A program made the position numbers and the translations under genes. A stretch of DNA of 64,000 bases from Enterobacteria phage GEC-3S: the sequence record HE978309; one strand, 5' to 3'. The notes below the pieces were generated by a model. That model did not search any database. It worked only from the letters and a program-made list of their open reading frames with translations, and was not told where the DNA came from. Shown here in pieces: positions 1 to 64,000 of this stretch. How positions within the stretch are numbered: position 1 is the first letter of the stretch; every line of letters begins with the position of its first letter.

Positions 1-68
1 GTATGTTGAGCAAAGACAGCGTAGGTAAAAACGCATACTTCCGTCGTGTATGGGTTAAAGGTTGCTAA
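1..68 (+). CDS. 23: Major capsid protein gp23, C-terminal fragment (5' end outside window)
   Basis: Frame-3 translation ...SVGKNAYFRRVWVKGC* matches conserved T4 gp23 C-terminus (...GKNAYFRRVYVKGI); gene 24 follows as in T4. Confidence 0.8.
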   Translation, partial: MLSKDSVGKNAYFRRVWVKGC

Positions 69-153
69 TATAAGCCATTTCTGAAAAACTCCGGTCGGGT
101 GCAATACCCGACTTATCATAAACCTTATGACAGTGTAAAGTGTTAATTCCAAA

Positions 154-182
154 GGGAAGACTCGAAAGGGTCTTCCCTTTTT
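154..182 (+). terminator. Rho-independent terminator downstream of gene 23
   Basis: GGGAAGAC / GTCTTCCC stem with 8-nt loop followed by TTTTT. Confidence 0.7.
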
Positions 183-198
183 GCGTATTATATCCCGT

Positions 199-206
199 TA
201 TAAATA
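199..206 (+). promoter_or_regulatory. T4-type late promoter core TATAAATA
   Basis: Exact TATAAATA directly after gene 23 terminator; downstream target unclear (small ORF at 568 is about 360 nt away). Confidence 0.4.
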
Positions 207-567
207 AGGTTGCAAGCCTATATTCTATTGGGAGCGAAAATAGATACACACAACAAAGACGGAAGATGCAGAACATCGGTGGGTCGCGAGCCTAAATCCA
301 GTGGCTATGATATGTGTGATTGCTTTTGATGCTGGATTTATTAAAACACAACAAACAATTCCACCAATTTTCGTAGTAACCGCATGGCAAAGGACCAATG
401 AATGAAATGAGCGTTCATGTTGATATTGTGTCGGATAGATTTGGTAGATATACAGATCTGGTGTATGTCGACCTTGTTATGGCATTCCAGCGTGACGCTA
501 GCGGTAATTTTTGGTTTTGGTACGCTGTTCCCTGAATTAACCCAAAATTCTCCATAAGGAGGAATGC

Positions 568-720
568 ATGAGTAAGAAAGAAAACAGCTATGTTATGACT
601 CGTAAGGAATACAACGAATTGATGTTAGCATTAGCTTATGCAATTATTCGTTCTGATCATGCAATTAATCTGGTAAACAAAGTTAACCGTAGCGTTGATA
701 ATGTTTCTAGGAAGAAGTAA
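568..720 (+). CDS. Hypothetical small protein (50 aa) between genes 23 and 24
   Basis: ATG preceded by AAGGAGG at 5-nt spacing; MSKKENSYVMTRKEYNELMLALAYAIIRSDHAINLVNKVNRSVDNVSRKK; below ORF-track size cutoff. Confidence 0.35.
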   Translation: MSKKENSYVMTRKEYNELMLALAYAIIRSDHAINLVNKVNRSVDNVSRKK

Positions 721-729
721 GTTTATTTT

Positions 730-758
730 GGAATCCTTCGGATTCCTTTTTCTTTTTT
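730..758 (+). terminator. Hairpin plus T-run terminator upstream of gene 24 promoter
   Basis: GGAATCC-TTC-GGATTCC followed by TTTTTCTTTTTT. Confidence 0.5.
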
Positions 759-759
759 G

Positions 760-767
760 TATAAATA
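760..767 (+). promoter_or_regulatory. T4-type late promoter (TATAAATA) for gene 24
   Basis: Exact TATAAATA about 38 nt upstream of gene 24 ATG. Confidence 0.6.
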
Positions 768-804
768 TGATATATCCATTAAGGCAAATACAGGATTCAT
801 AAAC

Positions 805-2046
805 ATGACTCATATTTTTACTGAACTGTTGCGGGAATCTACTTCCTCAGTAGCTAACCAGACAGCGCGACCGCAACTATTATCATTAACTCGCGCGGTA
901 AACAACCTGATTTTCTCTGATCTGGTAGCAATCCAGCCAACGGATCAACCAGTATCTGCATTGTACGGCCTACGTTATCTTAATCATGATGGTCAGATGA
1001 CTTTCCGAACTGCTGCAACCTACGGTGGCGCGGTTGGTGATCGCACAGAGATTGAAGAGTTTTCAAAAGAAAAATCTTATGACGAAGGCGCACTATTCAA
1101 ATCAGGCGATGTTGTATACGAAGTTGTGACCGCTGGTACAGTCGGTGAAGATGCCGCAACTCCAGAAGCTGCGATCTTTAAAGGCGTAATGACAAACAAA
1201 ATTCGTTTCTATAGCGATTGTGCATCGGTAGAATACTTTGAAGATAAAAACACCGAAATTGCGTCTACCTCTATGCAGTTTGACAAGTGGCAAGTTAATG
1301 TAGGTTCTCGTAAACTGAAAACCTCGTTCACCACTGAATTAATGCAGGATCTTGAGGCAAGCCAAATCAACTCTGAAAACTCTGTAATTGATCTTCTGGC
1401 TACTGTTGCTTCCGAAGAGATCAACAAAGATATTATTCAGAAGTTGATCACTGTATCATCTCGCTATAAAATTAAAGGGATCACCCCTGATGGCGTACTT
1501 TCTCTCGTTAGCGTTCAGGATGCACCAACACAAGCGCGTGAACTTTACCGCTATGCTTGCGAGATGAGCAATCAAATGTTGCGGACTTCCTCCTTTGCTG
1601 GTACATACGTTTTGGCGTCTTCTCGCGTGGTTGGCCTCCTGCAATCTTCCGGTTGGATGGAAGAAACCGACAATGCTCTAAGCGAAGGTCGTCTACGTTG
1701 CGGTCTGGAAGTGTACGCAGACACGACAACACCTTTCGATTATATGCTCGTTGGTTGTAAGCACATGATCGGTGATATGGAGAGTGTAGGTTCTCTGTTC
1801 TACTCCCCATATACAGAAGCCGACGGCGCTGGCGCGTATAAGAGTGTAATTGACCCTAATAGCTTCCAGCATCATGTAGCTATTATGAATCGTTATTCAC
1901 TCTCTGTCAACCCATACACATCAAAAGTTGATCAGGAAGAACACCAGGTCATCAAGGGTGACGATTGGGGTAAAATGGCTGGACGTTCAGAAATGTCCTA
2001 CATTTTAGGAATCGAACTGCCACCGCTTGAGATTGACAACGCTTAA
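805..2046 (+). CDS. 24: Head vertex protein gp24 (gp23 paralog)
   Basis: MTHIFTELLREST... aligns with T4 gp24 (MAKINELLRESTT...; SRKLKT..ELAQDLEA; MAGRS); ORF-track ORF 757 starts at TTG, first ATG with AGGA at 805. Confidence 0.9.
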   Translation: MTHIFTELLRESTSSVANQTARPQLLSLTRAVNNLIFSDLVAIQPTDQPVSALYGLRYLNHDGQMTFRTAATYGGAVGDRTEIEEFSKEKSYDEGALFKSGDVVYEVVTAGTVGEDAATPEAAIFKGVMTNKIRFYSDCASVEYFEDKNTEIASTSMQFDKWQVNVGSRKLKTSFTTELMQDLEASQINSENSVIDLLATVASEEINKDIIQKLITVSSRYKIKGITPDGVLSLVSVQDAPTQARELYRYACEMSNQMLRTSSFAGTYVLASSRVVGLLQSSGWMEETDNALSEGRLRCGLEVYADTTTPFDYMLVGCKHMIGDMESVGSLFYSPYTEADGAGAYKSVIDPNSFQHHVAIMNRYSLSVNPYTSKVDQEEHQVIKGDDWGKMAGRSEMSYILGIELPPLEIDNA

Positions 2047-2634
2047 CTAAATATCTAACCAAGACAAGTCAGATCCGCCCAAGATTTTTTCGACGGCGGA
2101 TCTATTTTCTTGATGATATAAGTTAAAACATGGTATCCCATGTCTACGGGCAACATAAACAGCAATTCGAGTTCCTCCCGAAACGATTCCATTAACTTCT
2201 TTCGCCCAGAATATCACACAATCTACAGGATCATCAAGTGTCTCACCTAAGACTTGAGCAACATTTCTAGAAAACAGATTTTGCATGTATAACGGTATAG
2301 AACGAGGATTATCATAAACGTGTTCTAATTCATCCATCGCCAGATTTTTTTGTTCTAAGGTTTGCCATGCAATCACATCATGACCGTTATGCTTGTGGTC
2401 ATAAAACTTCCAATTTGGAATGAAAATTTTTCTATAATCTGGATCGTAATACTTCATGAAAGCATTGTCCATACCGTAAGCCCCTCCAGAATGCGCTACA
2501 ACGCGATTTTCTGACAATACCCTCCCAATGGTACTAGCCATTATCAAAATGTCGCTAGGCGCTTTTCTAGAGCCGATTAAAGCACATCTACGAAGTGGTT
2601 TTACTCCAAATAGATCTTGTAACTGGTCAAACAT
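2047..2634 (-). CDS. DprA/Smf-like Rossmann-fold protein
   Basis: Motifs IGSRK, SGGAYGMDNA, FSRN, GGTRIAVYVARRHGIPCF resemble DprA Rossmann domain; GGAGG RBS; function inferred. Confidence 0.6.
   Translation of the reverse strand: MFDQLQDLFGVKPLRRCALIGSRKAPSDILIMASTIGRVLSENRVVAHSGGAYGMDNAFMKYYDPDYRKIFIPNWKFYDHKHNGHDVIAWQTLEQKNLAMDELEHVYDNPRSIPLYMQNLFSRNVAQVLGETLDDPVDCVIFWAKEVNGIVSGGTRIAVYVARRHGIPCFNLYHQENRSAVEKILGGSDLSWLDI
2071..2111 (+). terminator. Possible terminator for gene 24 embedded in 3' end of convergent gene
   Basis: 9-bp stem AGATCCGCC/GGCGGATCT with long loop followed by T-rich run; weak. Confidence 0.3.
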
Positions 2635-2786
2635 AATATTTCCTCCATAGAAAGCAATATCATACTACAAGTTAATAACAAATACAAGTATCCGCGTAGC
2701 GGAAGCGAGCACAGCGAGCAATAAAACACTTCCAGTAATTGATTAATAAATGTTCGAAACAAATTTTTATTATTCTATAAGATAAG

Positions 2787-2812
2787 TCTTCGTTTTGATC
2801 ATAATTTAATCA
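2787..2812. repeat. 26-bp direct repeat, copy 1 (TCTTCGTTTTGATCATAATTTAATCA)
   Basis: Perfect 26-bp repeat in AT-rich intergenic region upstream of DprA-like gene. Confidence 0.8.
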
Positions 2813-2935
2813 TACATGTAAAAACTACACAAAAGGATATCGCTTCGCGAACTCCTACGGAGTATAACATTTGTGTTACAATATGTAGTGATTAATAATT
2901 AACCAAAGATACATTTTCTATGTTCTAAAGATCTT

Positions 2936-2961
2936 TCTTCGTTTTGATCATAATTTAATCA
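2936..2961. repeat. 26-bp direct repeat, copy 2
   Basis: Identical to copy at 2787-2812, 149 bp apart; nearby TGATTAATAA also duplicated. Confidence 0.8.
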
Positions 2962-3011
2962 AACAGTATTAATATTGTGCACATGTAAACTAAAATTATG
3001 TTAATAACAGA

Positions 3012-3040
3012 TACAAAAAAGCCGCCCCAAAGGACGGCTA
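3012..3040 (-). terminator. Terminator after minus-strand gene 3048..3485
   Basis: A-run / AGCCGCC..GACGGCT hairpin on plus strand (hairpin plus U-run on minus transcript). Confidence 0.5.
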
Positions 3041-3047
3041 ATGTTAA

Positions 3048-3485
3048 TTATTTGTTGATAACGATCTGATTTCGGCGAATGGTAACATTACTCTTAGAGA
3101 TGATCAGATCATCCGGCACTACGTTAGTTTTGTATGGTTGGAAGCGAACAAGCATCTGATTGCGTTTAGACCCTTCCTTAATCTTGATTTCCATCTGGAT
3201 ATTGTTGCCTACGTGAGCAACCGCAATTTCACCTTTATTCTCATAGACCCACTTGCTGGTAACGTCTCCAGCAAAAGCCTTAATAACTTGCAATGCTTCG
3301 TCGTATGCGGTAGAGCTGTGAACTTTCAGAAGGCCAGCCGTAGCAAGACGTGAGCAGGTGATCGCCGGAGATTGCCAAACATCAACATTAATTTGCTCAA
3401 TCAGAGTAACACCGCCCTGATCAACTGCTTTGAATGCTTCGAACATTGCCTTTTTCATTGCTACGTGGTTTTTACGGAATTTCAT
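3048..3485 (-). CDS. Hypothetical protein (145 aa)
   Basis: ORF with GAGGTG RBS; no recognised domain. Confidence 0.6.
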   Translation of the reverse strand: MKFRKNHVAMKKAMFEAFKAVDQGGVTLIEQINVDVWQSPAITCSRLATAGLLKVHSSTAYDEALQVIKAFAGDVTSKWVYENKGEIAVAHVGNNIQMEIKIKEGSKRNQMLVRFQPYKTNVVPDDLIISKSNVTIRRNQIVINK

Positions 3486-3531
3486 AATTAGTCACCTCTA
3501 TTGATTAGTTATTCAGAATATTAATTACAAA

Positions 3532-3807
3532 TCAGGACATTGCCCTTTTGAATGCGTCCATTATAACAGTGTTATTTGGCTTGTCAACACGTTTTTGAAC
3601 TTTATTTTTAAATTTTTTGTTGATGTGGTGTTTACGATAAACAACCTTTTCACGGTTGGCGTAAGCCTCGCGTGCGTCTTTTACCATCAACCATGCCTTA
3701 GCCGCATCTTGTCCGCTGATCCCGCCAATCTTCTTAGCAATATCAACAAAATTAAGACCGTGGTCTTCGCGTAGCATGTAAACCATTAACGCTGTTTTCT
3801 TGTCCAT
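3532..3807 (-). CDS. Hypothetical protein (91 aa), translationally coupled
   Basis: Internal ATG at 3807 overlaps stop of upstream gene (TGATG); ORF-track ORF extends to 3915. Confidence 0.45.
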   Translation of the reverse strand: MDKKTALMVYMLREDHGLNFVDIAKKIGGISGQDAAKAWLMVKDAREAYANREKVVYRKHHINKKFKNKVQKRVDKPNNTVIMDAFKRAMS

Positions 3808-4004
3808 CACTTCGCCCCATTGACGATTAACAGGATAGTGATTAGCACCGGAAACTGGATCATGATAGTGCCAATAAACCGGATAAATGCATTTTCTGAC
3901 TTCCACACATGACATGCGACTAGCTGATAGACCATTGTTGAAACCAGAACTAGGATATAAACCGAAAGCGGTGTAACTTCGATTAGTCGGGAAATCTCAT
4001 TCAT
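3807..4004 (-). CDS. Small membrane protein (65 aa, two hydrophobic segments)
   Basis: GAGGTG RBS; hydrophobic runs LSVYILVLVSTMVYQLV and IMIQFPVLITILLIV. Confidence 0.5.
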   Translation of the reverse strand: MNEISRLIEVTPLSVYILVLVSTMVYQLVACHVWKSENAFIRFIGTIMIQFPVLITILLIVNGAK

Positions 4005-4131
4005 ACTTCACCTCATACATTCATAAACACAACAACGAATAATACAGTAACAGTTATCAACGCCATTTTCAACCCCATATTCATAATATGTTCTTCGCCT
4101 CACTATGGACAGTAGCATGTCGATGCGTGCC

Positions 4132-4160
4132 ATTATAGACATCTAAATCGCTCTGTCAAG
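4132..4160 (-). promoter_or_regulatory. Sigma70-like early promoter (TTGACA-17-TATAAT) for 3807..4004 gene
   Basis: Minus strand TTGACA and TATAAT with 17-nt spacer, immediately after hoc terminator. Confidence 0.45.
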
Positions 4161-4164
4161 CACA

Positions 4165-4196
4165 AAAACAAAAAAGCCACCCCGAAGGATGGCTGA
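4165..4196 (-). terminator. Rho-independent terminator after hoc
   Basis: A-run then AGCCACCCC-GAA-GGATGGCT hairpin on plus strand (hairpin plus U-run on minus transcript). Confidence 0.6.
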
Positions 4197-4205
4197 TAGA
4201 TTTCA

Positions 4206-5420
4206 TTAAGCAGGATGCGTTTCACGAATGCGTAGAACTCGCTCTAACGTATCTCGGTCCAGTTTATGTAACTCTTTGGAATGATACATGAAACCATTGC
4301 GAGATTCCATGCAAGTGCAATCACTATATTTTTCTTCCGCTGCCGCGATTGTCTCCAGATCTTTGGCGTACTTGCTGGTTGAATAAACTTCTCGATCACG
4401 CCACTCTAACCCAGACTCATTGAATTTAACAATCTCGTCAAATACCCACCATCCAATGTAGATAAATGAAGTTTTGCGCCACGGGATCGGATGTACGTAA
4501 CGAAACATTTTAACAACTTCCATTGAACATTTTCGGCTTGTACTTGCTGCAACTTCTACTGTTTCATCTTCGATCTGTTGATATAGTTTAGCAACACACC
4601 AGAATTTGGCTGTGTCATCGTAAGTAGCACTCTCTTTGAACAGATGACCGTCTGGAGTGATAGAAAATCCTTCCAGTGCTTCGCCGACCTCACTACCGAT
4701 CAGAGTCGGTGACATTTGCCCTTCGCGCTGCAAATACCAGTTATATTTGATCGTCAAATTAGGCATACCGCTAGAATCGCCTACAATGTTCTCTGACACA
4801 ACATAATTAAGTAAGATCTCATTACCTAGTGCCACGGTCTTTGATTCCACCACATCCTGATCTACGTTCATTGTTGCCAGCATTATTTTAGTCGATGCGC
4901 TAGCGGCTGAATCTTCCGACTCGCCCCACACTTTTACAGTATACACGCCGTTTTTATCTGCTGTAAATTCTTGGATCGTAATATCCTTTTTTGTGTCTAT
5001 AACGTCATCGCCCTTACTCCAACTATAATGTAGTTCATAGTTGTCTGCTGGAGTCTTCCCACCAGAAAAATTTACTGTTGCATGTAATTCTACGTCTTTT
5101 TGTGATGATACGTAGAAATGCTGCGGTTCGGTGATATTTACGATTAATTCAGCTTCTTCCATGAGGAAAACTTCAGATTCTACTGATGTCATCGTATCGG
5201 TATCTTGTACCGTTACTTTATAGCTACCCGCATTTTCACTTGTTGCGTCTGCTACAGTTAGCGTAGCTGTGCTATTTTCATGCGGTTGGTCGTCTTTTGT
5301 CCATGTATATGTCAAATTGCTGGGTAATGGTTCGTCACCCGCTACAGTCGCCGTTAAGGTGAAACCATCTCCAGCAAGAAAACATCTTTTGTTAGATTGT
5401 ATTGATACTGTGAAAGCCAT
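4206..5420 (-). CDS. hoc: Hoc-like outer capsid decoration protein with Ig-like domains
   Basis: Repeated Ig-like segments (TYTWTKDDQ...GSYKVTV, YSWSKGDD...GVYTVKV), C-terminal capsid-binding-like region; T4 position between 24 and uvsW. Confidence 0.8.
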   Translation of the reverse strand: MAFTVSIQSNKRCFLAGDGFTLTATVAGDEPLPSNLTYTWTKDDQPHENSTATLTVADATSENAGSYKVTVQDTDTMTSVESEVFLMEEAELIVNITEPQHFYVSSQKDVELHATVNFSGGKTPADNYELHYSWSKGDDVIDTKKDITIQEFTADKNGVYTVKVWGESEDSAASASTKIMLATMNVDQDVVESKTVALGNEILLNYVVSENIVGDSSGMPNLTIKYNWYLQREGQMSPTLIGSEVGEALEGFSITPDGHLFKESATYDDTAKFWCVAKLYQQIEDETVEVAASTSRKCSMEVVKMFRYVHPIPWRKTSFIYIGWWVFDEIVKFNESGLEWRDREVYSTSKYAKDLETIAAAEEKYSDCTCMESRNGFMYHSKELHKLDRDTLERVLRIRETHPA

Positions 5421-5515
5421 ATAAAGCCACTCCCATCGAAAATCCGAATTTAATTAATTGAAATAGTTGATTGTCATCAACCAGATAACCATTGCGAGAT
5501 TCCAATACATGAGTA

Positions 5516-5680
5516 TTAGAATAGTGATGCAACGAGGCCGAAATAGTATCGATCTCGTCTGGGTATTTGTTCTGCTATAAAGTCTGCTGTACTAACAACA
5601 ATCTTTAACAGAAGTGGATGACCAACGGAGCCATAAACCGGATCTTCTGTTTGATGTAATACATTGATTTTGTTAGACAT
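5516..5680 (-). CDS. Hypothetical small protein (54 aa)
   Basis: Internal ATG with AGAGGA RBS; ORF-track ORF extends to 5704. Confidence 0.4.
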   Translation of the reverse strand: MSNKINVLHQTEDPVYGSVGHPLLLKIVVSTADFIAEQIPRRDRYYFGLVASLF

Positions 5681-5760
5681 GTAGTATCCTCTTTTTAATT
5701 GCATAACGGAACTACAATTAAAATTATAACAAATATTTCACAACTTTTATCACCCAAAAA

Positions 5761-6486
5761 TTACTTGAGTGTGTGGAATTGGCTATGTTTAGTCTCTCGC
5801 ACCTTGACAGACCCATCGCGTTTGATATAATAGATCAGTGACTTGAGGGTGTCGTGTACATACGCGTGCGGGAAACGCTCTGGATACTTCTTCCAATCTG
5901 GAGTATTAACGATCCAGTCGAAAATCCACCACGGGCAGGAGTAGTAACCACGACCGCCACCGATCAAACAAATGGTCGGACGGAAACCAGTAAGATCGCA
6001 AAATGAATCAGTGTCATGTGCAGGAGAACGATGCTCTGCTTCGTCAGAGAAAATGTTTGCTACCGGAGATTTCACTTTAACTTCCGGTGCTTCTTCAACA
6101 TCTGACTTAACTTCTTCGACCACTGGTTCAACTGCTGGAGATTCTTCTTTTGTTTCTTCAATGACGATCTCAGGTTCTTTCATTGCTTCAACCAGAGACG
6201 GATCAACTTCGTCGAATACTACTTTATCATCTGCGGTATCTGCTGCCAGAATAAGATCGTTAATACTGGTTCCTTCTGCCGGAGTTTCTTCTTCCATTTC
6301 GGAAGCCAGTTTAGTTAATTCGGTTTCTACGAACTCGATCATGTTCTCTAACGAGAGCGTCTTTTTGACCTTTATATCAAATTGTTTTGCGTAGTCCGCT
6401 AATTCTGTTTTAGCGGTTTTCTGTGCTTCTTTGTCGTCGGACGCCGCAATAGCGCGGAGTTCTTCGAAATATTCTTTATCAAACAT
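5761..6486 (-). CDS. Hypothetical acidic protein (positional equivalent of T4 inh; homology not verified)
   Basis: 241-aa ORF with AGGAGA RBS, acidic central region, Cys/Trp-rich C-terminus; sits between hoc and uvsW. Confidence 0.5.
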   Translation of the reverse strand: MFDKEYFEELRAIAASDDKEAQKTAKTELADYAKQFDIKVKKTLSLENMIEFVETELTKLASEMEEETPAEGTSINDLILAADTADDKVVFDEVDPSLVEAMKEPEIVIEETKEESPAVEPVVEEVKSDVEEAPEVKVKSPVANIFSDEAEHRSPAHDTDSFCDLTGFRPTICLIGGGRGYYSCPWWIFDWIVNTPDWKKYPERFPHAYVHDTLKSLIYYIKRDGSVKVRETKHSQFHTLK

Positions 6487-6512
6487 GTTATTCTCCTGAT
6501 TGGGGGTGTTTG

Positions 6513-6520
6513 TATAAATA
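6513..6520 (+). promoter_or_regulatory. T4-type late promoter (TATAAATA) for uvsW
   Basis: Exact TATAAATA 37 nt upstream of uvsW ATG. Confidence 0.6.
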
Positions 6521-6556
6521 TTTGTATACTGTATTTATTGAGTGAGGCTATTCGCT

Positions 6557-8059
6557 ATGCAAGATATTAAAATTCACTTTCTGAACTACTCCCATGTTCA
6601 AATTGAATGTAGCGATTCAATTTTATTAGAAATGCGAGATTATTTTAGTTTTGAAGTCGAGGGAGCAAGATTTCAAAAAAGATTTAAGTATGGTGGATGG
6701 GATGGGCGTATTCGTCTTTTAGATTACAACGGAAAGCTGCCAATCGGTCTAACTAAAACCGTGGGAATCTTCGCTAAAAATATGGGCTATAGCGTATGGG
6801 TAGATCCTCGCTTATTCGAAAAAGAACAAGTTACAGAAGAAGAAATTACAAAATGGTGTAATGACTTAGAATTATATTCCGGTGCTAACAGGATCACCCC
6901 TCATTGGTATCAATCAAAGGCCGTCTTTGAAGGTATTCATCATAAACGCCGTATGTTAGTTTTGCCTACGTCCGCTGGTAAATCTGCGATTGCTTGTATG
7001 TTGTCTCGTTGGTACTTAGAGAATTACGAAGGGAAAGTGTTGATCATCGTTCCTACCACGTCGCTAGTGCTGCAAATGCGTGATGACTTTGTTGATTATC
7101 GCCAGTTTCCTTATGAAGCAATTCATACTATCATGAGCGGTACTAGTAAACACGTAGGTGATCGCCTGATCGTTGTTAGTACGTGGCAATCTGCATGTAA
7201 ACAACCTAGTGAGTGGTTCCAACAATTCGGGATGGTTATTGTTGACGAATGTCACAAGGCTACTGCTAAAAACCTGCTAAACATCGTTACTGATATGGAT
7301 CATTGCCAATTTAAGATCGGCATGACTGGTTCCCCTCGTGACGGGAAAGCTAACATGATGCAGTATGTCGGGCTTTTTGGTGATATTTCTAAGATCGTGA
7401 GTATTGACCGCCTGATGGAAGAAGGTCAAGTGACAAAACTGAAAATTAACTGCCTTTTCCTTCGTTATACCGATGAGGAATGTAGCGCGGTTAAGGGGCG
7501 AGAATATGCGGAAGAGATCAAGTATATTACATCTAACCCACGACGAAATAAGTTTGCTTGCAATTTGGCGCTAAAACTCGCTAAGAAGGGCGAAAACGTA
7601 TTCCTGATGTTCCGCAATACTAAGCACGGAAAACTTATGTATGATGCGTTACAGAAGGTACACGACAAGGTTTATTATATTGACGGTGGAGTTAAGACAG
7701 AAGAACGTGATGAATTTAAGAAAATGGCGGAGGGTGACACCGGGATCATTTGTGTTGCGTCTTATGGTGTGTTCTCTACTGGTGTTTCAATTAAGAATTT
7801 GCACCATGTTATTTTCGGTCATCCAGTGAAGGAATCAACTATCGTTCGTCAGAGTATCGGTCGTGCATTGCGTAAACATGGTTCGAAAGACATTGCAACG
7901 GTCTGGGATCTTATAGATCATCTGGCGGTGAAGACAAAGAGCAAGAATGCTAAGAAACAGTTTAGTCACCTTAATTATGCTCTTAAACATGCCCTTGAAA
8001 GAATAAAAATTTACAATACCGACCGATTCGAATATGTCACGAAAACCATCGAGATTTAA
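6557..8059 (+). CDS. uvsW: UvsW DNA/RNA helicase
   Basis: Strong similarity to T4 UvsW (FSFE..RF..RF.YG.WDGRIRLLDYN; LPTSAGKS; VDECH; ATVWDLID); GAGG RBS. Confidence 0.93.
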   Translation: MQDIKIHFLNYSHVQIECSDSILLEMRDYFSFEVEGARFQKRFKYGGWDGRIRLLDYNGKLPIGLTKTVGIFAKNMGYSVWVDPRLFEKEQVTEEEITKWCNDLELYSGANRITPHWYQSKAVFEGIHHKRRMLVLPTSAGKSAIACMLSRWYLENYEGKVLIIVPTTSLVLQMRDDFVDYRQFPYEAIHTIMSGTSKHVGDRLIVVSTWQSACKQPSEWFQQFGMVIVDECHKATAKNLLNIVTDMDHCQFKIGMTGSPRDGKANMMQYVGLFGDISKIVSIDRLMEEGQVTKLKINCLFLRYTDEECSAVKGREYAEEIKYITSNPRRNKFACNLALKLAKKGENVFLMFRNTKHGKLMYDALQKVHDKVYYIDGGVKTEERDEFKKMAEGDTGIICVASYGVFSTGVSIKNLHHVIFGHPVKESTIVRQSIGRALRKHGSKDIATVWDLIDHLAVKTKSKNAKKQFSHLNYALKHALERIKIYNTDRFEYVTKTIEI

Positions 8060-8102
8060 TAAATAGGGGATTTAATGCCCCTTTATTCTACGGAGATTAA
8101 AA

Positions 8103-8339
8103 ATGATTAGCTTTAAACGTTTTTTGGTTGAGGCCGCTATTGACGGTTTCATGCGTAAGATTTATTCTTGTAATACTATCGAGGGATTAAATGAACTTGA
8201 GGCATATTATGAGAAGCGCAAGAAAGAAACAGAATTGAAACCTGCTGATGATATTTCGATCCGTGATGCCATCGCTGGACGCCGTAAGCAATTGGAAGCG
8301 GACAACGAGCCAGAAGAGGAGCCGGAAGAGGATTTTTAA
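8103..8339 (+). CDS. uvsW.1: UvsW.1-like small acidic protein
   Basis: 78-aa ORF immediately after uvsW, same position and size as T4 uvsW.1. Confidence 0.8.
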   Translation: MISFKRFLVEAAIDGFMRKIYSCNTIEGLNELEAYYEKRKKETELKPADDISIRDAIAGRRKQLEADNEPEEEPEEDF

Positions 8340-8344
8340 GATAT

Positions 8345-8370
8345 AAAAAAGCCCCATCAATGATGGGGCA
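8345..8370 (-). terminator. Hairpin terminator after uvsY operon
   Basis: AAAAAA then GCCCCATC-AAT-GATGGGGC on plus strand. Confidence 0.5.
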
Positions 8371-8402
8371 AAATAAACCAATTAAAATCGGTTATCAACA
8401 AA

Positions 8403-8579
8403 TTACATTAACAGCATTGTTTGCTCTACGAGTTGTTCTTGTTCTTCGCCGTTCGCATCTTCACTAATCGAACGTTCTGTTACTAGCTGTAAGCAGTAGC
8501 CAGTGTGAACAACGCCGTTTTCTGTCTGGACTGATAACGCATCCTCGACAGGTTGTTTACAACAAATACAGATTTTCAT
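8403..8579 (-). CDS. Small Cys-containing protein (58 aa), uvsY.-2-like position
   Basis: ATG with AGGAGG RBS 7 nt upstream; MKICICCKQPVEDALSVQTENGVVHTGYCLQLV...; below ORF-track cutoff. Confidence 0.45.
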   Translation of the reverse strand: MKICICCKQPVEDALSVQTENGVVHTGYCLQLVTERSISEDANGEEQEQLVEQTMLLM

Positions 8580-8600
8580 AAAAATTCCTCCTGCATGTAT

Positions 8601-9008
8601 TTAGCGACCAGATTCCAGCATACGCAATTCTATAGCATTCTTGATCGCAAATCCACGAGATTTAACGATATCAAGTGCGCGACCAGCAAAATCCATTACC
8701 ATCTGGTAATATGCAATTTTCGTATCAAGCGGTAAGATCTCGTCGTCTGCTGCCATGACAACTTTCAATTCTGATTTCTCATATTCAGCACGACACCAGT
8801 CATCACTACGGTTAGTGTAAAAGTCAAGACGATTTTTCATAGCCTTTTTCTTTTTAGCCTCAAGAGCAATCGTCTCTCTTTTCGCCTCGCTGTAAATCCT
8901 TAACCACTTTGAGTATACTACCGGATTATTCAGCGCCTCCCATTGCAACTTAGTCGCATCGATCTTCATGTCAGCTTCTAATTGTTCTTTCAAATCGTTT
9001 AGGTCCAT
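8601..9008 (-). CDS. uvsY: UvsY recombination mediator
   Basis: Aligns with T4 UvsY (KLQ.EA.NN...YSKWL; YEKSE.K.V; KSRGFAIK). Confidence 0.9.
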   Translation of the reverse strand: MDLNDLKEQLEADMKIDATKLQWEALNNPVVYSKWLRIYSEAKRETIALEAKKKKAMKNRLDFYTNRSDDWCRAEYEKSELKVVMAADDEILPLDTKIAYYQMVMDFAGRALDIVKSRGFAIKNAIELRMLESGR

Positions 9009-9055
9009 AATATCCCCTTATTCACACTAAGACCTATATCATATCACACACAAAA

Positions 9056-9442
9056 TCACTTTGCAAGTCTTATGCGTAGTTGTTCAAGATCATCTGGGTT
9101 ATCTATTACTGAAAAGTAGATTGATACTATGATTGAGTTATCGTCGTACTGCGGGGTTACTTCTACTGTCAGGTTTCGGACCCGTGGTTCATAGTTTCGG
9201 ATCGCCTCATTGATGTTTTTTGATAAGGTATCCACTGTCAGTGGGTTCATGTTCTCAAACAGTGATTTATTGAGATCGCATCCAAACAGTGGATCAAATG
9301 GACGAGATCCCTTGCGAGTAGTCACGATCAGTAGAATAGAATCTTTAACCGCTTTAATCCCTATGTTCTTTTTAACGTCGTTATTCCACGATCTGGATAT
9401 ATTGAGATCCAAATCAGTATACATCTGATTAATAGTTGCCAT
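9056..9442 (-). CDS. 25: Baseplate wedge subunit gp25
   Basis: Aligns with T4 gp25 (TTRKGSRPFDP.FGCDL; RNYEPR; FSVIDNPDD); ATG at 9442 with GAGG RBS. Confidence 0.9.
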   Translation of the reverse strand: MATINQMYTDLDLNISRSWNNDVKKNIGIKAVKDSILLIVTTRKGSRPFDPLFGCDLNKSLFENMNPLTVDTLSKNINEAIRNYEPRVRNLTVEVTPQYDDNSIIVSIYFSVIDNPDDLEQLRIRLAK

Positions 9443-9450
9443 GTTATACC

Positions 9451-10080
9451 TCAAAGAATTTTAAGGAAACTGGATAGACCTGATAATGAATATACACCAG
9501 ATTCCCCGCATTCGCACTTGATCGGTACTGCCAGCGTGATTTGATTTCTTGTTAGCTCGTCGATCACTTCTTCCACTTTATCCGTGGTAAGCATATCCAG
9601 CACGCGGTCAAAGTCCTGTGCGTTCAGGTCGTCTATATTGAATTGCTGATCGCCGATCACGATATATTCGATACATGCAATTACCATCTGCATAATATCA
9701 ACATCTTCTGTAAACTTAGGTTGACGAAACTTGATTTTTACTTGTCCTAAGTCCAGAATATACGGTTCAACTTCTGGTATCTGTGTGCGTGAAACATCAA
9801 GAGAGTATACTTTCTCTTTATTGCATACACCACACACCCAAGTAGCATCAATTTTCATCTTATTGAGGCTGTGACACCATAAGAGAAGAAAAATATATTC
9901 TGCTTCGCATTTCTCTAGCTCTAATGCATTGACCCCCGTACATTCATGTATGATCTCTATAACAACCTCTGACAGCTTGCCAGTCTCTTTTGCTGCTACC
10001 AGTTTTTGAAATTCGCCGAAGGTGAAAGCACGGGCGTGTATCAACTTTTCGCCTAATTGGATCTTGAAAAAGTATTGCAT
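9451..10080 (-). CDS. 26: Baseplate hub subunit gp26 (by position and size)
   Basis: 209 aa, directly upstream of gene 25, CxxC motifs; T4 gp26 is 208 aa. Confidence 0.75.
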   Translation of the reverse strand: MQYFFKIQLGEKLIHARAFTFGEFQKLVAAKETGKLSEVVIEIIHECTGVNALELEKCEAEYIFLLLWCHSLNKMKIDATWVCGVCNKEKVYSLDVSRTQIPEVEPYILDLGQVKIKFRQPKFTEDVDIMQMVIACIEYIVIGDQQFNIDDLNAQDFDRVLDMLTTDKVEEVIDELTRNQITLAVPIKCECGESGVYSLSGLSSFLKIL

Positions 10081-10122
10081 AATAAAACACCCTTTATAAA
10101 CACATAGAATTATTTAGTATTT

Positions 10123-10130
10123 TATAAATA
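10123..10130 (+). promoter_or_regulatory. T4-type late promoter (TATAAATA) for gene 51 operon
   Basis: Exact TATAAATA about 21 nt upstream of gene 51 ATG. Confidence 0.55.
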
Positions 10131-10150
10131 CCCGAAAGGGGGATTATACC

Positions 10151-10921
10151 ATGAATATTATCAGAATAAAACTACCGGAAGGTGTGCAGAGATTTAAACC
10201 ATTCACGGTAAAAGATTATAGAGATTTCCTTCTGGTGTCAACTGAAATTAAGATGAATCCAGAAGAAGAACAAACGATTCTTGATGAGCTATTAGAAGAA
10301 ATATATCCAGACGTAGATCCGGCATTTCGTGAATATATTTTCCTGAATGTCTTTACTAGTTCAATTGGTAAAACTAAGATACCGCTTTGTTTTACTTGCC
10401 CGACTTGCAACAAAGAAAGAAAAATGTTGCTTAACTTACAGATTGAAGCACTAAAACCAATCGTTCTAGAGGCCGCAGGGCTTAAAATAACTTTCCGGTA
10501 TGTTAAACCATCAACCGACTATGCAAAAACGTTTCTGGATGCGATAGAGCGTGTATCTGATGGTATTAATGATTATCTATGGACTGAATTACCGGAAGAA
10601 GTTAGAGAACAGGTTATCGATTCAATCTCATTTGCTGAATTTGAAGAAGTTGTCAAGCAGATGCACACAATCAAGATCGAACAAAAGATATCTTGTTGTG
10701 AAAGTCATGACCTGAAATACATAGGTCTTCTTCCATTATTCAAATTGTTGTTGAATCCAGATGAGTTATTCATCTTTTATCGAATAAACCATCTATTGGC
10801 AAAATCAAATTATTCTATCAGTGATCTTATGGATATGTTACCGGTCGAGAGAAACATTGCACTGACACTGGTCGAGAAAGACGTAAAAGAGGCAAATAAT
10901 GCAAAGAACGGGGTTTCCTAA
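10151..10921 (+). CDS. 51: Baseplate hub assembly protein gp51 (by position)
   Basis: 256 aa, first gene of coupled 51-27-28-29-48-54 operon; CPTCNKE motif similar to gp26. Confidence 0.7.
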   Translation: MNIIRIKLPEGVQRFKPFTVKDYRDFLLVSTEIKMNPEEEQTILDELLEEIYPDVDPAFREYIFLNVFTSSIGKTKIPLCFTCPTCNKERKMLLNLQIEALKPIVLEAAGLKITFRYVKPSTDYAKTFLDAIERVSDGINDYLWTELPEEVREQVIDSISFAEFEEVVKQMHTIKIEQKISCCESHDLKYIGLLPLFKLLLNPDELFIFYRINHLLAKSNYSISDLMDMLPVERNIALTLVEKDVKEANNAKNGVS

Positions 10922-11681
10922 TGTCTCAATAAAACTTTATGCTGTTAATAACGTAACTAGCATGATTGATGCCATCTATAAGGAAGTTCCTTTATGGAAA
11001 CCTACTATAAAGGGTGATAACGTTGTTATTCCTCGTTGTCCGTGGGTTAGTACCATAAATGACTATATGGATTTTGTGAGGGCATACGGGCAAAGCGTAG
11101 AAACAGAGTCTTTCGTGTATTGCTGGGAAGATTTTGATGGTATAACGATAGCTGGACACGATACAATATTAAAAAATGAGCCAATACCAGCTATAATCTG
11201 TGAGCCTAGACTCATGGGGCAATTTATTGATATGTCGCCTAATCTGATGGTTTTTAATTTCGAGTGGCAGACTAAGAGCAATGCTAAAGTTAAAAATTCA
11301 TTTAGCAATGTGACATACACAACTATTGATTTTGTTACTAAGCAGTATAATAAAATTATTGTTGGTAATGGGGATAACATTGCACACTTTGTTCATGGTG
11401 GCGCTTATGGCGATTTAACTTATAAGAATGCGTTTTTGGAAGGTTCTAAACTTGCCACAATAGAACAATATGATTCATATGCTACCGCCGTGTGTCACGG
11501 TAATTTTTCGTTGCGCCCCGGTATGGTTATTCGATTCTTTGATGAGAAGCAACAAGCACGCAATGATTTTATTGTTGACGAAGTGGTGCATGAAATTAGC
11601 CGAGAGCAATCATTAACTCACCTGTATATGATCGGTAACAGCGAAGAATTACAGGAAGTCAAATTTGAAGGTAAGATATAA
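10899..11681 (+). CDS. 27: Baseplate hub subunit gp27
   Basis: N-terminus (MQRTGFPNVSIKL) and C-terminal half align with T4 gp27 (GQFI; HGGAYGD.TYKN; QYD.YA; GNF.L.PG; VDEV.HE.S...THLYM); shorter than T4 (260 vs 391 aa). Confidence 0.8.
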   Translation: MQRTGFPNVSIKLYAVNNVTSMIDAIYKEVPLWKPTIKGDNVVIPRCPWVSTINDYMDFVRAYGQSVETESFVYCWEDFDGITIAGHDTILKNEPIPAIICEPRLMGQFIDMSPNLMVFNFEWQTKSNAKVKNSFSNVTYTTIDFVTKQYNKIIVGNGDNIAHFVHGGAYGDLTYKNAFLEGSKLATIEQYDSYATAVCHGNFSLRPGMVIRFFDEKQQARNDFIVDEVVHEISREQSLTHLYMIGNSEELQEVKFEGKI

Positions 11682-12199
11682 TGACAGAAACTAAACCTAT
11701 GTTAAAATTTGTTGTTCCTGTAAAAAAATTAGATATAAACGGGAAACATATCAAGATCCCAAAAATGGGGATTAAGCAACATCGATTATTAAAAGATGTT
11801 CGTAGCTGTGATGAAACATTAAAGATTCTTCTTGATTCAATCTGTCCTGGGTTAAACGCTGCCGAGTCTGAATTGGTTATGCTTAACCTTTGTGCGTTTA
11901 ATGGTAAGTGTCTGGAAGAAAAGGATGGTCTTAAGCTGTCTGATGTGTATATTTGTACAGAGACTGAATTTACTTTAAATGGTAAAGTCTTTAAATTTAA
12001 AAATCCAATGTATACTTCTGACCCCATTATCGATGACGCTGATTTCTTGAGTCATCATTATCACGATCCTAGTGTAGACTTCCATGATTTCCCAGCTTTT
12101 ATTATGGATTGGGCTACAGGATTAAGAAAAACTATTGCACTGGATACACCGGAAGGTACTATCTATGGTGGAATTAACATATTGGATCGCCTATCATGA
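11681..12199 (+). CDS. 28: Baseplate hub distal subunit gp28 (by position and size)
   Basis: 172 aa, TAATG coupling to gene 27; T4 gp28 is 177 aa. Confidence 0.7.
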   Translation: MTETKPMLKFVVPVKKLDINGKHIKIPKMGIKQHRLLKDVRSCDETLKILLDSICPGLNAAESELVMLNLCAFNGKCLEEKDGLKLSDVYICTETEFTLNGKVFKFKNPMYTSDPIIDDADFLSHHYHDPSVDFHDFPAFIMDWATGLRKTIALDTPEGTIYGGINILDRLS

Positions 12200-13929
12200 A
12201 TGACGCATTAACATCATTTCGCGGGATGCGCAAGGAAGCGGAAGAAAACCCGATTGATAAACTTAACAAATTAGATAAACTTGATTCTATTGATAATTTG
12301 CAAGCCGCTACCGAATTGGTGGCGGAGACAGTAGAACAAAAATCTAATGAAGTTGTTGGTGCGGTAGAGGATAACACCGCAGCCAATGAATTGACGGCAG
12401 AAAATACACAATCTACCGCTGGCAATACCAAAAAAACTTATGAAGAATTGCAAAAACTCAATAATTTCTCTTCTCAGATGAATGAGAAATTACGTGGTTT
12501 TGGTGTTATGATGGAACGTAGATTTGGTGTTGTCAGTAAAATGGCTAGCGGTATTGGTGCGATTGAAGAAGCACTGAAAAAACCGGAACAACCGCAAACA
12601 ATGCCATCACCTCAGCCAGTTTTGCCTACTGTGCCGGAACAGCCTAATAATGACAACTATCAAGGTCTTCCAAAGAAAAAACCAGATGTTGAGGAACGGA
12701 AGAAAAAGAACGCCACAGATAAGCGTAATGCCGATTCTATGGAAAATCTTCTTAAAGTTGTTCGTGGAGGATTTAAAGAAACCATAGGTATCTCTAATAA
12801 GGTCTTAGGGATGTTATTTAAGATCACCTTGACCGCTATGGCAGAAGCCGCAAAATGGGGCGCTATTTTGATGGGTATTGTTTTTGCCATTGATACCCTT
12901 ATGATTCATTTCAGATATTGGAGTGATTTATTCGAAACAAAATTTGATGAATTTATGGATAAAGCCGGAGAATGGGCTGGACCAATTAGTGATATTCTAA
13001 CAACTATTCGTCAAGTTCGAGATTATTGGTCTAAAGGCGAATATGGAGAGTTAATTAAATCTCTTGTTATGGGTATTGGTGATGCATTCTATAAAACCTT
13101 TATCCAACTTGATCGAATTATCACTACTGGTATTGCTAAAATTCTTCGCATGATCCCTGGTATGGGTGATTATGCCGATAAGTTAGAATACGGTGCTTTA
13201 AAGTCTGCTGTCGCTCAAGGCTATACTCCAAATGAAAGAGAACTCGAATTAATGGATAAGGTCGAGTCTGAACATGAAGAAGACAAATATGGAGAGCGTA
13301 CTGGTTGGACCGGAAAAGCCCGTGATATTGGCGAAGCTATTGGGGATTCTATTAAGGATAAAGTTAACGAAGGTCTTGTTAGTCTGGGCTGGCGAGATCA
13401 AAAGGATGTTGACGCAGAGAAACGACAAGAAGAATTAAAACGCGGGGAATATAAGTCTGTTTCTGCTGAACAACGATCTGCTAGTCGTAAACTTAGAATT
13501 AAAAGCGAGGGCGCGATCAATAATATTAATGAAGTTATGGAGAATTTGAGCGGTGACTATGACAAAGAAAGAATGGGAGAGTTGAAAAAGGATATTGATG
13601 TTTACCGTGAGCAAGTTCAAGATCCTACATTAGTTGAAAGTGATCGTTCTCAGTTAGAGCGTCTTATTGAAAAATTTGATGAGATGTATGCTGATAAAAC
13701 TAAGGGTGCGGTTCCAACTAATCCTGTTCCTGCAACTGAAACGGAAACAGCAAAACAAGCGGAACGTACTGAACAAATGCAGAAACAAGCTGCAATCCAG
13801 CAACAAACGACAAATCAGACCTCAAACGTAAATAATACACAAATTGTAACAAACAATAGAACTGTTAAACAGGGTGCACCAACAACTAGAATTGATGCCC
13901 CCGGTACAATTAATATGGGGAACTTTTAA
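12196..13929 (+). CDS. 29: Tail tube length determinator gp29 (by position and size)
   Basis: 577 aa, ATGA overlap with gene 28, coiled-coil-rich; T4 gp29 is 590 aa. Confidence 0.75.
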   Translation: MNDALTSFRGMRKEAEENPIDKLNKLDKLDSIDNLQAATELVAETVEQKSNEVVGAVEDNTAANELTAENTQSTAGNTKKTYEELQKLNNFSSQMNEKLRGFGVMMERRFGVVSKMASGIGAIEEALKKPEQPQTMPSPQPVLPTVPEQPNNDNYQGLPKKKPDVEERKKKNATDKRNADSMENLLKVVRGGFKETIGISNKVLGMLFKITLTAMAEAAKWGAILMGIVFAIDTLMIHFRYWSDLFETKFDEFMDKAGEWAGPISDILTTIRQVRDYWSKGEYGELIKSLVMGIGDAFYKTFIQLDRIITTGIAKILRMIPGMGDYADKLEYGALKSAVAQGYTPNERELELMDKVESEHEEDKYGERTGWTGKARDIGEAIGDSIKDKVNEGLVSLGWRDQKDVDAEKRQEELKRGEYKSVSAEQRSASRKLRIKSEGAINNINEVMENLSGDYDKERMGELKKDIDVYREQVQDPTLVESDRSQLERLIEKFDEMYADKTKGAVPTNPVPATETETAKQAERTEQMQKQAAIQQQTTNQTSNVNNTQIVTNNRTVKQGAPTTRIDAPGTINMGNF

Positions 13930-14987
13930 TGAAAATTAGTGTTATCAATGATGCCGTTGATAGCTTTAAAGCGGGGGTTAAAACCTCCGCTGGTTTTACC
14001 TCAAAAAATAAAGGAAAAACATTAACCGCTCAATTCCCCGCTGAACGTGCTAGCGGTAATGATGCTAGCGGTTATTATATCAACGACTTATATAATAATG
14101 GTCTGTTATTCACTGCATACGATTATACATCTCGTACTACTGGATCGTTGCGTGATTTCAGGAAAAAGAAAAATGTTGCTAGCGGTTTTGGCGGTAGCGT
14201 TAATATCGCTGGTTTTGATTTAAATTTGGGAGGGAGAAATGCTGCATTTGACCGCGAGGCAATTGCTAATATTCTTCTTCCTCGTAGTCAATCTGACGTT
14301 GACGCTGCTAGCCATAAGTTTAATGATGTTGGTGAATCTGTCATTTCTCGCGGCGGTGGTACTTTAGGCGGTGCTCTTTCTAATATGGCATCTACTGCCG
14401 TTTTTGGTGGTATCGAAAGTATTACTGGTGGATACCTTGCCGATCACGGTGAACAGATTTATAATACTGCGCGAAGCATGTATGCGGGTGCTGACGCACG
14501 AACTAAAAACTACGTATGGCATTTAACCCCACGTAGTATTGAAGACCTTCGCAATATTCTGATCATATACGAAACGTTTTTAGAATTGTCTTATGGATCT
14601 AGTGGTATTTCCAGCACCGCAAAAGAATTAAAAGCGGAAGTTGATGCGTGGTATAAAAATACACTATTGAGAAAATCCACCCCAGAGGAAGCGAAGAGAA
14701 ATGATACTCTGTTTGAAGGGATCACCGATTTTCTATCAAACGCAATTACTGTATCTAACCCGACAATATGGATGATCTCTAACTTCGGTAAGCGTACATC
14801 GTTTGAAGGGCGTAGCGATGCATTTGGTCCCGCTCAGATCTCAAGTGTACGTCTGGACAAGTCGCCGGATGGTAAGTTTAATGGCCTTGCTATTTCTCCT
14901 AACTTGCCGAGTACCTTTGTTCTGGAAGTATCATTTAGAGAGATCTTGACACTTTCCCGTGGTACTATATTTGGGAGTGCGGTATAA
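13929..14987 (+). CDS. 48: Baseplate tail tube cap gp48 (by position and size)
   Basis: 352 aa, TAATG coupling; T4 gp48 is 364 aa. Confidence 0.75.
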   Translation: MKISVINDAVDSFKAGVKTSAGFTSKNKGKTLTAQFPAERASGNDASGYYINDLYNNGLLFTAYDYTSRTTGSLRDFRKKKNVASGFGGSVNIAGFDLNLGGRNAAFDREAIANILLPRSQSDVDAASHKFNDVGESVISRGGGTLGGALSNMASTAVFGGIESITGGYLADHGEQIYNTARSMYAGADARTKNYVWHLTPRSIEDLRNILIIYETFLELSYGSSGISSTAKELKAEVDAWYKNTLLRKSTPEEAKRNDTLFEGITDFLSNAITVSNPTIWMISNFGKRTSFEGRSDAFGPAQISSVRLDKSPDGKFNGLAISPNLPSTFVLEVSFREILTLSRGTIFGSAV

Positions 14988-15919
14988 TGTTTGATTTAAA
15001 TGATTTTAACGAACAAGCCGCTAACCTTGACTTTCAGCGATCCAACTTATTCAGCGTGGCATTTGCCACCACTCCAAGTAATAAGACACAAGCGATCCTA
15101 GAAAGTATGGGCGGTGCGGTATATGATATTATACCAAATGCATTAAATGACTATTTCGGGATTACTCGTGGTGATTATACTGACGCATTAACAAATCTTG
15201 CTGTACAGGGTGTTAGGCGTGCTGTTGATTCATCCGGTGTCAAAAAGTATCTTTTAGGTGCAATGTCATCCCGCGTAGTTCAATCTCTTCTGGGGCAATT
15301 TGATGTTGGTACATATGCGCTTGACTGGTTCAATATGGCATATAAGACAAGCGGTCTTCTGGTGTATGCTGTTAAGGTTCCAGAAAACAGATTGAATTAT
15401 GAAATGGACCGTAACCACAATGCGCCAAACATTCGAATTACCGGACGTGATTTTGATCCGCTTGTGTTGAGCTTTAGAATGGACTCTAGCGCATCAAACT
15501 ATAGAGCAATGCAGGATTGGGTTAACTCAGTAGAAGACCCCGTCACAGGGCTTCGTGCGCTTCCTGTTGACGTTGAAGCGGATATTCAGGTCAACTTACA
15601 TAACCGAATGGGAGTCCCTCACACGATTATGATGTTTAATGGTTGTGTTCCTGTTGGTGTGAGTGCACCGGAATTAACCTATGAAAACAACAACGAAATT
15701 ACAACATTCGATGTTACTTTCGCATATCGTTCTATGCAAACTGGTGCTGTAGGAGAGCAAGCCGCGCGAGAATGGATTGAGGATAAGGCAATAAACGCAA
15801 TAACAAACACTTTCGGCAATAATTTACTTGATAGTGGGTTATCTGCTGCTGGTAATGCTTTATCGCGTCTAAATGGCGTTGGTGGGCGTGTGGTGAATAC
15901 TGTCACTAACTGGTTCTGA
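14987..15919 (+). CDS. 54: Baseplate tail tube initiator gp54 (by position and size)
   Basis: 310 aa, TAATG coupling; T4 gp54 is 320 aa. Confidence 0.75.
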   Translation: MFDLNDFNEQAANLDFQRSNLFSVAFATTPSNKTQAILESMGGAVYDIIPNALNDYFGITRGDYTDALTNLAVQGVRRAVDSSGVKKYLLGAMSSRVVQSLLGQFDVGTYALDWFNMAYKTSGLLVYAVKVPENRLNYEMDRNHNAPNIRITGRDFDPLVLSFRMDSSASNYRAMQDWVNSVEDPVTGLRALPVDVEADIQVNLHNRMGVPHTIMMFNGCVPVGVSAPELTYENNNEITTFDVTFAYRSMQTGAVGEQAAREWIEDKAINAITNTFGNNLLDSGLSAAGNALSRLNGVGGRVVNTVTNWF

Positions 15920-15925
15920 TAAGCG

Positions 15926-15955
15926 AAAGGCGGGGATTATCCCCGCCTTTTTATT
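15926..15955. terminator. Bidirectional rho-independent terminator between gene 54 and minus-strand alt cluster
   Basis: AAA-GGCGGGG-ATTAT-CCCCGCC-TTTTTATTTT. Confidence 0.7.
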
Positions 15956-16436
15956 TTGCTAAATCATTGCAATATTTTAGTGCCTTAGTTTGAAATTCTG
16001 CGCTGTTAAGTTCTTCATAACGGTCATAATCACCGTTTAATGCTGCCTTTCTTGCTTCTTGCTCTATCTGCATGTCAGACATGATAATACAGCGATCCCG
16101 TGCTTTCATCTTCTCAAGTTGTTTAGACTCTTCTTTCTGCTTGCGCAATTCTTCTTGACGCTTCTTTTCTTCTTGTTCTTTCTCTTCCCGCGCTTCTTTG
16201 ATTGCATCCTTGAACATCTGCGTTTGTGGTGCTAAACCAACTTTAACGCGATCCACGTCTCGACGTTCCATTTTAGAAATAAAGCATGATTCGATCTGGT
16301 CATCACTTGCATATGCTGCTTTACATTCACGAAGCAAGAAAACCGGATCTGATTTAGCATTCATCATAGCTTCCATGTTGGTACAACCAGTAAGCATGAA
16401 TGCAGCCGCAAGACCAATCAGTTTAATCATTTTCAT
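15951..16436 (-). CDS. Predicted lipoprotein with charged coiled-coil region
   Basis: N-terminal signal peptide with lipobox LTGC; KEAREEKEQEEKKRQEELRKQKEESK; GGTGAGGTGA RBS; coupled to upstream ART gene. Confidence 0.6.
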   Translation of the reverse strand: MKMIKLIGLAAAFMLTGCTNMEAMMNAKSDPVFLLRECKAAYASDDQIESCFISKMERRDVDRVKVGLAPQTQMFKDAIKEAREEKEQEEKKRQEELRKQKEESKQLEKMKARDRCIIMSDMQIEQEARKAALNGDYDRYEELNSAEFQTKALKYCNDLAK

Positions 16437-17257
16437 TTAGTCACCTCACCGAAAATTGTAAATTGTCTACGATTCTCATCGCCGAAAGATTCTACTACGT
16501 CGTTTACCTTGACGCAAGTCCCGCGCGGTAAAATTACTTCACATTCGCAAGGGTTCCATGCAATTGATCCAACAACAAAACCTTTATGATCTTTTACGTC
16601 AATTACCCATGATACATTACAAGAATGTTGCATCTTTCCGGTCATGGATTCATATCGATTCTCACAATAAAGGCTAGTGCTATTTGAAAGCCAGCCTCCA
16701 AAGATGATTGGTGTCATGCTGGTCGATACAAAGTTTTTAAAGGTAAACTCCTTATCTTCAATAATACGCTCTATTGTCTGAATGTCAAGATGTTGACCGC
16801 GATAAAGAGTACCGTTTAACTTTTCGGTTTTATCCATGACACAATCCATCAAATCAACAATCTCTGATATCTCATCGGTCATGTCTTCTTCCCCTAAGAG
16901 AGCACCATTTACCCATTCGTATTGTTCAGACACATAATCACAGATTGCATTATATTCTGCTGGGGTTATGTTGTTATGTTTGTAATGTTTGAATACATTA
17001 TCTCCAAAGTCTTCGGAGTGTACTTCATACATCACATTAATGATTTTCTTGACAAATCCATAATCTTGTGTCTCGCGCTCAAGGAAGCGGATAACCTTCA
17101 CATAATCATCAAAGTTAATCTGATCGCTGATCATCTCAGTGATCATGTAACCATTAATCCCCTCAATGTCATATGTTTCGATGTAATTATCCATACGTTC
17201 CATCATTGATTCGCGTGATTCTTCTGAAAGACGAAAATCCTGTAATTTCTTGAACAT
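16433..17257 (-). CDS. Alt-like ADP-ribosyltransferase paralog (R-S-E class)
   Basis: TLYRGQ (Arg), NFVSTSMTP (STS), ECEVILPRG (ExE) motifs, matching Alt C-terminal catalytic motifs. Confidence 0.7.
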   Translation of the reverse strand: MFKKLQDFRLSEESRESMMERMDNYIETYDIEGINGYMITEMISDQINFDDYVKVIRFLERETQDYGFVKKIINVMYEVHSEDFGDNVFKHYKHNNITPAEYNAICDYVSEQYEWVNGALLGEEDMTDEISEIVDLMDCVMDKTEKLNGTLYRGQHLDIQTIERIIEDKEFTFKNFVSTSMTPIIFGGWLSNSTSLYCENRYESMTGKMQHSCNVSWVIDVKDHKGFVVGSIAWNPCECEVILPRGTCVKVNDVVESFGDENRRQFTIFGEVTK

Positions 17258-17335
17258 TTTAAACCTCCCATATAACAGAAAACGGGGCTAGTATAAAACT
17301 AGTCCCCGTTTGAGTCAACCATTATTTCTTAAAAA

Positions 17336-19387
17336 TTACATTTTAAATTTATCTGGCATTGCGTCTACAGATACCAGATCAGCGATAAGCTGACGTAGAG
17401 TTGCCTTATCTGCTTTCTTACGTTCGGTTTTAGCTTCGCTAATGAAGCTGGAGAAAGACAGGTCAGAAGCAGGTTTAACAACACCCTCACGGATGAATGC
17501 ATCACCGTCCGCGATCATCTCGCCAGATTCTTGTAATGCTGCCAGTTCACTTTTGTTCATAATATGTGCCTCAATGTAATAAGTTTCTTGTGAATCCGTA
17601 GATGCCGTAGCACGAGTTACCGTATCAAAGGATAACACAACACCGCGAGGAAGTAAAATCTCGCATTCTTTGTAAGCAAATGCTTTGTTACCTACTGGCA
17701 ATACAGGGATGTTTTCCGCGCCAGCAATGGAGAAAGCAACATTAGCGCCACCTTCACCGCGAGATCCAGCCATAGAATCTACCCCAGCAACGGCACTAGC
17801 CACGTTTGCATTCCAGCCGCCAAAAATGTTAGGTGCAAGGGAAGTGCTCACGTAGTTTTTAAAGTAAAACGCTTTTTGCTTACGTGCAGTTTCCCACATT
17901 TGAGACCGGAAGTCCATACCACGATACAGAATAGTACCCGGATCAAGTTTAACGCCATAGTTAGAGAAGGCATTATCCAGTGCATCGCACATCTTGACCA
18001 ATTCTTCTGGATCTGCGATTCCCTCAAACTCTTCCAGCTTGCGATCAGTTAGGAAGTTGTTCATATTGATGTATGCTGCATCGGCATATTCGCTCAACAC
18101 AAAACCTTCCGCGCCCGGCAGATCAAGATCAATATCTGCCATCATTTCACCCATGTTGCTAGCAATTGCTTCAAACATACCGGAAGCAACATTACGAAGG
18201 GCATCGGTTTTAATCTGGGTGATATGACTACGCAGCATTTCAGCTTTTACATCTGCTGGCATAGACTGGTCTACTCGATCCATTGCCAGGGCGGTGATCT
18301 TGTTTTCGAATACTTCCTCGCTCATGATTTCTTTTAAGCGTTTGATTGATGCTGCGATAACTTCCGCAGACAACGGATCATATTGATCCTGAACTTTTAC
18401 CAGTTCGCTTACTGCGTATTTTGCATCGGCTTCGCTTTCAAAAATAGTACGCATGAAACCATAGCGAGTGATAATATCACTTGTCCAGTCATTCAGAGAA
18501 CGGGCGGTTGAACGTTCTAAGGCTTGACGGTCAATCAGAGTATTAAACTGTTTCTTAGGTTCTGCTTCGGTGATATCTTCTTCCGGTTTAAGATTAATTT
18601 TTTCTGGATGATTCACATAGTCGCTGTTATAGGTCGCTTGAGTTTTCAGCATTTCTTCTTTAGTCAAACGAGATTTAGCCGCTACGCGTTGTTCTGCTTC
18701 CGCGTTTCGTTCTTCTTCTGACACAAGACTAGCCGCATATGCCTCATCTTTAGTCAGAGATTCACCAGTAGCCTTAGATACCCAGCGATCACCTAAATCA
18801 CTTTCTACTTTAGTGAACAAGGATTCATCAAGTTTAATCCCTTTAATCTTATCAATCGCCATCCCGCGACGCTTGACAACAACTAAAGCGATCTTTTTGC
18901 TGGTCATTACTTCCTGCTGGAATACTTCAAACTTCGGTGTACGACGCACCAAACGCTCTATAACGCGCTTAACCAGTTCGGTCTTACCTTTCATGCGGGA
19001 TACGTTAAAACGGAACATAACAGCGTCTAATTGCGCTTTACGGGCTGTTTCCATAACCACATCAAACGCACTTGCCATAACTGCAATCGGGTTATCGCCT
19101 AGACCATTTTTAAGCTGTACAATACGACCGCTTTTGTTCATTTCGCACAGTACAACATGTGCGGTCTTGTCGCCCATACGAATGATTTTAGGTGTTTTGT
19201 TGGTGAAGTTACAAAGACGGACAATCACATCTTTATCGCGTGTCTGTACTGCAAAAAGCTGTTTAGGATTCTGCTTAGGCTTTAAGCACTGTACCGGAGC
19301 AATACTGCCAAAGTTTTCTTCCTCTTCCGTCAACAGCCATTTCTCGAAAGATTCAATCATTAGATCGTCGATTTCTAAGTTAAACAT
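17336..19387 (-). CDS. alt: Alt ADP-ribosyltransferase
   Basis: 683 aa (T4 Alt 682 aa), T4 position next to gene 54; ILYRGMDFR, NYVSTSLAP, YKECEILLPRG motifs. Confidence 0.85.
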   Translation of the reverse strand: MFNLEIDDLMIESFEKWLLTEEEENFGSIAPVQCLKPKQNPKQLFAVQTRDKDVIVRLCNFTNKTPKIIRMGDKTAHVVLCEMNKSGRIVQLKNGLGDNPIAVMASAFDVVMETARKAQLDAVMFRFNVSRMKGKTELVKRVIERLVRRTPKFEVFQQEVMTSKKIALVVVKRRGMAIDKIKGIKLDESLFTKVESDLGDRWVSKATGESLTKDEAYAASLVSEEERNAEAEQRVAAKSRLTKEEMLKTQATYNSDYVNHPEKINLKPEEDITEAEPKKQFNTLIDRQALERSTARSLNDWTSDIITRYGFMRTIFESEADAKYAVSELVKVQDQYDPLSAEVIAASIKRLKEIMSEEVFENKITALAMDRVDQSMPADVKAEMLRSHITQIKTDALRNVASGMFEAIASNMGEMMADIDLDLPGAEGFVLSEYADAAYINMNNFLTDRKLEEFEGIADPEELVKMCDALDNAFSNYGVKLDPGTILYRGMDFRSQMWETARKQKAFYFKNYVSTSLAPNIFGGWNANVASAVAGVDSMAGSRGEGGANVAFSIAGAENIPVLPVGNKAFAYKECEILLPRGVVLSFDTVTRATASTDSQETYYIEAHIMNKSELAALQESGEMIADGDAFIREGVVKPASDLSFSSFISEAKTERKKADKATLRQLIADLVSVDAMPDKFKM

Positions 19388-19427
19388 TTTATATCCTCTA
19401 GTTGATAACCTATAAACCTATATTTAT

Positions 19428-19455
19428 GAAAAAGGGGCTTAACGCCCCCTTTTAT
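19428..19455. terminator. Hairpin terminator between small early gene and alt
   Basis: AAAAA-GGGGC-TTAA-CGCCCC-TTTTA. Confidence 0.6.
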
Positions 19456-19667
19456 TATAATGCACCATCGAGCAATTGCTCTAAGGTGTATCCTGAATAG
19501 TCTTTTTCAATCAGGGTATATTTTCCTACTCGTTTAATACAACCGCGCATTTCCACGTATTCTGTGTAGTTGATGGTACGAGTTGTTCCATCTTCCAGTA
19601 ATGCAGTACCGATTTCGTTAATGCGGTCATAAGTTACGTCGGTAATGATGATTTCGATGTTAGCCAT
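19455..19667 (-). CDS. Hypothetical early protein (70 aa)
   Basis: ORF preceded by GGAG RBS and own sigma70-like promoter. Confidence 0.55.
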   Translation of the reverse strand: MANIEIIITDVTYDRINEIGTALLEDGTTRTINYTEYVEMRGCIKRVGKYTLIEKDYSGYTLEQLLDGAL

Positions 19668-19701
19668 TTGATACTCCTTAGTAGTTCGTTTCGGTATGGG
19701 T

Positions 19702-19733
19702 GTATTATGATATACACCCTCTGTTATGTCAAC
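19702..19733 (-). promoter_or_regulatory. Sigma70-like early promoter
   Basis: Minus strand AAAAAGTTGTTGACA ... CATAAT, conserved leader CCGAAACGAA plus GGAG RBS. Confidence 0.55.
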
Positions 19734-19739
19734 AACTTT

Positions 19740-19919
19740 TTAGAACATTTTTGAAATTAATTTTGCTTTGATTTCGCAGAGAACACCTAAAGATTTCTCG
19801 TCACCCGCTTTTGCTGCTTCTGATTGCATTTTTGAAATGGCTTCAATGTCAGTGCAATTATAAGCCGCTTGAACTTTAGCGATTGCGATGATTGCCGATT
19901 CGATGGTTAAGTGTTTCAT
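19740..19919 (-). CDS. Hypothetical early protein (59 aa)
   Basis: MKHLTIESAIIAIAKVQAAYNCTDIEAISKMQ...; RBS GGAGAATCAA; below ORF-track cutoff. Confidence 0.45.
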   Translation of the reverse strand: MKHLTIESAIIAIAKVQAAYNCTDIEAISKMQSEAAKAGDEKSLGVLCEIKAKLISKMF

Positions 19920-19951
19920 GTTTGATTCTCCTTTCGTTTCGGTATGTGTGC

Positions 19952-19981
19952 ATTATAGGGGATCACCGATCCCCTGTCAAC
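19952..19981 (-). promoter_or_regulatory. Sigma70-like early promoter with palindromic spacer
   Basis: TTGACA - GGGGATCGGTGATCCCC (17 nt) - TATAAT on minus strand. Confidence 0.6.
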
Positions 19982-19987
19982 AACTTT

Positions 19988-20506
19988 TTAGTTATTTTTT
20001 AATTGCTCATCTTGCAATAGGGAAATCACATGCTGGCGATGTTCTTCCGATTGAGGAACACCGAAAAAGTTTGTTTTGTAGAAATACTCTAATCGGTCTT
20101 CTCGTGTGCTCTCTTCCATCATGATCGCGGGTAGTCCGAGATTTCGGAAACGTCGCTTTTCTGCTGGCGTAAAATCACTGTAATACAACATAGAATCATC
20201 ATTACCCGCAATGCTAAATTCATCCTTCATAAAGGAGAATATTGCGTTTAAACGCTGTTTACCGTCCACGATTTCGATCTCATAGCGAGATCCATCATCA
20301 ATCTTAGCCATTGCGATAGCACCAACCGGAAAATCATTAATCAGGTTTTCGATAAACATACGTTTGTTTTCGGTGTCCCATACCAAAGGACGCTGATAAT
20401 CTGGGTTCATGTTGATATAGCCATCTTCTAACCACGCCTCATAAACAGAGATGACAAAGTTTTTAGTATTGGTATAGTAACGGCGTTTAGGCGTTAAACG
20501 GTTCAT
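19988..20506 (-). CDS. DUF262 / ParB-like nuclease-domain protein
   Basis: NPDYQRPLVWD ... IVDGKQRLNAI resembles DUF262 DGQQR-type motif; ATG at 20506 with GGAG RBS, adjacent to stop of upstream gene. Confidence 0.6.
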   Translation of the reverse strand: MNRLTPKRRYYTNTKNFVISVYEAWLEDGYINMNPDYQRPLVWDTENKRMFIENLINDFPVGAIAMAKIDDGSRYEIEIVDGKQRLNAIFSFMKDEFSIAGNDDSMLYYSDFTPAEKRRFRNLGLPAIMMEESTREDRLEYFYKTNFFGVPQSEEHRQHVISLLQDEQLKNN

Positions 20507-20507
20507 G

Positions 20508-20840
20508 TTATAGTCTCCTGAATGGATCATCACGTAAATCAATATCTTTTAAGAACTCATCCCATGAATGGCGGATATTGTTCTTAATTCTCCAGATAAG
20601 CGCAGGGATTGAACGCTCTCCCATCTGGAAGTAGGGATCATATGATCCGTATGCCCAATATGCTACTACAATTCCACAATCAGCGCAATAGTATTCTATT
20701 TCACTTGCTGGCGACCAAATTCCATCAATATGATCGGTGATCCTGCTTTCGATGTTATGGCTATGGCAATCAGGGCAACGGATGCAATGACCTTGTTTAT
20801 CGTAATTTGACGTTAGCGAATACTTAAACAATCTCATCAT
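20508..20840 (-). CDS. Cys/His zinc-ribbon-like protein (110 aa)
   Basis: CIRCPDCHSH ... CADCG; ATGA overlap with upstream methyltransferase-like gene. Confidence 0.55.
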   Translation of the reverse strand: MMRLFKYSLTSNYDKQGHCIRCPDCHSHNIESRITDHIDGIWSPASEIEYYCADCGIVVAYWAYGSYDPYFQMGERSIPALIWRIKNNIRHSWDEFLKDIDLRDDPFRRL

Positions 20841-21553
20841 AGATCCTTATTGGCTTCAAATACTGCCTTTGCGAATCCTCGCGGGGTAAGTGACCTGATA
20901 GTCTTTGTTCTGGTTCCTTTCCCGCCTAGCTTAGAATGCTGTTTACTGTACCCTTTATTAATATGCAACGGTTTCTTTTCTGGCATTATAAAGCCTTGTC
21001 CGGTCCATAAGCAAGTCTTTTTCGGGTACATATCACGGGCGGCGATATACTCAGGAAACGTAGGATGTTTATCATCTTCCGGCAAATAACCGCCATATTC
21101 CCACGGATGGAACATGTAATCAGGCTTACGCCACATACTAGAGATAACGCTTACAGGATTCTCTATCATGTAGGGAACTCCTAGCCATTCACCCAAATAA
21201 GCGGTTATTTTAGCTGCCCGTACATCATGAACTTGAATCAACGGTCCTTGTTCTCGTTTCTTTCGTTCAAAGTGTGCAGCGCCACTAACAGCTAAATTGG
21301 TACACGGTGGGAATGCAAAGATAATATCCGGTTTCCCCCATTCAAGGTCCATTGCTCTTTCCAGCCAGTTCAAATCAATCCAGGTGTTTACATAGGTAAT
21401 GTTTGGATGTTCAAATCTGGTATTATACTTTTTGTATGTACCGTGGTCGGCGTCATCCGCATTAAAGCAGACTACCTTATGACCTGCTTTAGCCCATTCT
21501 AGACCCATTATCCCCGATCCATCAAAGTTGCAGAATATTAATTTTTGTTTCAT
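20837..21553 (-). CDS. Compact DNA (cytosine-5)-methyltransferase-like protein
   Basis: Motif I FCNFDGSGIMG, motif IV FPPCTNLAVSG, motif VI MIENP, C-terminal RSLTPRGFAKA in canonical C5-MTase order; only 238 aa. Confidence 0.6.
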   Translation of the reverse strand: MKQKLIFCNFDGSGIMGLEWAKAGHKVVCFNADDADHGTYKKYNTRFEHPNITYVNTWIDLNWLERAMDLEWGKPDIIFAFPPCTNLAVSGAAHFERKKREQGPLIQVHDVRAAKITAYLGEWLGVPYMIENPVSVISSMWRKPDYMFHPWEYGGYLPEDDKHPTFPEYIAARDMYPKKTCLWTGQGFIMPEKKPLHINKGYSKQHSKLGGKGTRTKTIRSLTPRGFAKAVFEANKDL

Positions 21554-21795
21554 ATACGACCCTTTAACCCAGCACAGATTTTAGTCGGTTCTTTACCGTG
21601 CCACATTAAGTAAAGTCCGTTAATGCGACCTTGTTTTGTGTGTGATTCTTTTCTGATCTTCTTATAGTGTCGTGCTTCCTCAACTGATTGTTTAGAATAC
21701 CAATCATAAAGGAAGAGGCACAAAGGCCAACCATTAGCGGCCTTAATGCAGTTATTAAGAAATTCCTTATTGCGTTTAATTAATTTTCTTTTCAC
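21550..21795 (-). CDS. Hypothetical basic protein (81 aa), GTG start
   Basis: GTGA overlap with upstream gene and ATGA overlap with downstream gene. Confidence 0.45.
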   Translation of the reverse strand: MKRKLIKRNKEFLNNCIKAANGWPLCLFLYDWYSKQSVEEARHYKKIRKESHTKQGRINGLYLMWHGKEPTKICAGLKGRI

Positions 21796-22043
21796 GCTGC
21801 CCCCGTTGGTTTGATAGTAACAGAATCTAAAAGACCTTTGTTAGCCAGTTCGCGGCAAGTTTTCAGATCCGCAACTTCCCAGCCAGCCGCAATCAGGTTA
21901 TCAATCAGGCTGTTAGCAACTTCTTCGCTCATGAAAGAGCACTGTTTGCCGATGGTGTAGCGTACACGCTGTAATTTCAGTTTACGGAAGCCTTTAACGT
22001 TCAGGTCTTTAGCGATTTTCTTTGCGGTTTCGATGTTAGCCAT
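21792..22043 (-). CDS. Hypothetical protein (83 aa), first gene of five-gene operon
   Basis: Own sigma70-like promoter and GGAGAATCAA RBS. Confidence 0.55.
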   Translation of the reverse strand: MANIETAKKIAKDLNVKGFRKLKLQRVRYTIGKQCSFMSEEVANSLIDNLIAAGWEVADLKTCRELANKGLLDSVTIKPTGAA

Positions 22044-22083
22044 TGTTTGATTCTCCTAAGTGGTATCTCGTCTTGATGGTTGT

Positions 22084-22113
22084 ATTGTAGGGGAGTTATC
22101 CTCCCCTGTCAAC
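22084..22113 (-). promoter_or_regulatory. Sigma70-like early promoter with palindromic spacer
   Basis: TTGACA - GGGGAGGATAACTCCCC - TACAAT on minus strand. Confidence 0.6.
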
Positions 22114-22126
22114 ACTTTTTATAAAA

Positions 22127-22294
22127 TTATTTGTTAATTTCTGGTGCGTTGCTAGGATAGTAACCTTCTTTAACTCCGAGGTATTTCGCAACCATCCCTA
22201 CAATCTTCTGTGCTACTACAATGTCAAATTTCAGATAATCTTCGCCGTAGGTTTCAATGATATATGCTTCACATGCTGCTTTAGTCTCGAACAT
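22127..22294 (-). CDS. Hypothetical early protein (55 aa); paralog of 25403..25570
   Basis: MFETKAACEAYIIETYGEDYLKFDIVVAQKIVGMVAKYLGVKEGYYPSNAPEINK; near-identical C-terminus to 25403..25570. Confidence 0.45.
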   Translation of the reverse strand: MFETKAACEAYIIETYGEDYLKFDIVVAQKIVGMVAKYLGVKEGYYPSNAPEINK

Positions 22295-22329
22295 TTTGAT
22301 TCTCCTATATTTCGTTTCGGTATGGGTGT

Positions 22330-22359
22330 ATTATAGGGGATCTCCCGATCCCCGTCAAC
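22330..22359 (-). promoter_or_regulatory. Sigma70-like early promoter with palindromic spacer
   Basis: TTGACG - GGGGATCGGGAGATCCCC - TATAAT on minus strand. Confidence 0.6.
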
Positions 22360-22372
22360 AACTTTTTTAAAA

Positions 22373-22654
22373 TTATTCGTGATTAGTTTCGATGTTGTGC
22401 ATTTTGCACCAGTTCAGCCAATCGACCAGGTCTTGATAGTTGATGCTTTTATCTGCTGCCATCGTTTTTGTCTTGATACCCATATGTGCGTTATGAGTAA
22501 GCATTTTTACAGTGAACTCAATTTTATCGCCTTTAGCTTTAACATCAACCAGTTTGGTCCACTGGCTACCAGCGCCGCGAATGTTCATGCCAACGATGTT
22601 TCCGATGTATGCTTCTTTGTTTTTCAGGATTTCGGTTGCTTTGATGAATTTCAT
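22373..22654 (-). CDS. Hypothetical early protein (93 aa)
   Basis: ORF with own promoter and GGAGAATCAAA RBS. Confidence 0.55.
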   Translation of the reverse strand: MKFIKATEILKNKEAYIGNIVGMNIRGAGSQWTKLVDVKAKGDKIEFTVKMLTHNAHMGIKTKTMAADKSINYQDLVDWLNWCKMHNIETNHE

Positions 22655-22687
22655 TTTTGATTCTCCAGTTCGTTTCGGTATGGGTGT

Positions 22688-22717
22688 ATTATGCTATGTT
22701 CTTACTTTGGTGTCAAC
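22688..22717 (-). promoter_or_regulatory. Sigma70-like early promoter
   Basis: TTGACA - 17 nt - CATAAT on minus strand. Confidence 0.55.
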
Positions 22718-22724
22718 AACTTTT

Positions 22725-22994
22725 TTAGATATTTTCAGAAATAAATTTTAAAACTTGACGTAAATGTTTCTCATCTTTGATAGTCGCCGGAAGTTCTTCT
22801 TTTACTTCCTGTGCAAGATAGATATTTCCGTTCCAAGTGAAAGATCCGTCTTCGTTTACGCGATAGCTGAACATCCACTCGCAATCATTTTCGATTTCAT
22901 ATACACATAGAAGAGTATAATCTTCAAAGCTATTGATTTCAAGGTCGAAGCCGTGACGTTTTGCAAAGTTGGTAGTGGTTTTAGTCAGTGCCAT
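22725..22994 (-). CDS. Hypothetical early protein (89 aa)
   Basis: ORF with own promoter and GGAGAATCAAA RBS. Confidence 0.55.
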   Translation of the reverse strand: MALTKTTTNFAKRHGFDLEINSFEDYTLLCVYEIENDCEWMFSYRVNEDGSFTWNGNIYLAQEVKEELPATIKDEKHLRQVLKFISENI

Positions 22995-23034
22995 TGTTTG
23001 ATTCTCCTAAGTGGTATCTCGTTTCGATGGGTGT

Positions 23035-23065
23035 ATTATGCTATAGGCGTGATCTGGTGTCAATT
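23035..23065 (-). promoter_or_regulatory. Sigma70-like early promoter
   Basis: TTGACA - 18 nt - CATAAT on minus strand. Confidence 0.5.
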
Positions 23066-23086
23066 CTTTTTTTAAATTTTATGCAA

Positions 23087-23116
23087 TAAAAAAGCCGACG
23101 CTATGGTCGGCTAATA
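23087..23116 (-). terminator. Hairpin terminator after 23120..23428
   Basis: A-run then GCCGAC-GCTATG-GTCGGC on plus strand. Confidence 0.5.
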
Positions 23117-23119
23117 AAA

Positions 23120-23428
23120 TCATTTAGACAAATAATCATTCAGTGCAATCCGGTCGGCGTATGCTGGTGTTACGTCAATCGCAATCACTTTAACGCGTGC
23201 TTTCTTGCGACCTGGGTTTTCACGTAACCAGTGCTCATGACCGTGAACATTTTTATACTGCGATGCTTCTTCGAAGGTACGGATCGGACCTGGGTAATCA
23301 GCGTAAAGGATCTCTAGATCTTCGGTGATGTAAAAATATACATCGTAATTGCTGTTCTCTAGCTTAAGCAGAGACTTTCGGAACATTGGGAGATTTTCGC
23401 GGGTAAATTCAAAGATATTATCTTTCAT
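23120..23428 (-). CDS. HxHW-motif family protein (paralog 1 of 6)
   Basis: VHGHEHWL...VKVIAIDVTPAYADRIA shared pattern with five other ORFs. Confidence 0.55.
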   Translation of the reverse strand: MKDNIFEFTRENLPMFRKSLLKLENSNYDVYFYITEDLEILYADYPGPIRTFEEASQYKNVHGHEHWLRENPGRKKARVKVIAIDVTPAYADRIALNDYLSK

Positions 23429-23452
23429 AGTATTATCCTCAATAGTTGGATG

Positions 23453-23472
23453 AAAAGGGGCGTTAACGCCCC
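23453..23472 (-). terminator. Hairpin after 23479..23766
   Basis: AAAA-GGGGCG-TTAA-CGCCCC on plus strand. Confidence 0.45.
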
Positions 23473-23478
23473 CATATA

Positions 23479-23766
23479 TTAAAACAGTCCTTCCTGTACA
23501 CCGTAGTAGAGTTCGTCGCTGATAATTTCATTAATGCGACGGTGTGCATATTCCTGATTTGCGAAGTTGTCAGCAAGTTCTATTTTAGTTTCGCCGTCAT
23601 GAGTCCATTTAGTGATAACTTTACCATCTGCAAATTTGAAGTTGAACTCTTTAGCTACTGCATCGCGTACCAGACGTGCAAACTTATTGTTGCGGATTGC
23701 ATTGTCGGTTTCGTGTGCAGCGTGAGCAAATTTGTTAACTTTCAGAGTGATAGTGATGTATGCCAT
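23479..23766 (-). CDS. Hypothetical early protein (95 aa); shares AKEFN motif with 26806..27117
   Basis: ORF with own promoter and GGAGAATCAAA RBS. Confidence 0.55.
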   Translation of the reverse strand: MAYITITLKVNKFAHAAHETDNAIRNNKFARLVRDAVAKEFNFKFADGKVITKWTHDGETKIELADNFANQEYAHRRINEIISDELYYGVQEGLF

Positions 23767-23812
23767 AATTTGATTCTCCTAGTTAGAAAGTGTATCTCGT
23801 TTCGATGGGGAT

Positions 23813-23842
23813 ATTATGCTATATCCCCGATCCGGTGTCAAC
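23813..23842 (-). promoter_or_regulatory. Sigma70-like early promoter, palindrome spanning -10
   Basis: TTGACA ... GGGGATAT-AGCATA-ATATCCCC containing CATAAT. Confidence 0.55.
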
Positions 23843-23847
23843 ACTTT

Positions 23848-24126
23848 TTATAAAATAATTTTTTGATATTTTTCTATGATGTTCGTGTAAGTCACATCAA
23901 CCGCTAGCACTGTTGCTTCGAATCCACCGTTTAGCCAATGGCTATGATCATGGTCGTGAAAGAAACCTAGACCAGTACGAAGACCTTCTTTATATTCTGC
24001 GCGTACATTCAGTTTGTCGTCGATAAACAGATAAAACCATGAATTTTTACTAGGATTGATGATACAACCTTTCAGATTAGGGAGAATATCACGACTAAGA
24101 ATAAACTTATCACCTACTTTGAACAT
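23848..24126 (-). CDS. HxHW-motif family protein (paralog 2)
   Basis: FHDHDHSHWL...TVLAVDVT; internal ATG at 24126 with GAGGA RBS. Confidence 0.55.
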   Translation of the reverse strand: MFKVGDKFILSRDILPNLKGCIINPSKNSWFYLFIDDKLNVRAEYKEGLRTGLGFFHDHDHSHWLNGGFEATVLAVDVTYTNIIEKYQKIIL

Positions 24127-24130
24127 AATA

Positions 24131-24451
24131 TTAGTCCTCACTTATAAGGTCAAACCAATTGTTTTTCGCATAATGCTTAATGCGTGCTTGATCTGCTTCC
24201 GCTGGTGATAGATTCCATGCAACCACTACAACTTCTGACGCATCGTCATCAGTTTCCGATACCCAATGATTGTGATTCATACAGTTATTTGCTATCGAGT
24301 GAGCAAATGATTTCATCACTGGAGACGTATAATCATAGTAACGGATTTTCAGATTTTCATCAACATACAAATAGATCGTATAAGGTTTATATTCAGTAAC
24401 AAGTAACAGACAGTTACGCAATTCTGGGAAAATCTTTTTAGTTAATTTCAT
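24131..24451 (-). CDS. HxHW-motif family protein (paralog 3)
   Basis: MNHNHWVSE...VVVVAWNLSPAEADQA. Confidence 0.55.
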   Translation of the reverse strand: MKLTKKIFPELRNCLLLVTEYKPYTIYLYVDENLKIRYYDYTSPVMKSFAHSIANNCMNHNHWVSETDDDASEVVVVAWNLSPAEADQARIKHYAKNNWFDLISED

Positions 24452-24653
24452 ATTCTAGTTCTCCGTAATACACGGTAATCCATTTTTCTTCATATTTTGT
24501 ATCTTTCCAGCACACAATACCGTTTACTGTGCAATCTTTGGAATTGACGAATGATTCATATTGTTCCGCATCTTCCATCATTTCATGAGCGGTCTTTTCA
24601 TCGAATATATCGCAGATCGCTTTATATGCTCGATAATCTTTAAATTTGCTCAT
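24438..24653 (-). CDS. Hypothetical small protein (71 aa); tandem paralog of 24656..24865
   Basis: Both start MSKFKDY[RK]AY; internal ATG at 24653. Confidence 0.45.
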   Translation of the reverse strand: MSKFKDYRAYKAICDIFDEKTAHEMMEDAEQYESFVNSKDCTVNGIVCWKDTKYEEKWITVYYGELEYEIN

Positions 24654-24655
24654 AA

Positions 24656-24865
24656 TTAACACCACTCAAGAGTTTTTGAAAACACATCTATCCATTGTTG
24701 AGTATATGCGGTTTCTTTCCATGATACAATACCAGTCGAATAATGGTTTTTGTTTCCAGAAAAGGACGGGCATTTTGATGCATCTTCCATCATCTTTTCG
24801 GCGAACTCTGGTTCGTATACTCGCAAGATCTGTTGATATGCTTTATAATCTTTAAACTTACTCAT
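24656..24865 (-). CDS. Hypothetical small protein (69 aa); tandem paralog of 24438..24653
   Basis: ATGA overlap with upstream gene. Confidence 0.5.
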   Translation of the reverse strand: MSKFKDYKAYQQILRVYEPEFAEKMMEDASKCPSFSGNKNHYSTGIVSWKETAYTQQWIDVFSKTLEWC

Positions 24866-25146
24866 AACAACACCACCGATACATCGTAATCATTCGCGAC
24901 CTTATCGGCTTCTTCAACCGACATAATACCTTCTGCGACAATTGGCATAGGGTGATCGTGATTCCACCAATGGTCATGTATATCAATTTCAGTTTTGCCG
25001 GAAAATGAATCATGTTTGACGTTTTTCACTTTATACCCGATGTGACCGTCGTGGTCAATAAAGATATAGTTTCCGAAAATCGGTGTCTGTAAAATCATAC
25101 CGAAAAATTTTTCTTTGTTGTTCGGGTCGAGTGTAATCATTTTCAT
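24862..25146 (-). CDS. HxHW-motif family protein (paralog 4)
   Basis: IDIHDHWWNHDH...AEGIMSVEEADKVA; AAGAGG RBS. Confidence 0.55.
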   Translation of the reverse strand: MKMITLDPNNKEKFFGMILQTPIFGNYIFIDHDGHIGYKVKNVKHDSFSGKTEIDIHDHWWNHDHPMPIVAEGIMSVEEADKVANDYDVSVVLL

Positions 25147-25158
25147 AATATATTCCTC

Positions 25159-25338
25159 TTAGAAAGGGATGGTCATTTCTTGAGCTTGTACATTCTCGTT
25201 AGGATTAAACTTCATCCAACCGATATTGTCTACCAGCATATGCACATTTTTATCATATCCTACGTGAGTAGTCAACACTAAATGTGCTTTACATTCAACG
25301 ATGATTTCCATGTACTTCTGAACTTCGATAGCTTTCAT
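25159..25338 (-). CDS. Hypothetical early protein (59 aa)
   Basis: MKAIEVQKYMEIIVECKAHLVLTTHVGYDKNVHMLVDNIGWMKF...; GGAGAATCAAA RBS; below ORF-track cutoff. Confidence 0.45.
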   Translation of the reverse strand: MKAIEVQKYMEIIVECKAHLVLTTHVGYDKNVHMLVDNIGWMKFNPNENVQAQEMTIPF

Positions 25339-25370
25339 TTTGATTCTCCGTTTGTTGTCTTGATGGGAGT

Positions 25371-25400
25371 ATCTTACTACTCCCTTTAATCATTGTCAAC
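25371..25400 (-). promoter_or_regulatory. Sigma70-like early promoter (GGGAGTA...TACTCCC palindrome around -10)
   Basis: TTGACA - 17 nt - TAAGAT; palindrome identical to copies near 35.02 and 61.85 kb. Confidence 0.5.
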
Positions 25401-25402
25401 GA

Positions 25403-25570
25403 TTATTTGTTAATTTCTGGTGCGTTGCTCGGATAGTAACCTTCTTTAACACCCAGATATTTTGCAACCATTCCGGTGATCTTCTGTGCTACTACGATAT
25501 CGAATTTCAGGTAGTCTTCACCGTGGTTTGCTACAATGTATGCTTCGCATTCTGCTTTAGTCTGGAACAT
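25403..25570 (-). CDS. Hypothetical early protein (55 aa); paralog of 22127..22294
   Basis: MFQTKAECEAYIVANHGEDYLKFDIVVAQKITGMVAKYLGVKEGYYPSNAPEINK; internal ATG of ORF-track ORF 25403..25636. Confidence 0.5.
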   Translation of the reverse strand: MFQTKAECEAYIVANHGEDYLKFDIVVAQKITGMVAKYLGVKEGYYPSNAPEINK

Positions 25571-25604
25571 TTTTGATTCTCCTATATCTCGTTGGTATGT
25601 GTGT

Positions 25605-25634
25605 AGTATAGGGGATCGGTGATCCCCTGTCAAC
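25605..25634 (-). promoter_or_regulatory. Sigma70-like early promoter with palindromic spacer
   Basis: TTGACA - GGGGATCACCGATCCCC - TATACT on minus strand. Confidence 0.6.
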
Positions 25635-25641
25635 AACTTTT

Positions 25642-25950
25642 TTATTCTTCATCTTCATTTTTATCTTTATATGCGTACTTCATAAATTTGTCTGCTACTT
25701 TGTCCGCGTTTTCAGGTTCTACGTCTGACGCTAGGACAACAGCTAGTTCGGTTTTGTCGTTTCCGTCATACCAATGATTATGAGTGTCGTTTTCTTCGAT
25801 ATAAAACGAATCATTTGGAGTTGTTCGACAATATACGTCTAAATTCCCATCGATATAAAAGATCCAATCCGAATACAAAATGATTGCTTTAGCCAGATTT
25901 TTATTGTCTCTTACAAAAGGTTCCGCGACAAATAGCTTAGTTTGTTCCAT
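25642..25950 (-). CDS. HxHW-motif family protein (paralog 5)
   Basis: NDTHNHWYDG...ELAVVLASDVEPENADKVA; ATG at 25950 with GAGGAA RBS. Confidence 0.55.
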   Translation of the reverse strand: MEQTKLFVAEPFVRDNKNLAKAIILYSDWIFYIDGNLDVYCRTTPNDSFYIEENDTHNHWYDGNDKTELAVVLASDVEPENADKVADKFMKYAYKDKNEDEE

Positions 25951-25966
25951 AATATTTTCCTCAAAA

Positions 25967-26158
25967 TTATACAGCTTCGTAAACTTCCCAATGTTCAGCG
26001 CCAACACGCTTAACGAAAAGGTTTTCTTTGATGTTATTCATAAACGTCTGGATAGATTTAATGCGGTTGGAAGGTTTCCAGTCTTCGTTGGCATTGCGGC
26101 GATACATAATAACATTACCAGTTCGCTTATATTCAGCAACCATTTTAAGATCACACAT
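25967..26158 (-). CDS. Hypothetical small protein (63 aa)
   Basis: ORF with GAGGA RBS. Confidence 0.45.
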   Translation of the reverse strand: MCDLKMVAEYKRTGNVIMYRRNANEDWKPSNRIKSIQTFMNNIKENLFVKRVGAEHWEVYEAV

Positions 26159-26215
26159 AATATTATCCTCAATTTGTGGGAGAGTATTACCCCTCCCAAT
26201 GATTGTTATGTTATA

Positions 26216-26536
26216 TCACACAAAATGGCGTGTCAATGCTTCTTTTGCGGTTCCGCTAAGACTTTCGATCTCGCCTGGCATAACATCAACCGCCAGAACT
26301 TCGACAACATCCTCGGACCCTAACCAGTGAGTATGGCCTTTGTAGAACTTGATAACCAGACTACCTTCCTCATCCCATTTAACGCTATCGCTAGCCCACC
26401 ACACATCACCGTCGATAAAGTTGATGTAAAGCACACTACGCCACATTGAATTAATTACTTTCAATACTGCGCCTTTCATCTCTTCCACGGTATGGTCTTC
26501 CATTTTGAAGACCTCACCTACCTGAACTTTTGCCAT
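26216..26536 (-). CDS. HxHW-motif family protein (paralog 6)
   Basis: YKGHTHWLGSEDVVEVLAVDVMP; GAGAGGTGA RBS. Confidence 0.55.
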   Translation of the reverse strand: MAKVQVGEVFKMEDHTVEEMKGAVLKVINSMWRSVLYINFIDGDVWWASDSVKWDEEGSLVIKFYKGHTHWLGSEDVVEVLAVDVMPGEIESLSGTAKEALTRHFV

Positions 26537-26553
26537 TTAGTCACCTCTCTTTA

Positions 26554-26733
26554 TTACATAACAATCACGCCAGCCGTTGAAAGTTGATGTTTCAACTGAG
26601 CATTTTCTGCTACCGTCAAATCAATGATTTCTTGTGACGCTGCAATCATATATCCATTGGTGATATTGTTTTGCATCAGTTCAATGGTTTCTTCGTTGTA
26701 GCGGATTTTAGCGATGATTTCGTTGAAGTTCAT
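26554..26733 (-). CDS. Hypothetical early protein (59 aa)
   Basis: MNFNEIIAKIRYNEETIELMQNNITNGYMIAASQEIIDLTVAENAQLKHQ...; GGAGAATCAATC RBS; below ORF-track cutoff. Confidence 0.45.
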   Translation of the reverse strand: MNFNEIIAKIRYNEETIELMQNNITNGYMIAASQEIIDLTVAENAQLKHQLSTAGVIVM

Positions 26734-26767
26734 GATTGATTCTCCTAGTTCGTTTCGGTATGTGTGT

Positions 26768-26798
26768 ATTATAGGGGATCTCCCGATCCCCTGTCAAC
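26768..26798 (-). promoter_or_regulatory. Sigma70-like early promoter with palindromic spacer
   Basis: TTGACA - GGGGATCGGGAGATCCCC - TATAAT on minus strand. Confidence 0.6.
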
Positions 26799-26805
26799 AA
26801 CTTTT

Positions 26806-27117
26806 TTAAAGTTTTTCCATGATAACGGTCATAATTACATCTTCTGCGCGAGCGGTCAGATTATCAGCGTCAGCATGTGGGCGGTTGGTTGTTACAGAGA
26901 TAGCACCGTTGCGCACTGGTTTGATATTGATATCAAGATGATCCGCGAAACGTTCGCCAGTTACAGAATGAATTTTGGTGTTAAATTCTTTTGCCAGTGC
27001 CTTGCGAACTTCACGAATCAGGGTAGCGTTTTTCAGTTGGTTCTCCGCGCTCATGGTCTTCTGGGTGTTCATGGTTCCGTCGAAGTCAATCATTGGCAGC
27101 GTTACGATGTATTTCAT
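26806..27117 (-). CDS. Hypothetical early protein (103 aa)
   Basis: ORF with own promoter and GGAGAATCAAA RBS. Confidence 0.55.
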   Translation of the reverse strand: MKYIVTLPMIDFDGTMNTQKTMSAENQLKNATLIREVRKALAKEFNTKIHSVTGERFADHLDINIKPVRNGAISVTTNRPHADADNLTARAEDVIMTVIMEKL

Positions 27118-27162
27118 TTTTGATTCTCCGTTTAAGAAAGTGTGTTTCGTTTTGATGTGTGT

Positions 27163-27193
27163 ATTATAAGGGGATCACCGATCCCCTGTCAAC
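27163..27193 (-). promoter_or_regulatory. Sigma70-like early promoter with palindromic spacer
   Basis: TTGACA - GGGGATCGGTGATCCCC - TATAAT on minus strand. Confidence 0.6.
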
Positions 27194-27204
27194 AACTTTT
27201 TGAA

Positions 27205-27681
27205 TTATTTTTCTTGATGCTCGCGCTCGTACTTTTCGAAATAAAATTCTACTGGCTGATCGTGGATTGAAAGCAAGCCAAAGCGTTTAGCCGCTCGCAA
27301 TCCCATATTGCGCTGAATGTACTTCTGGAAGTTCTCGCGTATACACTTACGCCAGTATTCTAAGCCCATACAGCTTTTATAAAGATTGCATTGCACACAC
27401 GCCGGATTCATGTTATCAAGTATATCATGTTCCGGTTTATGCATTCCTACAACCTTATACTTCCACGATCCATCATCATTACGGGCAATTCGTCCATTTT
27501 CATCATAGACTACCTTTGAGCGTCGCAATACTGGTTTGATATGGTCTGCGTGCCAGCGATCCCCTAGTTCCTCGCCACAATAGGCACAACGCCCACCGTA
27601 TTTCATTTTCAGGATCTGGCGTTGCTCTTTCTTTGACAATTTTTTAGGTTTAGGGGCTTTCGCCCCTTCATTATCACACAT
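27205..27681 (-). CDS. HNH homing-endonuclease-like protein
   Basis: CAYCG ... WHADHIKP ... CVQCN (HNH-type Cys/His motifs); overlaps 3' end of ligase gene by 8 nt. Confidence 0.7.
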   Translation of the reverse strand: MCDNEGAKAPKPKKLSKKEQRQILKMKYGGRCAYCGEELGDRWHADHIKPVLRRSKVVYDENGRIARNDDGSWKYKVVGMHKPEHDILDNMNPACVQCNLYKSCMGLEYWRKCIRENFQKYIQRNMGLRAAKRFGLLSIHDQPVEFYFEKYEREHQEK

Positions 27682-29170
27682 CGAATACCTCTTTTACTGT
27701 ATTTGCCGTGGTCTTGTCGTAGCGAATACGTTTGATGATCGGGAGAAATAAAGAGAACTCCGGTTCATCTTCTTTACGTGATTTGCTGCGAATGTACCCG
27801 TTGCATGTCATCTCAATGACTTTTCCGACCAGGTTATGCCGTTCAGCCCATAACATTTCTCGGTCAAGTTCATTTCGACGATCGAACGGAATTACACGTT
27901 CAGTACCATCATCACCTTTTTCGGTTGTAGTGTCGGTTAATCCCGATCCGGTGTTAGTCATCATTCGTCCGCACGCACTACGGACAGTAAAACCGCCTAC
28001 CTTATTGGGGTCTTTACTATGCGGATATACATCAACAATTTCCGCGTCGAAGTCAATAACTTCTTTAAATTTAACCTGATCTTTACTGCGACGATCTTCA
28101 AATACACCATGTAAATTTTTAAGGATAATACCTTCTAAGCCCATGTTTACATAGCGATGATATACTTCGCGAGCTTCATCGATATTGTTAACTACGGTAT
28201 TTTCGATTATCTGAACACGAGGATCGTTAAGTTCTTCAACAATCTGTTTTAGTTCTTCGAATCGATCTTTATATTGCTTCGTTGCTTTCTCGTTTCCGTA
28301 ATACACATCACGGTCGATAACATCCCAGACAGTGTAAACAATACATTGGGCTTCTTCTTTTGGAATAGTTCCTTTCAGTGATTTGTTGAGGATACCATTT
28401 CCGGTCTGACGATCTGCAACAACGGATTCTTTCACCGCTTCCGCTACTGGCGTTAATGGCATTTCCTCTTCTTCAAATATCCATGACAGAGTACCATCAT
28501 AAACGCTCTCAACGAAGTTCTGCGCTGGTGTTTGCGAAAGGGTAGGCATATATACCAATTCGCCATCTAGAACAATTCCACGGCCTCGTAGACGCTCTAA
28601 AACCGCAAACAAATCATCAAGCCCTTGATAGGTATTACCTGAGCGGGTATAGATTGCTAATGTTTCCCCGTCAATATCAGCCATACCACGAGCGCCATCG
28701 CTTTTAAGTTGTGCATACGCCGGATACTTGATATTAGAAATAGTCTTATCAGAACATGACGATGCAAGGTGGCACGGTTGCTGAGGGATCAGTTTCTTCC
28801 ATACCTTGTTTGCAGTGGTAGCGGAACAACCGCATTCCAGGTCACGATTCAGGACCATCATTGCAACTTTAGCATCATCCTCTGACAAGCAAGTCAGAGT
28901 ATCGGTAACTAGCTGTAATGCTGCGTTGCCAGTTACTTGACGCGTGGCAAGTTTATTTTTAAAGACCTGTAATGCACCGGATAAAGACAATACAGACGAA
29001 TAGCGAGATGGTTTATCGTATTTCTTTACGCCAAACGTAACCTGTTTGCAATATGCCAGATAAAAGCATTCTTTCAGCGTTTCATTGCTCGCGGATTCTT
29101 TCAGAATCTTTTCTTTCAGCGATGTTTTGTCTGTTGCTGCAAGCTGATTAATGATATTAAGAATTGACAT
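27674..29170 (-). CDS. 30: ATP-dependent DNA ligase gp30
   Basis: Aligns with T4 DNA ligase (AQLKSDGAR KxDG site; TRQVTGNAA; NRDLECG; ANKSLKGTI.KEEAQC; EGIILKN); ATG at 29170 with GAGGTG RBS. Confidence 0.93.
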   Translation of the reverse strand: MSILNIINQLAATDKTSLKEKILKESASNETLKECFYLAYCKQVTFGVKKYDKPSRYSSVLSLSGALQVFKNKLATRQVTGNAALQLVTDTLTCLSEDDAKVAMMVLNRDLECGCSATTANKVWKKLIPQQPCHLASSCSDKTISNIKYPAYAQLKSDGARGMADIDGETLAIYTRSGNTYQGLDDLFAVLERLRGRGIVLDGELVYMPTLSQTPAQNFVESVYDGTLSWIFEEEEMPLTPVAEAVKESVVADRQTGNGILNKSLKGTIPKEEAQCIVYTVWDVIDRDVYYGNEKATKQYKDRFEELKQIVEELNDPRVQIIENTVVNNIDEAREVYHRYVNMGLEGIILKNLHGVFEDRRSKDQVKFKEVIDFDAEIVDVYPHSKDPNKVGGFTVRSACGRMMTNTGSGLTDTTTEKGDDGTERVIPFDRRNELDREMLWAERHNLVGKVIEMTCNGYIRSKSRKEDEPEFSLFLPIIKRIRYDKTTANTVKEVFDV

Positions 29171-29636
29171 TTTCACCTCGTTTTGTTAAACGTTCACGAA
29201 TATCATTGAGGATACTACAAAATTCCGATTCAGTCAATATAGTCTTTAACGGATCTGTTCCACCTATACTATGACGCAATTTCTTATTTCCGGTAGCGAG
29301 TAATGCTTTACAAAATTCTGGGTTATTCCGTGCCATCGTAACAAATGCCAGATGTACCAGTCTGTAATAATGCTCACTCATTCGATGAATCGGGCGACCC
29401 TGAAAATATAGCATGTGATTCTCTATCTTTTCAGTCCTTCCGGTTCTTTTTGCTTTGCCACCGTGCATCAAAAAGATTTCTCTTTGTCTCTGGGGGTTCT
29501 TGAATCTTAATCCCTGTAAAAATCCTTCTGTGCTGTTAATATCGCAACCAAATAGACGGAATGGTCTTTTATTGAAATTACTCAATTCACCCGATGGATA
29601 AGGTCCACCCGCATAGATATCAATTTCATAAGTCAT
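29157..29636 (-). CDS. NADAR (YbiA-like) domain protein
   Basis: SNFNKRPF, STEGFLQGLRF, KALLATGNKKL...GG resemble NADAR family motifs; function inferred. Confidence 0.5.
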   Translation of the reverse strand: MTYEIDIYAGGPYPSGELSNFNKRPFRLFGCDINSTEGFLQGLRFKNPQRQREIFLMHGGKAKRTGRTEKIENHMLYFQGRPIHRMSEHYYRLVHLAFVTMARNNPEFCKALLATGNKKLRHSIGGTDPLKTILTESEFCSILNDIRERLTKRGENVNS

Positions 29637-29790
29637 TGAAACTAATCTCGCTAATCAGAGAGAACGGATCATAATCGTCATTAGGAATATCGATAGTAAT
29701 CGAATGAGGATTTACCCATACACCAAACTGGTCTTCTTCGGTGAATACTTCGGTATGGATTTCGTGGATGTTTACATTCATAGTTTTCAT
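29626..29790 (-). CDS. Hypothetical small protein (54 aa)
   Basis: ATG with AAGGAA RBS; stop overlaps NADAR start; below ORF-track cutoff. Confidence 0.4.
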   Translation of the reverse strand: MKTMNVNIHEIHTEVFTEEDQFGVWVNPHSITIDIPNDDYDPFSLISEISFNDL

Positions 29791-29839
29791 AATAAAATTC
29801 CTTAATAATCAATAACTTACAAAATCATATAGCCAAAAT

Positions 29840-29866
29840 ATAGGCGGGATTATTTCCCGCCGTTTA
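29840..29866 (-). terminator. Hairpin terminator after gene 31
   Basis: GGCGGGA-TTATTT-CCCGCC followed on minus strand by U-rich tract. Confidence 0.5.
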
Positions 29867-29873
29867 AAAATCA

Positions 29874-30197
29874 TTAACCGTAAACTACCACAATATTCTG
29901 TTTGTGCGTTACAGTCCATTTCAGGTCGATCTCTTCTTCCTTCTTAACGCCGTTAATAACGTCTGGATGAGGAACTTTATTCATCTTTCCGTGTGGCAGT
30001 AGAACAGTTTTACCCAGCAATTCTTTATCTACAGTTTCACCAATATCAATAATCTTACCTACCAGCGGAATCTCGCCCATAGTGCGCTTTTGCTCAATAA
30101 TGATCCCCATAGAGCTTTTTACTTCGGTCCCTGCGCTTTCTGCTTTAGCTTCGATAATTACATAATCACCAAGTGCTTTAGGAGTTTTAACGGTCAT
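29874..30197 (-). CDS. 31: Co-chaperonin gp31 (GroES-like)
   Basis: 107 aa; GEYVI/GDYVII, SGLIIG-like, VPHP motifs shared with T4 gp31; T4 position. Confidence 0.7.
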   Translation of the reverse strand: MTVKTPKALGDYVIIEAKAESAGTEVKSSMGIIIEQKRTMGEIPLVGKIIDIGETVDKELLGKTVLLPHGKMNKVPHPDVINGVKKEEEIDLKWTVTHKQNIVVVYG

Positions 30198-30238
30198 AAT
30201 TTTATTACCTCTTCAAATCAATACAGTTTAATGATGAA

Positions 30239-30553
30239 TTATTTATAAATTTCGACGATCTGTGCTGGAGTCAGCCCGTCTACATTAATCAGACTATCAA
30301 GCCCAAAACTACGGAAACCTTCAACTGCAATTTCATATACGGGCAAAGATGTTTCTGATTCTTTACGCGGTTTTTCTACATTAGGAACTAACCACTTTTC
30401 GTATGTTTCAAACGGCATCAGTGCCGGATCTCGCGTGGCGATCATCTCGCGGACAGTACCATCTTTCTTAGTAAACTGCAAAGAGTGAGTACCGACCGAA
30501 AACATTTTCTTTAGTGCTTCACGAATTGCGATATTATCAATTTGTTCAGTCAT
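30239..30553 (-). CDS. Hypothetical protein (104 aa)
   Basis: ORF; ATG at 30553 (ORF-track start at 30559 is TTG). Confidence 0.5.
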   Translation of the reverse strand: MTEQIDNIAIREALKKMFSVGTHSLQFTKKDGTVREMIATRDPALMPFETYEKWLVPNVEKPRKESETSLPVYEIAVEGFRSFGLDSLINVDGLTPAQIVEIYK

Positions 30554-31052
30554 TATCAATACCCTTCAAATCAGTCAATAATGCTTTTGGAATACGCGTA
30601 ACCGTAATGTCGGCTTTATCCAAAATATCAGCCCAATCACGCCCACCATTTCGATCATATGTGTCGCAATAATATAGATGTTTAATTCCACTGTTTGCAA
30701 TTGCTTTAGCGCAATCTGGACATGGTGAAGCAGTACACCACATACTAGCGCCTTCAATCGATACACCGCTACGGGCAGCAAACAAAATAGCATTTAATTC
30801 AGCGTGGATCTCGTTTTTCTGTGACCATGCACTATGCTCTGACCGTTTTTCAGGGATCATTTTACCTTCATCATCCAGCCAACCGCTTTTATGTGCATGA
30901 CAGCTACAATTTACTTGCCCTGCTGGAGTTCCATTAAATCCAGTAGAAATGATTCGCCCGTCTTTTTCAATTAGTGCGCCTACCTTCCACGAAACGCATT
31001 TAGAGTTCTTTGCGATTAGATAGGCGATCTGCATGTAAGTTTGTGACAACAT
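30546..31052 (-). CDS. cd: dCMP deaminase
   Basis: Zinc-binding motifs HAELNAI and PCPDC; GTGAGG RBS; T4 position. Confidence 0.9.
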   Translation of the reverse strand: MLSQTYMQIAYLIAKNSKCVSWKVGALIEKDGRIISTGFNGTPAGQVNCSCHAHKSGWLDDEGKMIPEKRSEHSAWSQKNEIHAELNAILFAARSGVSIEGASMWCTASPCPDCAKAIANSGIKHLYYCDTYDRNGGRDWADILDKADITVTRIPKALLTDLKGIDND

Positions 31053-31073
31053 AATATAATCCTCACATATTAA

Positions 31074-31277
31074 TTAACCGTATACGCGAAAGTATTCTAC
31101 TGATCCGTCGCTATACTGTTTTACATTGAATGTATTCACACCATGATTATTGCTCATAATGACATATACACTACGACGCTCATCGCTAAACGGGTTAACT
31201 GGTGCGGGTTCAATTTCAACATTAAAACCACGTTTAGCAAGTGCTTCGCCTAATTGCTTGAGTTTATCGGTAAACAT
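31074..31277 (-). CDS. Hypothetical small protein (67 aa)
   Basis: ORF with GGAGAC RBS; TAATG coupling to pseT. Confidence 0.5.
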   Translation of the reverse strand: MFTDKLKQLGEALAKRGFNVEIEPAPVNPFSDERRSVYVIMSNNHGVNTFNVKQYSDGSVEYFRVYG

Positions 31278-32155
31278 TAAAAGTCTCCGTAGTTAACCTG
31301 AAAACATTCTACACCAATTGCGCGGTACATGTCAACCACTTGATCACGGTCATCTACTGCCAACACAACATGATAACGCGGTGCAATTTCAGAGAAGAAA
31401 ATCTCTTTCTTCACTTCATGGTCAGGACGACGATCATTAGTTTCACGTTGAAAGTGATCACTAGGTTCAATACCCTGTTCACGCAGCCATTGCAGAGTAT
31501 CTTCTTCGCAAACATCCTCACGCCCTGAGCATGTAATGATACGATAACCATTATCACGATACAGTTTAAGCATTTCGATCACTTGCGGACGCGGTTTATC
31601 TTCTTTGACCTTTGTCCAGTCAAACGGATGACGACCGCCCTTATCCGCTAATGTCCCATCAATATCAAAGATCACTGCTTTCGGCAGCATGGTATTCGGT
31701 TTGTATACTTCTTGACCCATATATTCCTGCATCAGATAAAATTGGTTGCGCAAATGAGAAAGTGGAATTGCTTTCTCTCCGCGATAGAAATTACGTTTCT
31801 TTAGTGTCTCAAATGATTCATTGAACACTTGTTCAGTATACACCGCGTTAAATTCTTTTGCAAGTTTTTTGTAGAATACACGATGTTTTTCTTTCAGGTT
31901 AGTATCAGAGATAATGATACTTAATCCGCGTGATAGAGTCTCACGAGCAATCATTCTCTGAATAGACTCTACCAGCTTTTCTTTTTCCTTAGTATACTTG
32001 TATTTCAAATGTGAGTCAACACCAAACAACATAAGACGAAGGTCATCACGATTCACATTACGATAATTACTAAACCGTTTACATGTCTCCATAGCCCATG
32101 TAGTTTTACCGGACCCAGAACAACCAACGGTTAAAATCACTTCACATTTCGGCAT
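31277..32155 (-). CDS. pseT: Polynucleotide 5'-kinase / 3'-phosphatase
   Basis: P-loop GCSGSGKTT and HAD motif DIDGTL in same order as T4 Pnk; ATG at 32155 with AAGGAG. Confidence 0.9.
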   Translation of the reverse strand: MPKCEVILTVGCSGSGKTTWAMETCKRFSNYRNVNRDDLRLMLFGVDSHLKYKYTKEKEKLVESIQRMIARETLSRGLSIIISDTNLKEKHRVFYKKLAKEFNAVYTEQVFNESFETLKKRNFYRGEKAIPLSHLRNQFYLMQEYMGQEVYKPNTMLPKAVIFDIDGTLADKGGRHPFDWTKVKEDKPRPQVIEMLKLYRDNGYRIITCSGREDVCEEDTLQWLREQGIEPSDHFQRETNDRRPDHEVKKEIFFSEIAPRYHVVLAVDDRDQVVDMYRAIGVECFQVNYGDF

Positions 32156-32607
32156 TATTTCTCCTTCGGTTTGCACCGTTCCTCATTAAGTTCTTTGCGA
32201 TAATAACACATGATCAACTTACTTTCAAGTGTATATCTCTTAATATCCGCAAGCCAGACTCTGAATTTTTGGGAGTCCTCCCACGACATAGAAACTCTAG
32301 GTTTACCGTCTATTGTATCCACTTTCAGGTCAATGTCAACTTTTTCTATTGGTGCTGGTAGTGGAGGATGTAATTTCGGTTCTTGTGAATAATGGTCCAT
32401 TGTACACGAAGAAAGCACAAATACAATAGGCACAGCGAAGACATGGATTATGGAGGTCTGAAAATTCTTGTGTACTTTCTTAAACATCCAGTGTATCACG
32501 AAAATTGAAAACACCATCAGAATAATAATGCTTGCACCTATCCACAAATAATCAACCAGATTAAAATTGCTTATCTGCTCTTGCGTAGGCAATATTTCTA
32601 TGCTCAT
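32155..32607 (-). CDS. o-spanin candidate (lipobox, Pro-rich); N-terminal extent uncertain
   Basis: Lipoprotein signal MFKKVHKNFQTSIIHVFAVPIVFVLSSC then PPLPAP; full ORF has AAGGAGG RBS and ATGA coupling at 32607; possible internal start at 32487. Confidence 0.5.
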   Translation of the reverse strand: MSIEILPTQEQISNFNLVDYLWIGASIIILMVFSIFVIHWMFKKVHKNFQTSIIHVFAVPIVFVLSSCTMDHYSQEPKLHPPLPAPIEKVDIDLKVDTIDGKPRVSMSWEDSQKFRVWLADIKRYTLESKLIMCYYRKELNEERCKPKEK

Positions 32608-32927
32608 TTAGTAGCCTCCTTTAATTCTTCGGTAAACTCCTTAAATGAGTCATTAAGCTGTTTCTCTACCAACTTGGGTTTTTGTGCTACTACATAGCCT
32701 CGTGTAGCGTCTTTCATTGCTTTGTTTTGTTCTTCTGCAAACTTAGTTCTTATTCCGTACATCTCCTTTTGCAGCGAGTCTACAATCTTCATCTTTTCAT
32801 CTGTCTTTTTCTTATACTCTGTAAATTCCTGATTCAGTCGATCTACCTCCTTTTTATTTTCCCACCACATATTTCCACCTACCCCCAGCAACACAGAGAT
32901 GATAACAATGTATATCAGCTTTGACAT
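32604..32927 (-). CDS. i-spanin candidate (N-terminal TM plus coiled coil)
   Basis: MSKLIYIVIISVLLGVGG TM segment followed by charged coiled-coil region; next to lipoprotein ORF and pseT as T4 pseT.3/pseT.2. Confidence 0.55.
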   Translation of the reverse strand: MSKLIYIVIISVLLGVGGNMWWENKKEVDRLNQEFTEYKKKTDEKMKIVDSLQKEMYGIRTKFAEEQNKAMKDATRGYVVAQKPKLVEKQLNDSFKEFTEELKEATK

Positions 32928-32940
32928 ATTACCCCCAACG

Positions 32941-32970
32941 ACAAAAGGCGGGGAACTAGCCCCGCTTATT
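32941..32970 (-). terminator. Hairpin terminator after rnlA
   Basis: GGCGGGG-AACTAG-CCCCGC; U-run on minus transcript. Confidence 0.55.
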
Positions 32971-32971
32971 A

Positions 32972-34141
32972 TTACCAATCAATCTTATCTGCCGGAATCA
33001 GTTTCTTATAATTCCGTAGATAGTAAGTTTTCATTGAATCCAGAATACGGTCATAATCAAGACCATCGAATGCAATCATCAGACACATGAAAATATATGC
33101 TTGTGCATCACCATGTTTACGCGATTCGATAGTCGCATTGGATGCATATGTCTTTCTGTCTTCTCCCGCGTGTTCGTTATAAAACTCTGTTGCTGTCGTA
33201 AAGGCATTGCGAAGAATAGACCTGAATGCTTCCTCGAATAACTCGATTCGTTCCAGTGCTTCCGGTTCGCCTTCATATGCAGCACGCAAATCATCGGTTT
33301 CGCTTTCTACGACATAGTAGATCAGGTTATTAGGAAACATCGATGTGTTTTTAATGTTATGCACACCAATATACCATTCACTCTTCACTTTGAACAGTTG
33401 ACCGTCTTTAGTGCGTGCAACAATTCCTTCGATACCTTCTGCGGTCCGAACTTCATCAAGAATATTGCTAAAACGCGCTGAATCAACCTGTAACGCATTT
33501 ACCAGATGAGGACGTAGGATTGAATCGGCGAATAGCATTTGATGCGGTACATACTCTCCTGTGACGTTATGGCGTACATTCAGAAGTGTTAGCGACGGTT
33601 CAGAATATTCTACAACAATTCGGTTGCTGGGTGCTGTATATTCAAAGTTGAAAGTATAATCAGACCCAATATCGGCGATCTTAGCGCGTAGATCCGCATA
33701 CTTCTCGGAATACAGAAGACCGTTTGCTCTCTCTGCCTGGCTTGAGTATAAGGCCGCTTTAGACTTCAACTGAACATAGCCGTTATCAATGTATGTGCTT
33801 ACTAGACTACCGTCCATTTTGTCCATGACCATTTCCACATCTTCCGGCTTAAAGCGAGCGCGATCATTCTCACCTAAATTAAAAAACTTCTCCATAGGAC
33901 GAGATGCAATGCGGACCGGACTACCTTTATCGTCAATTTCAAACATGATCCCGCGACACTCTAACGCATCTGGTTTATTCCACATTTCCGGTTTGCTCAA
34001 GTACAGATAACTAAAAATGCGCATACGGGTTTGCATCGCCGTAATTTCATCTTTGTAATAGAACGTATCAGATCCGTCACATAGTGCCATCAGATTTTTG
34101 AACAATGCTAAAACTTTTTTGTTGTTTTCTTTTGTTGACAT
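32972..34141 (-). CDS. rnlA: RNA ligase 1
   Basis: Aligns with T4 Rnl1 (LF.NLM.LC; PDALECRGIMFE; VRIASRPMEKFFNL; KMDGSLVSTY KxDG). Confidence 0.85.
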   Translation of the reverse strand: MSTKENNKKVLALFKNLMALCDGSDTFYYKDEITAMQTRMRIFSYLYLSKPEMWNKPDALECRGIMFEIDDKGSPVRIASRPMEKFFNLGENDRARFKPEDVEMVMDKMDGSLVSTYIDNGYVQLKSKAALYSSQAERANGLLYSEKYADLRAKIADIGSDYTFNFEYTAPSNRIVVEYSEPSLTLLNVRHNVTGEYVPHQMLFADSILRPHLVNALQVDSARFSNILDEVRTAEGIEGIVARTKDGQLFKVKSEWYIGVHNIKNTSMFPNNLIYYVVESETDDLRAAYEGEPEALERIELFEEAFRSILRNAFTTATEFYNEHAGEDRKTYASNATIESRKHGDAQAYIFMCLMIAFDGLDYDRILDSMKTYYLRNYKKLIPADKIDW

Positions 34142-34538
34142 AATTTGTGTTCCATTCTGGTTTAAATTTGGTGATCAAAACAGGTTCTTCGATATCGGCA
34201 GTGCTTATAATATCCTTACCCGTTGGATTCTCAATATATAACTCAAAGCACTGGCGGTAATAGAATGTTACTGTCTTACCTTCCTCTAGCGCCTTATGAA
34301 TATTCTTACTCTTGCGAGTATCCGCTGTTGGTGTTTGTCTGTTAATGCTAGTCCGGTAATAATTGATCCGCTTTCTGAGATTGACAGTCTGACCAATGTA
34401 TACCAGTTCATTATCAACCGCAATAGCGTAAAGAACATTTAAACGGTTCTTCTGAGGCGGTAGAATAACGTCACCATCTTTACACTCTAAACATGAATAT
34501 TTAACGAATCCATAGTTTTCTATTAGCTCATTAATCAT
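34077..34538 (-). CDS. GIY-YIG endonuclease-like protein
   Basis: LYAIAVDNELVYIGQTVNLRKR matches GIY-x10-YIG...R pattern; 3' end overlaps rnlA start by 65 nt. Confidence 0.6.
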   Translation of the reverse strand: MINELIENYGFVKYSCLECKDGDVILPPQKNRLNVLYAIAVDNELVYIGQTVNLRKRINYYRTSINRQTPTADTRKSKNIHKALEEGKTVTFYYRQCFELYIENPTGKDIISTADIEEPVLITKFKPEWNTNYVNKRKQQKSFSIVQKSDGTM

Positions 34539-34588
34539 TATCCTTTCCTCACGTCACAACAAAGGCGGGATTTCTCCCGCCCACCTTA

Positions 34589-34987
34589 TTAACTTTCCAG
34601 AATATCGCGAGCTTCGTTACGCTCCTTGATGATTTTCAGGACAAATTCCAGTTTTTCTTTGTTTAGTGTTCCGTTTTCCATTGCTTCTTTGACGGTAAAC
34701 ACTCCGCCACCTTGCCCGTATACAGTGACAGTGATTTCACCTAACATCGTGGTATGAAAACCGCCAATTTTCGGTGATTCGAAAGAAACAATTACCTCGC
34801 GGACAGTATTACCGTCGTTGATTTCTGAGAGGGTAATGTCGTTTTTGTAGGCGGTTGCTTTAACCATACGGATCAGCATAGTCTGATCTGGGGAGATGGT
34901 CATTTTGTCCATTGCATGTTGCAATGCAGCGTAACCGAAAACTTTAACGAAGTCCAGAACGTCTTTGCGAGTTTGAAATTTAATCAT
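34589..34987 (-). CDS. Hypothetical protein (132 aa)
   Basis: ORF with own promoter and AAGGAGTATCAAG RBS. Confidence 0.55.
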   Translation of the reverse strand: MIKFQTRKDVLDFVKVFGYAALQHAMDKMTISPDQTMLIRMVKATAYKNDITLSEINDGNTVREVIVSFESPKIGGFHTTMLGEITVTVYGQGGGVFTVKEAMENGTLNKEKLEFVLKIIKERNEARDILES

Positions 34988-35020
34988 CTTGATACTCCTT
35001 AGTTGTTTTAGTATTGGAGT

Positions 35021-35050
35021 ATCTTACTACTCCCGTGATATGCTGTCAAC
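35021..35050 (-). promoter_or_regulatory. Sigma70-like early promoter (GGGAGTA...TACTCCC palindrome around -10)
   Basis: TTGACA - 17 nt - TAAGAT. Confidence 0.5.
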
Positions 35051-35057
35051 TGCTTTT

Positions 35058-35207
35058 TTATGCAACCGCAAACATCAACATTTGAACATTCTTGGCTGTC
35101 TGGCTTTCAAAGTTCTGACATTCTTTGATAATGTCCTCTACTTTCTCTCCGGAGATCTCCGCGTAAGTTTCGATTGCCATTTTCAGTACCGCGTCAAAGT
35201 TGTTCAT
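35058..35207 (-). CDS. Hypothetical early protein (49 aa)
   Basis: MNNFDAVLKMAIETYAEISGEKVEDIIKECQNFESQTAKNVQMLMFAVA; GGAGAATCAAATG; below ORF-track cutoff. Confidence 0.45.
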   Translation of the reverse strand: MNNFDAVLKMAIETYAEISGEKVEDIIKECQNFESQTAKNVQMLMFAVA

Positions 35208-35245
35208 TTGATTCTCCTTAAAGTGTATTTCGTTTCGATGGGGGT

Positions 35246-35275
35246 ATATTAATACCCCCGTTATTCAGTGTCAAC
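35246..35275 (-). promoter_or_regulatory. Sigma70-like early promoter with GGGGGTAT...ATACCCCC palindrome
   Basis: TTGACA - 17 nt - TAATAT. Confidence 0.5.
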
Positions 35276-35493
35276 TACTTTTTAATGACAAGTTCGAATT
35301 TTGCTACCTTGCGTCCGCGTTTATTGAAAGCAACCCACGGACGGTTTTCAATGTAGAACAATTCTTCGCCAATAATGAATACTGGCTGATTGTAAAGTCG
35401 ACCCATCAGGTCACGTTGACGAATAGTAGTAGATTCGTATACTTCGCCCACTACAAAGTGTTTGTTGATAGAGTCGGTGCAAATAAATTTCAT
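35275..35493 (-). CDS. Hypothetical early protein (72 aa)
   Basis: ORF with own promoter and GGAGAATCAAAATG. Confidence 0.55.
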   Translation of the reverse strand: MKFICTDSINKHFVVGEVYESTTIRQRDLMGRLYNQPVFIIGEELFYIENRPWVAFNKRGRKVAKFELVIKK

Positions 35494-35522
35494 TTTGATT
35501 CTCCTTTGTTTCTTGGTGGGGT

Positions 35523-35552
35523 ATATTACTACCCCCGTTATTCAGTGTAAAC
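35523..35552 (-). promoter_or_regulatory. Sigma70-like early promoter (GTTTACA -35)
   Basis: GTTTACA - 17 nt - TAATAT with GGGGGTAGTAATATACCCC palindrome. Confidence 0.5.
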
Positions 35553-35558
35553 TACTTT

Positions 35559-35777
35559 TTACTTGTTGTATTCATTCCACCATTGGGTGAGCTTATCAAT
35601 TATTTTTGTGTTTCTATCCAACTTATCCCACCGTTTTCGAGGGTTTATCAACCGGAATAGGTAAGGTGTACTTGTTAAGTGAACTCGGTCAATATAGTGA
35701 TTGATGTACTGCTTTTCGATTCTAAGTTTCATCTTTTTACGATGAAAATATGCAATAACTTGTTCTTCTGTTTCCAT
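35559..35777 (-). CDS. Hypothetical early protein (72 aa)
   Basis: ORF with GGAGGAA RBS and own promoter. Confidence 0.55.
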   Translation of the reverse strand: METEEQVIAYFHRKKMKLRIEKQYINHYIDRVHLTSTPYLFRLINPRKRWDKLDRNTKIIDKLTQWWNEYNK

Positions 35778-35801
35778 ATGTTCCTCCGTCTCGATGTGCG
35801 T

Positions 35802-35831
35802 ATTATGCTATGGTAAGATCCGATTGTCAAC
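35802..35831 (-). promoter_or_regulatory. Sigma70-like early promoter
   Basis: TTGACA - 17 nt - CATAAT. Confidence 0.55.
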
Positions 35832-35841
35832 ACCCAATAAC

Positions 35842-35872
35842 AAAAAAGTCGCCACTATGGGCGACTTTGAAC
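35842..35872 (-). terminator. Hairpin terminator after HAD-like gene
   Basis: A-run then GTCGCC-ACTATGG-GCGAC on plus strand. Confidence 0.5.
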
Positions 35873-35877
35873 AAACA

Positions 35878-36354
35878 TTAATCATGACCGTGATTTGCAA
35901 TATCCGCTCGCGTCTTATCTTTGTGATTTCCTACGTCAAAAACACGATAACCATTTTCACGCAAAACTTTAATCACTTCTGGGTTATCCTCAAAGACTCC
36001 GACAACTTCATCTTTATCAAAGGATTTAATTACCTCTAATTTGATGTGATAGTCTTTACGGGAGTCTGTGCGGCCTCTCATAAAGATTTTATCAAAACAC
36101 ACCCCGTTAGAAATTAACCAATCAATTGTTTCCATGTAAGCATGTGAACTTCGTCCGGTGAGGATGTAAATCAAATGCCCGTTATCGGAAAGAGCATTAA
36201 TAACACGAATTACATCGTAAATGGGGGAATCTCCCCCACATGCCTTGTTATATTCGATCCATGACTCAACTTTATCAAGATTTTCGGTTGGCATCTTTGT
36301 TAGTCGATGTGTTGGATCTGTGATCGTAAAATCTAAATCGACAAAATATATCAT
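35878..36354 (-). CDS. HAD-superfamily phosphatase-like protein
   Basis: N-terminal FVDLDFTITD (DxDxT motif I); overlaps nrdB stop. Confidence 0.6.
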   Translation of the reverse strand: MIYFVDLDFTITDPTHRLTKMPTENLDKVESWIEYNKACGGDSPIYDVIRVINALSDNGHLIYILTGRSSHAYMETIDWLISNGVCFDKIFMRGRTDSRKDYHIKLEVIKSFDKDEVVGVFEDNPEVIKVLRENGYRVFDVGNHKDKTRADIANHGHD

Positions 36355-37511
36355 AGATATTTCCCGAATCGGTTGTAGTCATCGTCTGTTAAATCGGTAT
36401 TAACCTGAGATACCAGATACATAATCTCTACTTCCTGCGCTGCATTCTGTACTTCGTCAGAGTTCAACCATTTACGCATCCACGGTAACGGATGACGACG
36501 AACACTAAACGGGCTTTTCAGTCCGGCAGCACGCATACGGGAATCTGCCAGGTATTCTACATAGGTTTTCAGAATTTCCGGTGACAGGTTAGGAATTGCC
36601 CCCATTGCGAATAGGTGGTCTACCCATTCTTTTTCTTGCTCGACAACATCCAGAAAGATTTTCGTTGCTTCGCCTTCAAGTTCTTCCGCAATCTGTTTCC
36701 ACTCATCACCATCAACCCCCGTTTGCCATTGACGAATAATGTATTGTGTGCCTTTTAAGTGAAGTTGTTCATCACGCGCAATAAATTTCATGATCTTCGC
36801 GTTACCTTCCAGTAAACCACGTTCGGCAAAGCTGAAAGTACATGCAAAGGACACATAAAAACGAATTGCTTCCAGTGCATTGACGCAGTGTGCACACAGA
36901 TAAATCGAAGCCATCAGATCTCGTTTTGTATCTTCAAAAAATCTTCTTGCATCATCTAATGCTGTCTGGTCGTCTCGTTCTTCCCAATAGCGGAGATCTT
37001 CTTTTGCATTCTCATACTTACGAATCCAATAAAGAACATCATCATAATATTTCCCGATAGATTCCGCTCGCTTCATGATAGCAGGGTTATCGATGATCTG
37101 GTCGAACTCACTAGCCGGATCAATGAAACAGTTACGCATAATGTGTGTATAGCTTCGGCTATGAATCGTTTCGCTGAATGTCCATGTTTGCAACCATGTA
37201 TCGAGAGTTGGATCAGATACAATTGGACCAAATGCTGCGGACGGTGCGCGTCCTTGAATAGAATCAAGTAATGTCTGATACTTCAAATTTTCGGTAAAGA
37301 AACGCTTTTCAACGTCACCCATATTAAGATATTGAATGCGGTCGGTTGCAAGTGAAATTTCTTCGGGGCGCCAAAAAAATGACAATTGCTTTTCGATCAG
37401 TTCTTCAAATACTTGATGACGCTGAATATCATAGCGAGCGATACCCAACCCACTACCCAGAAACATTGGTTCGTTCATAATATCAACATGTTCGCGGTTA
37501 AATACGCTCAT
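36351..37511 (-). CDS. nrdB: Ribonucleotide reductase beta subunit
   Basis: Class Ia R2 features (FSFAERGLLEGNAKIMKFIARDEQLH; di-iron ligand pattern); 386 aa; T4 order. Confidence 0.93.
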   Translation of the reverse strand: MSVFNREHVDIMNEPMFLGSGLGIARYDIQRHQVFEELIEKQLSFFWRPEEISLATDRIQYLNMGDVEKRFFTENLKYQTLLDSIQGRAPSAAFGPIVSDPTLDTWLQTWTFSETIHSRSYTHIMRNCFIDPASEFDQIIDNPAIMKRAESIGKYYDDVLYWIRKYENAKEDLRYWEERDDQTALDDARRFFEDTKRDLMASIYLCAHCVNALEAIRFYVSFACTFSFAERGLLEGNAKIMKFIARDEQLHLKGTQYIIRQWQTGVDGDEWKQIAEELEGEATKIFLDVVEQEKEWVDHLFAMGAIPNLSPEILKTYVEYLADSRMRAAGLKSPFSVRRHPLPWMRKWLNSDEVQNAAQEVEIMYLVSQVNTDLTDDDYNRFGKYL

Positions 37512-37526
37512 TAATTCACCTCACTA

Positions 37527-37694
37527 TCACTTTTTAACACAAAAGAACTTAGTATTTCTGTTAACTTCGCTATCCTGCTGCAATTCCTGCACAGCTTCAA
37601 AACAATTTTGATATGATGAAAACTCTACGCTGGTAACAGTTCCTTTATTATATACGCCTACGCTAACGGAAAGCAATAACCATAATGTAGCCAT
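37527..37694 (-). CDS. Small protein with N-terminal hydrophobic segment (55 aa); tandem paralog
   Basis: MATLWLLLSVSVGVYNKGTVTSVEFSSYQNCFEAVQELQQDSEVNRNTKFFCVKK; TAATG coupling. Confidence 0.4.
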   Translation of the reverse strand: MATLWLLLSVSVGVYNKGTVTSVEFSSYQNCFEAVQELQQDSEVNRNTKFFCVKK

Positions 37695-37867
37695 TAGTTC
37701 ACCTTTTGTTTTTCAACGCAATATAGATTCATAAAGCGTTTATTGTCTTCGCGGATAATCTCGCGAGCTTTAACGCAATCCTGCTTTGTTGCAAATTCAA
37801 TGCTTGACATATTTCCGTAATTATACATTGAATTGCTGATTGCAATCAATAACCATACAGTAGCCAT
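37694..37867 (-). CDS. Small protein with N-terminal hydrophobic segment (57 aa); tandem paralog
   Basis: MATVWLLIAISNSMYNYGNMSSIEFATKQDCVKAREIIREDNKRFMNLYCVEKQKVN; TAATG coupling. Confidence 0.4.
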   Translation of the reverse strand: MATVWLLIAISNSMYNYGNMSSIEFATKQDCVKAREIIREDNKRFMNLYCVEKQKVN

Positions 37868-38055
37868 TATTCGACAACCTCAAAGCATTTATCATCAGGA
37901 AGAATAGCCCATTCTATGCCGTATTCATCCTCAACGTAGTAGCAAGCCCCATCATGTCGAGCATCATATTCATCACGTCGAGCATCATATACATCACCGA
38001 CAACAAAGCTATCAGCTAGCTCAAAATCTACAGCAACACATTTTAATTTGGTCAT
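37867..38055 (-). CDS. Hypothetical acidic small protein (62 aa)
   Basis: Internal ATG at 38055 with GAGGA RBS; ORF-track ORF extends to 38118. Confidence 0.45.
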   Translation of the reverse strand: MTKLKCVAVDFELADSFVVGDVYDARRDEYDARHDGACYYVEDEYGIEWAILPDDKCFEVVE

Positions 38056-38084
38056 AATAAAATCCTCACTTGTTTTTGATGGTT

Positions 38085-38118
38085 GAATTATAGCGGGGAT
38101 TTCTCCCCGCGTCAACAC
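38085..38118 (-). promoter_or_regulatory. Sigma70-like promoter with embedded terminator-like hairpin after nrdA
   Basis: TTGACG - GCGGGGAGAAATCCCCGC - TATAAT on minus strand. Confidence 0.45.
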
Positions 38119-38123
38119 TTATT

Positions 38124-40367
38124 TTACAGCTTGCAAGATGAGCACTCGCTAGAGTCTTCCGTACCATCTGCACCGTCGCGAACGTTCGCATAATACAGGG
38201 TTTTCAGACCGTAATATTGAGCAAACAACATATCATCTAAAACATCAGCAATATCGACTTTACCCGTCTTATAAGTGCTTGGGTCGTAGGATGTATTGGA
38301 ACTAATCGCCTGGTCTACAAACTTCTGCATGATCGCTGCCAGTGTCAGATAAGGCTTGTTACCTTTCTTGATCAGTGTCCAAAGCAGGTCAATAACATCA
38401 GCATTATTCTCTACGTTCGGAATAACCTGATTAAATTGCCCTTCTTTCGATCCTTTAACCGATACAATCCCGCGAGGCGGTTCAATACCGTTTGTGCTGT
38501 TAGACACCTGAGAAGACGACTCACAAGGCATCAGCGCCGAAAGCGTACTGTTACGAATGCCATATTTTTTCAGGTCTTCGCGCAGTTCTTCCCAATCCAT
38601 CTCATACACCGGATCAACCAGTTCATCTACTGTCTTTTTGTACCAGTCGATAGGAAGTTCACCGCGACCATAGCGTGTTTCGTGCATCAGTTCGCAAGCA
38701 CCCTTCTCTTTTGCTAGCTGCACACTAGCTTTAATCAGAGCATATTGCAAGCGTTCAAACGTTTTATGCGTAAACTCGTTAGCGTCTTCATATGTGAAGA
38801 AATTATCTGCTAGATATGATGCAAAGTTAGTCACACCAACACCCAGAGAGCGACGTTTTTTGGCTGTCAGAGCTTGTTCTACAGGATAATCCTGGTAATC
38901 TAACAGGTTGTCAAGTGCACGCACCATAACCATAGCAATGCGTTCTACTTCTTCCATATTTTCGATATCAAAGTTTCCTAAAACATATGCTGCCAAAGTG
39001 CATAGGCTGATCTCTGAATCATCACGACCCATCGGTTTTGTAGGCAGAGCAATTTCACAACACAGGTTGGATTGTTTAATCGGTGCTACATTACGAATAA
39101 ACGCCCCGTGATTGTTCATGTTGTCTGTGAACGTTGGGTAGATTCGACCAGTGTTAAAACGTTCAATTGCCACCGCTAAAAACAGGTCTTCGGCTTTAAC
39201 ACGAGTTTTACGAACACTCGGATCTTTTTCCAGTTTTTCGTAAAGCTGGCGGAAACCTTCCTCATCTCGGAAGTATAGATCCCACAACAAGCCACCTGCA
39301 ACATCTGGACTAAACAGAGTAATGTAATCCCGTTTAAGGAATCGCTCTACCATCAGGTTATTAATCTGTACGCCGTAGTCAAGATGGCGAATGCGGTTAT
39401 CTTCCACGCCCTTATTGTTCTTTAACACAATCAGACTTTCAAACTCTAAATGCCACATTGGGTAATAGAGAGTCGCCGCCCCGCCACGAATACCGCCTTG
39501 TGAGCATGACTTAACGGCAGTCTGAAAATGTTTCCAGAATGGGATAACGCCAGTATGACGAACTTCACCATGCCCGATCTTAGATCCTTCCGCGCGAATC
39601 ATGCCAGCGTTGATACCGATACCCGCACGCTTGCTAATATACTTGATGATTGCATTTGCTGTTTCGTTGATGCCCTGCAATGAGTCATCACTTTCAATCA
39701 CCACACACGAACTAAATTGGCGTGTTGGGGTACGCACACCAGCCATAATCGGAGTAGGCAGAGAGATTTGCTTATTCGAAACAGCATTATAAAAATCAAT
39801 CACATGTTCAAGTCGATTTTCTGTCTCTTCTTGATGCAAGCACATACCGATCAGCATATACGCAAATTGCGGTGTTTCGATGATTTTCTTAGTGCTGCGA
39901 TCCTGAACAAGATATTTCTCTTTTAACTGCATCGCACCAGCATAGGTCATTTTAAAATCAAGTTTATGGTCGATGAATTTCTCCAGATATTCCACTTCTT
40001 CACGGGAATACTTTTGCAGAATTTCACGATCATATTTTCCGGTTGCAATATTACGCTCAATATGGCTGTAAAAATCAATCGGTTGGAATTGACCGTATAC
40101 TGATTTGCGAAGCGCGAACATTGCAAGGTTACTTGCTACATATTGATAATCGGGTGTTTCTACAGTAATGTTATCTGCTGCGACCTTAATCAATACTTTC
40201 TGGATATCATTGGTAGACATACCTTCTGTCAGAAGTGGTTCAACCATATCAAACAATTCATATGGATCAACGTTATGACCTTCGGCTGCCGCTTCCAGAA
40301 TTTTCATTACTTTTTCTTTTTCAAACGGAACAGTCAGACCGGAAGACTTAACAACATTTTTAATCAT
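38124..40367 (-). CDS. nrdA: Ribonucleotide reductase alpha subunit
   Basis: 747 aa; class Ia R1 features (ATP-cone N-terminus, NLCCEI, C-terminal CSSC); GTGAGG RBS. Confidence 0.95.
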   Translation of the reverse strand: MIKNVVKSSGLTVPFEKEKVMKILEAAAEGHNVDPYELFDMVEPLLTEGMSTNDIQKVLIKVAADNITVETPDYQYVASNLAMFALRKSVYGQFQPIDFYSHIERNIATGKYDREILQKYSREEVEYLEKFIDHKLDFKMTYAGAMQLKEKYLVQDRSTKKIIETPQFAYMLIGMCLHQEETENRLEHVIDFYNAVSNKQISLPTPIMAGVRTPTRQFSSCVVIESDDSLQGINETANAIIKYISKRAGIGINAGMIRAEGSKIGHGEVRHTGVIPFWKHFQTAVKSCSQGGIRGGAATLYYPMWHLEFESLIVLKNNKGVEDNRIRHLDYGVQINNLMVERFLKRDYITLFSPDVAGGLLWDLYFRDEEGFRQLYEKLEKDPSVRKTRVKAEDLFLAVAIERFNTGRIYPTFTDNMNNHGAFIRNVAPIKQSNLCCEIALPTKPMGRDDSEISLCTLAAYVLGNFDIENMEEVERIAMVMVRALDNLLDYQDYPVEQALTAKKRRSLGVGVTNFASYLADNFFTYEDANEFTHKTFERLQYALIKASVQLAKEKGACELMHETRYGRGELPIDWYKKTVDELVDPVYEMDWEELREDLKKYGIRNSTLSALMPCESSSQVSNSTNGIEPPRGIVSVKGSKEGQFNQVIPNVENNADVIDLLWTLIKKGNKPYLTLAAIMQKFVDQAISSNTSYDPSTYKTGKVDIADVLDDMLFAQYYGLKTLYYANVRDGADGTEDSSECSSCKL

Positions 40368-40413
40368 ATTACCTCACTTCATATTTTAGCAGGAACAAGT
40401 TTATCCTCCATAT

Positions 40414-40429
40414 TGGGGGCTTTCGCCCC
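40414..40429 (-). other. GC-rich stem-loop between td and nrdA (GGGGGC-TTTC-GCCCCC)
   Basis: Perfect 6-bp GC stem with tetraloop; same motif near 27652 and 52063. Confidence 0.4.
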
Positions 40430-40435
40430 CTTTGT

Positions 40436-41659
40436 TTATACTGCCATTTGAGCGGTGATCGCTGGATGGCTTTGATAGTTGTGAATTTTAAAATCTTTCG
40501 GAGTCTTTGTCAATACCTCATCTAAAGATTTAAATTCCGGCAACTCAATTGTTGGTTTATCAAACGGAACACGGCTTAACTGTTCCATAACTTGATCAAA
40601 ATGGTTTTTGTAAATGTGGCAATCCCCACACTGATAAACCAGTTCGCCAACTTCTAACCCGCAAATCTTCGCGATGATATGCGTTAACAGTGCATAGCTC
40701 GCTACGTTGAACGGATTCCCTAAAAAGAGATCATTCGAACGCATGAAAAATAAACAACTCAATTTGTTGTCGTTGGAAACATAAAACTGTACCATCGGAT
40801 GACATACACCTAACACAGCATTATGCGTTTCCTGTACGTTCCATGAATCAATGATAATACGACGACTATACGGATCATTCTTGATCATGTCAATAACTTT
40901 TTGTAACTGGTCTTCCCAAATCTTCGGGCGATAGACATATTCTTCATCGTCTTTAGTGCTTGATGTGTCTACGTCCATACTAACAAACATCGTGGTATCC
41001 GGTGCTATAATATCCCCACCCAGATAATCACTATCAAGCAGATAACCGAAATAACCATCATCTACCCATTCCTGGAATCCCCACAAGCAATATGCATCAT
41101 TAACAAAATTAGATTGAGTCTTCCAGTGGTCTGCTACCAGAATATAATCAAACTCTTCATAACGCATACCACGCCAGATAGCACATAAACGGTCTTCTGT
41201 GTCATTGGTTGGCGTAAAGTCTTCTACCCACGGGTGCTTAAATGTATGTGTATATTTGCTCTTAACGCGCTTAATTTTGATTTCACCATGTGGATGAATC
41301 GGTTTGCGTCGCCACGCCATACCATACATATTGCCGACATTATAACCATTGAATCGCAAGGGATTCTTTTCTTTCATATCAAGACAGTTGCCGCGCCAAA
41401 TATCAAAGGCTTCCTCGTCAAACTTGCCGCGTGTAATTTCCTGTAAGCGACGGCGGTCAAGTGATCCCTCCATAAACCATAGCAATTCGCCAATCACAGA
41501 GGCTGTAGCCATCTTTTTAGTGGTCAGTAATGGGAAACCCTTGCTTAAATCAATTCGCATCTCTGCGCCGAATTTAGAGAGCGTACCTACCCCCGTGCGG
41601 TCTTCACGAGGACAGCCATTATCAAGAACATCACGCAACAGTTTCAAATATTCTTTCAT
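40436..41659 (-). CDS. td: Thymidylate synthase with large internal insertion
   Basis: ThyA motifs (REDRTGVGT; FPLLTTKK; ELLWF; DPYSRRIII; CHPMVQFYV; FMRSNDLFLGNPFNVASYALL) in one 407-aa ORF; about 120 extra residues mid-protein. Confidence 0.9.
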   Translation of the reverse strand: MKEYLKLLRDVLDNGCPREDRTGVGTLSKFGAEMRIDLSKGFPLLTTKKMATASVIGELLWFMEGSLDRRRLQEITRGKFDEEAFDIWRGNCLDMKEKNPLRFNGYNVGNMYGMAWRRKPIHPHGEIKIKRVKSKYTHTFKHPWVEDFTPTNDTEDRLCAIWRGMRYEEFDYILVADHWKTQSNFVNDAYCLWGFQEWVDDGYFGYLLDSDYLGGDIIAPDTTMFVSMDVDTSSTKDDEEYVYRPKIWEDQLQKVIDMIKNDPYSRRIIIDSWNVQETHNAVLGVCHPMVQFYVSNDNKLSCLFFMRSNDLFLGNPFNVASYALLTHIIAKICGLEVGELVYQCGDCHIYKNHFDQVMEQLSRVPFDKPTIELPEFKSLDEVLTKTPKDFKIHNYQSHPAITAQMAV

Positions 41660-41900
41660 CCCACATCACCTTTTTCTTGTTGATTGCTTTCTTACGCAGT
41701 TTTGCTACTGTCTCGTCAATATCGATAAAGACAACGCCACGGTCGAATATAGTAGCAGGTCTTGAGATATCGCTATTTTCTTGCACAGGAAGCCATGATG
41801 CGCTCGCTTCATCATAGAGATATTGTAAACCGTAATAATCTACGGCTACTGCGTAGTTTTCACTGGTAGCCGTCCATAATTGAATAATACCGACTTTCAT
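41631..41900 (-). CDS. Hypothetical protein (89 aa)
   Basis: Internal ATG at 41900; 3' end overlaps td start. Confidence 0.45.
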   Translation of the reverse strand: MKVGIIQLWTATSENYAVAVDYYGLQYLYDEASASWLPVQENSDISRPATIFDRGVVFIDIDETVAKLRKKAINKKKVMWDERIFETVA

Positions 41901-41992
41901 TATTGTTCCCGTCCGCAATGTAAGCACCGACTACCAGCAAACATCAAAGATTCACCACAATGTTTGCACTCATAATCTGTAAGAATTTTCAT
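41900..41992 (-). CDS. Possible 30-aa zinc-ribbon peptide
   Basis: MKILTDYECKHCGESLMFAGSRCLHCGREQ; TAATG coupling to downstream gene; very short. Confidence 0.3.
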   Translation of the reverse strand: MKILTDYECKHCGESLMFAGSRCLHCGREQ

Positions 41993-41993
41993 G

Positions 41994-42563
41994 TTACGCC
42001 TTCTTACGTTCTAAAATTTGTTCGCTGATCAGGTAATTATCAAGGAAGTAATTATGTTCTTCTTTGGTTACAAAGTCAAAATACAATTCCTGAATCATTT
42101 CCTTAGAGATACCAACATCATATTCAAATGGATCGTTGATCCCTGAACGTTGAACATACGTTAACACAATACGGTCCGCAAAGTCAACCGCTTTTTCAAT
42201 CAGGGAAGGTCCGCCGATAACACTTACCAAACCTTGCGTTTTCTCCAGGACTTTTAACAGATCCTTTAATTCAATTCCAGTATACACATTAGGCTGGTCG
42301 CCGTTTTTGGCTTTCGGTGTCGGCTTGCTGGCATCGGTACTAATAACCACATTAAGACGACCTTCCAGTGCTTTAGGGAGACTTTCAAAGGTATTACGTC
42401 CCATTACAACCGCCGCAAGATCAACATCTCCCATAGTGCGCATTTTAAAGTTTTCCATGTCCTTTTTAATTGGACGCCCCCACGGTAAACCGCCTTTAAA
42501 ACCAAAAGACCATTTTTCATCTGACATTTTAGTGTCACCAATAGCAAATACACATTGAATCAT
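41994..42563 (-). CDS. frd: Dihydrofolate reductase
   Basis: 189 aa; DHFR-like pattern (GGLPW; VVMGRNTFESLP; VIGG); T4 position. Confidence 0.9.
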   Translation of the reverse strand: MIQCVFAIGDTKMSDEKWSFGFKGGLPWGRPIKKDMENFKMRTMGDVDLAAVVMGRNTFESLPKALEGRLNVVISTDASKPTPKAKNGDQPNVYTGIELKDLLKVLEKTQGLVSVIGGPSLIEKAVDFADRIVLTYVQRSGINDPFEYDVGISKEMIQELYFDFVTKEEHNYFLDNYLISEQILERKKA

Positions 42564-42578
42564 AATATAAATCTCCCA

Positions 42579-42908
42579 TCAAATCAGTTTGAAATAGTTT
42601 TCGTTTACATTTTCTTCTGTGATTGCTGTCTTAAATTCTTGACCGTTATCCGGTGTGATGAAATAACGGTCAGAATAATCACGAAAACGTTTTAAGTGAG
42701 ATACCCCAACATTAACACCATTTTCCCAAAAACGAAAGGTAATCATTTTTGGTTCATATCGATAGTCGCTGGTTAACACAGTACCATCACCGCGACGGGC
42801 TTCATAAACCGTAATACATTCACGATTAGCGGCTTTAAGGCATTCTTCAATAGTGCCGCATGAGATAATACTTACTTTTTCATCTACGATTTGTTCTACA
42901 GTCCACAT
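42579..42908 (-). CDS. Hypothetical protein (109 aa)
   Basis: Internal ATG at 42908 with GAGAGGA RBS downstream of own promoter. Confidence 0.5.
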   Translation of the reverse strand: MWTVEQIVDEKVSIISCGTIEECLKAANRECITVYEARRGDGTVLTSDYRYEPKMITFRFWENGVNVGVSHLKRFRDYSDRYFITPDNGQEFKTAITEENVNENYFKLI

Positions 42909-42939
42909 AATATAATCCTCTCTTTGTTTCGATATGTGC

Positions 42940-42968
42940 ATTATACACTATTGCGTTACGCTGTCAAC
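42940..42968 (-). promoter_or_regulatory. Sigma70-like early promoter
   Basis: TTGACA - 16 nt - TATAAT. Confidence 0.5.
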
Positions 42969-44134
42969 TCTTTTTCAAAAGATTTTACGATATACATGAT
43001 GGTGCTCAATTCGGACGGCGCTACTGTCTCTGTGTAGCCATCCGGCATATCTTCTTTCGAGATATAGGAAGTTTTACCTTTCATTGCTTCCTTGATTTTG
43101 TTCTCTAATTCTAAGATCTTTTGACCGTCTTGTAAAGTCAATTCATAAAAGATCTCATGATCGAACTTTGAAACACGAGATTGGTTTCTCATGCGCTCAT
43201 GTGTTTCTTTGTTTGTTATTCCAAATTTCACGCCAACAAAGGAATCATTGTTGGTTAATTTCTGTATATAAAGAGTTCCTGTCTTTAATGCCTGATAACC
43301 ATGCTTAGAACACAACGGGCAGCGTGTTCCGCGATTAACAAAATTATCAATAGTTACATCCCATTCATGGTTACGTTCGCATGTCAGAAGTATTCTTGTT
43401 AATGCACCTTTCCACTTTCCTGAAATCCCAATAAATTTTAGTCTGTTGGTTTCGCATATTTTTTCAATTTGTTTTAATCGGTCACTTTTTGTTATTGGTG
43501 CTGTTCCGCTACATTTGCGACACCGACGACCTAGTTTGAACTTATCATAACTTTGTTCGTAAATGTGATTATTAGGACACTCAAATTTAAGTTTAGTTTT
43601 TGTTCCTCTCCATTCCCCAATTATACCCAAAAATTTATAATCTCCTTTATTTTCATTTATATAAGATAAGGAATCTTCTTTATCATGCATCTTGCCCCCG
43701 TTACATAAAGGACATCTTGTTTTTTGATGAATGAAATCTGTATATGTTGGTTGGTATGTGTGTCCGTTTGTACAGTTCATAATGAGTCTTGTTCTGCTAT
43801 TTTTATACTCCCCACCAACAAAACCAACAAATACATCGTTTGTTTCTTGTTTTATTCTTTCTATCACATTGTTTGGGTTTAATCTTTGAGAATCAACCAC
43901 ACATTTCTTACACGAAACTTTTTTCCTGATATTTGCTAGAGTTGATGTGTATTCATGCTTGTTATTACATAATATAAGAGCTTTTGTTTTGAGACCAGAC
44001 CATTCTCCAACAAACCCCATGAAAGAATAACCAACTTCCAAACATGATTTTTTTACAACATTTTCCCAATAGAAGGGAGTTTTCGTGTTTCCTTTTATTT
44101 CTATACGAATCTCATGTGCTTGACGTACTAACAT
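42956..44134 (-). CDS. Four tandem Cys/His zinc-ribbon repeats plus C-terminal T5orf172/GIY-YIG-like domain
   Basis: Four ~45-aa repeats each with C..H...CxxC, then LYIQKL...FVGVKFGIT...R; ATG at 44134 with GGAGGAT RBS. Confidence 0.6.
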   Translation of the reverse strand: MLVRQAHEIRIEIKGNTKTPFYWENVVKKSCLEVGYSFMGFVGEWSGLKTKALILCNNKHEYTSTLANIRKKVSCKKCVVDSQRLNPNNVIERIKQETNDVFVGFVGGEYKNSRTRLIMNCTNGHTYQPTYTDFIHQKTRCPLCNGGKMHDKEDSLSYINENKGDYKFLGIIGEWRGTKTKLKFECPNNHIYEQSYDKFKLGRRCRKCSGTAPITKSDRLKQIEKICETNRLKFIGISGKWKGALTRILLTCERNHEWDVTIDNFVNRGTRCPLCSKHGYQALKTGTLYIQKLTNNDSFVGVKFGITNKETHERMRNQSRVSKFDHEIFYELTLQDGQKILELENKIKEAMKGKTSYISKEDMPDGYTETVAPSELSTIMYIVKSFEKELTA

Positions 44135-44164
44135 ATTTTTATCCTCCGTTGTTTCGATGATTGT

Positions 44165-44193
44165 ATTATACATTACCACATCAGCATGTCAAT
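44165..44193 (-). promoter_or_regulatory. Sigma70-like early promoter
   Basis: TTGACA - 16 nt - TATAAT. Confidence 0.5.
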
Positions 44194-44217
44194 ACATTTT
44201 CATAAAATTTTAGGCAA

Positions 44218-44246
44218 TAAAAAAGCCTTCCCGAAGGAAGGCTTTA
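44218..44246 (-). terminator. Rho-independent terminator after gene 32
   Basis: AAAAAA-GCCTTCC-CGAA-GGAAGGC on plus strand. Confidence 0.6.
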
Positions 44247-44253
44247 AAATTCA

Positions 44254-45222
44254 TTACATCGCTAACAGAGAGTCAAGGTCATCCAGATCAGAAGCGGAGG
44301 AAGTACCGCCACCCAGGTCCAGAGATGCCATCAGGTCATCAGCGGAAGAATCTAACGCCGTGCTAGCTGCGTTAATACCAACTACAGTGCTAGCTGCGGT
44401 AATACCAGAGTCGAATGCATTCATCTGTGCGTCAAAATCGTCAAGCTGACTGTTAATCGCTGCCGCAGCACTGGAAGCCGCAGCACCCGCTACCATAGAA
44501 ACGCCCATAGTTTTCTTAAATTTGGTTTCCAGTTCATCGAACGGTTTAAACTGGCTAGGCGCTACAATCTCACTCAGATCAACCATGTTTTCCATCAGAT
44601 ATTTCTGATATGCTTCGTCTTCAATCTTCGGAAGCTGTGATTGCTGCATGAAACGAGAATCATCATAGTTCTGGTGTTTATCAACCTTCTTAGCTTTCAG
44701 GAGGAAGTTAGCACCGGAGAACACACAAGTTACATCTACCGGAACTTCGCCCATGTCGGTATTCACGTTCACCATTGCAACGATCTTATCATAAATTTTC
44801 TGACCGAATCGGAATTTGAATACTTTACCTTCATTTTCTGGTGCTTGAGGATCTTTCAGTACAAGAATGTTTGCGTAGTAAGACGCTTTACGCTTAATCA
44901 GTTGCCATTCGGTTTTATCGGTATTGTATAGGTCTTTTTCGTTAATATATTTGCACACAGGGCAAGAATCAAAATCACCGTGGGTGCTGGAGCAGTTTTC
45001 CCAATACCATTTACCATTAACTTTGAAGGAATGGTTTACCAGTTTCACAATCGGCAGACCGTCTTCTGTCTTAGACGGCAGGAAGCGAATCAGGGCTTCA
45101 CCGTTACCTGCTGCATCAGTCTTAATCTTCCACTCTTTCGGATCTTCTTTTGAGAAACCGTTGCCACCTTTCAGTGCGGCCAGTTGAGCTTGCAGTTTGG
45201 AAGAATCTTGGCGTTTAAACAT
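44254..45222 (-). CDS. 32: Single-stranded DNA-binding protein gp32
   Basis: Aligns with T4 gp32 (MFKR; [13 protein letters not shown]; [22 protein letters not shown]; [12 protein letters not shown]; DLDSLLAM); ATG at 45222. Confidence 0.93.
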
Positions 45223-45282
45223 ATTCACTATTCCTTCTTTTGATTAATTTACTAGACTATTATACAGATTTAAATTTACTTG

Positions 45283-45963
45283 TCAACTATTTGTTTCGGC
45301 TTTTAATTGAGATATTTCTTTACACTCTTTAACTACTTTAACAAATAATGCTCTTGCTTTTGCGGCGTCAATAACAAGTAGTTTCTTGTACGCCTTCATT
45401 TTAACACTATAAGTTTGCCAAATCAAGTCTTTGGCTACCTTGTCGTGTTCGTCGATTATATTTAGAAAGCTATCTAACAACATAAACGACTCAAACGATA
45501 TAATCCGATTTTGCAGTAGTTTAAAGATACCGCTAGTTTCGGTTGCGGGATTGTATGTAATTAGCTCTTTAAGAGTAACCCCGCGTTTCTCGGAGAAGTA
45601 TACCAGACTTTTAATGTCATCGTCAAATCTTGTTGCTGCATCGGTTATCTTTCCTATGTATTCCATATAAAAGCCGTATGCGTCAACATCAGTGATTTCA
45701 CCTACCCATGCATCGGTATTAGCTACCAGATTGCTTAGGAATAAGAAGTATAATTCTCTTAGATTGTACTTTTCCGCTAATTTTGCGAAATAATACTTAT
45801 CTCTGCGTTTATTGAATGCGGCATCAGACAACCGCATCCTCCAATTGTATTTTACGCAATCATAACGCCCGTTCATATGAGCTTTCATCATGCAATATAA
45901 CATATACACAGATTTAGCATTAATTCGCATATCTGGATCTGGAGGAAGACGGTTTCTGATCAT
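45283..45963 (-). CDS. 59: Helicase loader gp59
   Basis: Aligns with T4 gp59 (KSVY.LY.M.K.HMNG.YD..KYNW.MR.SDAA; FLSNLVAN.DAW; ISFE.F.LLDSFLNIID). Confidence 0.9.
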   Translation of the reverse strand: MIRNRLPPDPDMRINAKSVYMLYCMMKAHMNGRYDCVKYNWRMRLSDAAFNKRRDKYYFAKLAEKYNLRELYFLFLSNLVANTDAWVGEITDVDAYGFYMEYIGKITDAATRFDDDIKSLVYFSEKRGVTLKELITYNPATETSGIFKLLQNRIISFESFMLLDSFLNIIDEHDKVAKDLIWQTYSVKMKAYKKLLVIDAAKARALFVKVVKECKEISQLKAETNS

Positions 45964-45972
45964 ACATACCCC

Positions 45973-46242
45973 TTAAATATCGAGAGTGTTGGTCGGTTCG
46001 TCGATCACTCCCTTCCTGAGCGTTCTATTTACTATACATTCTTGTGTGATCTTGTCAATAATGGACACCGGAATATACTTCTGATAGTGACCATATTCTA
46101 TAGAGTTTTCCTCGACAAACTGAGTTGTCGCTTCAAGATAAGTCAATCCCTCTTCAACAACCAGTTTTTCGATTGCAAGACCGTTTGCTGTTTTATTCGC
46201 GGCTTTTACCGCATGTTCATTAAGCATTGAACACCCGATCAT
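45973..46242 (-). CDS. 33: Late-transcription co-activator gp33
   Basis: IEKLVVEEGLTYLEATTQFVEENSI ... NTLDI aligns with T4 gp33 C-terminal region; N-terminus shorter than T4. Confidence 0.75.
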   Translation of the reverse strand: MIGCSMLNEHAVKAANKTANGLAIEKLVVEEGLTYLEATTQFVEENSIEYGHYQKYIPVSIIDKITQECIVNRTLRKGVIDEPTNTLDI

Positions 46243-46495
46243 AGAGTTCTACCGCTTCATCGCGTTCTGCTTCGAAGGTTTCGCGCTGTTGCTGGTGATA
46301 CAGTTTAAACAGAATGCCCCACATTTTACCATCTACACCTAATTCTTCTTTAGCACGCTGTTTGATCTCTTTGATCTTATCGCCATATGCTTCTTGAATG
46401 GTTTTCTGATCGCTGGCTTCTTTAATCAGTTGTGCCAGGGTATTTCCGTGCGCTGCTTCGTCAAATACTACTTTTTCTTTTTTCTGTTCAGTCAT
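46220..46495 (-). CDS. dsbA: dsDNA-binding protein DsbA
   Basis: Aligns with T4 DsbA (FDEA.HG..LA..IKEASD; RAKDELGVDGKM; FEAE..E.VELYD.VF). Confidence 0.85.
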   Translation of the reverse strand: MTEQKKEKVVFDEAAHGNTLAQLIKEASDQKTIQEAYGDKIKEIKQRAKEELGVDGKMWGILFKLYHQQQRETFEAERDEAVELYDRVFNA

Positions 46496-46499
46496 AATA

Positions 46500-47096
46500 T
46501 TAACCCTCTTTCGTCATTAATTGAAAACCACGTTCAGCTTTTGAAATTTCGCTAGGACTTAAATCGTCACCCACATATTCTAGCATCATTTCTCGGATAA
46601 TGTCAAGTGCTTTTTCATCGCCTGATTTTAACTCAAACTCAAGTTCATAGTGAGCATCTCCCATTACTTCGCCGACTTTGCAATAATAGAAAGTGTCTCT
46701 GCACATTTCCACTATACCACAACCCATATCTAGAGTCAATGACTTGCGGTATGTCATTACTTGAAGTAAAGGAACGATAAGGTCGGAGTTTACGCCTAGA
46801 CTATCAACATAGTGATAGAAATCATCCATTGTTGAAAAAGTAATTTCTTCTCGGTTGAATAGTCCAGATTCACCATCACCTATTTTGACCATGATCAATG
46901 ATCTATTAACGTCAAGTCGTGCATAAATTCCTTTTTGACGTAGAGCATGATCTTTGGTATCATAATAAAATTCGTGTTTTATAATGTTATCTCGGTCTAC
47001 GAGATTGTACCCGTCATACATTGCTACCCACAAATCACAGATTGTTTCGACGCCAATTTGTGAGTGTGCATAGTATTTTAATTCAAGTTCTTTCAT
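46500..47096 (-). CDS. CYTH-like (triphosphate tunnel metalloenzyme) domain protein
   Basis: N-terminal ELELKY (ExExK) and C-terminal YELEFELK, basic residues between, consistent with CYTH signature; function inferred. Confidence 0.55.
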   Translation of the reverse strand: MKELELKYYAHSQIGVETICDLWVAMYDGYNLVDRDNIIKHEFYYDTKDHALRQKGIYARLDVNRSLIMVKIGDGESGLFNREEITFSTMDDFYHYVDSLGVNSDLIVPLLQVMTYRKSLTLDMGCGIVEMCRDTFYYCKVGEVMGDAHYELEFELKSGDEKALDIIREMMLEYVGDDLSPSEISKAERGFQLMTKEG

Positions 47097-47106
47097 GTGT
47101 CAACCC

Positions 47107-48054
47107 TTAGAACTCACCAATTTTCTGCAACATTTTAACTAACGCATTTGTTACAAAATAGTTATAAATTTTACCGCGTGGTGCTGGTTTAGATTTTTCC
47201 CATGACTCCAGAATCTGAGTCTTAATATTGTCTGGGATGTAATCGAAATCAATAAGTTCGCGGTTTTCGTCAAAGCGTCGTGCTTCTTCCTCTGTCATTA
47301 AAGACTTTGGATCTTCGGCATCGAAAATTTGCTCTAACCATTTGGTTGCAACCGGTTTAGCTCGTTCCCCTTCCAGTCGAGAGATAATGAAATCACTACG
47401 ACACTTGACAGAAGCCACACCGTCTTTTGCGTCACCCTTAACACATTTTACCATAAGGTCTTTGTAAGGGCTACCATATTTGCATTTCTTCCATGCTTTC
47501 TGTACTGGCGCCCACTGTTTCACGTTTTTGTATTTGTGCAACTGCGTGTAGTCACCATCACCGGAGTTGATCAGCACCTGGCGACCTTCTACAGAAAACT
47601 TTTTAGTTAATACAGCGATTATATCATCCGCTTCAACTTTGTCAACCTTAATAACGTGATAAGGCATATTCTCTTTAAACTCTTCGGTGATCTTATTGAT
47701 CGCAGCAAAGATCATCTCCCAATCACGCGGATCTGCGTCTCGCTTTTCCTTACGGTTGCGTTTATAGTAAGGGGCGATATCACGTCGCCAGTAACCTTTG
47801 CTTGAATCAAAAGCAAGTACCGTAATAGGGTATTGCTCTTTGAATTTTGTCATATTATAACGCATGGTGTCAAGAATAAGATGACGGATCATGCCTTCAT
47901 TAATAGGATCTTCCGGTTTAAATGTATGCGAGATAGTAGCAATCATAAGCTGTGACATATCAATCAAATGCACACCTTCCGGCAGTTTATCTTCTGGATC
48001 ATCGAAGAAATCATTAAGTGTAGCGGTAGTTTTTGTAAACGGGTTATATGTCAT
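47107..48054 (-). CDS. rnh: RNase H / 5'-3' exonuclease (FEN-like)
   Basis: Aligns with T4 RNase H (GYWRRD.A.YYK.NR; HKYKNVKQW; DFDYIPDNI; PRGKIY.YFV). Confidence 0.9.
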   Translation of the reverse strand: MTYNPFTKTTATLNDFFDDPEDKLPEGVHLIDMSQLMIATISHTFKPEDPINEGMIRHLILDTMRYNMTKFKEQYPITVLAFDSSKGYWRRDIAPYYKRNRKEKRDADPRDWEMIFAAINKITEEFKENMPYHVIKVDKVEADDIIAVLTKKFSVEGRQVLINSGDGDYTQLHKYKNVKQWAPVQKAWKKCKYGSPYKDLMVKCVKGDAKDGVASVKCRSDFIISRLEGERAKPVATKWLEQIFDAEDPKSLMTEEEARRFDENRELIDFDYIPDNIKTQILESWEKSKPAPRGKIYNYFVTNALVKMLQKIGEF

Positions 48055-48056
48055 AA

Positions 48057-48242
48057 TTAAGTTCTCTCCACTCTCACAACAACATATTCGCCAAACGAGT
48101 TAGATACTTCACGATCATAACCGTACTTCTCCATAACTCGCAGAATTGCATTGTTTAATTCGGCGCGGAAATAATTGTAATCCTTATCAGGGATTCTGTC
48201 AACTACCCATTTTGCACCGTCTGACAAATCAACTTTAACCAT
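48057..48242 (-). CDS. Hypothetical small protein (61 aa)
   Basis: ORF with AAGAGGAT RBS; stop abuts rnh start. Confidence 0.5.
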   Translation of the reverse strand: MVKVDLSDGAKWVVDRIPDKDYNYFRAELNNAILRVMEKYGYDREVSNSFGEYVVVRVERT

Positions 48243-48280
48243 AATATATCATCCTCTTTTGTTTCTATCAAGCCTTATTT

Positions 48281-48288
48281 TATAAATA
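48281..48288 (+). promoter_or_regulatory. T4-type late promoter (TATAAATA) for gene 34
   Basis: Exact TATAAATA 29 nt upstream of gene 34 ATG; AAGGAG RBS. Confidence 0.6.
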
Positions 48289-48316
48289 TGATCATACTAT
48301 AAAAGGAGACCCAATA

Positions 48317-51300
48317 ATGGCAGATTTTTCTCAACATTTCAAGGCCACATTTGGCTTTGACGCTGGTAATGAAAAGGTCGTCAATGTAGCATTGGCTGAT
48401 AAGAATGTCAACACCGATGCGGTCAACGTTGAATTTTTCAATTACCATAATGGTATTACTCAGTATGACACAACTCGCGGTTATGATCAATACGGAACTA
48501 CAATCTATCAAAACCGTCCGTATTATGCAAAAGAAGATATCACAAAACCAGCAGGTGATTTTGACCCGACTAAATGGCAAGCACTGCGCACGGACCCACG
48601 TTGGGATTATATTGCAGCAACTTCCGGTGATACTCCTTTACAGTCTGGTGATTATATCGCAGCAGATGGTCAATTTGCAAACTTGACTTTCTCTATGCCA
48701 ACTAAACCAGCAGAGGGAGACACTATAACAGTAAAAGATATCGGTGGCAAGTGTGGTGTTAACGAATTATCGTTCTTGAGTTCAGGACATGAGTTTTACC
48801 ATAACGGTAATGTGTATAACCGAAAATGGTATTGCACTACCCCGTATGCAATGAACTATTTCATCTTTGTTCGTAATCGTTGGCATGTTTATCAGACAGG
48901 AACAGAGCCACGCGGTGTGTACGCACAGCCAGCGATTGATGCTATTCAAATGCAGAATGGTGATCAGGTCTTTCGTCGTAGTTCGTTGGGTAATATTACC
49001 TTAGTGCTTCCTAAGTTTGCCAACAATGGCGACATGATCCAGACTACAGACCTTGACGGATTAACCGCAACCAACCACGTTACGGTTAAAGTTCATGAGC
49101 ACGCAGAAGAACAATCAATTGGCACGTCCGGTCTAAAAGAGATTATCGGTAAGCGTAGCGGTCATGGTGTATTCATCTTTGACAAGACGGAAAACTTATG
49201 GCGTTTGTGGGATGGTGATCAGTCTGTTCGTCTTAAACCGATCATCGATGACACTCGCTTGCAACCTAATAGCTATGTTGCCGTATTTGGTGATCGTGAT
49301 GTTACTCTGACGCTGCCGACCAATGTCGAGCCGGGTGATCGTATTCAAGTTTCTATGCAGTATATGCACGGAAACCAGAATTGCCGTATTATCACCGCCA
49401 CAGAGGATACAAAAATCCTTATGCAGAAAAACATGGTTCAGTTTCCTAAGCGTAGCGAGTACCCATTCAATGGGACCGATACATGGACGGGAGTTTCTGA
49501 ATTGTCTTTCAACGCTGCAAATGATTATGTACCTTATCTGGAGTTCTCTTATTCAGAAGGTGATGATGGTAAGAAATACTGGTTGGTGGCACATGCTCAC
49601 CCGATTGTAGAACGAGTAGATCCGACTCGTAAAGACCGTGTTGGTGTAATTGCACTGGCTACCCAGGATGAAACAAACAAAAACCATGAAGATAATCCTA
49701 GCGACGAAGTTGCGGTGACTCCAAAGGTTCTGGCTAATAAAACAGCCAACGAAACTCGACGCGGTATTGCTCGCATTGCGACTCAAGCGGAAACGCATCA
49801 AGATACTGGTTCTAACTTCCTGGATGATGTTATCGTTACGCCTAAAAAGTTAAATGACTGTGTTGCTACCGAAGCCCGTCGTGGTGTGATGGAAATTGCA
49901 ACCCAGCACGAAACCAATGAAGGTTTAGACGATACCCGCGCTATTACTCCTAAGAAATTAGAAGAACGTCGCGCTTCCGAAGATCTCGCTGGTATTGCTG
50001 AAATTGTTCAGGTTGGCGGTAGTGCTGCCGCTCGACGTGGCGAAGCTGGTACAGGGATCTATAACATCAATGACCATGCTAAAATTGTTACGCCAAAAAA
50101 CATCAACGAAGTCAAGGCGACCGAAACTTCCCGTGGTGTTGGCTATCTGGCAACTGACGCGGAAGTGCAAGGGGCTACAGAATCAACCCCGCAAGATGCT
50201 TTACTAATCACTACTCGCACGCTAACTAAACGTACTGCTACCGAATCGCGCACTGGTATCGCTGAAATTGCAACTCAGGAAGAAACAAACTTAGGTCAAA
50301 GTGATAACCATATCATCACGCCTAAAAAGCTGCATACTCGCCGCGCAACGGAAACTTTACATGGTTTAGCAGAAATTGCAACTCAACCGGAGTTTGACGC
50401 AGGTCTTGACGATGCTCGCATTTCTACCCCATTGAAGATTAAAACCTTCTTTGAGAATGCACAGCGTTTGAAAGTAGATCCGACTCAGGGGCTTAACCTT
50501 ACTGGTGATTTGTGGCAAGGTATCATGATCAGCGGTCTGGATGCAACCGAAGACACAAAAGGTGTCGCTAAAGTTGCTACTACTCAGCTTACGGATGCTG
50601 GTCAAGATGATACTACAATCATCACGCCTAAAAAGCTGCAAGGCAAAAAAGCCACCGAAGGTAAAGAAGGTATTATCCGCGTTGGTACTCAAGCCGAAAC
50701 CGTGGCTGGTACACTGGCTAATGTAGCAATTTCTCCGAAGAACTTCAAATATGTTGTTCAGACAGAGGATACATGGAAAGCAACCGAAGCGCGTCGTGGA
50801 TTCTTGAAAGTTGCTACTCAGGAAAACTGTTTTGTTGGTGACAATCTGCAAGGTTCTACTCAAGAACTAGGAAACTACCAGCATGACGGAATTGCTGTTA
50901 CCCCGAAAGGATTAAACTATGCACTTGCTAATTTCTTACCTAAGATGGCAACCGCTCAGAATAGTTTGAAATTGGGTAACGTAGAGGCCGCTAAATGGGC
51001 GCGTAGAGACATTGACCAGACCATAGAGAGCAATTACACGTTTAATAAAAACGTTAACGTGAAGGGCGATTTAGGGTGCTTAAAATCTGGTTCCTTTGAA
51101 ACTCTTTCTGTGACTAAGAACTCTACTGATGTTCCGAGTAATGGTCATCTGGTGTTGGGTAAGCGTGGAGTTGACGGTCACACCGGAATTACTCTGCATG
51201 GTACAACCGCATCGGAAGGCATGAAAAACTCGTGGTCTATTATCGTTGGTGGTACTGGAACAGCGCAAGTTGTTGATAGTGATGCTATCGCTTTCGGTCA

Positions 51301-52057
51301 AATCAATGATGGTGGAGTCGTCGAGCATTACGCCTTTGCTGTGGAACACAATGGCGACGCGACAGCATATAGAGACTTTATTGCAGGTCGTAACCTGTAT
51401 GCGAAACAAGGCGGTTTATACATTGTTGACCAGTCTAATCCGGCAATGACTCGTTCCCAAGATGGTATGCTGAATATCGGTCACGGTGGAAGTGTTAACA
51501 TCAAGGCAGGTTCTCAAAAGTTAACTACAGAGATCGCCGGACAGAAATATCAGATCGTACACGCAGGAAACGCCGACGAAGTTCTTAACCGTCAGTTTGT
51601 TAAGAATGCTGGCGATACAATGGTCGGTAAGCTGACTATGGATAATGCGCCTATTGTTTCTGTTAAGCATGAAGCTAGCGCGGCAACCGCTCCGGCAATC
51701 GGTAACATCGGTTTCTGGAATATGCGAGTTACTACCCAGAACATCAAAGAAACTTATCCAGAGAAGAAAAACGGTACTCTGATGCAATGGGGTACTGACG
51801 CGGACGGGCTTACCCAGCTTTGGTCCCCTGATGGTACTCATAAACATTATATCCGTTCCGGTACTGGTGGTCAATGGACCGCATGGGGTGAAATTTACAC
51901 CAAACAGAATAAGCCTACCGCTCAGGAAATCGGGGCAGTAGTTGCAGAAGGTGGTTTAATGAACTCTATGACGGTTCGTGATTGGATCAAAGTTGGTAAT
52001 GTTAAAATCATCGCCAATAATCTGACTCGTACCGTAGACTTTATCTGGGAAGACTAA
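48317..52057 (+). CDS. 34: Long tail fibre proximal subunit gp34
   Basis: 1246 aa (T4 1289 aa); N-terminus similar to T4 gp34; internal repeats (ETRRGIARIATQAETH / TEARRGVMEIATQHETN ...). Confidence 0.9.
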   Translation: MADFSQHFKATFGFDAGNEKVVNVALADKNVNTDAVNVEFFNYHNGITQYDTTRGYDQYGTTIYQNRPYYAKEDITKPAGDFDPTKWQALRTDPRWDYIAATSGDTPLQSGDYIAADGQFANLTFSMPTKPAEGDTITVKDIGGKCGVNELSFLSSGHEFYHNGNVYNRKWYCTTPYAMNYFIFVRNRWHVYQTGTEPRGVYAQPAIDAIQMQNGDQVFRRSSLGNITLVLPKFANNGDMIQTTDLDGLTATNHVTVKVHEHAEEQSIGTSGLKEIIGKRSGHGVFIFDKTENLWRLWDGDQSVRLKPIIDDTRLQPNSYVAVFGDRDVTLTLPTNVEPGDRIQVSMQYMHGNQNCRIITATEDTKILMQKNMVQFPKRSEYPFNGTDTWTGVSELSFNAANDYVPYLEFSYSEGDDGKKYWLVAHAHPIVERVDPTRKDRVGVIALATQDETNKNHEDNPSDEVAVTPKVLANKTANETRRGIARIATQAETHQDTGSNFLDDVIVTPKKLNDCVATEARRGVMEIATQHETNEGLDDTRAITPKKLEERRASEDLAGIAEIVQVGGSAAARRGEAGTGIYNINDHAKIVTPKNINEVKATETSRGVGYLATDAEVQGATESTPQDALLITTRTLTKRTATESRTGIAEIATQEETNLGQSDNHIITPKKLHTRRATETLHGLAEIATQPEFDAGLDDARISTPLKIKTFFENAQRLKVDPTQGLNLTGDLWQGIMISGLDATEDTKGVAKVATTQLTDAGQDDTTIITPKKLQGKKATEGKEGIIRVGTQAETVAGTLANVAISPKNFKYVVQTEDTWKATEARRGFLKVATQENCFVGDNLQGSTQELGNYQHDGIAVTPKGLNYALANFLPKMATAQNSLKLGNVEAAKWARRDIDQTIESNYTFNKNVNVKGDLGCLKSGSFETLSVTKNSTDVPSNGHLVLGKRGVDGHTGITLHGTTASEGMKNSWSIIVGGTGTAQVVDSDAIAFGQINDGGVVEHYAFAVEHNGDATAYRDFIAGRNLYAKQGGLYIVDQSNPAMTRSQDGMLNIGHGGSVNIKAGSQKLTTEIAGQKYQIVHAGNADEVLNRQFVKNAGDTMVGKLTMDNAPIVSVKHEASAATAPAIGNIGFWNMRVTTQNIKETYPEKKNGTLMQWGTDADGLTQLWSPDGTHKHYIRSGTGGQWTAWGEIYTKQNKPTAQEIGAVVAEGGLMNSMTVRDWIKVGNVKIIANNLTRTVDFIWED

Positions 52058-52060
52058 TTA

Positions 52061-52080
52061 AAGGGGGCGAAAGCCCCCTA
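52061..52080 (+). other. GC-rich stem-loop between genes 34 and 35 (GGGGGC-GAAA-GCCCCC)
   Basis: Perfect 6-bp GC stem with GAAA tetraloop, no following T-run. Confidence 0.4.
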
Positions 52081-52090
52081 TGGGGTTATT

Positions 52091-53230
52091 ATGACACAAG
52101 AGATAGAATTACGCAACACTGGAATTAGGTTTGCGCATTTCGACGAAGACTCTGCGACATTTACCAGCATTTCAGAAAATAACTCTGTGATGTATAAGCT
52201 GGAAGTGCGCGGATCTAATGCGGATTCTACCAAACCAGCAAGGATTAGATTTAATGGAGTGGAGATCGTTGGCACTGGCTATGAAAATGGCCTAAATTTT
52301 AAAGTTCTTACTCCAACTGGACAATTACACGAAGAAAAGGTATTCTATGGTCGCGGTGCTGTTTTGGCAATGCGTGATTATCTTTCTTTGCTGAAAGGTG
52401 ACTATATCATTGCGATGGCAACGCATGGAGAATTGTTTGCAGATCCGGTAAGTGATGTTGTATTTTCTAAGCTGGGATCTGTATCATTCCCGAATCACAT
52501 TTTGTTACAGCAAATGCCTCGTGTATCATATGCAGCAATTTATTCTACGAAAATGGGTAAAATTGTGTGCGAAGGGATGCAAGCAACTCACGGGGAAGGA
52601 CAAGATTCATCTATACAAATTGAGAAAGTCTATGATACTATAGATGATCTTGCTATAACAGGAACACCGCAACGATTTTTAGATTATCCGGTTGAGTATG
52701 TTAGCGAAGATGCCGAACATTTCGAGCTAATACAATGGCCTCACGATGAGATCAGCGCCCCACTTGAGGATTTTAACATAAAGGCAGGTGACAAACTATC
52801 AATATCCTTTGAATTGTTCCGTGATAGTGCCGCAGCCGCAGCCAACGTAACAGCGCGTTTCTATCACAACTACTTCACCGATGGACAATATCAAACTGGT
52901 GTTCGATACAATGCCAGCAAAAAAGATCAATGGGAAAAGTTTGAAGCAGTCTATACCGTACCGGAAGGTGTCGATAGTGTAGTAACTGGTTGTATCAGAT
53001 ATCCAACCAACTCAAGTGAAGGTATTGTTAAAATTAGAAACATACTAATAACGCCGATCAGTGGAGTCGTCAAAACTACTGGTCCTACTTCATTTGGTGT
53101 TAATGGTGTTAGAACAACTCATATTCAGGATAACGGTGATTTTACTAACCCTGTAATGAGTCTTCTTAAGCTGCCTAGAGACAATAAACATATCACATCC
53201 AACAACTTTAAAGAGTTCGATGTTGATTAA
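52091..53230 (+). CDS. 35: Long tail fibre hinge connector gp35 (by position and size)
   Basis: 379 aa (T4 gp35 372 aa), directly downstream of gene 34. Confidence 0.75.
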   Translation: MTQEIELRNTGIRFAHFDEDSATFTSISENNSVMYKLEVRGSNADSTKPARIRFNGVEIVGTGYENGLNFKVLTPTGQLHEEKVFYGRGAVLAMRDYLSLLKGDYIIAMATHGELFADPVSDVVFSKLGSVSFPNHILLQQMPRVSYAAIYSTKMGKIVCEGMQATHGEGQDSSIQIEKVYDTIDDLAITGTPQRFLDYPVEYVSEDAEHFELIQWPHDEISAPLEDFNIKAGDKLSISFELFRDSAAAAANVTARFYHNYFTDGQYQTGVRYNASKKDQWEKFEAVYTVPEGVDSVVTGCIRYPTNSSEGIVKIRNILITPISGVVKTTGPTSFGVNGVRTTHIQDNGDFTNPVMSLLKLPRDNKHITSNNFKEFDVD

Positions 53231-53241
53231 CATTTTTAACA

Positions 53242-53270
53242 AGCCGATCCATGTGGTCGGCTTTATTTTT
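53242..53270 (+). terminator. Rho-independent terminator after gene 35
   Basis: AAGCCGATCCA-TG-TGGTCGGCTT followed by TTATTTTT. Confidence 0.65.
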
Positions 53271-53392
53271 ATACAGTTGGTTAAAATGTAACCAAAACGA
53301 AGAAAGATCTTTAGAATAATAGAAAATTTGTTTCGGTTAAAAATTAGTCAGTGCCTCCGGCACGTCGCGAAGCGATATTTTTGTTAACATTC

Positions 53393-53400
53393 TATAAATA
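53393..53400 (+). promoter_or_regulatory. T4-type late promoter (TATAAATA) for gene 36
   Basis: Exact TATAAATA about 34 nt upstream of gene 36 ATG. Confidence 0.6.
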
Positions 53401-53433
53401 CTCGGAACTATAACTAATTTTTGAGGTTACTTT

Positions 53434-54924
53434 ATGGCAGATTTGAAATATGGATCTACTGTAGGTGGATCTCCCATTTGGACGCAAGGAAACTTGACGA
53501 TCCAGCCAGCGGGGGATCAGCTTTTCTACAAAGGTCATAAAATCTATACCGCTTTTGATAGACCTTCGGCTACCGATTTTGATGCTGTTAGTGCATCCGA
53601 AGGTGGCACATTTCAAAAGCAAGTTCATTTCGAGGAAGGTTTAAGCGTAGGTAGCGCATCGGCTGGAGAAACTAAAAAGAATGGTATCTTTAAAGGTCAG
53701 AGTGACGCTGCTAATTTTGACGGTGTAAGCTGGGGTTTGCATTCATGGAAGTCAATCGGCTTTGTTAATGCCCGTGATGGCGTTATTATGGCGTATATTG
53801 ACACCACAACTGGCGAATTTAAGTCTAAAGGGACTATCGAAGGGACAACCATTAAAGACACAGGTCAACGCGTCTATAGCCCTGTTAATAAACCAACGAA
53901 TAATGATTTAGATTTGGTGTCTCGTCGCGGTGATACTCTCACAGGAACATATAATTTAAACACCGTCACTGTTAAACTATCGGTTGATTCGAAATTAATT
54001 GCAAGGGAACGTGATTTAATTAATTTTGATGCGACTAAGATCTATTATGGTAACGTTCTTGATACGTTGGTCTTCCGAAGTAAAGATGAGCCTACCATTT
54101 TTGTTAATGGCAAAGAAGGTCGTTTTTATCACACCAACAATAAACCAACTAAAGCCGATGTTGGACTAGGCAATGTCACCAATGATGCACAGGTTAAACG
54201 TGCTGGTGATATTATGGAAGGTAACTTGCAAGCGCCTAGAATGTTGGCGACAAACGATCCTGCTGGTCCTAATGAATTGGTTCGTTTGAGCTACTTTGAG
54301 AGAAAATCAATGGTAGCAAATCCAACCATCATTGGAAACGTTGATTGGAACACTCTTATTAATCGCGGTATCTATCGTGTGGAAAATGCTGGATCAGGTA
54401 CTAATAAACCGTCTGATAGCTATTATAACGGCGTTTTGATGGTATATCGCCCAGAAGATGCGGTCGGTACTCGTCGAATTGTTCAGGTGTATTATCCTGA
54501 ATCTATTGACCATCCGATGTGCTGGCGTTCTTGTTCTAATGAATCATGGACTGCATGGAACTATGTAGATCACCGTAAATTAGCCGATATTCGCTATGTT
54601 AACGTAACTGGCGATACCATGACAGGACCGTTAACTGTTCCGGCTGCAAACGGTGTTAGAACAGCTAAAACTAACTATAACGGGGATAACTGTTATGCGG
54701 CGTTAAGCGGTGCTGATGGTACTGCTATGATTCACCGCATTAGTGATATTAAAGGGACCGAAAAGCTGGGGATCACCCACGACTCAAAGGTCGTGTTTTT
54801 CCGTTCTAGAAACAATACTCAAACCGTGGATCGCTATCAGCTTTATCATGAAGGTAATAAACCTACTCCGGCTGATGTTGGAGCGGTTCCACTTAATGCG
54901 GTGATTGATTTTGGTACTTTCTAA
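53434..54924 (+). CDS. 36: Long tail fibre distal connector gp36-like (enlarged)
   Basis: Position between 35 and 37; 496 aa vs 221 aa in T4; N-terminus (MADLKYG...) related to gp34/gp37 N-termini. Confidence 0.65.
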   Translation: MADLKYGSTVGGSPIWTQGNLTIQPAGDQLFYKGHKIYTAFDRPSATDFDAVSASEGGTFQKQVHFEEGLSVGSASAGETKKNGIFKGQSDAANFDGVSWGLHSWKSIGFVNARDGVIMAYIDTTTGEFKSKGTIEGTTIKDTGQRVYSPVNKPTNNDLDLVSRRGDTLTGTYNLNTVTVKLSVDSKLIARERDLINFDATKIYYGNVLDTLVFRSKDEPTIFVNGKEGRFYHTNNKPTKADVGLGNVTNDAQVKRAGDIMEGNLQAPRMLATNDPAGPNELVRLSYFERKSMVANPTIIGNVDWNTLINRGIYRVENAGSGTNKPSDSYYNGVLMVYRPEDAVGTRRIVQVYYPESIDHPMCWRSCSNESWTAWNYVDHRKLADIRYVNVTGDTMTGPLTVPAANGVRTAKTNYNGDNCYAALSGADGTAMIHRISDIKGTEKLGITHDSKVVFFRSRNNTQTVDRYQLYHEGNKPTPADVGAVPLNAVIDFGTF

Positions 54925-54928
54925 TTTT

Positions 54929-54953
54929 AGCGGGGATTATCTCCCCGCTTTTC
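54929..54953 (+). terminator. Rho-independent terminator after gene 36
   Basis: GCGGGGA-TTATC-TCCCCGC followed by TTTT. Confidence 0.65.
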
Positions 54954-54994
54954 TAAATAATATTATTCTAATAACCGTTTAAGGATTTTATAAA

Positions 54995-57763
54995 ATGGCA
55001 GATTTAAGCAGAATCCAATTTAAACGCACTAGCACTAAAGGTCGTAAACCTGATGCTAGTACGATGAATCCGGGGGAATTGGCAATCAACCTTGCGGATC
55101 AATATCTTCTTACTAAAAATGATTCCGGTGCTATTATCAATTTAAGTTGCCCTCCGGTGTATGACCGTGATGTTACAATGGCGGGTAAGGTTAAAGGTAA
55201 TAATTATATCTTAGGTAAAACCGCCAACTATCTGGAAGATCAGACAGCGCGAGATCTTAACTACTTTGGTGCTTTCCGTACCAATGGTCTTGATGGTTTT
55301 CTCGAACTCACGCTAAACGTTCCTCATTCTTCTGGTGTTCAGCATGGTCGAGGATTTACTTTCCAGTATGGACACACAGGAAACCGTGTAGAAACTTATG
55401 GTTATAATAAAGAAGGACAAAAAGCATTTAGCTATAAAATGTATCACGAAGGTGATAAACCAACACCCTCAGAATTGAACGTTTACAGCAAACAAGAAGT
55501 TGACCGTATGTTTGTTAAAAACGTTAAACTTGCTACAGTTCCTGGTGATATAGTTGACGGTTATTTTAAATTAGCAACTGCAATGATTCCGCAAAGCGGT
55601 CGTAGTGTATTTTTCCGTATTCATGGTGGTAACGGATATAACGTTACTGCATACGATCAAGTTGATATTGTAGAAATTGTTATTCGCAGTGGAAATAATC
55701 GTCCTAAAGGTGTTAACGTTATTGCATATCGCCGAAATACAAACAAAGCATTTGATGTTTTGGCTGTTAATACTTCTGGTGATAACTATGATATCTACGT
55801 GAAATATCAGCGTTATACTGATAACGTTATTGTTGAATTTGGTAAAAGTGTTGATGTTAATCTGGTAGTCCATGACGTTCCAGACTTTGTTGTTGATCGT
55901 CCTGCTGGCGATAATGTTATTGGCGGTCGCGCGGTAACTCTTTTTAACACCGAAAACAAACGAGGTGTGTTGAGTTTTGACGATAACACACAAAATAGTT
56001 ATGATATTGTTCACTTGAGTAATGATAGGGGTACTGGACGAAAATATATTCGTAAATTCCGTAGTAACTATAATGAAATGATCTGGCACGAGACGGTTCA
56101 AGGCGCCAGCTATCGTCTGGCTACTGGTGCAACTGATGTTCAGGAGATTCTAACCGTTGAATCTGTTAGCTCAATTGCTGGAACTCATAAAGGTAATATT
56201 ACTTCTGGCCGTATGCTGTTAAATGGTGGTAGTAATGTTATTACCTTGCGGCGTCCTGCTGGTCAATCCAACCATATTGCGTTTCAAGATAATCGTACTG
56301 GAGATATTACCCGTCAAGGATGGATCGGTTATGCCAATGCTGATACTAACGTTTTTGAATGGTATAGTGATGTAGGTGGCAGTTCTATTCGTCAACATAT
56401 CGACGGACAGATCGAATTTCAGACAGGTAGCATGAAGCGAGTTTATACTAACGGACAATTCATTTCATTATATGCCGATGGCTTCCGTACAGTATATGGA
56501 AACTATGGTTCATGGTGGCGAAATGACGGTAGTAACGTTTATCTGATGAGCACAAAATCAGGCGACACTATGGGTCCGTGGAATACCTTTAGGCCGTTCA
56601 TATACAGTCTCGCCAATGGAAACGTTACTCTAGGTGGTAGCGATGCTGGCAACCATTTAATGCGTCTCAATAATGAAAATCGTCAAGTAGAAATAAATGC
56701 AACAACACATTTAGGGTCTCGATTATATTGGGAACGTAGCGAAGGATCGGCATCTAGATTTTTTATTAAGAATTGGGGTAATGGATCTTCTCGCGCTCAA
56801 GTGTGGGAACTTGCTGACGAGACAGGTTATCATGTATATTCTCAGCGAAACGACGCGGGTGTTCTTCAATTCCGTACTGCTGGTAATTTTGAGACTGGTG
56901 GTGATGCTCAAGTAAACGGGACTTTACGTGTCACCAATGTTCTTCGAACAGATAACCAAATTCAGATTTATCGCGATAACAACAAAGAACTCTGGTTTAA
57001 GGATGCTAATGGTACTAACCGTGGTGTTATCTGGGGTGATAGCACAGGTCAAATGCGCATTCGAAACTATAACAGCGGAGAATTTGACCATGTTTTCCAG
57101 ACTGGTATGATTCGCTTAGAACGTGGGTATGCAAACGGTAGCGACCGTGGTTTGATTCGCGGAGAAGTACAAGGTGGTGCTTGGTCAGAATGGAAAACTC
57201 GCGCTGCTGGCTTATTGGTTGACTGTCCAGCTGCTCAAACTTCCGCATATAACGTATGGAAAGCGACCAAATGGGGTTTAGACCACATCGCGGCAATGGG
57301 CGTTCATGTTCCTAGTGGCGTTATTACTAATGCTATGGCACGTCTTCATATTCATACCACAAACTTTGACTTTAACGCCTCCGGTGATTTCCAAGCAGGT
57401 CGTAACGGTAATTTTAACGATGTGTATATTCGTTCTGATGCTCGCCTTAAAATCAATAAGGAAGAGTATAAGGAGAATGCCACCGATAAAGTTAATCGCT
57501 TGACGGTATACACCTATGACAAGGTTAAATCTTTAACCGACCGTACTGTCATTGCTCATGAAGTTGGTATTATTGCTCAGGATCTTGAGAAAGAATTGCC
57601 GGAAGCCGTAACAACTTCTAAGGTCGGCGATCCTGATAAGCCAGAAGAGATCTTAACAATTTCTAACTCTGCTGTCAACGCTCTTTTAATTAAGGCGTTT
57701 CAGGAAATGAGCGAAGAACTTAAAGCCGTTAAAGCTGAACTAGCGGAACTTAAAAAGAATTAA
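54995..57763 (+). CDS. 37: Long tail fibre distal subunit gp37-like with C-terminal intramolecular chaperone (S74-like) domain
   Basis: 922 aa; C-terminal YIRSDARLKINK ... resembles auto-cleaving IMC domains of phage fibres; position upstream of holin t. Confidence 0.8.
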   Translation: MADLSRIQFKRTSTKGRKPDASTMNPGELAINLADQYLLTKNDSGAIINLSCPPVYDRDVTMAGKVKGNNYILGKTANYLEDQTARDLNYFGAFRTNGLDGFLELTLNVPHSSGVQHGRGFTFQYGHTGNRVETYGYNKEGQKAFSYKMYHEGDKPTPSELNVYSKQEVDRMFVKNVKLATVPGDIVDGYFKLATAMIPQSGRSVFFRIHGGNGYNVTAYDQVDIVEIVIRSGNNRPKGVNVIAYRRNTNKAFDVLAVNTSGDNYDIYVKYQRYTDNVIVEFGKSVDVNLVVHDVPDFVVDRPAGDNVIGGRAVTLFNTENKRGVLSFDDNTQNSYDIVHLSNDRGTGRKYIRKFRSNYNEMIWHETVQGASYRLATGATDVQEILTVESVSSIAGTHKGNITSGRMLLNGGSNVITLRRPAGQSNHIAFQDNRTGDITRQGWIGYANADTNVFEWYSDVGGSSIRQHIDGQIEFQTGSMKRVYTNGQFISLYADGFRTVYGNYGSWWRNDGSNVYLMSTKSGDTMGPWNTFRPFIYSLANGNVTLGGSDAGNHLMRLNNENRQVEINATTHLGSRLYWERSEGSASRFFIKNWGNGSSRAQVWELADETGYHVYSQRNDAGVLQFRTAGNFETGGDAQVNGTLRVTNVLRTDNQIQIYRDNNKELWFKDANGTNRGVIWGDSTGQMRIRNYNSGEFDHVFQTGMIRLERGYANGSDRGLIRGEVQGGAWSEWKTRAAGLLVDCPAAQTSAYNVWKATKWGLDHIAAMGVHVPSGVITNAMARLHIHTTNFDFNASGDFQAGRNGNFNDVYIRSDARLKINKEEYKENATDKVNRLTVYTYDKVKSLTDRTVIAHEVGIIAQDLEKELPEAVTTSKVGDPDKPEEILTISNSAVNALLIKAFQEMSEELKAVKAELAELKKN

Positions 57764-57805
57764 GGAAAACTCCCAGGGAAGGGAAACTACTAAGGAGAAA
57801 CGGCT

Positions 57806-58045
57806 ATGGTCTATAATATCGTCATTGGTGCTTTGTCTAGTTTCGGAATGAAATTATTGTCAAAGTTAATTAGTGAAAAGATGCTCACTAAAATTTTCTT
57901 CTATTGCGCTCGTCGTCTTGCGGCTTATACCAATACGCCAATTGATGATCGTTTTGTGGAAGAACTTTATAAGGAGTTTAATAAAGATCAGTCAGAAGAT
58001 AGTAACGAGCAAGAGAAACCTAGTGATAGTCAACTACCTAAATAA
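57806..58045 (+). CDS. Hypothetical small protein with N-terminal hydrophobic segment (79 aa)
   Basis: ORF between gene 37 and t, where T4 has gene 38; no similarity to gp38 recognised. Confidence 0.45.
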   Translation: MVYNIVIGALSSFGMKLLSKLISEKMLTKIFFYCARRLAAYTNTPIDDRFVEELYKEFNKDQSEDSNEQEKPSDSQLPK

Positions 58046-58078
58046 GAGTACACTGTCATAGTTATCTTAGGGCATTAT

Positions 58079-58735
58079 ATGCAAGTTTCTGAAAAAGGGA
58101 AAGACTTTGCTATCTCAAATGTCCTGCGCGCTATTTTCACAACTAAAAGCACGGAGTTGCTCGTACTTCGTGTTTTTGCTGCCGTCGTGTTGTCCATATT
58201 GGCATTTGTCGTTTATAGTAAAAACGAGTTGTTTGCGCTTTATAAAGAGACTCGTTATGAGACTTATGCTCACATTCTCCAGGTAGAGAAAGACCGCAAT
58301 TTTGATAATGCAGCACAGGAGCAGTTACAGATAGTTCATGTGTCGGCTGATGCCGATTTTTCTGCTGTTTTTAGTTTTCGTCCGAAAAACCTAAACTATT
58401 TTGTTGATTTGGTGGCATATGAAGGAAAGTTGCCGCATACAATCGATGAAAAAAATTTAGGCGGATTCCCTATCAATAAAACGAGTGAAGAATATCGTAG
58501 GCATCTTTTAGGTAAATCATATTTTACCGATAAAGATTTCCAGTATATTCCATCAAGAGAAAAGAAATTAGAGAATATCGATATAGGTTTCATGTATTCT
58601 TGTCCTATATTCAATCTCGATAATGTCTATTCTGGTAGTATCGCCATTTCATGGAAGAATAAACCGGATATTGACATTGAGAATTTAGATACTCTTTGCA
58701 ATCAATCTGCCAGAATCCTCGGAAGGATTAGATAA
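58079..58735 (+). CDS. t: Holin T
   Basis: 218 aa; aligns with T4 holin (YETY; EQLQIVH.S.DADFSAV.SFRPKNLNYFVD..AYEGKLP; MYSCP.FNLDN.Y.G.I; ARILGR). Confidence 0.9.
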   Translation: MQVSEKGKDFAISNVLRAIFTTKSTELLVLRVFAAVVLSILAFVVYSKNELFALYKETRYETYAHILQVEKDRNFDNAAQEQLQIVHVSADADFSAVFSFRPKNLNYFVDLVAYEGKLPHTIDEKNLGGFPINKTSEEYRRHLLGKSYFTDKDFQYIPSREKKLENIDIGFMYSCPIFNLDNVYSGSIAISWKNKPDIDIENLDTLCNQSARILGRIR

Positions 58736-58740
58736 CTTAA

Positions 58741-58772
58741 AGGGGAAGCCTTTCGGCCTCCCCTTCTTTTTA
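58741..58772. terminator. Bidirectional terminator between holin t and convergent minus-strand gene
   Basis: AAA-GGGGAAGCC-TTTC-GGCCTCCCC-TTCTTTTTATT. Confidence 0.65.
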
Positions 58773-59018
58773 TTGGCGCATAGAAGCCCCTGAATCACAT
58801 TTTGACGCTGTATGATGAAAACAGGTAGCGTACCAGTCATCGGCTTGTTTGTCTTCGTCAGAAAACGCGTAATTGCGTTGTATGCCGTTTTCTACTTTGA
58901 CCAGTGCAATAGCTGTTTCTGGAAGATCAATCAATCGGACAAAATCACCATCTTCCCACTCTACACGAGCAATATCATAGCCCATCTCAAAGTATACAAT
59001 CGCTTGTTCTAATTTCAT
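58770..59018 (-). CDS. DUF2829/Tad2-like small protein (candidate anti-Thoeris sponge)
   Basis: 82 aa; N-terminal A..Y....G....R.EW and C-terminal acidic DDWY resemble DUF2829 as recalled; low-certainty motif call. Confidence 0.4.
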   Translation of the reverse strand: MKLEQAIVYFEMGYDIARVEWEDGDFVRLIDLPETAIALVKVENGIQRNYAFSDEDKQADDWYATCFHHTASKCDSGASMRQ

Positions 59019-59344
59019 TCTGGAAACTTCCCGTAAACATTCTCTGCCAGCTTACGTGCATCTTTTACAATATCTTTCATGTAGTGACTATAATTTTTAG
59101 CTAGATCAATGATGCAATCAACAAAGAAGTAATAGCGTCGCAGTGCTACCAGCTCAACATCTTCAAGATGACCATTTTCTCCAATCGCTGAAATATGTTT
59201 AAATTCCTTTCGGATCGCATCCATCGCTACATTAACTTCTTTTATAATATCTTTCGTATTATATGCACCTCGACTAATCAAAATTTTGGTTAGGTCTTCT
59301 GCTTTTTCGTGAAAGTTGTCAATTTCAAACTCGATCATAATCAC
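59015..59344 (-). CDS. Hypothetical protein (109 aa); paralog of 59453..59785
   Basis: C-terminal ...ENVYGKFPE vs ...ENIFGKF; ATGA coupling. Confidence 0.5.
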   Translation of the reverse strand: MIMIEFEIDNFHEKAEDLTKILISRGAYNTKDIIKEVNVAMDAIRKEFKHISAIGENGHLEDVELVALRRYYFFVDCIIDLAKNYSHYMKDIVKDARKLAENVYGKFPE

Positions 59345-59452
59345 CTCTCATAATTTCACGCTGTTGTTTCAACATTTTTTCGTGGTTTGCTAATTCTATA
59401 CCTTGTAATAGCATAACCAGTGCAATTTTCAATGATTCATCATCTTTCATAA

Positions 59453-59785
59453 TCAAAATTTACCGAAAATATTCTCTGTCATAATTCTTGCTTCGTCGAT
59501 TATTTTCGTCATGTTCATGGTGTAGTTATGATCATTTAATGCCTTAATGACAACGAGCAAGGAATCTAAAAACACTCGATACCGGGTATATTCTACGCTA
59601 TTTGTGAATACCGATGTTTTCTCTACTTTATCGATCAGATAGCCTAAAACCGATAGCGCCTCGTTTACTTCCCTTGTTACTTTATCGGCGCTAAACAACA
59701 CCGGATAAAGACGCGGTGTGATTAACCGCGCTGCCTCTTTCAATTCGGTCGCTTTCCATGATTCATATTTGTCATAGTTAAACAA
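59453..59785 (-). CDS. Hypothetical protein (110 aa); paralog of 59015..59344
   Basis: Similar length and C-terminal motif. Confidence 0.5.
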   Translation of the reverse strand: MFNYDKYESWKATELKEAARLITPRLYPVLFSADKVTREVNEALSVLGYLIDKVEKTSVFTNSVEYTRYRVFLDSLLVVIKALNDHNYTMNMTKIIDEARIMTENIFGKF

Positions 59786-59797
59786 TGTATAATCTCC

Positions 59798-60130
59798 TTA
59801 CAGATGAAAACCTGTTACAATCACCGCATCGATCATACCGCTAGGAATAAACGGTTCGCCCTCTTTTATTTCAACTTTGAATTGATGCCATTTCGCTAAT
59901 ACTTCTTCCGGTACACCCAGCGATTCGGCGTCTGCTTTAGTTTCATCCATAATCCAACTAGGCTGCATGAGAGCATAGTTTACATAGTCCATTTCTGGGG
60001 TCATGTCATCAATGTTAATATATTTGCAGTTGACGCGTTTCAGAATTTCAAATTCTTTATTGTCAACCTGTACCATGTATAATTCAGTAGTTTCTGGAAT
60101 CAGTTCCCACACAATCAGTACATTTTTCAT
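59798..60130 (-). CDS. Hypothetical protein (110 aa)
   Basis: ORF in tightly packed minus-strand early cluster. Confidence 0.5.
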   Translation of the reverse strand: MKNVLIVWELIPETTELYMVQVDNKEFEILKRVNCKYINIDDMTPEMDYVNYALMQPSWIMDETKADAESLGVPEEVLAKWHQFKVEIKEGEPFIPSGMIDAVIVTGFHL

Positions 60131-60138
60131 AGTTCACC

Positions 60139-60507
60139 TCACTTAACAAAGATTTTCTTTAATGCTTTCAGGATCGTTGCTTCCGGCGCTTCTTCCGGTG
60201 GAGGAAGCAATTCTACCACTTCCTCTTCCAACTCGATATAGTCTACCAGATATTCTACATAGAATGCAAGTGCTTCCATGAAATTAGATGCTACATCCGA
60301 TTCGCCACACGCGCCCACATGCATTGTATAAACATCACTGCGATCAAGTTTGTGGATGCTCCCCAGATAGTTTCGGTTATACCAGACTTCCCACACTTTC
60401 AACTTTCCGGTTTTGGTTGCTGTTTTATAATCGGTTTCGTAATGATGCAATTGACGTTGCAGATCATTGATAATAACACATTTTTCGTAATTGTTTTGAA
60501 TTTCCAT
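60139..60507 (-). CDS. Hypothetical protein (122 aa), acidic C-terminus
   Basis: ORF with GAGGAT RBS. Confidence 0.5.
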   Translation of the reverse strand: MEIQNNYEKCVIINDLQRQLHHYETDYKTATKTGKLKVWEVWYNRNYLGSIHKLDRSDVYTMHVGACGESDVASNFMEALAFYVEYLVDYIELEEEVVELLPPPEEAPEATILKALKKIFVK

Positions 60508-60517
60508 GATGTAATCC

Positions 60518-60709
60518 TCACTTATCGTTAAGAAGTTCTAAAACTTTCTGTCGTACTTTGTCAATATTAGTTGATTCAAAAACTGTACGGTATCCCCAAC
60601 CTTGACCGTATGATCGCGAGCAATCCCCATATCCCCATTGTTCAACCTGATAGTATTCAAGGAATTGGTGCTGCCGAACTATGATACCATCGCGATTAAA
60701 AATTACCAT
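60518..60709 (-). CDS. Hypothetical small protein (63 aa)
   Basis: ORF with GAGGAT RBS. Confidence 0.4.
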   Translation of the reverse strand: MVIFNRDGIIVRQHQFLEYYQVEQWGYGDCSRSYGQGWGYRTVFESTNIDKVRQKVLELLNDK

Positions 60710-60732
60710 AATATAATCCTCACGTCAACAAC

Positions 60733-61014
60733 TTATTTTCGGTTGTAATTCTGCCACTTTCGGTAATACTGCTTGTAATATTGTTTAATGTTTGGTGGTT
60801 CGTCACTATACATGTTATCAACCATCATGTCAATAAGACCTTCCGGTGTTTGATAGTTACCCGCTCGAATGAGTTCCTTAATCAAAAGATCTTGTGTCGC
60901 TTTATACTTGACAATAACAACTGTCTTTTCTGCCTTTCCAATTCCGATCCGGTCGTTAGCTCTCATAGCATCCCACCAATCTTTTTTAAACTTCATGTTG
61001 TTAAATTTCATCAT
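60733..61014 (-). CDS. Hypothetical protein (93 aa)
   Basis: ORF abutting upstream secreted-protein gene. Confidence 0.45.
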   Translation of the reverse strand: MMKFNNMKFKKDWWDAMRANDRIGIGKAEKTVVIVKYKATQDLLIKELIRAGNYQTPEGLIDMMVDNMYSDEPPNIKQYYKQYYRKWQNYNRK

Positions 61015-61815
61015 TTAACCCTTCTTATATTCGCAAACATATTGAGTACCATAATCATAGCTAATGCGACCTTTCTCGATGACTTCAAAGCGGATTTCAT
61101 CGTTTTCCCCTACCCACATTTTGTACTCGTTGAAGTATCCTGCTACATCCGGTTTGCTCATACCAACAACCATATTTTTATATTGTTTGCTGCGTGTCAG
61201 ATTTGATTTAAACACTTCGCGCTCATCAACATATACGAAAGAAGACAATTCACCTTCGGTCATGGTCATTTTCAGCTTGCCGCCCTTGTTGCCATAAGTA
61301 GAGTTGCCATACAATGGATCTTTGCGGCTGTCTGTTTCAATACCATCAATGATTTTCCATGTAAATTTTGCAATGCACTGATAAGTGATAGATCCAGAGA
61401 TTTTCTCTTCTTTCTTCTGTTCTTCCACCACTTTTTCTTCCTGTTTCGGCTGTTCTTCTTCAACCTTCACGGAAGTCTCTGAATCGATTTCTGACGCGGT
61501 TTCTTCTTTAGGTAATACATTCATCAAGTTTTGGATTTGAGCGTTATATACAGCCTCCAGTGGCTGGATCTGCCCGATATTGATCATTGTATCACGAACA
61601 GTTTTATTCCAGTTGCGTTGCTCTTGTTTAAGAGACGGATCAATCTTAACAGCCTTAACATATACTTCATGAAGTTTCGAATCCAGTGCGGAGATTGACT
61701 CATTAGCACAAATAAACTTCTCTGATTTGGTAGTAGCTTTAGCGCAATCAAAGGACGCAGCATTAGCACCGAAAGCAGTAGCAGAAAGAACGATAGCAGC
61801 GATAATGTTTTTCAT
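61015..61815 (-). CDS. Secreted protein with DUF1311/LprI-like N-terminal domain
   Basis: Signal peptide MKNIIAAIVLSATAFGANA; FDCAKATTKSEKFICANESISALDSKL pattern; own promoter. Confidence 0.6.
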   Translation of the reverse strand: MKNIIAAIVLSATAFGANAASFDCAKATTKSEKFICANESISALDSKLHEVYVKAVKIDPSLKQEQRNWNKTVRDTMINIGQIQPLEAVYNAQIQNLMNVLPKEETASEIDSETSVKVEEEQPKQEEKVVEEQKKEEKISGSITYQCIAKFTWKIIDGIETDSRKDPLYGNSTYGNKGGKLKMTMTEGELSSFVYVDEREVFKSNLTRSKQYKNMVVGMSKPDVAGYFNEYKMWVGENDEIRFEVIEKGRISYDYGTQYVCEYKKG

Positions 61816-61848
61816 AATATATTCCTCAATGTTTTTCTTGATGGGAGT

Positions 61849-61878
61849 ATCTTACTACTCCCTTAATCCGGTGTCAAC
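61849..61878 (-). promoter_or_regulatory. Sigma70-like early promoter (GGGAGTA...TACTCCC palindrome around -10)
   Basis: TTGACA - 17 nt - TAAGAT; same palindrome as near 25.37 and 35.02 kb. Confidence 0.5.
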
Positions 61879-61884
61879 TACTTT

Positions 61885-62097
61885 TTAATTTTTACCCACT
61901 CGTGCATTAATGCGCATTTTCTGCATAGCCATGATCTGGTTTACTGCTTCTTCTTTACGTTCTTGCGTGATAACGTGACCAGATTCCGCAAACTCTCCAG
62001 CAACTTCTTCTACGATCTCGCGAACTTGAGAACGTCCAAAGATGCGGTTTCCTTCGTAGCTCATAAATTCAGTCACTACTTGCTCAATAGATTTCAT
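61885..62097 (-). CDS. Hypothetical small protein (70 aa)
   Basis: ORF with GGAGAATCACATG RBS. Confidence 0.5.
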   Translation of the reverse strand: MKSIEQVVTEFMSYEGNRIFGRSQVREIVEEVAGEFAESGHVITQERKEEAVNQIMAMQKMRINARVGKN

Positions 62098-62129
62098 GTG
62101 ATTCTCCTTCTTTCGTTTCGGTGTGGTAG

Positions 62130-62160
62130 TATGTTAATACTCCCATTTCTTTACGTCAAC
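62130..62160 (-). promoter_or_regulatory. Weak sigma70-like promoter (TTGACG -35, poor -10)
   Basis: -35 TTGACG with conserved leader CCGAAACGAA; -10 hexamer not clearly matched. Confidence 0.3.
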
Positions 62161-62166
62161 CAGTTT

Positions 62167-62409
62167 TTAGAAATTTTTCGCTTCTTCTTCGGTCATCATC
62201 ACCGCGCATTCGTGCATAACTTTGAAAACCGGGTCAATCATATCGAATGCTTCGCGGGACAGTTTACGAGAAGCGATTTTGACTGCTTCAACGTCTTCTA
62301 CTACAGGAACAAAAACAGTTTTCAGTTCGTCGAGCATGGCAGCTTCTTTTTCATTCAGGAAGATTCCAGCGTCGTACAATGCAACTTCGATAACATTAAC
62401 TTTAACCAT
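62167..62409 (-). CDS. Hypothetical small protein (80 aa)
   Basis: Internal ATG at 62409 downstream of promoter; ORF-track ORF (to 62472) would overlap the promoter. Confidence 0.5.
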   Translation of the reverse strand: MVKVNVIEVALYDAGIFLNEKEAAMLDELKTVFVPVVEDVEAVKIASRKLSREAFDMIDPVFKVMHECAVMMTEEEAKNF

Positions 62410-62443
62410 TTTTATTTCCTCCAGTTCGTTTCGGTATGGGAGT

Positions 62444-62473
62444 ATAATACTACCGATGACCTTTGGCGTCAAC
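62444..62473 (-). promoter_or_regulatory. Sigma70-like early promoter
   Basis: TTGACG - 17 nt - TATTAT with conserved leader and GGAGGAA RBS. Confidence 0.45.
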
Positions 62474-62673
62474 TAGTTTTTGTTATTTTCGTGAAAATTT
62501 TTCGTCGCCTCATGTGCTTTTCTCTGGGCTTCTTGTTGTGCTTGCTGGCGTGCTGCCTCTTGCGATGTCATAACGGAAGCATTTGCAGCAGTTACAGCCG
62601 CGACCATCGCTGCGGTATTAGCATTTACAGTACATGCACTAGCCAGCAAAGCAATTGCAATCATTTTCTTCAT
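62473..62673 (-). CDS. Small secreted protein (66 aa, signal peptide)
   Basis: MKKMIAIALLASACTVNA signal-peptide-like N-terminus; ATGA coupling. Confidence 0.45.
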   Translation of the reverse strand: MKKMIAIALLASACTVNANTAAMVAAVTAANASVMTSQEAARQQAQQEAQRKAHEATKNFHENNKN

Positions 62674-62840
62674 AGTTTCCCCTTTAGGTTATCTTCGACC
62701 TTCATCCATTCCGCGTATTCTTGCGCGGCTACTTTCGGATTTAGTCCGTCTTCGTACATTGCTTCAAGTAATTCTTCGTCGGTGGGCTTATACCCTAGAT
62801 AAGCCTCCACCTGATTTTTCCAAATTTTATACCAGTTCAT
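62670..62840 (-). CDS. Hypothetical small protein (56 aa; alternative start 62909)
   Basis: Internal ATG at 62840 avoids 65-nt overlap with upstream gene; RBS weak, start uncertain. Confidence 0.35.
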   Translation of the reverse strand: MNWYKIWKNQVEAYLGYKPTDEELLEAMYEDGLNPKVAAQEYAEWMKVEDNLKGKL

Positions 62841-62844
62841 ATTA

Positions 62845-63117
62845 TCACCAGTCAAGAGCGCGTGTCTCTGCGTCTTCCCATGCTTGATCCATAACAGCCT
62901 TGAAAACATATTCTAAAGTATCATCTTTAGAGAATCCGAAGACCTTAGACGGGATATCTTCAATTGCTACTCCCGCAACTTCTGCATTACGCGCTTGGCA
63001 ATAATGCAACTCTAAGTTATCGAGATAGCGACCGCCTAATTTCTCCATATCATCCCAGCATTTCCAGTAACCTACTTTATCTGCAATTGCTAACACTTTG
63101 CTGTTTTTGTTGCTCAT
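62845..63117 (-). CDS. Hypothetical protein (90 aa)
   Basis: Internal ATG at 63117 with GGAGAATCAAAG RBS directly downstream of promoter. Confidence 0.5.
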   Translation of the reverse strand: MSNKNSKVLAIADKVGYWKCWDDMEKLGGRYLDNLELHYCQARNAEVAGVAIEDIPSKVFGFSKDDTLEYVFKAVMDQAWEDAETRALDW

Positions 63118-63148
63118 CTTTGATTCTCCTTTTGTTTGGTATGGGTGT

Positions 63149-63178
63149 ATTATGCAATGCTGGATTTGTGAAGTCAAC
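63149..63178 (-). promoter_or_regulatory. Sigma70-like early promoter
   Basis: TTGACT - 17 nt - CATAAT. Confidence 0.5.
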
Positions 63179-63197
63179 AACTTTTTAAAATAAAAAA

Positions 63198-63222
63198 AGC
63201 CGACCACAAGGATCGGCTTAAT
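63198..63222 (-). terminator. Hairpin terminator after 63229..63624
   Basis: A-run then AGCCGA-CCACAAGGA-TCGGCT on plus strand. Confidence 0.5.
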
Positions 63223-63228
63223 AATCAG

Positions 63229-63624
63229 TTACTTACTAAATTTCTTTTTGGCTTCGTCTACTGCATGAGATGCCAGTACCGCAGCCGCATGTGCACTTTT
63301 ATCTGTGTTGCAGAGAACACCCAGATAAACATCACGCCAAAGTTTAATCATCTCGTAGATCATATCAATATCATTTTCTTGTTTGTTGGCGATGCTATTC
63401 GTCGTTATCTGGTAAGGCAACGGCTTGATCTGTACTGGTTCCGCCATCGGGCTAATCGGTTTCGGATCAGTCATAATAGGTGCTGTTGTGGGCGGTGTTT
63501 TCCATACGCCATTATTCCACGGTTTAATTGTTGTATCGTAAAGTTTATAAGGGTTTTTGTCTGGGTCAACCATCCATGCATGATGAGTACCCAAACCATT
63601 TGAAGTGATGCGTCGTTCAGTCAT
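63229..63624 (-). CDS. Hypothetical protein (131 aa)
   Basis: ORF; no recognised domain. Confidence 0.5.
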   Translation of the reverse strand: MTERRITSNGLGTHHAWMVDPDKNPYKLYDTTIKPWNNGVWKTPPTTAPIMTDPKPISPMAEPVQIKPLPYQITTNSIANKQENDIDMIYEMIKLWRDVYLGVLCNTDKSAHAAAVLASHAVDEAKKKFSK

Positions 63625-63639
63625 AATTTATTTCCCCTC

Positions 63640-63831
63640 TTAAAATTCTTTCATCAAGCTATCGATCTTTGCTCTGTGTTCTGGCGTGTTTGTCATCTCT
63701 GCTAATTTGCTCAGAGATTCACTGGTGATCCGGTTGGATTCTTCCAGTGTTTCAACGACCATTGGCACAATCTTTTTATTGTTGTACAGAAATGCAATAT
63801 AACCGCCTTCTGGATATTCTTTCATAATCAA
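63640..63831 (-). CDS. Hypothetical small protein (63 aa; TTG start in ORF track, ATG 2 codons in)
   Basis: ORF; start uncertain. Confidence 0.4.
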   Translation of the reverse strand: MIMKEYPEGGYIAFLYNNKKIVPMVVETLEESNRITSESLSKLAEMTNTPEHRAKIDSLMKEF

Positions 63832-64000
63832 CCCTTCTTAAGTTCTTTAAGATCTTTCTTATATTCCTTCATTGCGGTCGTCTTTGTCCAATACTCATAT
63901 TCACTATGATGTTTATCGGCATCTTTGACCAGTCGATCATACTCTTCTTGAGTAACGCTATACAATGGCATAGAAACTAGCTTATCGGCGTATGAACGTA

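Follow-up and report, generated by a model that had tools for sequence, protein, structure and literature searches.

The pseT-nrdB region of Enterobacteria phage GEC-3S contains a recognizable denA gene and no detectable alc gene. Taken as a whole, it is very probable that this region belongs to an RB49-type lineage which has kept the T4 core, is without the T-even hydroxymethylcytosine (hmC) network, retains an intact denA, and carries a hyperplastic insert between denA and nrdB. The window, by which we mean the whole 64,000-nucleotide stretch analysed from record HE978309, is by its sequence a piece of a Krischvirus genome, Krischvirus being the genus of the RB49-type or 'pseudo-T-even' coliphages related to T4. 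It is collinear with positions 94797-160574 of RB49 (NC_005066) at approximately 95-98% nucleotide identity, and comparison of positions 31000-37000 with Krischvirus records gave 57 matches at 95-99%. In RB49, Phi1, JSE and JEP8 the gene order is identical to that of the window (cd, cd.2, pseT, pseT.2, pseT.3, rnlA, denA, four ORFans, the HAD phosphatase, nrdB), and gene 24 is adjoined by the same DprA-like gene; the window differs from the RB49 group by small indels and replaced segments, such as 43270-44132 and 56544-57241. For all ORFs of the pseT-nrdB interval, pN/pS against RB49 is 0-0.26. The positions at which the initial annotation expected to find genes were those of T4, and the source phage is not a T-even.

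denA and the genes shared with T4

The initial annotation reported denA as missing, but similarity searches identify ORF 34077-34538 as its homologue. The product shows 50% identity to T4 DenA over 137 residues (E 2e-47), matches the crystal structure of T4 endonuclease II (2WSH, E 4e-38) and the PHROG 1111 'endonuclease' family (E 6.6e-52), and scores above the family cut-off for Pfam GIY-YIG. The catalytic positions are kept (YIG, RKR and EEP, that is, Tyr-Ile-Gly and the equivalents of Arg57 and Glu118), pN/pS against RB49 is 0.06, and the name denA is given to the homologous gene in the annotations of RB49, Phi1, Cognac and further relatives. As in T4, rnlA lies on one side of the gene and nrdB on the other. 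We conclude that denA is present, syntenic, under purifying selection and, judging from sequence, catalytically intact, and that it was overlooked. The 50% identity to the tetrameric GIY-YIG nuclease of T4 extends along the full length, and beyond it the window protein has a 17-residue C-terminal extension. The logic of T4 DenA, in which host DNA is cut and hmC DNA is spared, probably cannot apply unchanged in the window phage, because this denA resides in a phage with cytosine-DNA relatives.

The T4 interval consists of pseT, pseT.1, pseT.2, pseT.3, alc, rnlA, denA and nrdB. Six of these genes (pseT, pseT.2, pseT.3, rnlA, denA and nrdB) are common to the window in the same order and orientation, with 35-50% protein identity, whereas pseT.1, alc, the nrdB intron and I-TevIII are not present; in addition, the window has a 1.3-kb insert between denA and nrdB and a 65-nt overlap of denA with rnlA (Table 1). 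Both the spanin candidates and rnlA noticed at the outset match T4 proteins. The pseT product matches Pfam HAD_PNKP (1.7e-52) and AAA_33, and its ATG at 32155 is preceded by GGAG. PseT.2, which is N-terminally extended relative to T4, has a lipobox (LSSC, residues 65-68, read from the translation), while the transmembrane segment of PseT.3 is N-terminal from Met18 of the ORF, and the PHROG 739 alignment begins at residue 18. RnlA contains Pfam T4_Rnl1_C and RNA_lig_T4_1 domains with KMDGSL as motif I.

Table 1. Features of the GEC-3S window discussed in the text
Feature	Position	Strand	Evidence or description
gene 24, capsid vertex protein	805-2046	+	T4 gp24 tblastn 46% identity, E 7e-116; ATG at 805; = RB49p163
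DprA-like / SLOG-like ORF, 195 aa, at T4 rnlB place	2047-2634	-	PHROG 768, E 1.2e-60
gene 24.3 homologue (DUF2774)	3532-3915	-	T4 24.3 tblastn E 8e-9; Pfam DUF2774 9.5e-29
short protein, plausibly C5-cytosine-methyltransferase-like	20837-21553	-	PHROG 757; invariant PPC and ENP motifs
pseT, polynucleotide 5'-kinase / 3'-phosphatase	31277-32155	-	44% identity to T4 PseT, E 2e-68
pseT.2, o-spanin	32155-32607	-	T4 PseT.2 E 3e-19; PHROG 812 'Rz-like spanin' 1.1e-32
pseT.3, i-spanin	32604-32927	-	T4 PseT.3 E 2.7e-10; PHROG 739 2.8e-26
44-nt spacer at T4 alc place (pseT.3-rnlA)	32928-32971	-	GC-rich terminator-like hairpin 32948-32965
rnlA, RNA ligase 1	32972-34141	-	42% identity to T4 RnlA, E 1e-90
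denA, endonuclease II (GIY-YIG)	34077-34538	-	153 aa; T4 DenA similarity, PHROG 1111, PDB 2WSH, Pfam
terminator-like hairpin upstream of denA	34563-34582	-	
ORF132, orphan protein	34589-34987	-	PHROG 10173
PeSL-type early promoter	35021-35049	-	TTGACA-17-TAAGAT, embedded stem-loop
ORF49, small ORF	35058-35207	-	PHROG 21179; conserved in RB49
PeSL-type early promoter	35246-35274	-	TTGACA-17-TAATAT, GGGGG...CCCCC stem
ORF72a, small ORF	35275-35493	-	PHROG 14957; pN/pS 0.08
PeSL-type early promoter	35523-35551	-	TTTACA-17-TAATAT, GGGGG...CCCC stem
ORF72b, small ORF	35559-35777	-	PHROG 18672; pN/pS 0.04
terminator-like hairpin, then early promoter	35802-35868	-	hairpin 35845-35868; TTGACA-17-CATAAT 35802-35830
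stand-alone HAD phosphatase, related to PNKP phosphatase domain	35878-36354	-	Pfam HAD_PNKP, PHROG 415
nrdB, ribonucleotide reductase small subunit, without intron	36351-37511	-	

Cytosine modification in the lineage

Genes 42, 56, alc, denA, denB and the glucosyltransferase genes had been named as those to be sought throughout the genome. In the whole RB49 genome, homology searches with T4 proteins detected 56 (49% identity to T4), dam (45%) and denA, while 42, a-gt, b-gt, denB, ndd, arn, alc and rnlB were undetectable, in agreement with the RB49 annotation. Because the loci of 42, a-gt, b-gt and denB, like that of 56, map outside the 64-kb window, we infer the absence of these four genes in the window phage from its relatives. 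Digestion of RB49 DNA by HpaII and NheI shows its cytosines to be unmodified (PMC4041780), and the DNA of Krischvirus TB34 contains canonical nucleosides only, as determined by HPLC/MS (PMC13390438).

The proposal that this phage handles its DNA differently from T4 is thus right for the lineage. It had been reasoned from the apparent loss of both Alc and DenA, and of that reasoning only the alc part stands: cytosine DNA is the target of DenA, which the phage has kept, and relatives have gene 56 as well, so the statement that genes acting on cytosine DNA are missing holds only for alc, plus denB in the relatives. This distribution is already known, as alc and denB have been described as having 'the same distribution as gene 42', with denA found in almost every relative of T4 (PMC2993671 Table 4, published in 2010), and Krischvirus has been listed as dCTPase+, hmC-, denB-, denA+, ndd- and alc- (PMC12115623 Table 4, published in 2025). 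Since both the distribution and the unmodified cytosine of RB49 have been published, the finding is an ordinary one and not new.

It is conceivable, though very unlikely, that the cytosines are modified through a route that has nothing to do with T4 gene 42, in which case the lack of alc and denB would mislead. Such a pathway is suggested by a 2026 report on Krischvirus SAP, which is 97.9% identical to the window in the pseT-nrdB region and in which 5-hmdC and alpha-gentiobiosyl-methyl-dC were found by HPLC/MS, together with BrxU sensitivity, without a known synthase or glycosyltransferase gene (PMC13390438). The nucleoside profile of SAP, however, equals that of seven Tequatrovirus phages from the same collection, and its sibling TB34 (99.96% identical) is unmodified (PMC13390438), suggesting that a mixed stock would fit the SAP result at least as well. 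The window also encodes the protein initially called Dcm-like, with a DUF262/GmrSD_N protein two genes downstream. From its motifs and fold (AF2 pLDDT 90.5; best near-full-length fold matches DNMT1 and DIM2), this is plausibly a short C5-methyltransferase-like protein. Direct sequence searches of Pfam, NCBIfam and the PDB gave no match to it. A role in global genome modification is unsupported, and HpaII cuts RB49 DNA; no TET/JBP or glycosyltransferase domain is encoded next to the gene. Further arguments against a hidden pathway are the cutting of RB49 DNA by both of the modification-sensitive enzymes, the lack in RB49 of homologues of 42, a-gt and b-gt, and the thymidylate enzyme Td, which keeps the dUMP-specifying Asn (PFN) and is therefore a normal dUMP enzyme, not a disguised dCMP hydroxymethylase.

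The places of alc and rnlB, and the denA-nrdB insert

The absence of alc was correctly noted at the outset. When the window and the entire RB49 genome were translated in six frames and searched with a 17-sequence Alc HMM, no homologue was found (best E 0.53, 8 bits; positive control on T4, E 5.8e-89), and tblastn, phmmer and a Pfam scan of the ORFs of the region were likewise negative. At the T4 alc position, rnlA and the i-spanin gene are only 44 nt apart, too little to hold a gene for 167 aa. In T4, Alc halts transcription on cytosine DNA. In a phage with cytosine in its own DNA this protein would be self-destructive, and for this reason the absence of alc would, from known T4 biology, be the expected state of the lineage and not a local loss.

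The absence of rnlB beside gene 24 was also confirmed. The ORF abutting gene 24 there shows no similarity to T4 Rnl2 by tblastn or phmmer, has a weak, sub-threshold match to Pfam DNA_processg_A, and has a pN/pS of 0 against RB49. Among real ligases, motif I is found only in RnlA and DNA ligase. T-even-type phages carry rnlB as an accessory gene, and it is unconnected to DNA modification.

As had been stated, a HAD-type phosphatase and promoter-driven small genes occupy the interval, forming a denA-nrdB insert not found in T4. Each of the four small ORFs has its own near-consensus sigma-70 promoter, three of them with an embedded stem-loop in the PeSL form. The original description of PeSLs came from RB49 and phi1 (Arbiol et al. 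2010, PMC4122927), and the same elements occur in the window without notable difference: a near-consensus TTGACA-N17-TAnnAT promoter, a G-run/C-run stem-loop, a position ahead of an ORFan in each case, and a plastic region. The phosphatase has an N-terminal DLDFT motif, scores 50.6 bits for Pfam HAD_PNKP (cut-off 27.6, E 2.9e-13), matches PHROG 415 (E 5.7e-51), is 29% identical to the phosphatase domain of PseT, and has homologues at 35-47% identity in enterobacterial phages of ~50 kb.

The four ORFs of the insert have no assigned function and ORF132, with 132 aa, is roughly the size of Alc, so that alc or rnlB might be present, for example as ORF132 or as another of these small ORFs, diverged past recognition. 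We consider this very improbable, as Alc proteins form a narrow family with good conservation (at least 48% identity among 20 clusters) and the profile gave nothing better than the E value above; moreover, rnlA and denA separate the candidate ORFs from the place that alc has in T4, surveys find alc only together with gene 42 (PMC2993671), and a third nucleotidyl-transferase motif I for Rnl2 is absent. ORF132 itself, for which a set of 1.8 billion representatives yielded only 16 clusters, gave a confident AF2 model (pLDDT 92) that matched no PDB fold and, in BFVD, only uncharacterised phage proteins. That the absences are an artefact of this sequence, through deletion or assembly error, is barely credible: gene 27 does have a 327-bp in-frame deletion unique to the window and seen in none of the best 12 relatives listed, but the pseT-nrdB interval and gene 24 surroundings are arranged alike, with neither alc nor rnlB, in RB49 as well as in 53 of the 57 matching records (those with at least 80% query coverage).

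The RB49-type lineage is very probably one in which pseT, the spanin pair, rnlA, denA, nrdB and gene 24 form a common T4 core, and from which gene 42, the glucosyltransferases, alc and denB, the T-even accessory network for making and exploiting hydroxymethylcytosine DNA, are missing. In this lineage the DprA-like gene stands beside gene 24 in place of rnlB. The denA-nrdB insert is very probably a typical hyperplastic insert, with four ORFans under their own near-consensus early promoters and a terminator-promoter pair, and its HAD phosphatase is probably a horizontally shared stand-alone gene.

denA and the choice of reference genome

The initial annotation had counted denA among the T4 genes missing between pseT and nrdB, and in this it was mistaken. 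The 153-aa ORF located between rnlA and nrdB (order: rnlA, denA, a 1.3-kb insert, nrdB) shows 50% identity to T4 DenA across 137 residues (BLASTP, E 2e-47), aligns to the crystal structure of T4 endonuclease II (2WSH) with E 4e-38, belongs to PHROG 1111 (E 6.6e-52) and scores 23.8 bits against Pfam GIY-YIG (cut-off 22.6). In the alignments VLY, YIG, RKR and EEP are conserved, which are the GIY-YIG catalytic residues (Tyr of VIY/YIG, Arg57 and Glu118 in T4 numbering). The Gly49 of YIG, Arg57 and Glu118 are all kept; in the mutant protein that was crystallised, Glu118 is replaced by Ala. Compared with RB49, the window copy of the gene has 8 synonymous and 2 non-synonymous differences (pN/pS 0.06). 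Judged by these comparisons the ORF is a homologue of T4 endonuclease II (DenA) and a predicted nuclease, and it is already annotated as denA in RB49, Phi1, Cognac and other records. Since denA is present, no argument can rest on its loss, and the practical value of our analysis is this correction.

Searching with window positions 31000–37000 by megablast gave 57 phage records at 95–99% identity, all of them RB49-like coliphages of the genus Krischvirus, with JEP8 at 98.4% and RB49 at 97.6%. Positions 1–63998 are covered by blocks collinear with RB49 94797–160574, with a few indels. These alignments place the GEC-3S window in Krischvirus, as an RB49-type ("pseudo-T-even") relative of T4, so that the T4 map is the wrong yardstick and comparison should be made with the RB49 type. 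The complete RB49 genome was assembled and then searched with T4 proteins, and published genus-level tables were used alongside.

Departures from RB49 are seen elsewhere in the window. Part of the RB49 "endonuclease" RB49p240 is replaced by an ORF of 407 aa in which CxxC-type motifs recur, and positions 43270–44132 inside this ORF are among the few segments that could not be aligned with RB49. Gene 27, encoding the baseplate hub, specifies only 260 aa versus 369 aa for RB49 gp27, owing to a clean in-frame deletion of 327 bp (junction at approximately 10940/10941) that removes residues 15–123 of the RB49 protein. The deleted segment is conserved in T4 gp27 as well, and the extra 327 bp are present in all 12 of the best relatives listed. 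The phage could be a deletion mutant, or the gap could stem from an assembly error or from an altered sequence.

Organization of the pseT–nrdB region

Spanin candidates and rnlA had been proposed for this region, and both hold: the spanins through PHROG 739, PHROG 812 and T4 homology, and rnlA through its match to T4 RnlA (see table). The spanin genes are adjacent, the i-spanin has an N-terminal transmembrane segment, and the o-spanin has a lipoprotein signal with a lipobox Cys; the KLIYIVIISVLLGV segment and the LSSC lipobox were read off the translations. In RefSeq RB49 (window 32604–32978, minus strand; L001 21605–21871) the annotated Met start of pseT.3 cuts off the transmembrane segment. 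Both this segment and the PHROG alignment point to a start equivalent to window position 32927. The o-spanin ORF is 150 aa versus 99 aa in T4, and has an extra hydrophobic N-terminal segment followed by a classical signal peptide and the lipobox; an internal start at Met41 (MFKKVH...) would yield a conventional lipoprotein precursor. At the other end of rnlA, denA overlaps it by 65 nt (34077–34141), since, compared with their T4 counterparts, DenA is longer by 17 residues at its C terminus and RnlA by 12 residues at its N terminus. The true rnlA start may lie further downstream.

Features of the GEC-3S window discussed in the text
Feature	Position	Strand	Description
gene 24	805-2046	+	
DprA-like ORF	2047-2634	-	PHROG 768; abuts gene 24
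24.3 homologue	3532-3915	-	follows DprA-like ORF
gene 27	10899-11681	+	baseplate hub
GmrSD_N/DUF262 ORF	19988-20542	-	184 aa
C5-methyltransferase-like ORF	20837-21553	-	238 aa
pseT	31277-32155	-	44% identity to T4; kinase and HAD_PNKP domains
pseT.2, o-spanin	32155-32607	-	PHROG 812, lipobox LSSC, T4 homology
pseT.3, i-spanin	32604-32927	-	PHROG 739, T4 homology
spacer with GC hairpin	between pseT.3 and rnlA		44 nt
rnlA	32972-34141	-	42% identity to T4, E 1e-90
denA	34077-34538	-	153-aa ORF, endonuclease II homologue
132-aa ORF	34589-34987	-	
HAD phosphatase	35878-36354	-	158 aa; DLDFT motif, Pfam HAD_PNKP
nrdB	36351-37511	-	
td	40436-41659	-	thymidylate synthase
CxxC-motif ORF	42956-44179	-	407 aa

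While denA and nrdB are adjacent in T4, 1.3 kb separates them here. Upstream of denA come a hairpin, ORFs of 132, 49, 72 and 72 aa, the HAD phosphatase and then nrdB. The small genes with promoters reported for this interval were confirmed at the sequence level: ahead of all four small ORFs lies a near-consensus predicted sigma-70 promoter, one for each (TTGACA or TTTACA, a 17-nt spacing, and TAATAT, TAAGAT or CATAAT). In three of these promoters the two hexamers enclose an embedded G-run/C-run stem-loop (35021–35049, 35246–35274 and 35523–35551); the fourth (35802–35830) has a separate terminator-like hairpin ahead of it (35845–35868), and terminator-like hairpins bound the whole block. Promoters with an embedded stem-loop, or PeSLs, were first described in RB49 and phi1 and are associated with ORFan shuffling in hyperplastic regions (PMC4122927). 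By their layout, the predicted promoters of the insert are PeSL elements like those of RB49 and phi1. All four small ORFs fall in PHROGs of unknown function and are conserved, with pN/pS of 0–0.08 relative to RB49; for the 132-aa ORF, 1.8 billion representatives yielded just 16 related clusters.

The HAD-type phosphatase was likewise verified. Its DxDxT nucleophile motif is DLDFT at residues 6–10, it scores 50.6 bits against HAD_PNKP (PF25109; cut-off 27.6), and it shares 29% identity with the phosphatase half of the PseT encoded by this phage. The database name "polynucleotide kinase" is a misnomer, as the protein lacks a kinase domain. Beyond Krischvirus its closest homologues are found in siphoviruses of Escherichia and Klebsiella of approximately 50 kb, at 35–47% identity. 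The region from pseT to nrdB is an ordinary RB49-type arrangement of core genes with a plastic insert flanked by PeSLs.

alc and rnlB

Alc (Pfam PF17527) is a transcription terminator acting on cytosine DNA, and its reported absence stood up to a profile search. With T4 Alc as query, tblastn gave best E values of 1.3 in the window and 0.26 in RB49, phmmer gave no match, and PF17527 matched none of the ORFs of the pseT–nrdB region. A profile was then made from 20 Alc-family clusters (PF17527, each sharing 48% or more identity with T4 Alc), of which 17 were aligned, and was run with filters off against the window and the complete RB49 genome, both translated in six frames. Its best match across both had an E value of 0.53 at 8 bits, versus 5.8e-89 for the T4 locus used as control. 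At the position of T4 alc, between pseT.3 and rnlA, the spacer holds a hairpin and no gene. The sole unassigned ORF of a size comparable to Alc is the 132-aa ORF, whose AF2 model is confident (pLDDT 92). The idea that it might be Alc in disguise was rejected: the profile search did not pick it up, and the model had no fold match in the PDB and matched only uncharacterised phage proteins in BFVD.

The absence of rnlB beside gene 24 was also upheld, the neighbouring gene being a member of the "DprA-like" PHROG 768 and not of the Rnl2 family. No similarity to Rnl2 was detected at E < 0.02 in the window or below 0.29 in RB49, and phmmer with T4 Rnl2 gave no match. Ligase motif I, sought as the KxHGxN type, occurs in genuine ligases only in RnlA and the DNA ligase. 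A weak tblastn match of T4 RnlB at 17828–18100 (E 0.023, word size 2) was spurious, as it lies within the alt ADP-ribosyltransferase gene and is lost at default settings. The 195-aa DprA-like (SLOG-like) ORF at the T4 rnlB position has few homologues (6 clusters). It is followed by 413 nt (2635–3047) with no ORF of at least 60 aa and no Rfam or tRNA match; Rfam and tRNA scans of the window as a whole also gave nothing.

DNA modification in RB49-type phages

It had also been suspected that this phage modifies its DNA differently from T4. For the lineage the outcome bears this out, as RB49 has no gene 42, a-gt or b-gt and its cytosine is unmodified, though the premise that denA is absent was false. 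Gene 42 and the glucosyltransferase genes are not in the 64-kb window. In the whole RB49 genome, T4 proteins identified no homologue of 42, a-gt, b-gt, denB, ndd, arn, alc or rnlB, while gene 56 (49% identity), dam (45%), denA and cd are present. The sole gp42 signal in RB49 was a weak cross-match to thymidylate synthase (Td). Td as a hidden dCMP hydroxymethylase can be dismissed, since the Td encoded in the window retains its nucleophilic Cys and, within "PFN", the Asn on which dUMP specificity depends. This Td is 407 aa in length and has an insertion of approximately 130 aa after YGMAWRR compared with T4 Td and E. coli ThyA.

The literature agrees with this gene content. For alc and denB one published table gives "the same distribution as gene 42", RB49 being excluded, and denA and 56 are found in nearly all T4 relatives (PMC2993671, Table 4). 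Krischvirus has been scored as positive for dCTPase and denA and negative for hmC, denB, ndd and alc (PMC12115623, Table 4); Nolan et al. (2006) contains nothing on these genes. HpaII and NheI both cut RB49 DNA, which has served as the unmodified control (PMC4041780), and the Krischvirus isolate TB34 contained canonical nucleosides only by HPLC/MS (PMC13390438). That RB49-type phages lack alc, denB, 42 and the glucosyltransferases, keep denA and 56, and have unmodified cytosine is therefore already known (2010, 2014, 2025), and the suspicion raised for GEC-3S, being long established, carries little weight as a discovery.

One report departs from this picture. In 2026 a second Krischvirus isolate, SAP, was described as containing 5-hmdC and alpha-gentiobiosyl-methyl-dC and as being cut by BrxU, with no responsible genes found (PMC13390438). 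This T6-like cytosine hypermodification was set against the canonical DNA of TB34, although the two phages are 99.96% identical, and the SAP profile is that of seven Tequatrovirus phages from the same collection (PMC13390438). SAP (OZ034687.1) and TB34 (OX001802.1) are both 97.9% identical to window 31000–37000. We infer that a mixed SAP stock is at least as likely an explanation as a hidden pathway.

The alternative, which the SAP report would imply, is that Krischvirus, possibly including this phage, is able to make hydroxymethyl- or glycosyl-cytosine DNA independently of gene 42; we consider this very improbable.

The C5-methyltransferase-like ORF, first noted as "Dcm-like", is a member of a very large family whose proteins are approximately 230 aa long, and in 43 homologues PPC and ENP are invariant where motif IV Pro-Cys and motif VI ENV were sought. 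Taken over its length, its structural model (pLDDT 90.5) resembles DNMT1 and DIM2 most closely (TM scores 0.45–0.51). The protein itself had no direct Pfam, NCBIfam or PDB sequence match and is without a normal target-recognition domain, and its putative methyltransferase identity is suggested at the level of family and fold only. No TET/JBP dioxygenase or glycosyltransferase domain was found among the neighbours of the gene, and such a partner was rejected.

What was seen instead, two genes downstream, is a stand-alone GmrSD_N/DUF262 ORF (E 4.7e-20, 73 bits versus a cut-off of 33), which is called "hypothetical" in RB49. Modification-dependent type IV restriction enzymes carry GmrSD_N/DUF262 as their N-terminal domain. 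If gene-42-independent modification were nevertheless real, the C5-methyltransferase-like gene and the nearby DUF262 gene would be its candidate components, and lacking alc and denB while keeping denA and 56 would be the mark of a genome that is modified conditionally.

Follow-up and report, generated by a model that had tools for sequence, protein, structure and literature searches.

Our analysis indicates, with a probability that we put at roughly 60%, that the o-spanin encoded by Enterobacteria phage GEC-3S is translated from an ATGA-coupled ATG as a 150-residue precursor, which carries a clade-specific N-terminal addition of 40 residues, adopts a hairpin topology and is processed at Cys68. 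Spanins carry out the final step of lysis by phages of Gram-negative bacteria, and an N-terminal lipoprotein signal is a defining trait of o-spanins. A sequence-only reading of the stretch analysed here (64,000 nucleotides of record HE978309, hereafter the window) had proposed an i-spanin candidate with a transmembrane segment, followed by a 150-residue open reading frame in which a coupled start with an AAGGAGG site precedes a first hydrophobic segment, a lipoprotein signal and the motif PPLPAP. Each of these features was recovered (Table 1), and nothing was found that speaks against targeting of the downstream product to the envelope. That reading had also left a choice between an o-spanin starting internally at 32487 and a protein with an unusual N-terminal extension. 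Comparative sequence evidence favours the second, a genuine extension: purifying selection acts on it in the reading frame and the coupled start is conserved together with its Shine-Dalgarno sequence, whereas the proposed internal start is not conserved and lacks such a sequence. The locus is thus a clade-specific variant of a known spanin system.

The two open reading frames encode the i-spanin PseT.3 and the o-spanin PseT.2 of a Krischvirus, and their translation is coupled. Krischvirus genomes of the RB49/Phi1/JSE type are 98-99% identical to the window and annotate pseT.3 and pseT.2 at the matching position, and a gene of 107 codons occupies the equivalent position in all related contigs. 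The RB49 i-spanin is likewise 107 residues long, with one coiled coil at 25-56 (SpaninDB, Kongari 2018 supplement), and SpaninDB marks the GGGGG Shine-Dalgarno sequence for Phi1 too. PseT.2 is annotated as a protein of 150 residues in Phi1, JEP8, kvi, JSE and RB49. Its residues 53-150 match positions 2-101 of the 102 in the o-spanin profile phrog_812 (E=1.1e-32) and all of its homologues carry PF26831 'Phage_T4_Spanin', so that the pattern originally noted is not due to chance; RB49, Phi1 and JSE are placed in the T4 spanin family by SpaninDB (Kongari 2018). Public records differ on the start of pseT.2, and in several of them the start of the partner i-spanin is wrong too.

Table 1. Features of the pseT.3/pseT.2 locus, in positions of the window.
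Feature	Position	Strand	Remarks
pseT.3, i-spanin, 107 aa	32604..32927	-	match to phrog_739 'Rz-like spanin', E=2.1e-26
N-terminal transmembrane domain of pseT.3, aa 2-21	32865-32924	-	hydropathy segment aa 1-21; remainder a helical periplasmic domain
Shine-Dalgarno GGGGG of pseT.3	32932..32936	-	4 nt 5' of ATG 32925-32927
pseT.2, o-spanin precursor ORF, 150 aa, stop included	32155..32607	-	
ATGA overlap, pseT.3 stop TGA / pseT.2 start ATG	32604..32607	-	
Shine-Dalgarno AAGGAGG of pseT.2	32615..32621	-	7 nt 5' of ATG, within the 3' end of pseT.3
Acidic N-tail of extension, aa 1-20, MSIEILPTQEQISNFNLVDY	32548..32607	-	net charge -3; predicted periplasmic
TM1 of extension, aa 21-40, LWIGASIIILMVFSIFVIHW	32488..32547	-	high hydrophobicity; predicted to be a reverse signal anchor, N-out
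Internal in-frame ATG, codon 41	32485..32487	-	no Shine-Dalgarno; not conserved
Basic loop, aa 41-51, MFKKVHKNFQT	32455..32487	-	net +3; n-region of lipoprotein signal; predicted cytoplasmic
TM2, h-region of lipoprotein signal, aa 52-64, with lipobox LSSC, aa 65-68	32404..32454 (lipobox 32404-32415)	-	
Cys68, predicted lipidated residue	codon 32404-32406	-	
Predicted mature o-spanin, 83 aa, Cys68-Lys150	32158..32406	-	beta-hairpin and long helix
Proline-rich HPPLPAP in mature o-spanin	32350-32370	-	
Conserved Cys134	32206-32208	-	
Conserved Cys145	32173-32175	-	
TAATG overlap, pseT.2 stop / pseT (polynucleotide kinase) start	32153..32157	-	agrees with annotation in Phi1, JEP8, RB49 and JSE

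Homology and motif content support the view that the pseT.2 product is homologous to o-spanins and that its lipoprotein signal is unusually placed. The lipobox LSSC is preceded by SIIHVFAVPIVFV and KKVHK and fits the pattern [LVI][ASTVI][GAS]C behind a hydrophobic h-region and a basic n-region. L65 and C68 do not vary at all; S66-S67 do not vary within the clade, and hardly vary when relatives lacking the extension are included. At +2 the window protein has Thr and its counterparts in the other lineages have Thr or Ser, with no Asp, which is the type that sorts to the outer membrane, and both the lipobox and Thr +2 are also conserved with T4 PseT.2. The Hessa sum of TM2 (+5.25) resembles that of the cleavable signal peptides of relatives. 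In the mature domain, C134 and C145 are invariant and pair (alignment A4) with the last two cysteines of T4 PseT.2, which we take to be the C87 and C98 named by Kongari. C87 and C98 of T4 PseT.2 are essential for lysis (Kongari 2018). An AlphaFold2 model of modest confidence (mean pLDDT 67.5, pTM 0.32, 10 sequences only) places helices at 17-44 and 47-67 with a tight turn between them, and strands at 94-99 and 102-107 followed by a helix at 109-144 in the mature domain; no PDB relative was found by sequence. The signal earlier described as a textbook one follows the lipoprotein rule only in part. Under the PROSITE PS51257 rule (Cys at position 15-35, K/R within the first seven residues), a protein read from Met41 complies, with Cys at position 28 behind a 27-residue signal peptide and Lys at positions 3-4, whereas the 150-residue frame fails the positional part, with Cys at 68 and no K/R among its first seven residues.

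The ATGA overlap makes for translational coupling of pseT.3 and pseT.2. The identical -4 overlap is present in all related contigs and also in an extension-less relative (L013), and SpaninDB records it for JS10, JS98, JSE, PG7, Phi1, RB14, RB32, RB49, RB51 and RB69 in the T4 family and for RB16/RB43 in the KP27 family. Together with a strong Shine-Dalgarno sequence, the coupled start has been kept across six lineages that have diverged to ~60% protein identity, the predicted anti-Shine-Dalgarno duplex at this ATG amounting to -11.6 kcal/mol in the window and to -8.2 to -11.7 kcal/mol in the five other lineages. At codon 41 the corresponding value is +0.5 kcal/mol in the window and +0.5 to +2.7 kcal/mol in the lineages, except for -3.3 kcal/mol in L004. 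The codon itself is ATG in four of the six lineages (it is ATG in the window, Phi1, JEP8, kvi, RB49, L008, L009 and L010), TTG in JSE, ATT in L004 and ATA in L006, and a consensus scan found no promoter 5' of it.

The use of both starts is an alternative that we consider unlikely. Modelled on the dual-start holin genes, it supposes that the coupled ATG yields a 150-residue form that is regulatory or differently localised, and that codon 41 yields a canonical 110-residue prolipoprotein that would make up most of the functional o-spanin. The exact agreement of the Met41 reading with the lipoprotein rule would be expected under such an arrangement, as would the retention of ATG in most lineages, and since the substitutes TTG, ATT and ATA are all near-cognate start codons, some internal initiation could occur. 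However, changes among M, L and I are also what one would expect where a membrane helix ends, and Shine-Dalgarno complementarity is lacking before codon 41 in every lineage, as against -8 to -12 kcal/mol at the upstream start. Furthermore, the lineages with ATT or ATA at this codon maintain a mature domain under strong constraint (dN/dS 0.1-0.2), which must therefore be made from the upstream start. As the second start lacks a Shine-Dalgarno sequence throughout the lineages, two of which have ATT or ATA there, the gene differs from the dual-start type represented by lambda S107/S105.

Read from the coupled start, the protein would enter the membrane with TM1, whose Kyte-Doolittle maximum over 15 residues is 2.8 in the window and 2.2-3.1 across lineages, and whose Hessa-scale 19-mer sum is -2.5 for the window protein and ranges from -0.1 to -2.9 in four other lineages. 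This strong hydrophobicity tends to speak against a SAR domain, a weakly hydrophobic, Gly/Ala/Ser-rich N-terminal transmembrane domain able to exit the bilayer; TM1 does contain a conserved GxG. With helix boundaries set automatically, the net charge across lineages is -1 to -3 for the N-tail and +1 to +3 for the loop in four of six; the basic residues of P0005/P0006 (KK..K, R..R) sit just within the helix boundaries. The features of the extension predict an N-out/C-out hairpin that would place LSSC (Cys68) correctly for processing to an 83-residue o-spanin of the T4 type.

From this arrangement we infer the topology, cleavage by LspA and what becomes of the hairpin. TM1 would insert N-out and the basic KKVHK loop would remain in the cytoplasm, so that the second, signal-peptide-like helix would cross from inside to outside and show the LSSC lipobox at the periplasmic face. 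Lgt and then LspA would process the precursor at Cys68, and the 83-residue mature lipoprotein, with Thr at +2, would reach the outer membrane via Lol and there, with the i-spanin, would disrupt the outer membrane at lysis in the manner of T4 PseT.2; the 67-residue two-helix hairpin would stay behind in the inner membrane. We know of no characterised prolipoprotein with a lipobox after an N-terminal transmembrane hairpin, and the acceptance by Lgt and LspA of a lipobox so placed is therefore an assumption of the proposal. The conserved motif in the periplasmic tail suggests that the removed N-terminal piece may have its own function. A more ambitious version, which we offer tentatively and rate as a minority prospect, treats pseT.2 as a two-in-one precursor, from which LspA cleavage at Cys68 would yield both the o-spanin and a stable 67-residue hairpin with a selected function of its own. 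If this were true, the hairpin could tune the timing of spanin action or lysis or, like the stable signal peptides of colicin lysis proteins, could act on the envelope; it would interact through the LP...FNL motif of its periplasmic tail, and pseT.2 would provide the first natural lipobox processed behind a transmembrane hairpin.

It is also conceivable, at odds that we regard as distinctly low, that the full-length protein stays uncleaved in the inner membrane, possibly lipidated at Cys68, and holds its o-spanin domain in the periplasm either as a pro-spanin needing later release or as a negative regulator. Consistent with this, TM1 is a strong anchor in the membrane, the lipobox, at residue 68, is beyond the range of known lipoprotein signals, and the LP and FNL motifs of the N-tail are conserved more than hydrophobicity alone requires. 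These observations are set against the invariance of LSSC and of Thr/Ser at +2 within the clade, the low hydrophobicity of TM2, as in a cleavable signal, and the conservation of the mature domain and both essential cysteines with T4 PseT.2, which is active from the outer membrane; in addition, no second o-spanin gene was noted among the neighbouring genes of related contigs.

Purifying selection confined to one frame shows, at the level of codon comparisons, that the extension is translated. It is present in six lineages of 60-94% protein identity, in each of which the frame is 150-155 codons long, and over codons 2-40 pN/pS is 0.06-0.65 in frame 0 (20.5 synonymous versus 4.5 nonsynonymous differences between L009 and L010, binomial p=1.5e-10), as compared with roughly 0.65-2.3 and 2-6 stop codons in the other two frames. 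Between the most distant lineages pN/pS of the N-tail nears or exceeds 1; these comparisons have small counts and saturated synonymous sites. P7, F15-N16-L17 and G24 are invariant across lineages. It would be in keeping with the rest of the PseT.2 family, whose members are 92-115 residues long with signal peptides of 13-22 residues, if the extension were an annotation artefact, open yet untranslated 5' sequence of a gene starting at 32487, but this is highly improbable in view of the frame-specific selection, the indels of whole codons (+1 and +5) and lack of stop codons in six diverged lineages, and the conservation of Shine-Dalgarno sequence and ATGA coupling upstream, as opposed to an internal site with neither a Shine-Dalgarno sequence nor a conserved ATG.

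Among 75 clusters of the PseT.2 family the extension is unique to this clade. SpaninDB curators flagged the protein as having a "too long signal sequence" and left this unexplained (Kongari 2018 supplement); a search of the literature on internal lipoboxes, spanin N-terminal extensions and RB49 spanins returned nothing beyond that supplement. Several possible origins or parallels were considered and rejected. Fusion with a free-standing gene found no support in a profile of residues 1-67, which matched only the clade itself (two representatives) among 1.84 billion representative proteins. Tandem duplication of a signal peptide was rejected on Smith-Waterman comparisons with the protein's own signal peptide and with that of the extension-less P0010 (z -1.3 to +1.8, none above shuffles); the sole resemblance, LWNGL in P0007 and IWRGL in P0010, is not significant. 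Searches of the extension against Pfam, NCBIfam and PHROGs gave sub-threshold matches typical of hydrophobic sequence (e.g. DUF4131 and LuxQ), and Foldseek against BFVD matched other o-spanins and lipoproteins only. The 150-residue 'Rz1' of Shigella phage Sf25, an apparent second extended case, proved to be a T4-type PseT.2 with an internal tandem duplication of 51 residues, and tblastn alignments in Dhakavirus and Karamvirus that reach query residue 37-44 reflect read-through into pseT.3 at its 3' end, not extensions.

While the general picture of spanin action is unchanged by the extended PseT.2, this clade breaks the positional rule for the o-spanin lipoprotein signal in a conserved and selected fashion, and lipoprotein or spanin predictors that accept a Cys only within the first ~35 residues will overlook pseT.2 or give it a wrong start. 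The gene further offers a natural test of Lgt/LspA processing of a lipobox behind a membrane hairpin. The system lends itself to testing, since lambda Rz/Rz1 complementation has been applied before to the T4 genes, pseT.3/pseT.2 of T4 complementing the lambda Rz/Rz1 defect (Kongari 2018).

Lambda Rz/Rz1 themselves have no sequence homology with the pair in the window and differ in architecture, Rz1 being embedded within Rz whereas the window pair is separated; the signal of Rz1 is of the ordinary, short, N-terminal lipoprotein type. A lipobox and a transmembrane helix do occur in one polypeptide in the unimolecular spanin T1 gp11, where the lipobox is N-terminal, the transmembrane domain is C-terminal and the mature protein spans the periplasm (PMC6139136). 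In PseT.2, by contrast, the hydrophobic segments (aa 15-43 and 49-71) lie only at or before the lipobox, with none C-terminal, so that the extra helix would be cleaved off, and a separate i-spanin exists. A possible analogy for the hairpin as a product in its own right is provided by pCloDF13 BRP and the colicin A lysis protein, small lysis-related lipoproteins whose LspA-released signal peptides persist in the inner membrane and are active (van der Wal 1994, 1995; Howard & Lindsay 1998, references listed in PMC5727409); these peptides are ordinary single-helix N-terminal signals with no sequence relationship to the hairpin.

An N-terminal addition preceding a normal signal peptide is also seen in the autotransporter ESPR (PMC2805444) and in the ~24 SpaninDB o-spanins noted for a "too long signal sequence". 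In the other examples of the latter that we compared, the n-region is lengthened by 33-48 charged or hydrophilic residues and no extra membrane helix is present, as against 67 residues in total, including an autonomous hydrophobic helix, in PseT.2 of the window. Among the closest known systems is the separated spanin pair T4 PseT.3/PseT.2, of which both the mature o-spanin and the i-spanin are homologous to the window pair. PseT.2 of the window shares with its T4 counterpart the HPxLP motif, the WEDSQ/FEDSQ...W...D..RY core and the two C-terminal cysteines, and both pairs are ATGA-coupled and adjoin rnlA/pseT rather than holin and endolysin; the window locus lacks alc and pseT.1, the flanking genes of the T4 pair. 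The T4 protein, at 99 residues, has a 16-residue signal peptide and is lipidated at Cys17, whereas in the window protein the signal is preceded by ~50 additional residues, among them a full membrane helix.

The spanin pair of the window lies within a 3 kb region sharing 98-99% identity with 57 Krischvirus phage genomes, RB49, Phi1, JSE and JEP8 among them, in the minus-strand order denA, rnlA, pseT.3, pseT.2, pseT, cd.2, cd. RB49, Phi1 and JSE were assigned to the T4 spanin families by Kongari et al. 2018 (PMC6139136), where the T4 pair is described as complementing a lambda Rz/Rz1 defect. In T4, alc lies upstream of pseT.3 and pseT.1 separates pseT.2 from pseT, whereas the window (32155-32972, minus strand) has neither, such that rnlA abuts pseT.3 and pseT.2 abuts pseT. 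At 389 aa, the longest rnlA ORF shares 65 nt with the 3' end of denA (34077-34538, minus strand), and the rnlA start differs among public records and metagenome gene calls (354, 372, 389 or 394 aa).

Features of the spanin locus in window coordinates
Feature	Position	Strand	Basis or remark
rnlA	32972-34141	-	ORF / annotated relatives
pseT.3 (i-spanin)	32604-32927	-	ORF / annotated relatives
pseT.2 (o-spanin)	32155-32607	-	ORF / annotated relatives
Internal ATG, codon 41 of pseT.2	32485-32487	-	Would give a textbook prolipoprotein, Cys at position 28
pseT	start at 32155	-	ORF / annotated relatives

The sequence-only reading had described an i-spanin candidate with a transmembrane segment, coupled through ATGA to a 150-aa ORF in which a first hydrophobic segment precedes a lipoprotein signal, and these observations are borne out at the positions it gave. 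PseT.3 is a 107-aa protein with a hydrophobic N-terminus (aa 1-21) that matches phrog_739 (E=2e-26), the pseT.2 ATG overlaps the pseT.3 stop with AAGGAGG located 7 nt upstream, and the second of two hydrophobic segments in PseT.2 ends in the lipobox LSSC (Cys68) followed by HPPLPAP. The o-spanin profile phrog_812 (length 102) matches only residues 53-150 (E=1e-32), so that some 50 N-terminal residues are extra relative to the family.

Left undecided by that reading was whether the o-spanin starts internally at 32487 or carries an N-terminal extension (residues 1-40); our comparative analysis supports the latter. Homologs were identified through protein searches and their DNA retrieved, allowing comparison of the window with five metagenomic lineages that share its synteny and encode ORFs of 151-155 aa with the same architecture, at 60-80% protein identity and with extension nucleotide identity down to 42%. 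The ATGA overlap and a strong Shine-Dalgarno site are present in all six lineages (anti-SD duplex -8.2 to -11.7 kcal/mol). As the -4 overlap also occurs in the closest extension-less relative (L013), and is given for the T4-family phages consulted in SpaninDB, the spanin listing that supplements Kongari et al. 2018, the coupled ATG represents the ancestral o-spanin start. Across codons 2-40, synonymous differences approach saturation (pS 0.46-0.95; pN 0.05-0.48), with pN/pS of 0.06-0.65 in the annotated frame (for L009 versus L010, two of the metagenomic lineages, 20.5 synonymous versus 4.5 nonsynonymous differences, binomial p=1.5e-10), compared to roughly 0.65-2.3 in the other two frames, which contain 2-6 stop codons in every lineage. 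Length differences in the extension comprise whole codons, and P7, F15-N16-L17, G24 and M31 are invariant.

An arrangement in which both starts are used would be possible in lineages bearing the internal ATG, namely the window, Phi1, JEP8, kvi, RB49, L008, L009 and L010; codon 41 is however TTG in JSE, ATT in L004 and ATA in L006, and no Shine-Dalgarno complementarity precedes it in any lineage (+0.5 to +2.7 kcal/mol; -3.3 in L004). Since the mature domain is strongly constrained in the ATT and ATA lineages as well (dN/dS 0.1-0.2), the o-spanin there must be made from the upstream ATG. We consequently consider dual initiation distinctly unlikely, and judged by sequence the internal start would be a minor contributor at most.

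Examination of the extended precursor reveals an acidic N-tail (residues 1-20; net -3 and no Lys/Arg in the window, -1 to -2 in other lineages), a strongly hydrophobic segment (residues 21-40; Kyte-Doolittle 15-residue maximum 2.8, 19-mer sums of -0.1 to -2.9 across lineages on the scale of Hessa et al. 2005), a basic stretch (KKVHK, residues 41-51, net +3) and a weakly hydrophobic helix (residues 52-67). With a Hessa sum of +5.25, this last helix lies among the cleavable signals of relatives lacking the extension (+2.5 to +11), and its uncharged run is 17-20 residues versus 9-16 in those signals. AlphaFold2, run on a 10-sequence alignment (mean pLDDT 67.5; 74-87 in the C-terminal domain), predicts helices at 17-44 and 47-67 connected through a turn of two residues, followed by a disordered linker (68-93), a beta-hairpin (94-107) and a helix (109-144), in broad agreement with the beta/alpha organization described for T4 PseT.2 (Kongari et al. 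2018). C134 and C145 are conserved and correspond in alignment to the final two Cys of T4 PseT.2, taken here to be the C87 and C98 reported as essential in that study.

From insertion onward we infer each step of processing. Basic loops are cytoplasmic under the positive-inside rule, which would place residues 41-51 in the cytoplasm and both the N-tail and the C-terminal domain in the periplasm; this N-out/C-out arrangement is favored as the only topology in which the lipobox and both conserved Cys face the periplasm. The second helix would then take the orientation usual for a lipoprotein signal, which could allow Lgt and LspA to act at Cys68, and Thr at +2 would direct the 83-aa product to the outer membrane. 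The lipoprotein prediction proposed as a check divides by start: the PROSITE rule accepts the protein from Met41, while the full-length ORF fails its positional part. An uncleaved form retained in the inner membrane, with which that failure is compatible, is quite improbable beside the signal-like second helix. With the conserved upstream start, frame-specific selection and varying codon 41 ruling out an untranslated extension, a pure annotation artefact is scarcely credible. Within the preferred reading of a translated, processed extension, a tentative and on balance unlikely proposal is that the 67-residue hairpin may be a product with its own function, comparable to the stable signal peptides left by lysis lipoproteins of the colicin and bacteriocin-release kind (references cited in PMC5727409); its conserved LP...FNL tail gives a hint of some specific interaction.

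Searching with a profile of diverse PseT.2 sequences yielded 75 clusters, all of 92-115 aa except a Krischvirus-like clade of 150-155 aa; in the 105-115-aa members inspected, tails were C-terminal, not N-terminal. The closest extension-less relatives (58-66% identity in the mature domain) have signal peptides of 18-21 residues, which puts their lipidated Cys at residue 19-22. Among 1.84 billion representative proteins, a profile of residues 1-67 matched none outside the clade, and tests for origin by signal-peptide duplication were negative; together with the confinement to one clade, this identifies the extension, from sequence comparison, as a clade-specific innovation. The 150-aa 'Rz1' of Shigella phage Sf25, a Tequatrovirus (P0011), was rejected as a second extended case, being a T4-type PseT.2 with an internal, in-frame 51-residue tandem duplication that creates two lipoboxes; the sole sequence of its cluster, it may reflect either a true duplication or an artefact of assembly. 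A 108-aa metagenome variant (P0009; contig of 3087 bp) retains the extension, signal and 16 mature residues before diverging completely, suggesting a Krischvirus pseT.2 that is frameshifted or chimeric.

Several further features of the locus were observed. In RB49, JSE, JEP8 and kvi the annotated i-spanin has 88 aa, beginning at Met20 and lacking the transmembrane domain, and in Phi1 and every metagenome gene call it has 107 aa; a GGGGG Shine-Dalgarno site precedes the longer start, to which the SpaninDB curators (Kongari et al. 2018 supplement) also corrected the gene. A terminator-like hairpin (32948-32965, minus strand; GCGGGG, 6-nt loop, CCCCGC, then CTTTTGT) lies directly 3' of the rnlA stop and 20 nt before the pseT.3 ATG, with a similar hairpin in the same place in L013 (about 2153-2180), implying that the spanin genes are transcribed by read-through or that the hairpin has another role. 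Within pseT.2, some 150 nt before pseT begins, a near-consensus sigma-70-type promoter (32312-32339, minus strand; TTGACA, 16 nt, TACAAT; 11/12 matches) retains both hexamers in all six diverged lineages, synonymous positions of GTT-GAC and ACA-ATA included, and may be a genuine promoter for pseT lying inside the o-spanin gene. At 30240-30247 (minus strand), a short way upstream from the gene 31 ORF (29874-30197), there is a T4-type late-promoter motif (TATAAATA); window-wide, such motifs are not above chance (7 observed versus 5.9 expected).

The gene and its oddity are already on record: SpaninDB (Kongari et al. 2018 supplement) gives 150 aa for the JSE o-spanin, of which 67 aa are signal and 83 aa mature protein, and has matching entries (150 aa and 83 aa) for RB49 and Phi1. 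The main text of that paper does not discuss this, and our literature search on the long PseT.2 signal of RB49-type phages found nothing beyond the supplement. New here are the comparative evidence for a real, selected extension and the hairpin interpretation. Approximately 24 further o-spanins share the 'too long signal sequence' flag of JSE in the SpaninDB supplement; the examples seen there differ in having 33-48-residue signals with long charged n-regions and no second helix. Krischvirus PseT.2 is a variant, specific to its clade, of a well-known system, flagged by curators without explanation.

Follow-up and report, generated by a model that had tools for sequence, protein, structure and literature searches.

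The stretch between nrdA and nrdB in Enterobacteria phage GEC-3S is an ordinary accessory-gene slot of a T4-like phage. In the window analysed (64,000 nucleotides of sequence record HE978309), this slot is occupied by three small genes, designated here ORF3, ORF2 and ORF1, whose positions are given in Table 1. We consider it probable, though by no means certain, that these genes make up a cassette of ORFans served by a promoter-early stem-loop (PeSL), in which ORF1 and ORF2 code for soluble proteins of a beta-beta-alpha-beta fold that act as accessory binders, perhaps of a host factor, and are not parts of ribonucleotide reductase. The genes themselves are not new, since all three are already present in the databases, where no function is assigned to them.

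Table 1. Features of the nrdA-nrdB region, with positions numbered along the window.
Feature	Position	Strand	Remarks
ORF1	37527..37694	(-)	55 aa, MATLWLL start, phrog_5579 member, orthologue of RB49p231
ORF2	37694..37867	(-)	57 aa, MATVWLL start, ORF1 paralogue, orthologue of RB49p232
ORF3	37867..38055	(-)	62 aa from ATG, acidic, phrog_16302, orthologue of RB49p233
nrdB	36351..37511	(-)	context; start 15 nt downstream of ORF1
nrdA	38124..40367	(-)	context; end 68 nt before ORF3; TAA stop 38126-38124
td	40436-41659	(-)	context, precedes nrdA in transcription order
Tandem duplication in ORF3	37950..37997	(-)	21-nt unit, 2.3 copies
PeSL-type element	38087..38115	(-)	-35 TTGACG 38115-38110; hairpin 38109-38094; -10 TATAAT 38092-38087
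ORF1 5' end TAATGGCTACATTATGGTTATTG...	37671..37696	(-)	direct repeat of ORF2 5' end, 37844-37869

All of these features lie on the minus strand, and the order of transcription is td, nrdA, the promoter with its hairpin, ORF3, ORF2, ORF1 and nrdB. The sequence-only reading of this DNA had described two ORFs of 55 and 57 aa joined by TAATG, both beginning with MAT(L/V)WLL, and this description is borne out, the interval 37527-37867 extending from the stop of ORF1 to the start of ORF2. The ORF3/ORF2 junction is likewise a TAATG, so that at both junctions the stop and the start codon share one base, and a Shine-Dalgarno-like purine tract is found ahead of each of the three starts. The TAATG overlaps would couple ORF3, ORF2 and ORF1 translationally, and the transcript that carries them probably reads on into nrdB.

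The element that precedes the cassette consists of a TTGACG-17 nt-TATAAT promoter, an 11/12 match to the sigma70 consensus, whose -35 box is located 9 nt past the nrdA stop. Its 17-nt spacer (CGGGGAGAAATCCCCGC) is a hairpin, CGGGGA-GAAA-TCCCCG, with a GAAA loop and a predicted stability of -15.1 kcal/mol. An AT-rich stretch (AAAATAAGTG) lies ahead of the -35 box, while GTGAGGA and the ATG of ORF3 follow downstream. Seven Krischvirus genomes share an identical hairpin and -35 box, and their -10 boxes differ only by a single change in Makalu3. A scan of the whole window revealed seven consensus promoters with a GC-hairpin in the spacer, all of them on the minus strand. The earlier suggestion that a third small gene follows a promoter with an embedded hairpin holds as far as the element is concerned, but the third gene comes first, and not last, in the order of transcription.

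The two MAT-starting genes had also been taken for tandem paralogues lying between nrdB and nrdA, with conserved cysteine positions, and both points were confirmed. The products of ORF1 (MATLWLLLSVSVG...) and ORF2 (MATVWLLIAISNS...) share 38% identity and 75% positives (E=6e-16), their two cysteines align, and each matches phrog_5579, a PHROGs v4 family of unknown function, over profile positions 1-52 of 52 (E=6.7e-24 and 6.8e-24, respectively). The same two cysteine columns are occupied in all 46 family representatives described below. ORF1 and ORF2 arose by tandem duplication of one phrog_5579-type member; a third phrog_5579 copy was not found within the window.

A search with the 901 bases around ORF1 and ORF2 returned 57 records of Escherichia and Shigella phages with 90-97% identity, and every one of these that was examined further belongs to Krischvirus, the RB49-like genus. 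Identity of the region to Krischvirus genomes amounts to 95-97%. In RB49 the counterparts RB49p231, p232 and p233 lie between nrdB and nrdA and are annotated as "hypothetical", as are the counterparts of ORF1-ORF3 in more than 50 genomes, and the layout of Phi1, E26 and Makalu_003 is the same as that of RB49. A literature search on the locus tags and the phrog identifier found no mention of these genes.

Given that ORF1 and ORF2 are as short as 55-57 aa, that no function is known for them and that some relatives lack them, they could be regarded as chance open frames or decaying remnants that give rise to no protein product. The pattern of substitution, compared between the window, RB49, Phi1, E26 and Makalu_003, argues against this. 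Variable sites are distributed over codon positions 1/2/3 as 9/4/17 in ORF1 and 2/0/8 in ORF2, pairwise dN/dS ranges from 0.09 to 0.46 and from 0 to 0.14, respectively, and when the two most divergent sequences are compared, synonymous changes are in significant excess in both genes (Fisher p=4e-7 for ORF1 and 2e-5 for ORF2). At the protein level ORF1 is the more variable paralogue of the two, with 85-98% conservation across the genus against 98-100% for ORF2. In addition, the start, the stop and the TAATG coupling are kept in the orthologues examined, unrelated phage families hold homologues with the same invariant residues, and the predicted fold is a confident one. The sequence-only reading had proposed comparative genomics as a check, with lack of conservation of the frames in relatives counting against the genes; more than 50 genomes proved to keep the reading frames, and dN/dS lies far below 1. 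As far as sequence evidence goes, the notion of chance frames is already refuted by these conservation data and appears exceedingly improbable, and ORF1 and ORF2 are to all appearances true genes under purifying selection.

To delineate the family, 1.84 billion representative proteins were searched with a profile, which gave 49 matches, and 46 of these, small proteins of mostly 51-76 aa, were kept as the family; three long matches (P0018, P0040 and P0058) turned out to be repeat proteins and were discarded as spurious. Forty of the 46 representatives match phrog_5579 and four match phrog_3766. Although the overall identity within the family is only 30-40%, F25, C31 and C52 are invariant in the alignment, W5, L7 and G18 are nearly so, and each of the 46 proteins contains exactly two cysteines, in the same two columns. 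Scans of ORF1, ORF2, ORF3 and the 46 family members against Pfam and NCBIfam yielded no functional annotation, and in PHROGs the same set matched only families without an assigned function. Neither ORF1 nor ORF2 has a match in Pfam or NCBIfam, and these two collections contain no model of the phrog_5579 family.

Outside Krischvirus the family reaches Autographiviridae and two Drexlerviridae, and it is also present in a jumbo phage of Erwinia and in phage contigs from metagenomes. Homologues in unrelated phages were confirmed with profile E-values of 1e-21 to 4e-7, and include an unannotated 56-aa ORF of the Koutsourovirus Enterobacter phage SDFMU_EhYP, bas02_0072 of the Drexlerviridae phage JeanPiccard, Motto_70 of Pseudomonas phage Motto and a gene of the jumbo Erwinia phage Hallingskeid. 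The neighbours of these homologues are always small early or accessory genes, and in three metagenomic phage-like contigs the family gene sits amid small genes with no known function. Within the stretches examined, the homologues outside Krischvirus are present as a single copy with no adjoining nrd genes, and among the loci examined the tandem pair occurs in Krischvirus only. A search for related loci that started from one distant family member gave no match.

The hydrophobic N-termini of ORF1 and ORF2 had previously been read as a signal peptide or membrane anchor. If so, the proteins would be exported or anchored in the membrane, their cysteines could form a periplasmic disulfide, and a role in the envelope, e.g. 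in superinfection exclusion or the timing of lysis, could be envisaged. Apart from the hydrophobic segment itself, such a reading may draw on the two cysteines that are invariant in 46 of 46 representatives, as a Cys pair that never varies is met more typically in disulfide-bonded proteins outside the cytoplasm than in proteins within it, on the small residues S11 and G/S13, which could fit the -3/-1 positions of a signal peptidase site, and on the loosely similar DUF1482/YebW proteins, which are labelled 'secreted protein' by some sources. However, the apolar core is too short. A signal would call for a hydrophobic core of about 10-15 residues and a membrane span for one of at least 17-19 residues, but in the 46 representatives the median length of the longest stretch of strictly apolar residues is 7, and that of the longest uncharged stretch 13.5. 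Kyte-Doolittle hydropathy over the best 19-residue window has a median of 0.95 and peaks at 1.43, short of the 1.6 that is customarily required of a membrane span.

Bacterial Sec signals usually possess a basic N-terminal region and a length of at least 15-18 residues, but the net charge ahead of the core is zero in 38 of the 46 proteins, negative in four and +1 in the remaining four, both ORF1 and ORF2 begin with MAT, and the small residues (S11 in 41/45, G13 in 35/45), while suited to a cleavage site, would imply a signal only about 13 residues long. Moreover, export signals usually drift in sequence, while the N-terminus, with W5 and L7 nearly invariant at such a low overall identity, varies less than most other parts of these proteins. 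Finally, residues 5-11 are modelled by AlphaFold2 as a beta-strand with pLDDT >90. Since the apolar run is short, the start mostly lacks a net charge, the N-terminus is conserved and the model places a strand there, the call of a signal peptide or anchor is not supported and export seems unlikely; most likely, the predicted structure suggests, these are very small soluble proteins whose hydrophobic N-terminus is a beta-strand buried in the fold and not an export signal. To correct a 'signal peptide' assignment that is plausible but in all probability mistaken has a modest practical value, but because automated pipelines tag similar small proteins as 'secreted protein', the same mislabelling may be common.

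The AlphaFold2 model of ORF1, computed from the 46-sequence alignment, has a mean pLDDT of 94.6 and a pTM of 0.74. It predicts a beta-beta-alpha-beta fold, with strands at residues 5-11, 20-25 and 48-54 and a helix at residues 28-39, the hydrophobic N-terminus forming strand 1. Each of the two proteins would most likely fold in the cytoplasm as such a compact domain. According to the column statistics of the alignment, C31, A34 and I38 form an apolar side of the helix, one face of strand 3 carries residues 48 and 50 and C52, and positions 4-8 are hydrophobic on both faces. From these sequence patterns, the invariant C31 would point inwards from the helix and the invariant C52 inwards from the last strand. 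As a single helix can cover only one hydrophobic face of the sheet, the other face, formed by W5/L7 or by L6/I8/V10 together with V53 and F25, may serve as a surface for dimerisation or for binding of a target.

A fold search of the PDB with the ORF1 model gave no match with E <1 (best E 1.5), and a sequence-profile search of the PDB with the family gave no match either (best E 0.3). In the BFVD, meanwhile, many uncharacterised small phage proteins share the predicted fold with TM values of 0.7-0.84, and the hosts concerned include Pseudomonas, Burkholderia, Citrobacter, Aeromonas and Lactobacillus. The point of lasting interest is a widely distributed, uncharacterised family of mini-proteins in which the Cys pair never varies and for which a structural relative is lacking. 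Being spread over at least three phage families, with a confident predicted fold and two cysteines throughout, phrog_5579 may merit a small experimental look.

Regarding function, ORF1 and ORF2 could be small early binding proteins that modulate a host factor, either in host takeover or in counter-defence. The proposal follows in a generic way from their small size, the early-type promoter and their accessory status, and a host-factor-binding role should be taken as a weakly supported guess.

The position of the genes between nrdA and nrdB, their probable co-transcription with nrdB, a translational coupling that suggests matched production and the invariant Cys pair would all be compatible with accessory subunits of ribonucleotide reductase; a heterodimer might, for example, pool 2+2 cysteines as a metal/Fe-S centre or as a redox pair for NrdB/NrdA, in the manner of YfaE/NrdH. 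Yet phage JSE keeps nrdA and nrdB without ORF1 and ORF2, which makes a dedicated role in ribonucleotide reduction unlikely, and FL20 and G37-3 do without ORF2. The homologues elsewhere are single and, in the stretches examined, not beside nrd genes; Drexlerviridae are not known to encode any ribonucleotide reductase. The two cysteines are about 20 residues apart and constitute neither a CxxC motif nor a four-Cys ferredoxin signature, and neither Pfam nor NCBIfam gave a match to the thioredoxin, glutaredoxin, ferredoxin or flavodoxin families. With the genes missing from JSE and the homologues lacking an nrd context, an accessory role in ribonucleotide reductase was rejected as very unlikely.

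A more ambitious proposal, which must be called improbable, is that phrog_5579 represents a new structural class with a chemically active Cys pair, and that a dimer with four cysteines neutralises a host factor or defence system. The possibility of a new structural class arises because phrog_5579 is without a neighbour in the PDB. Were the proposal true, ORF1 and ORF2 might form a heterodimer, made in matched amounts and carrying a metal/Fe-S site or a redox switch, and the duplication in Krischvirus might have widened or split the range of targets.

The slot itself differs even between close relatives. In JSE, ORF3 is followed by a homing endonuclease gene and both ORF1 and ORF2 are lacking. 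G37-3 carries a truncated ORF3, a single copy of the family and, before nrdB, a 179-aa ORF in which HNH- and AP2-like motifs can be recognised by eye. FL20 likewise has a single phrog_5579-family copy, whereas in Delraymugoa a DNA methyltransferase is inserted between nrdA and ORF3. The single copy of FL20 and G37-3 consists of the upstream region and the first 22 nt of ORF2 joined to the body of ORF1, and its sequence marks it as the outcome of an event in which the repeated 5' ends (TAATGGCTAC..TATGGTTATTG) recombined and ORF2 was lost. A 44-aa ORF2/ORF1 chimera is also present in a metagenome. Judging from these genomes, ORF1 and ORF2 are dispensable accessory genes, being absent from natural isolates. 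For comparative work the isolates offer natural knock-outs, JSE of both genes and FL20 and G37-3 of one.

ORF3, the first gene of the cassette, matches phrog_16302 (E=5e-40) and was found only within the 57-record RB49-like group, i.e. it is an ORFan confined to Krischvirus. The 21-nt duplication in the window amounts to an in-frame insert of 7 aa, and the orthologues sampled are 55 aa long. Among the matches listed, those that cover the query fully span 879-881 nt against its 901 nt. By this comparison the 7-aa insert is not seen in the related records. An AlphaFold2 prediction for ORF3 from the single sequence, without an alignment, reached a pLDDT of 43.8 and is unusable.

With respect to size and lifestyle, ORF1 and ORF2 resemble p56 of phi29, an inhibitor of UDG, and the antitoxin Dmd of RB69, both of which are early accessory alpha/beta proteins of about 55-60 aa. 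The structural similarity of these two proteins to the ORF1 model is not significant (E >3, TM ~0.4), so that the analogy is one of scale and lifestyle only. The proteins of the DUF1482/YebW group (PF07358) are alike in size and layout: they open with a hydrophobic segment, followed by a Gly-rich turn, a strand and a helix starting with T-x-x-x-C, and their last strand, as in phrog_5579, contains a cysteine. It is the junction of strand and helix that the local profile match spans. DUF1482, however, possesses four conserved cysteines and a conserved C-terminal extension, against two cysteines in phrog_5579. For this comparison a YebW query sequence was used, which matched DUF1482 at E=5e-36, after which homologues were collected and aligned. 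With hhalign, only 19 columns of the phrog_5579 family and DUF1482 were aligned (E=0.0018, probability 15%), and the DUF1482 Pfam model matched neither ORF1 nor ORF2 and only one of the 46 family members, at no better than E=0.11. The profile-profile similarity is too weak for a claim of homology with DUF1482/YebW.

In T4 the same slot is likewise filled with non-essential inserted genes. The earlier statement that nrdA and nrdB adjoin each other in T4, and that small genes of this kind are missing there, is right in its second part only: mobE and nrdB.1 are located between them, so that nrdA and nrdB are not adjacent, but genes of the present kind are indeed missing, as the phrog_5579 family profile gave no match to the T4 region. 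The presence of mobE has its parallel in JSE and G37-3, which carry homing endonuclease genes in the same slot. The product of nrdB.1, on the other hand, is an unrelated protein of 83 aa that has no sequence relationship to ORF1 or ORF2. T4 nrdB is said, to go by the title of Tseng et al. 1990, to have its own promoter.

The closest published counterpart of the promoter-hairpin ahead of ORF3 is the PeSL of RB49 and phi1, described in the PeSL cassette papers of Arbiol et al. 2010 (PMC2839356) and Comeau et al. 2014 (PMC4122927). PeSLs are promoter-early stem-loops found just upstream of ORFans, in about 50 copies per genome, with an AT-rich stretch upstream, and they have been proposed to shuffle ORFan cassettes by recombination (PMC2839356; PMC4122927). 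Their consensus in RB49/phi1 is TTGACA-N17-TATAAT (PMC4122927), a G-rich/C-rich stem-loop that separates the -35 box from the -10 box is among the two commonest arrangements (PMC2839356), and strong promoter as well as terminator activity has been shown for PeSL211/210 and PeSL206/205 (PMC2839356). By analogy with other PeSLs, the hairpin would probably attenuate or terminate the transcripts arriving from nrdA, and the promoter would probably restart early transcription by the host RNA polymerase.

Since neither PMC2839356 nor PMC4122927 mentions the nrdA-nrdB site by name in its main text, the membership of this site among the PeSLs rests on sequence features, and in these the element fits the published description: a near-perfect sigma70 promoter, a stem-loop in the spacer and an AT-rich stretch upstream, with the nrdA stop before it and a Shine-Dalgarno sequence and an ORFan after it. 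The wider setting is similar too, the genome being of the RB49 type, the element being repeated and the slot differing between close relatives. What distinguishes the nrdA-nrdB element is its location within a block of nucleotide-metabolism genes and not in a large hyperplastic region. The nrdA-nrdB gap of RB49-like phages can thus be viewed as a plastic, PeSL-served slot, which, depending on the relative, holds ORFans, homing endonucleases or a methyltransferase.

The gap between nrdA and nrdB, which in GEC-3S harbours the paralogous mini-protein genes ORF1 and ORF2 (phrog_5579) as well as the acidic ORF3, differs in content between close relatives. In phage JSE, a homing endonuclease is found where ORF1 and ORF2 would be, and a DNA methyltransferase is inserted in Delraymugoa. 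Phages FL20 and G37-3 each carry one chimeric copy, which in the case of G37-3 is accompanied by an ORF bearing motifs that resemble HNH and AP2. The metagenomic protein P0014 (44 aa) is also a natural chimera, composed of residues 1-30 of ORF2 and residues 42-55 of ORF1; it is a second type of recombinant between the two paralogues.

The phrog_5579 family is also represented in Enterobacter phage SDFMU_EhYP, where an unannotated ORF lies within a 1.1-kb annotation-free stretch running from an AAA ATPase gene to a DNA polymerase gene. With a profile E of 1.3e-21, this ORF clearly belongs to the family.

Features of GEC-3S and of the SDFMU_EhYP locus (L002)
Feature	Position	Strand	Description
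Small ORF	35275-35493	minus	72 aa; near ORF3 and weakly similar to it
Tandem duplication	37950-37997		21 nt, 2.3 copies, 92% match; inside ORF3
Perfect hairpin	40415-40430	minus	GGGGGC-GAAA-GCCCCC; between td and nrdA
td	40436-41659	minus	thymidylate synthase, 407 aa
-35 boxes of hairpin promoters	starts 38115, 27192, 26797, 25633, 22358, 22112, 19980	minus	
Family member	L002:2644-2814		unannotated ORF, 56 aa, MNTVWLLIAISSGSYNRGNVSSVEF...; Enterobacter phage SDFMU_EhYP, OQ884031.1

The duplication inside ORF3 adds seven residues in frame (VYDARRD/EYDARHD). It appears to be absent from relatives, since the fully covering matches among those listed span 879-881 nt, compared with 901 nt here, and the sampled ORF3 orthologues are 55 aa long. 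ORF3 also shows weak similarity (pairwise E 0.003) to the nearby 72-aa ORF, the two having the motif K-x-x-C...F-V-V-G-(D/E)-V-Y in common. Distant paralogy between small ORFans could account for this likeness.

The hairpin separating td from nrdA shares its GAAA loop with the hairpin following nrdA, and probably acts as a further terminator or stabiliser between genes. The product of td itself is covered by the Pfam model in two stretches, the second of which aligns residues 250-407 with profile positions 110-266. Such a two-part match implies that the central part of the enzyme carries an in-frame insert of very roughly 130 aa. The td of RB49 is of like length (410 aa, vs 407 aa here).

Seven promoters of sigma70 consensus, in which a GC-rich hairpin serves as the 17-18 nt spacer, were located on the minus strand of the window. 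The spacer hairpins are mostly of the form GGGGATC...GATCCCC, with energies of -12.6 to -15.1 kcal/mol. These putative promoters agree with the published PeSL (promoter-early stem-loop) elements of RB49 and phi1 (PMC2839356).
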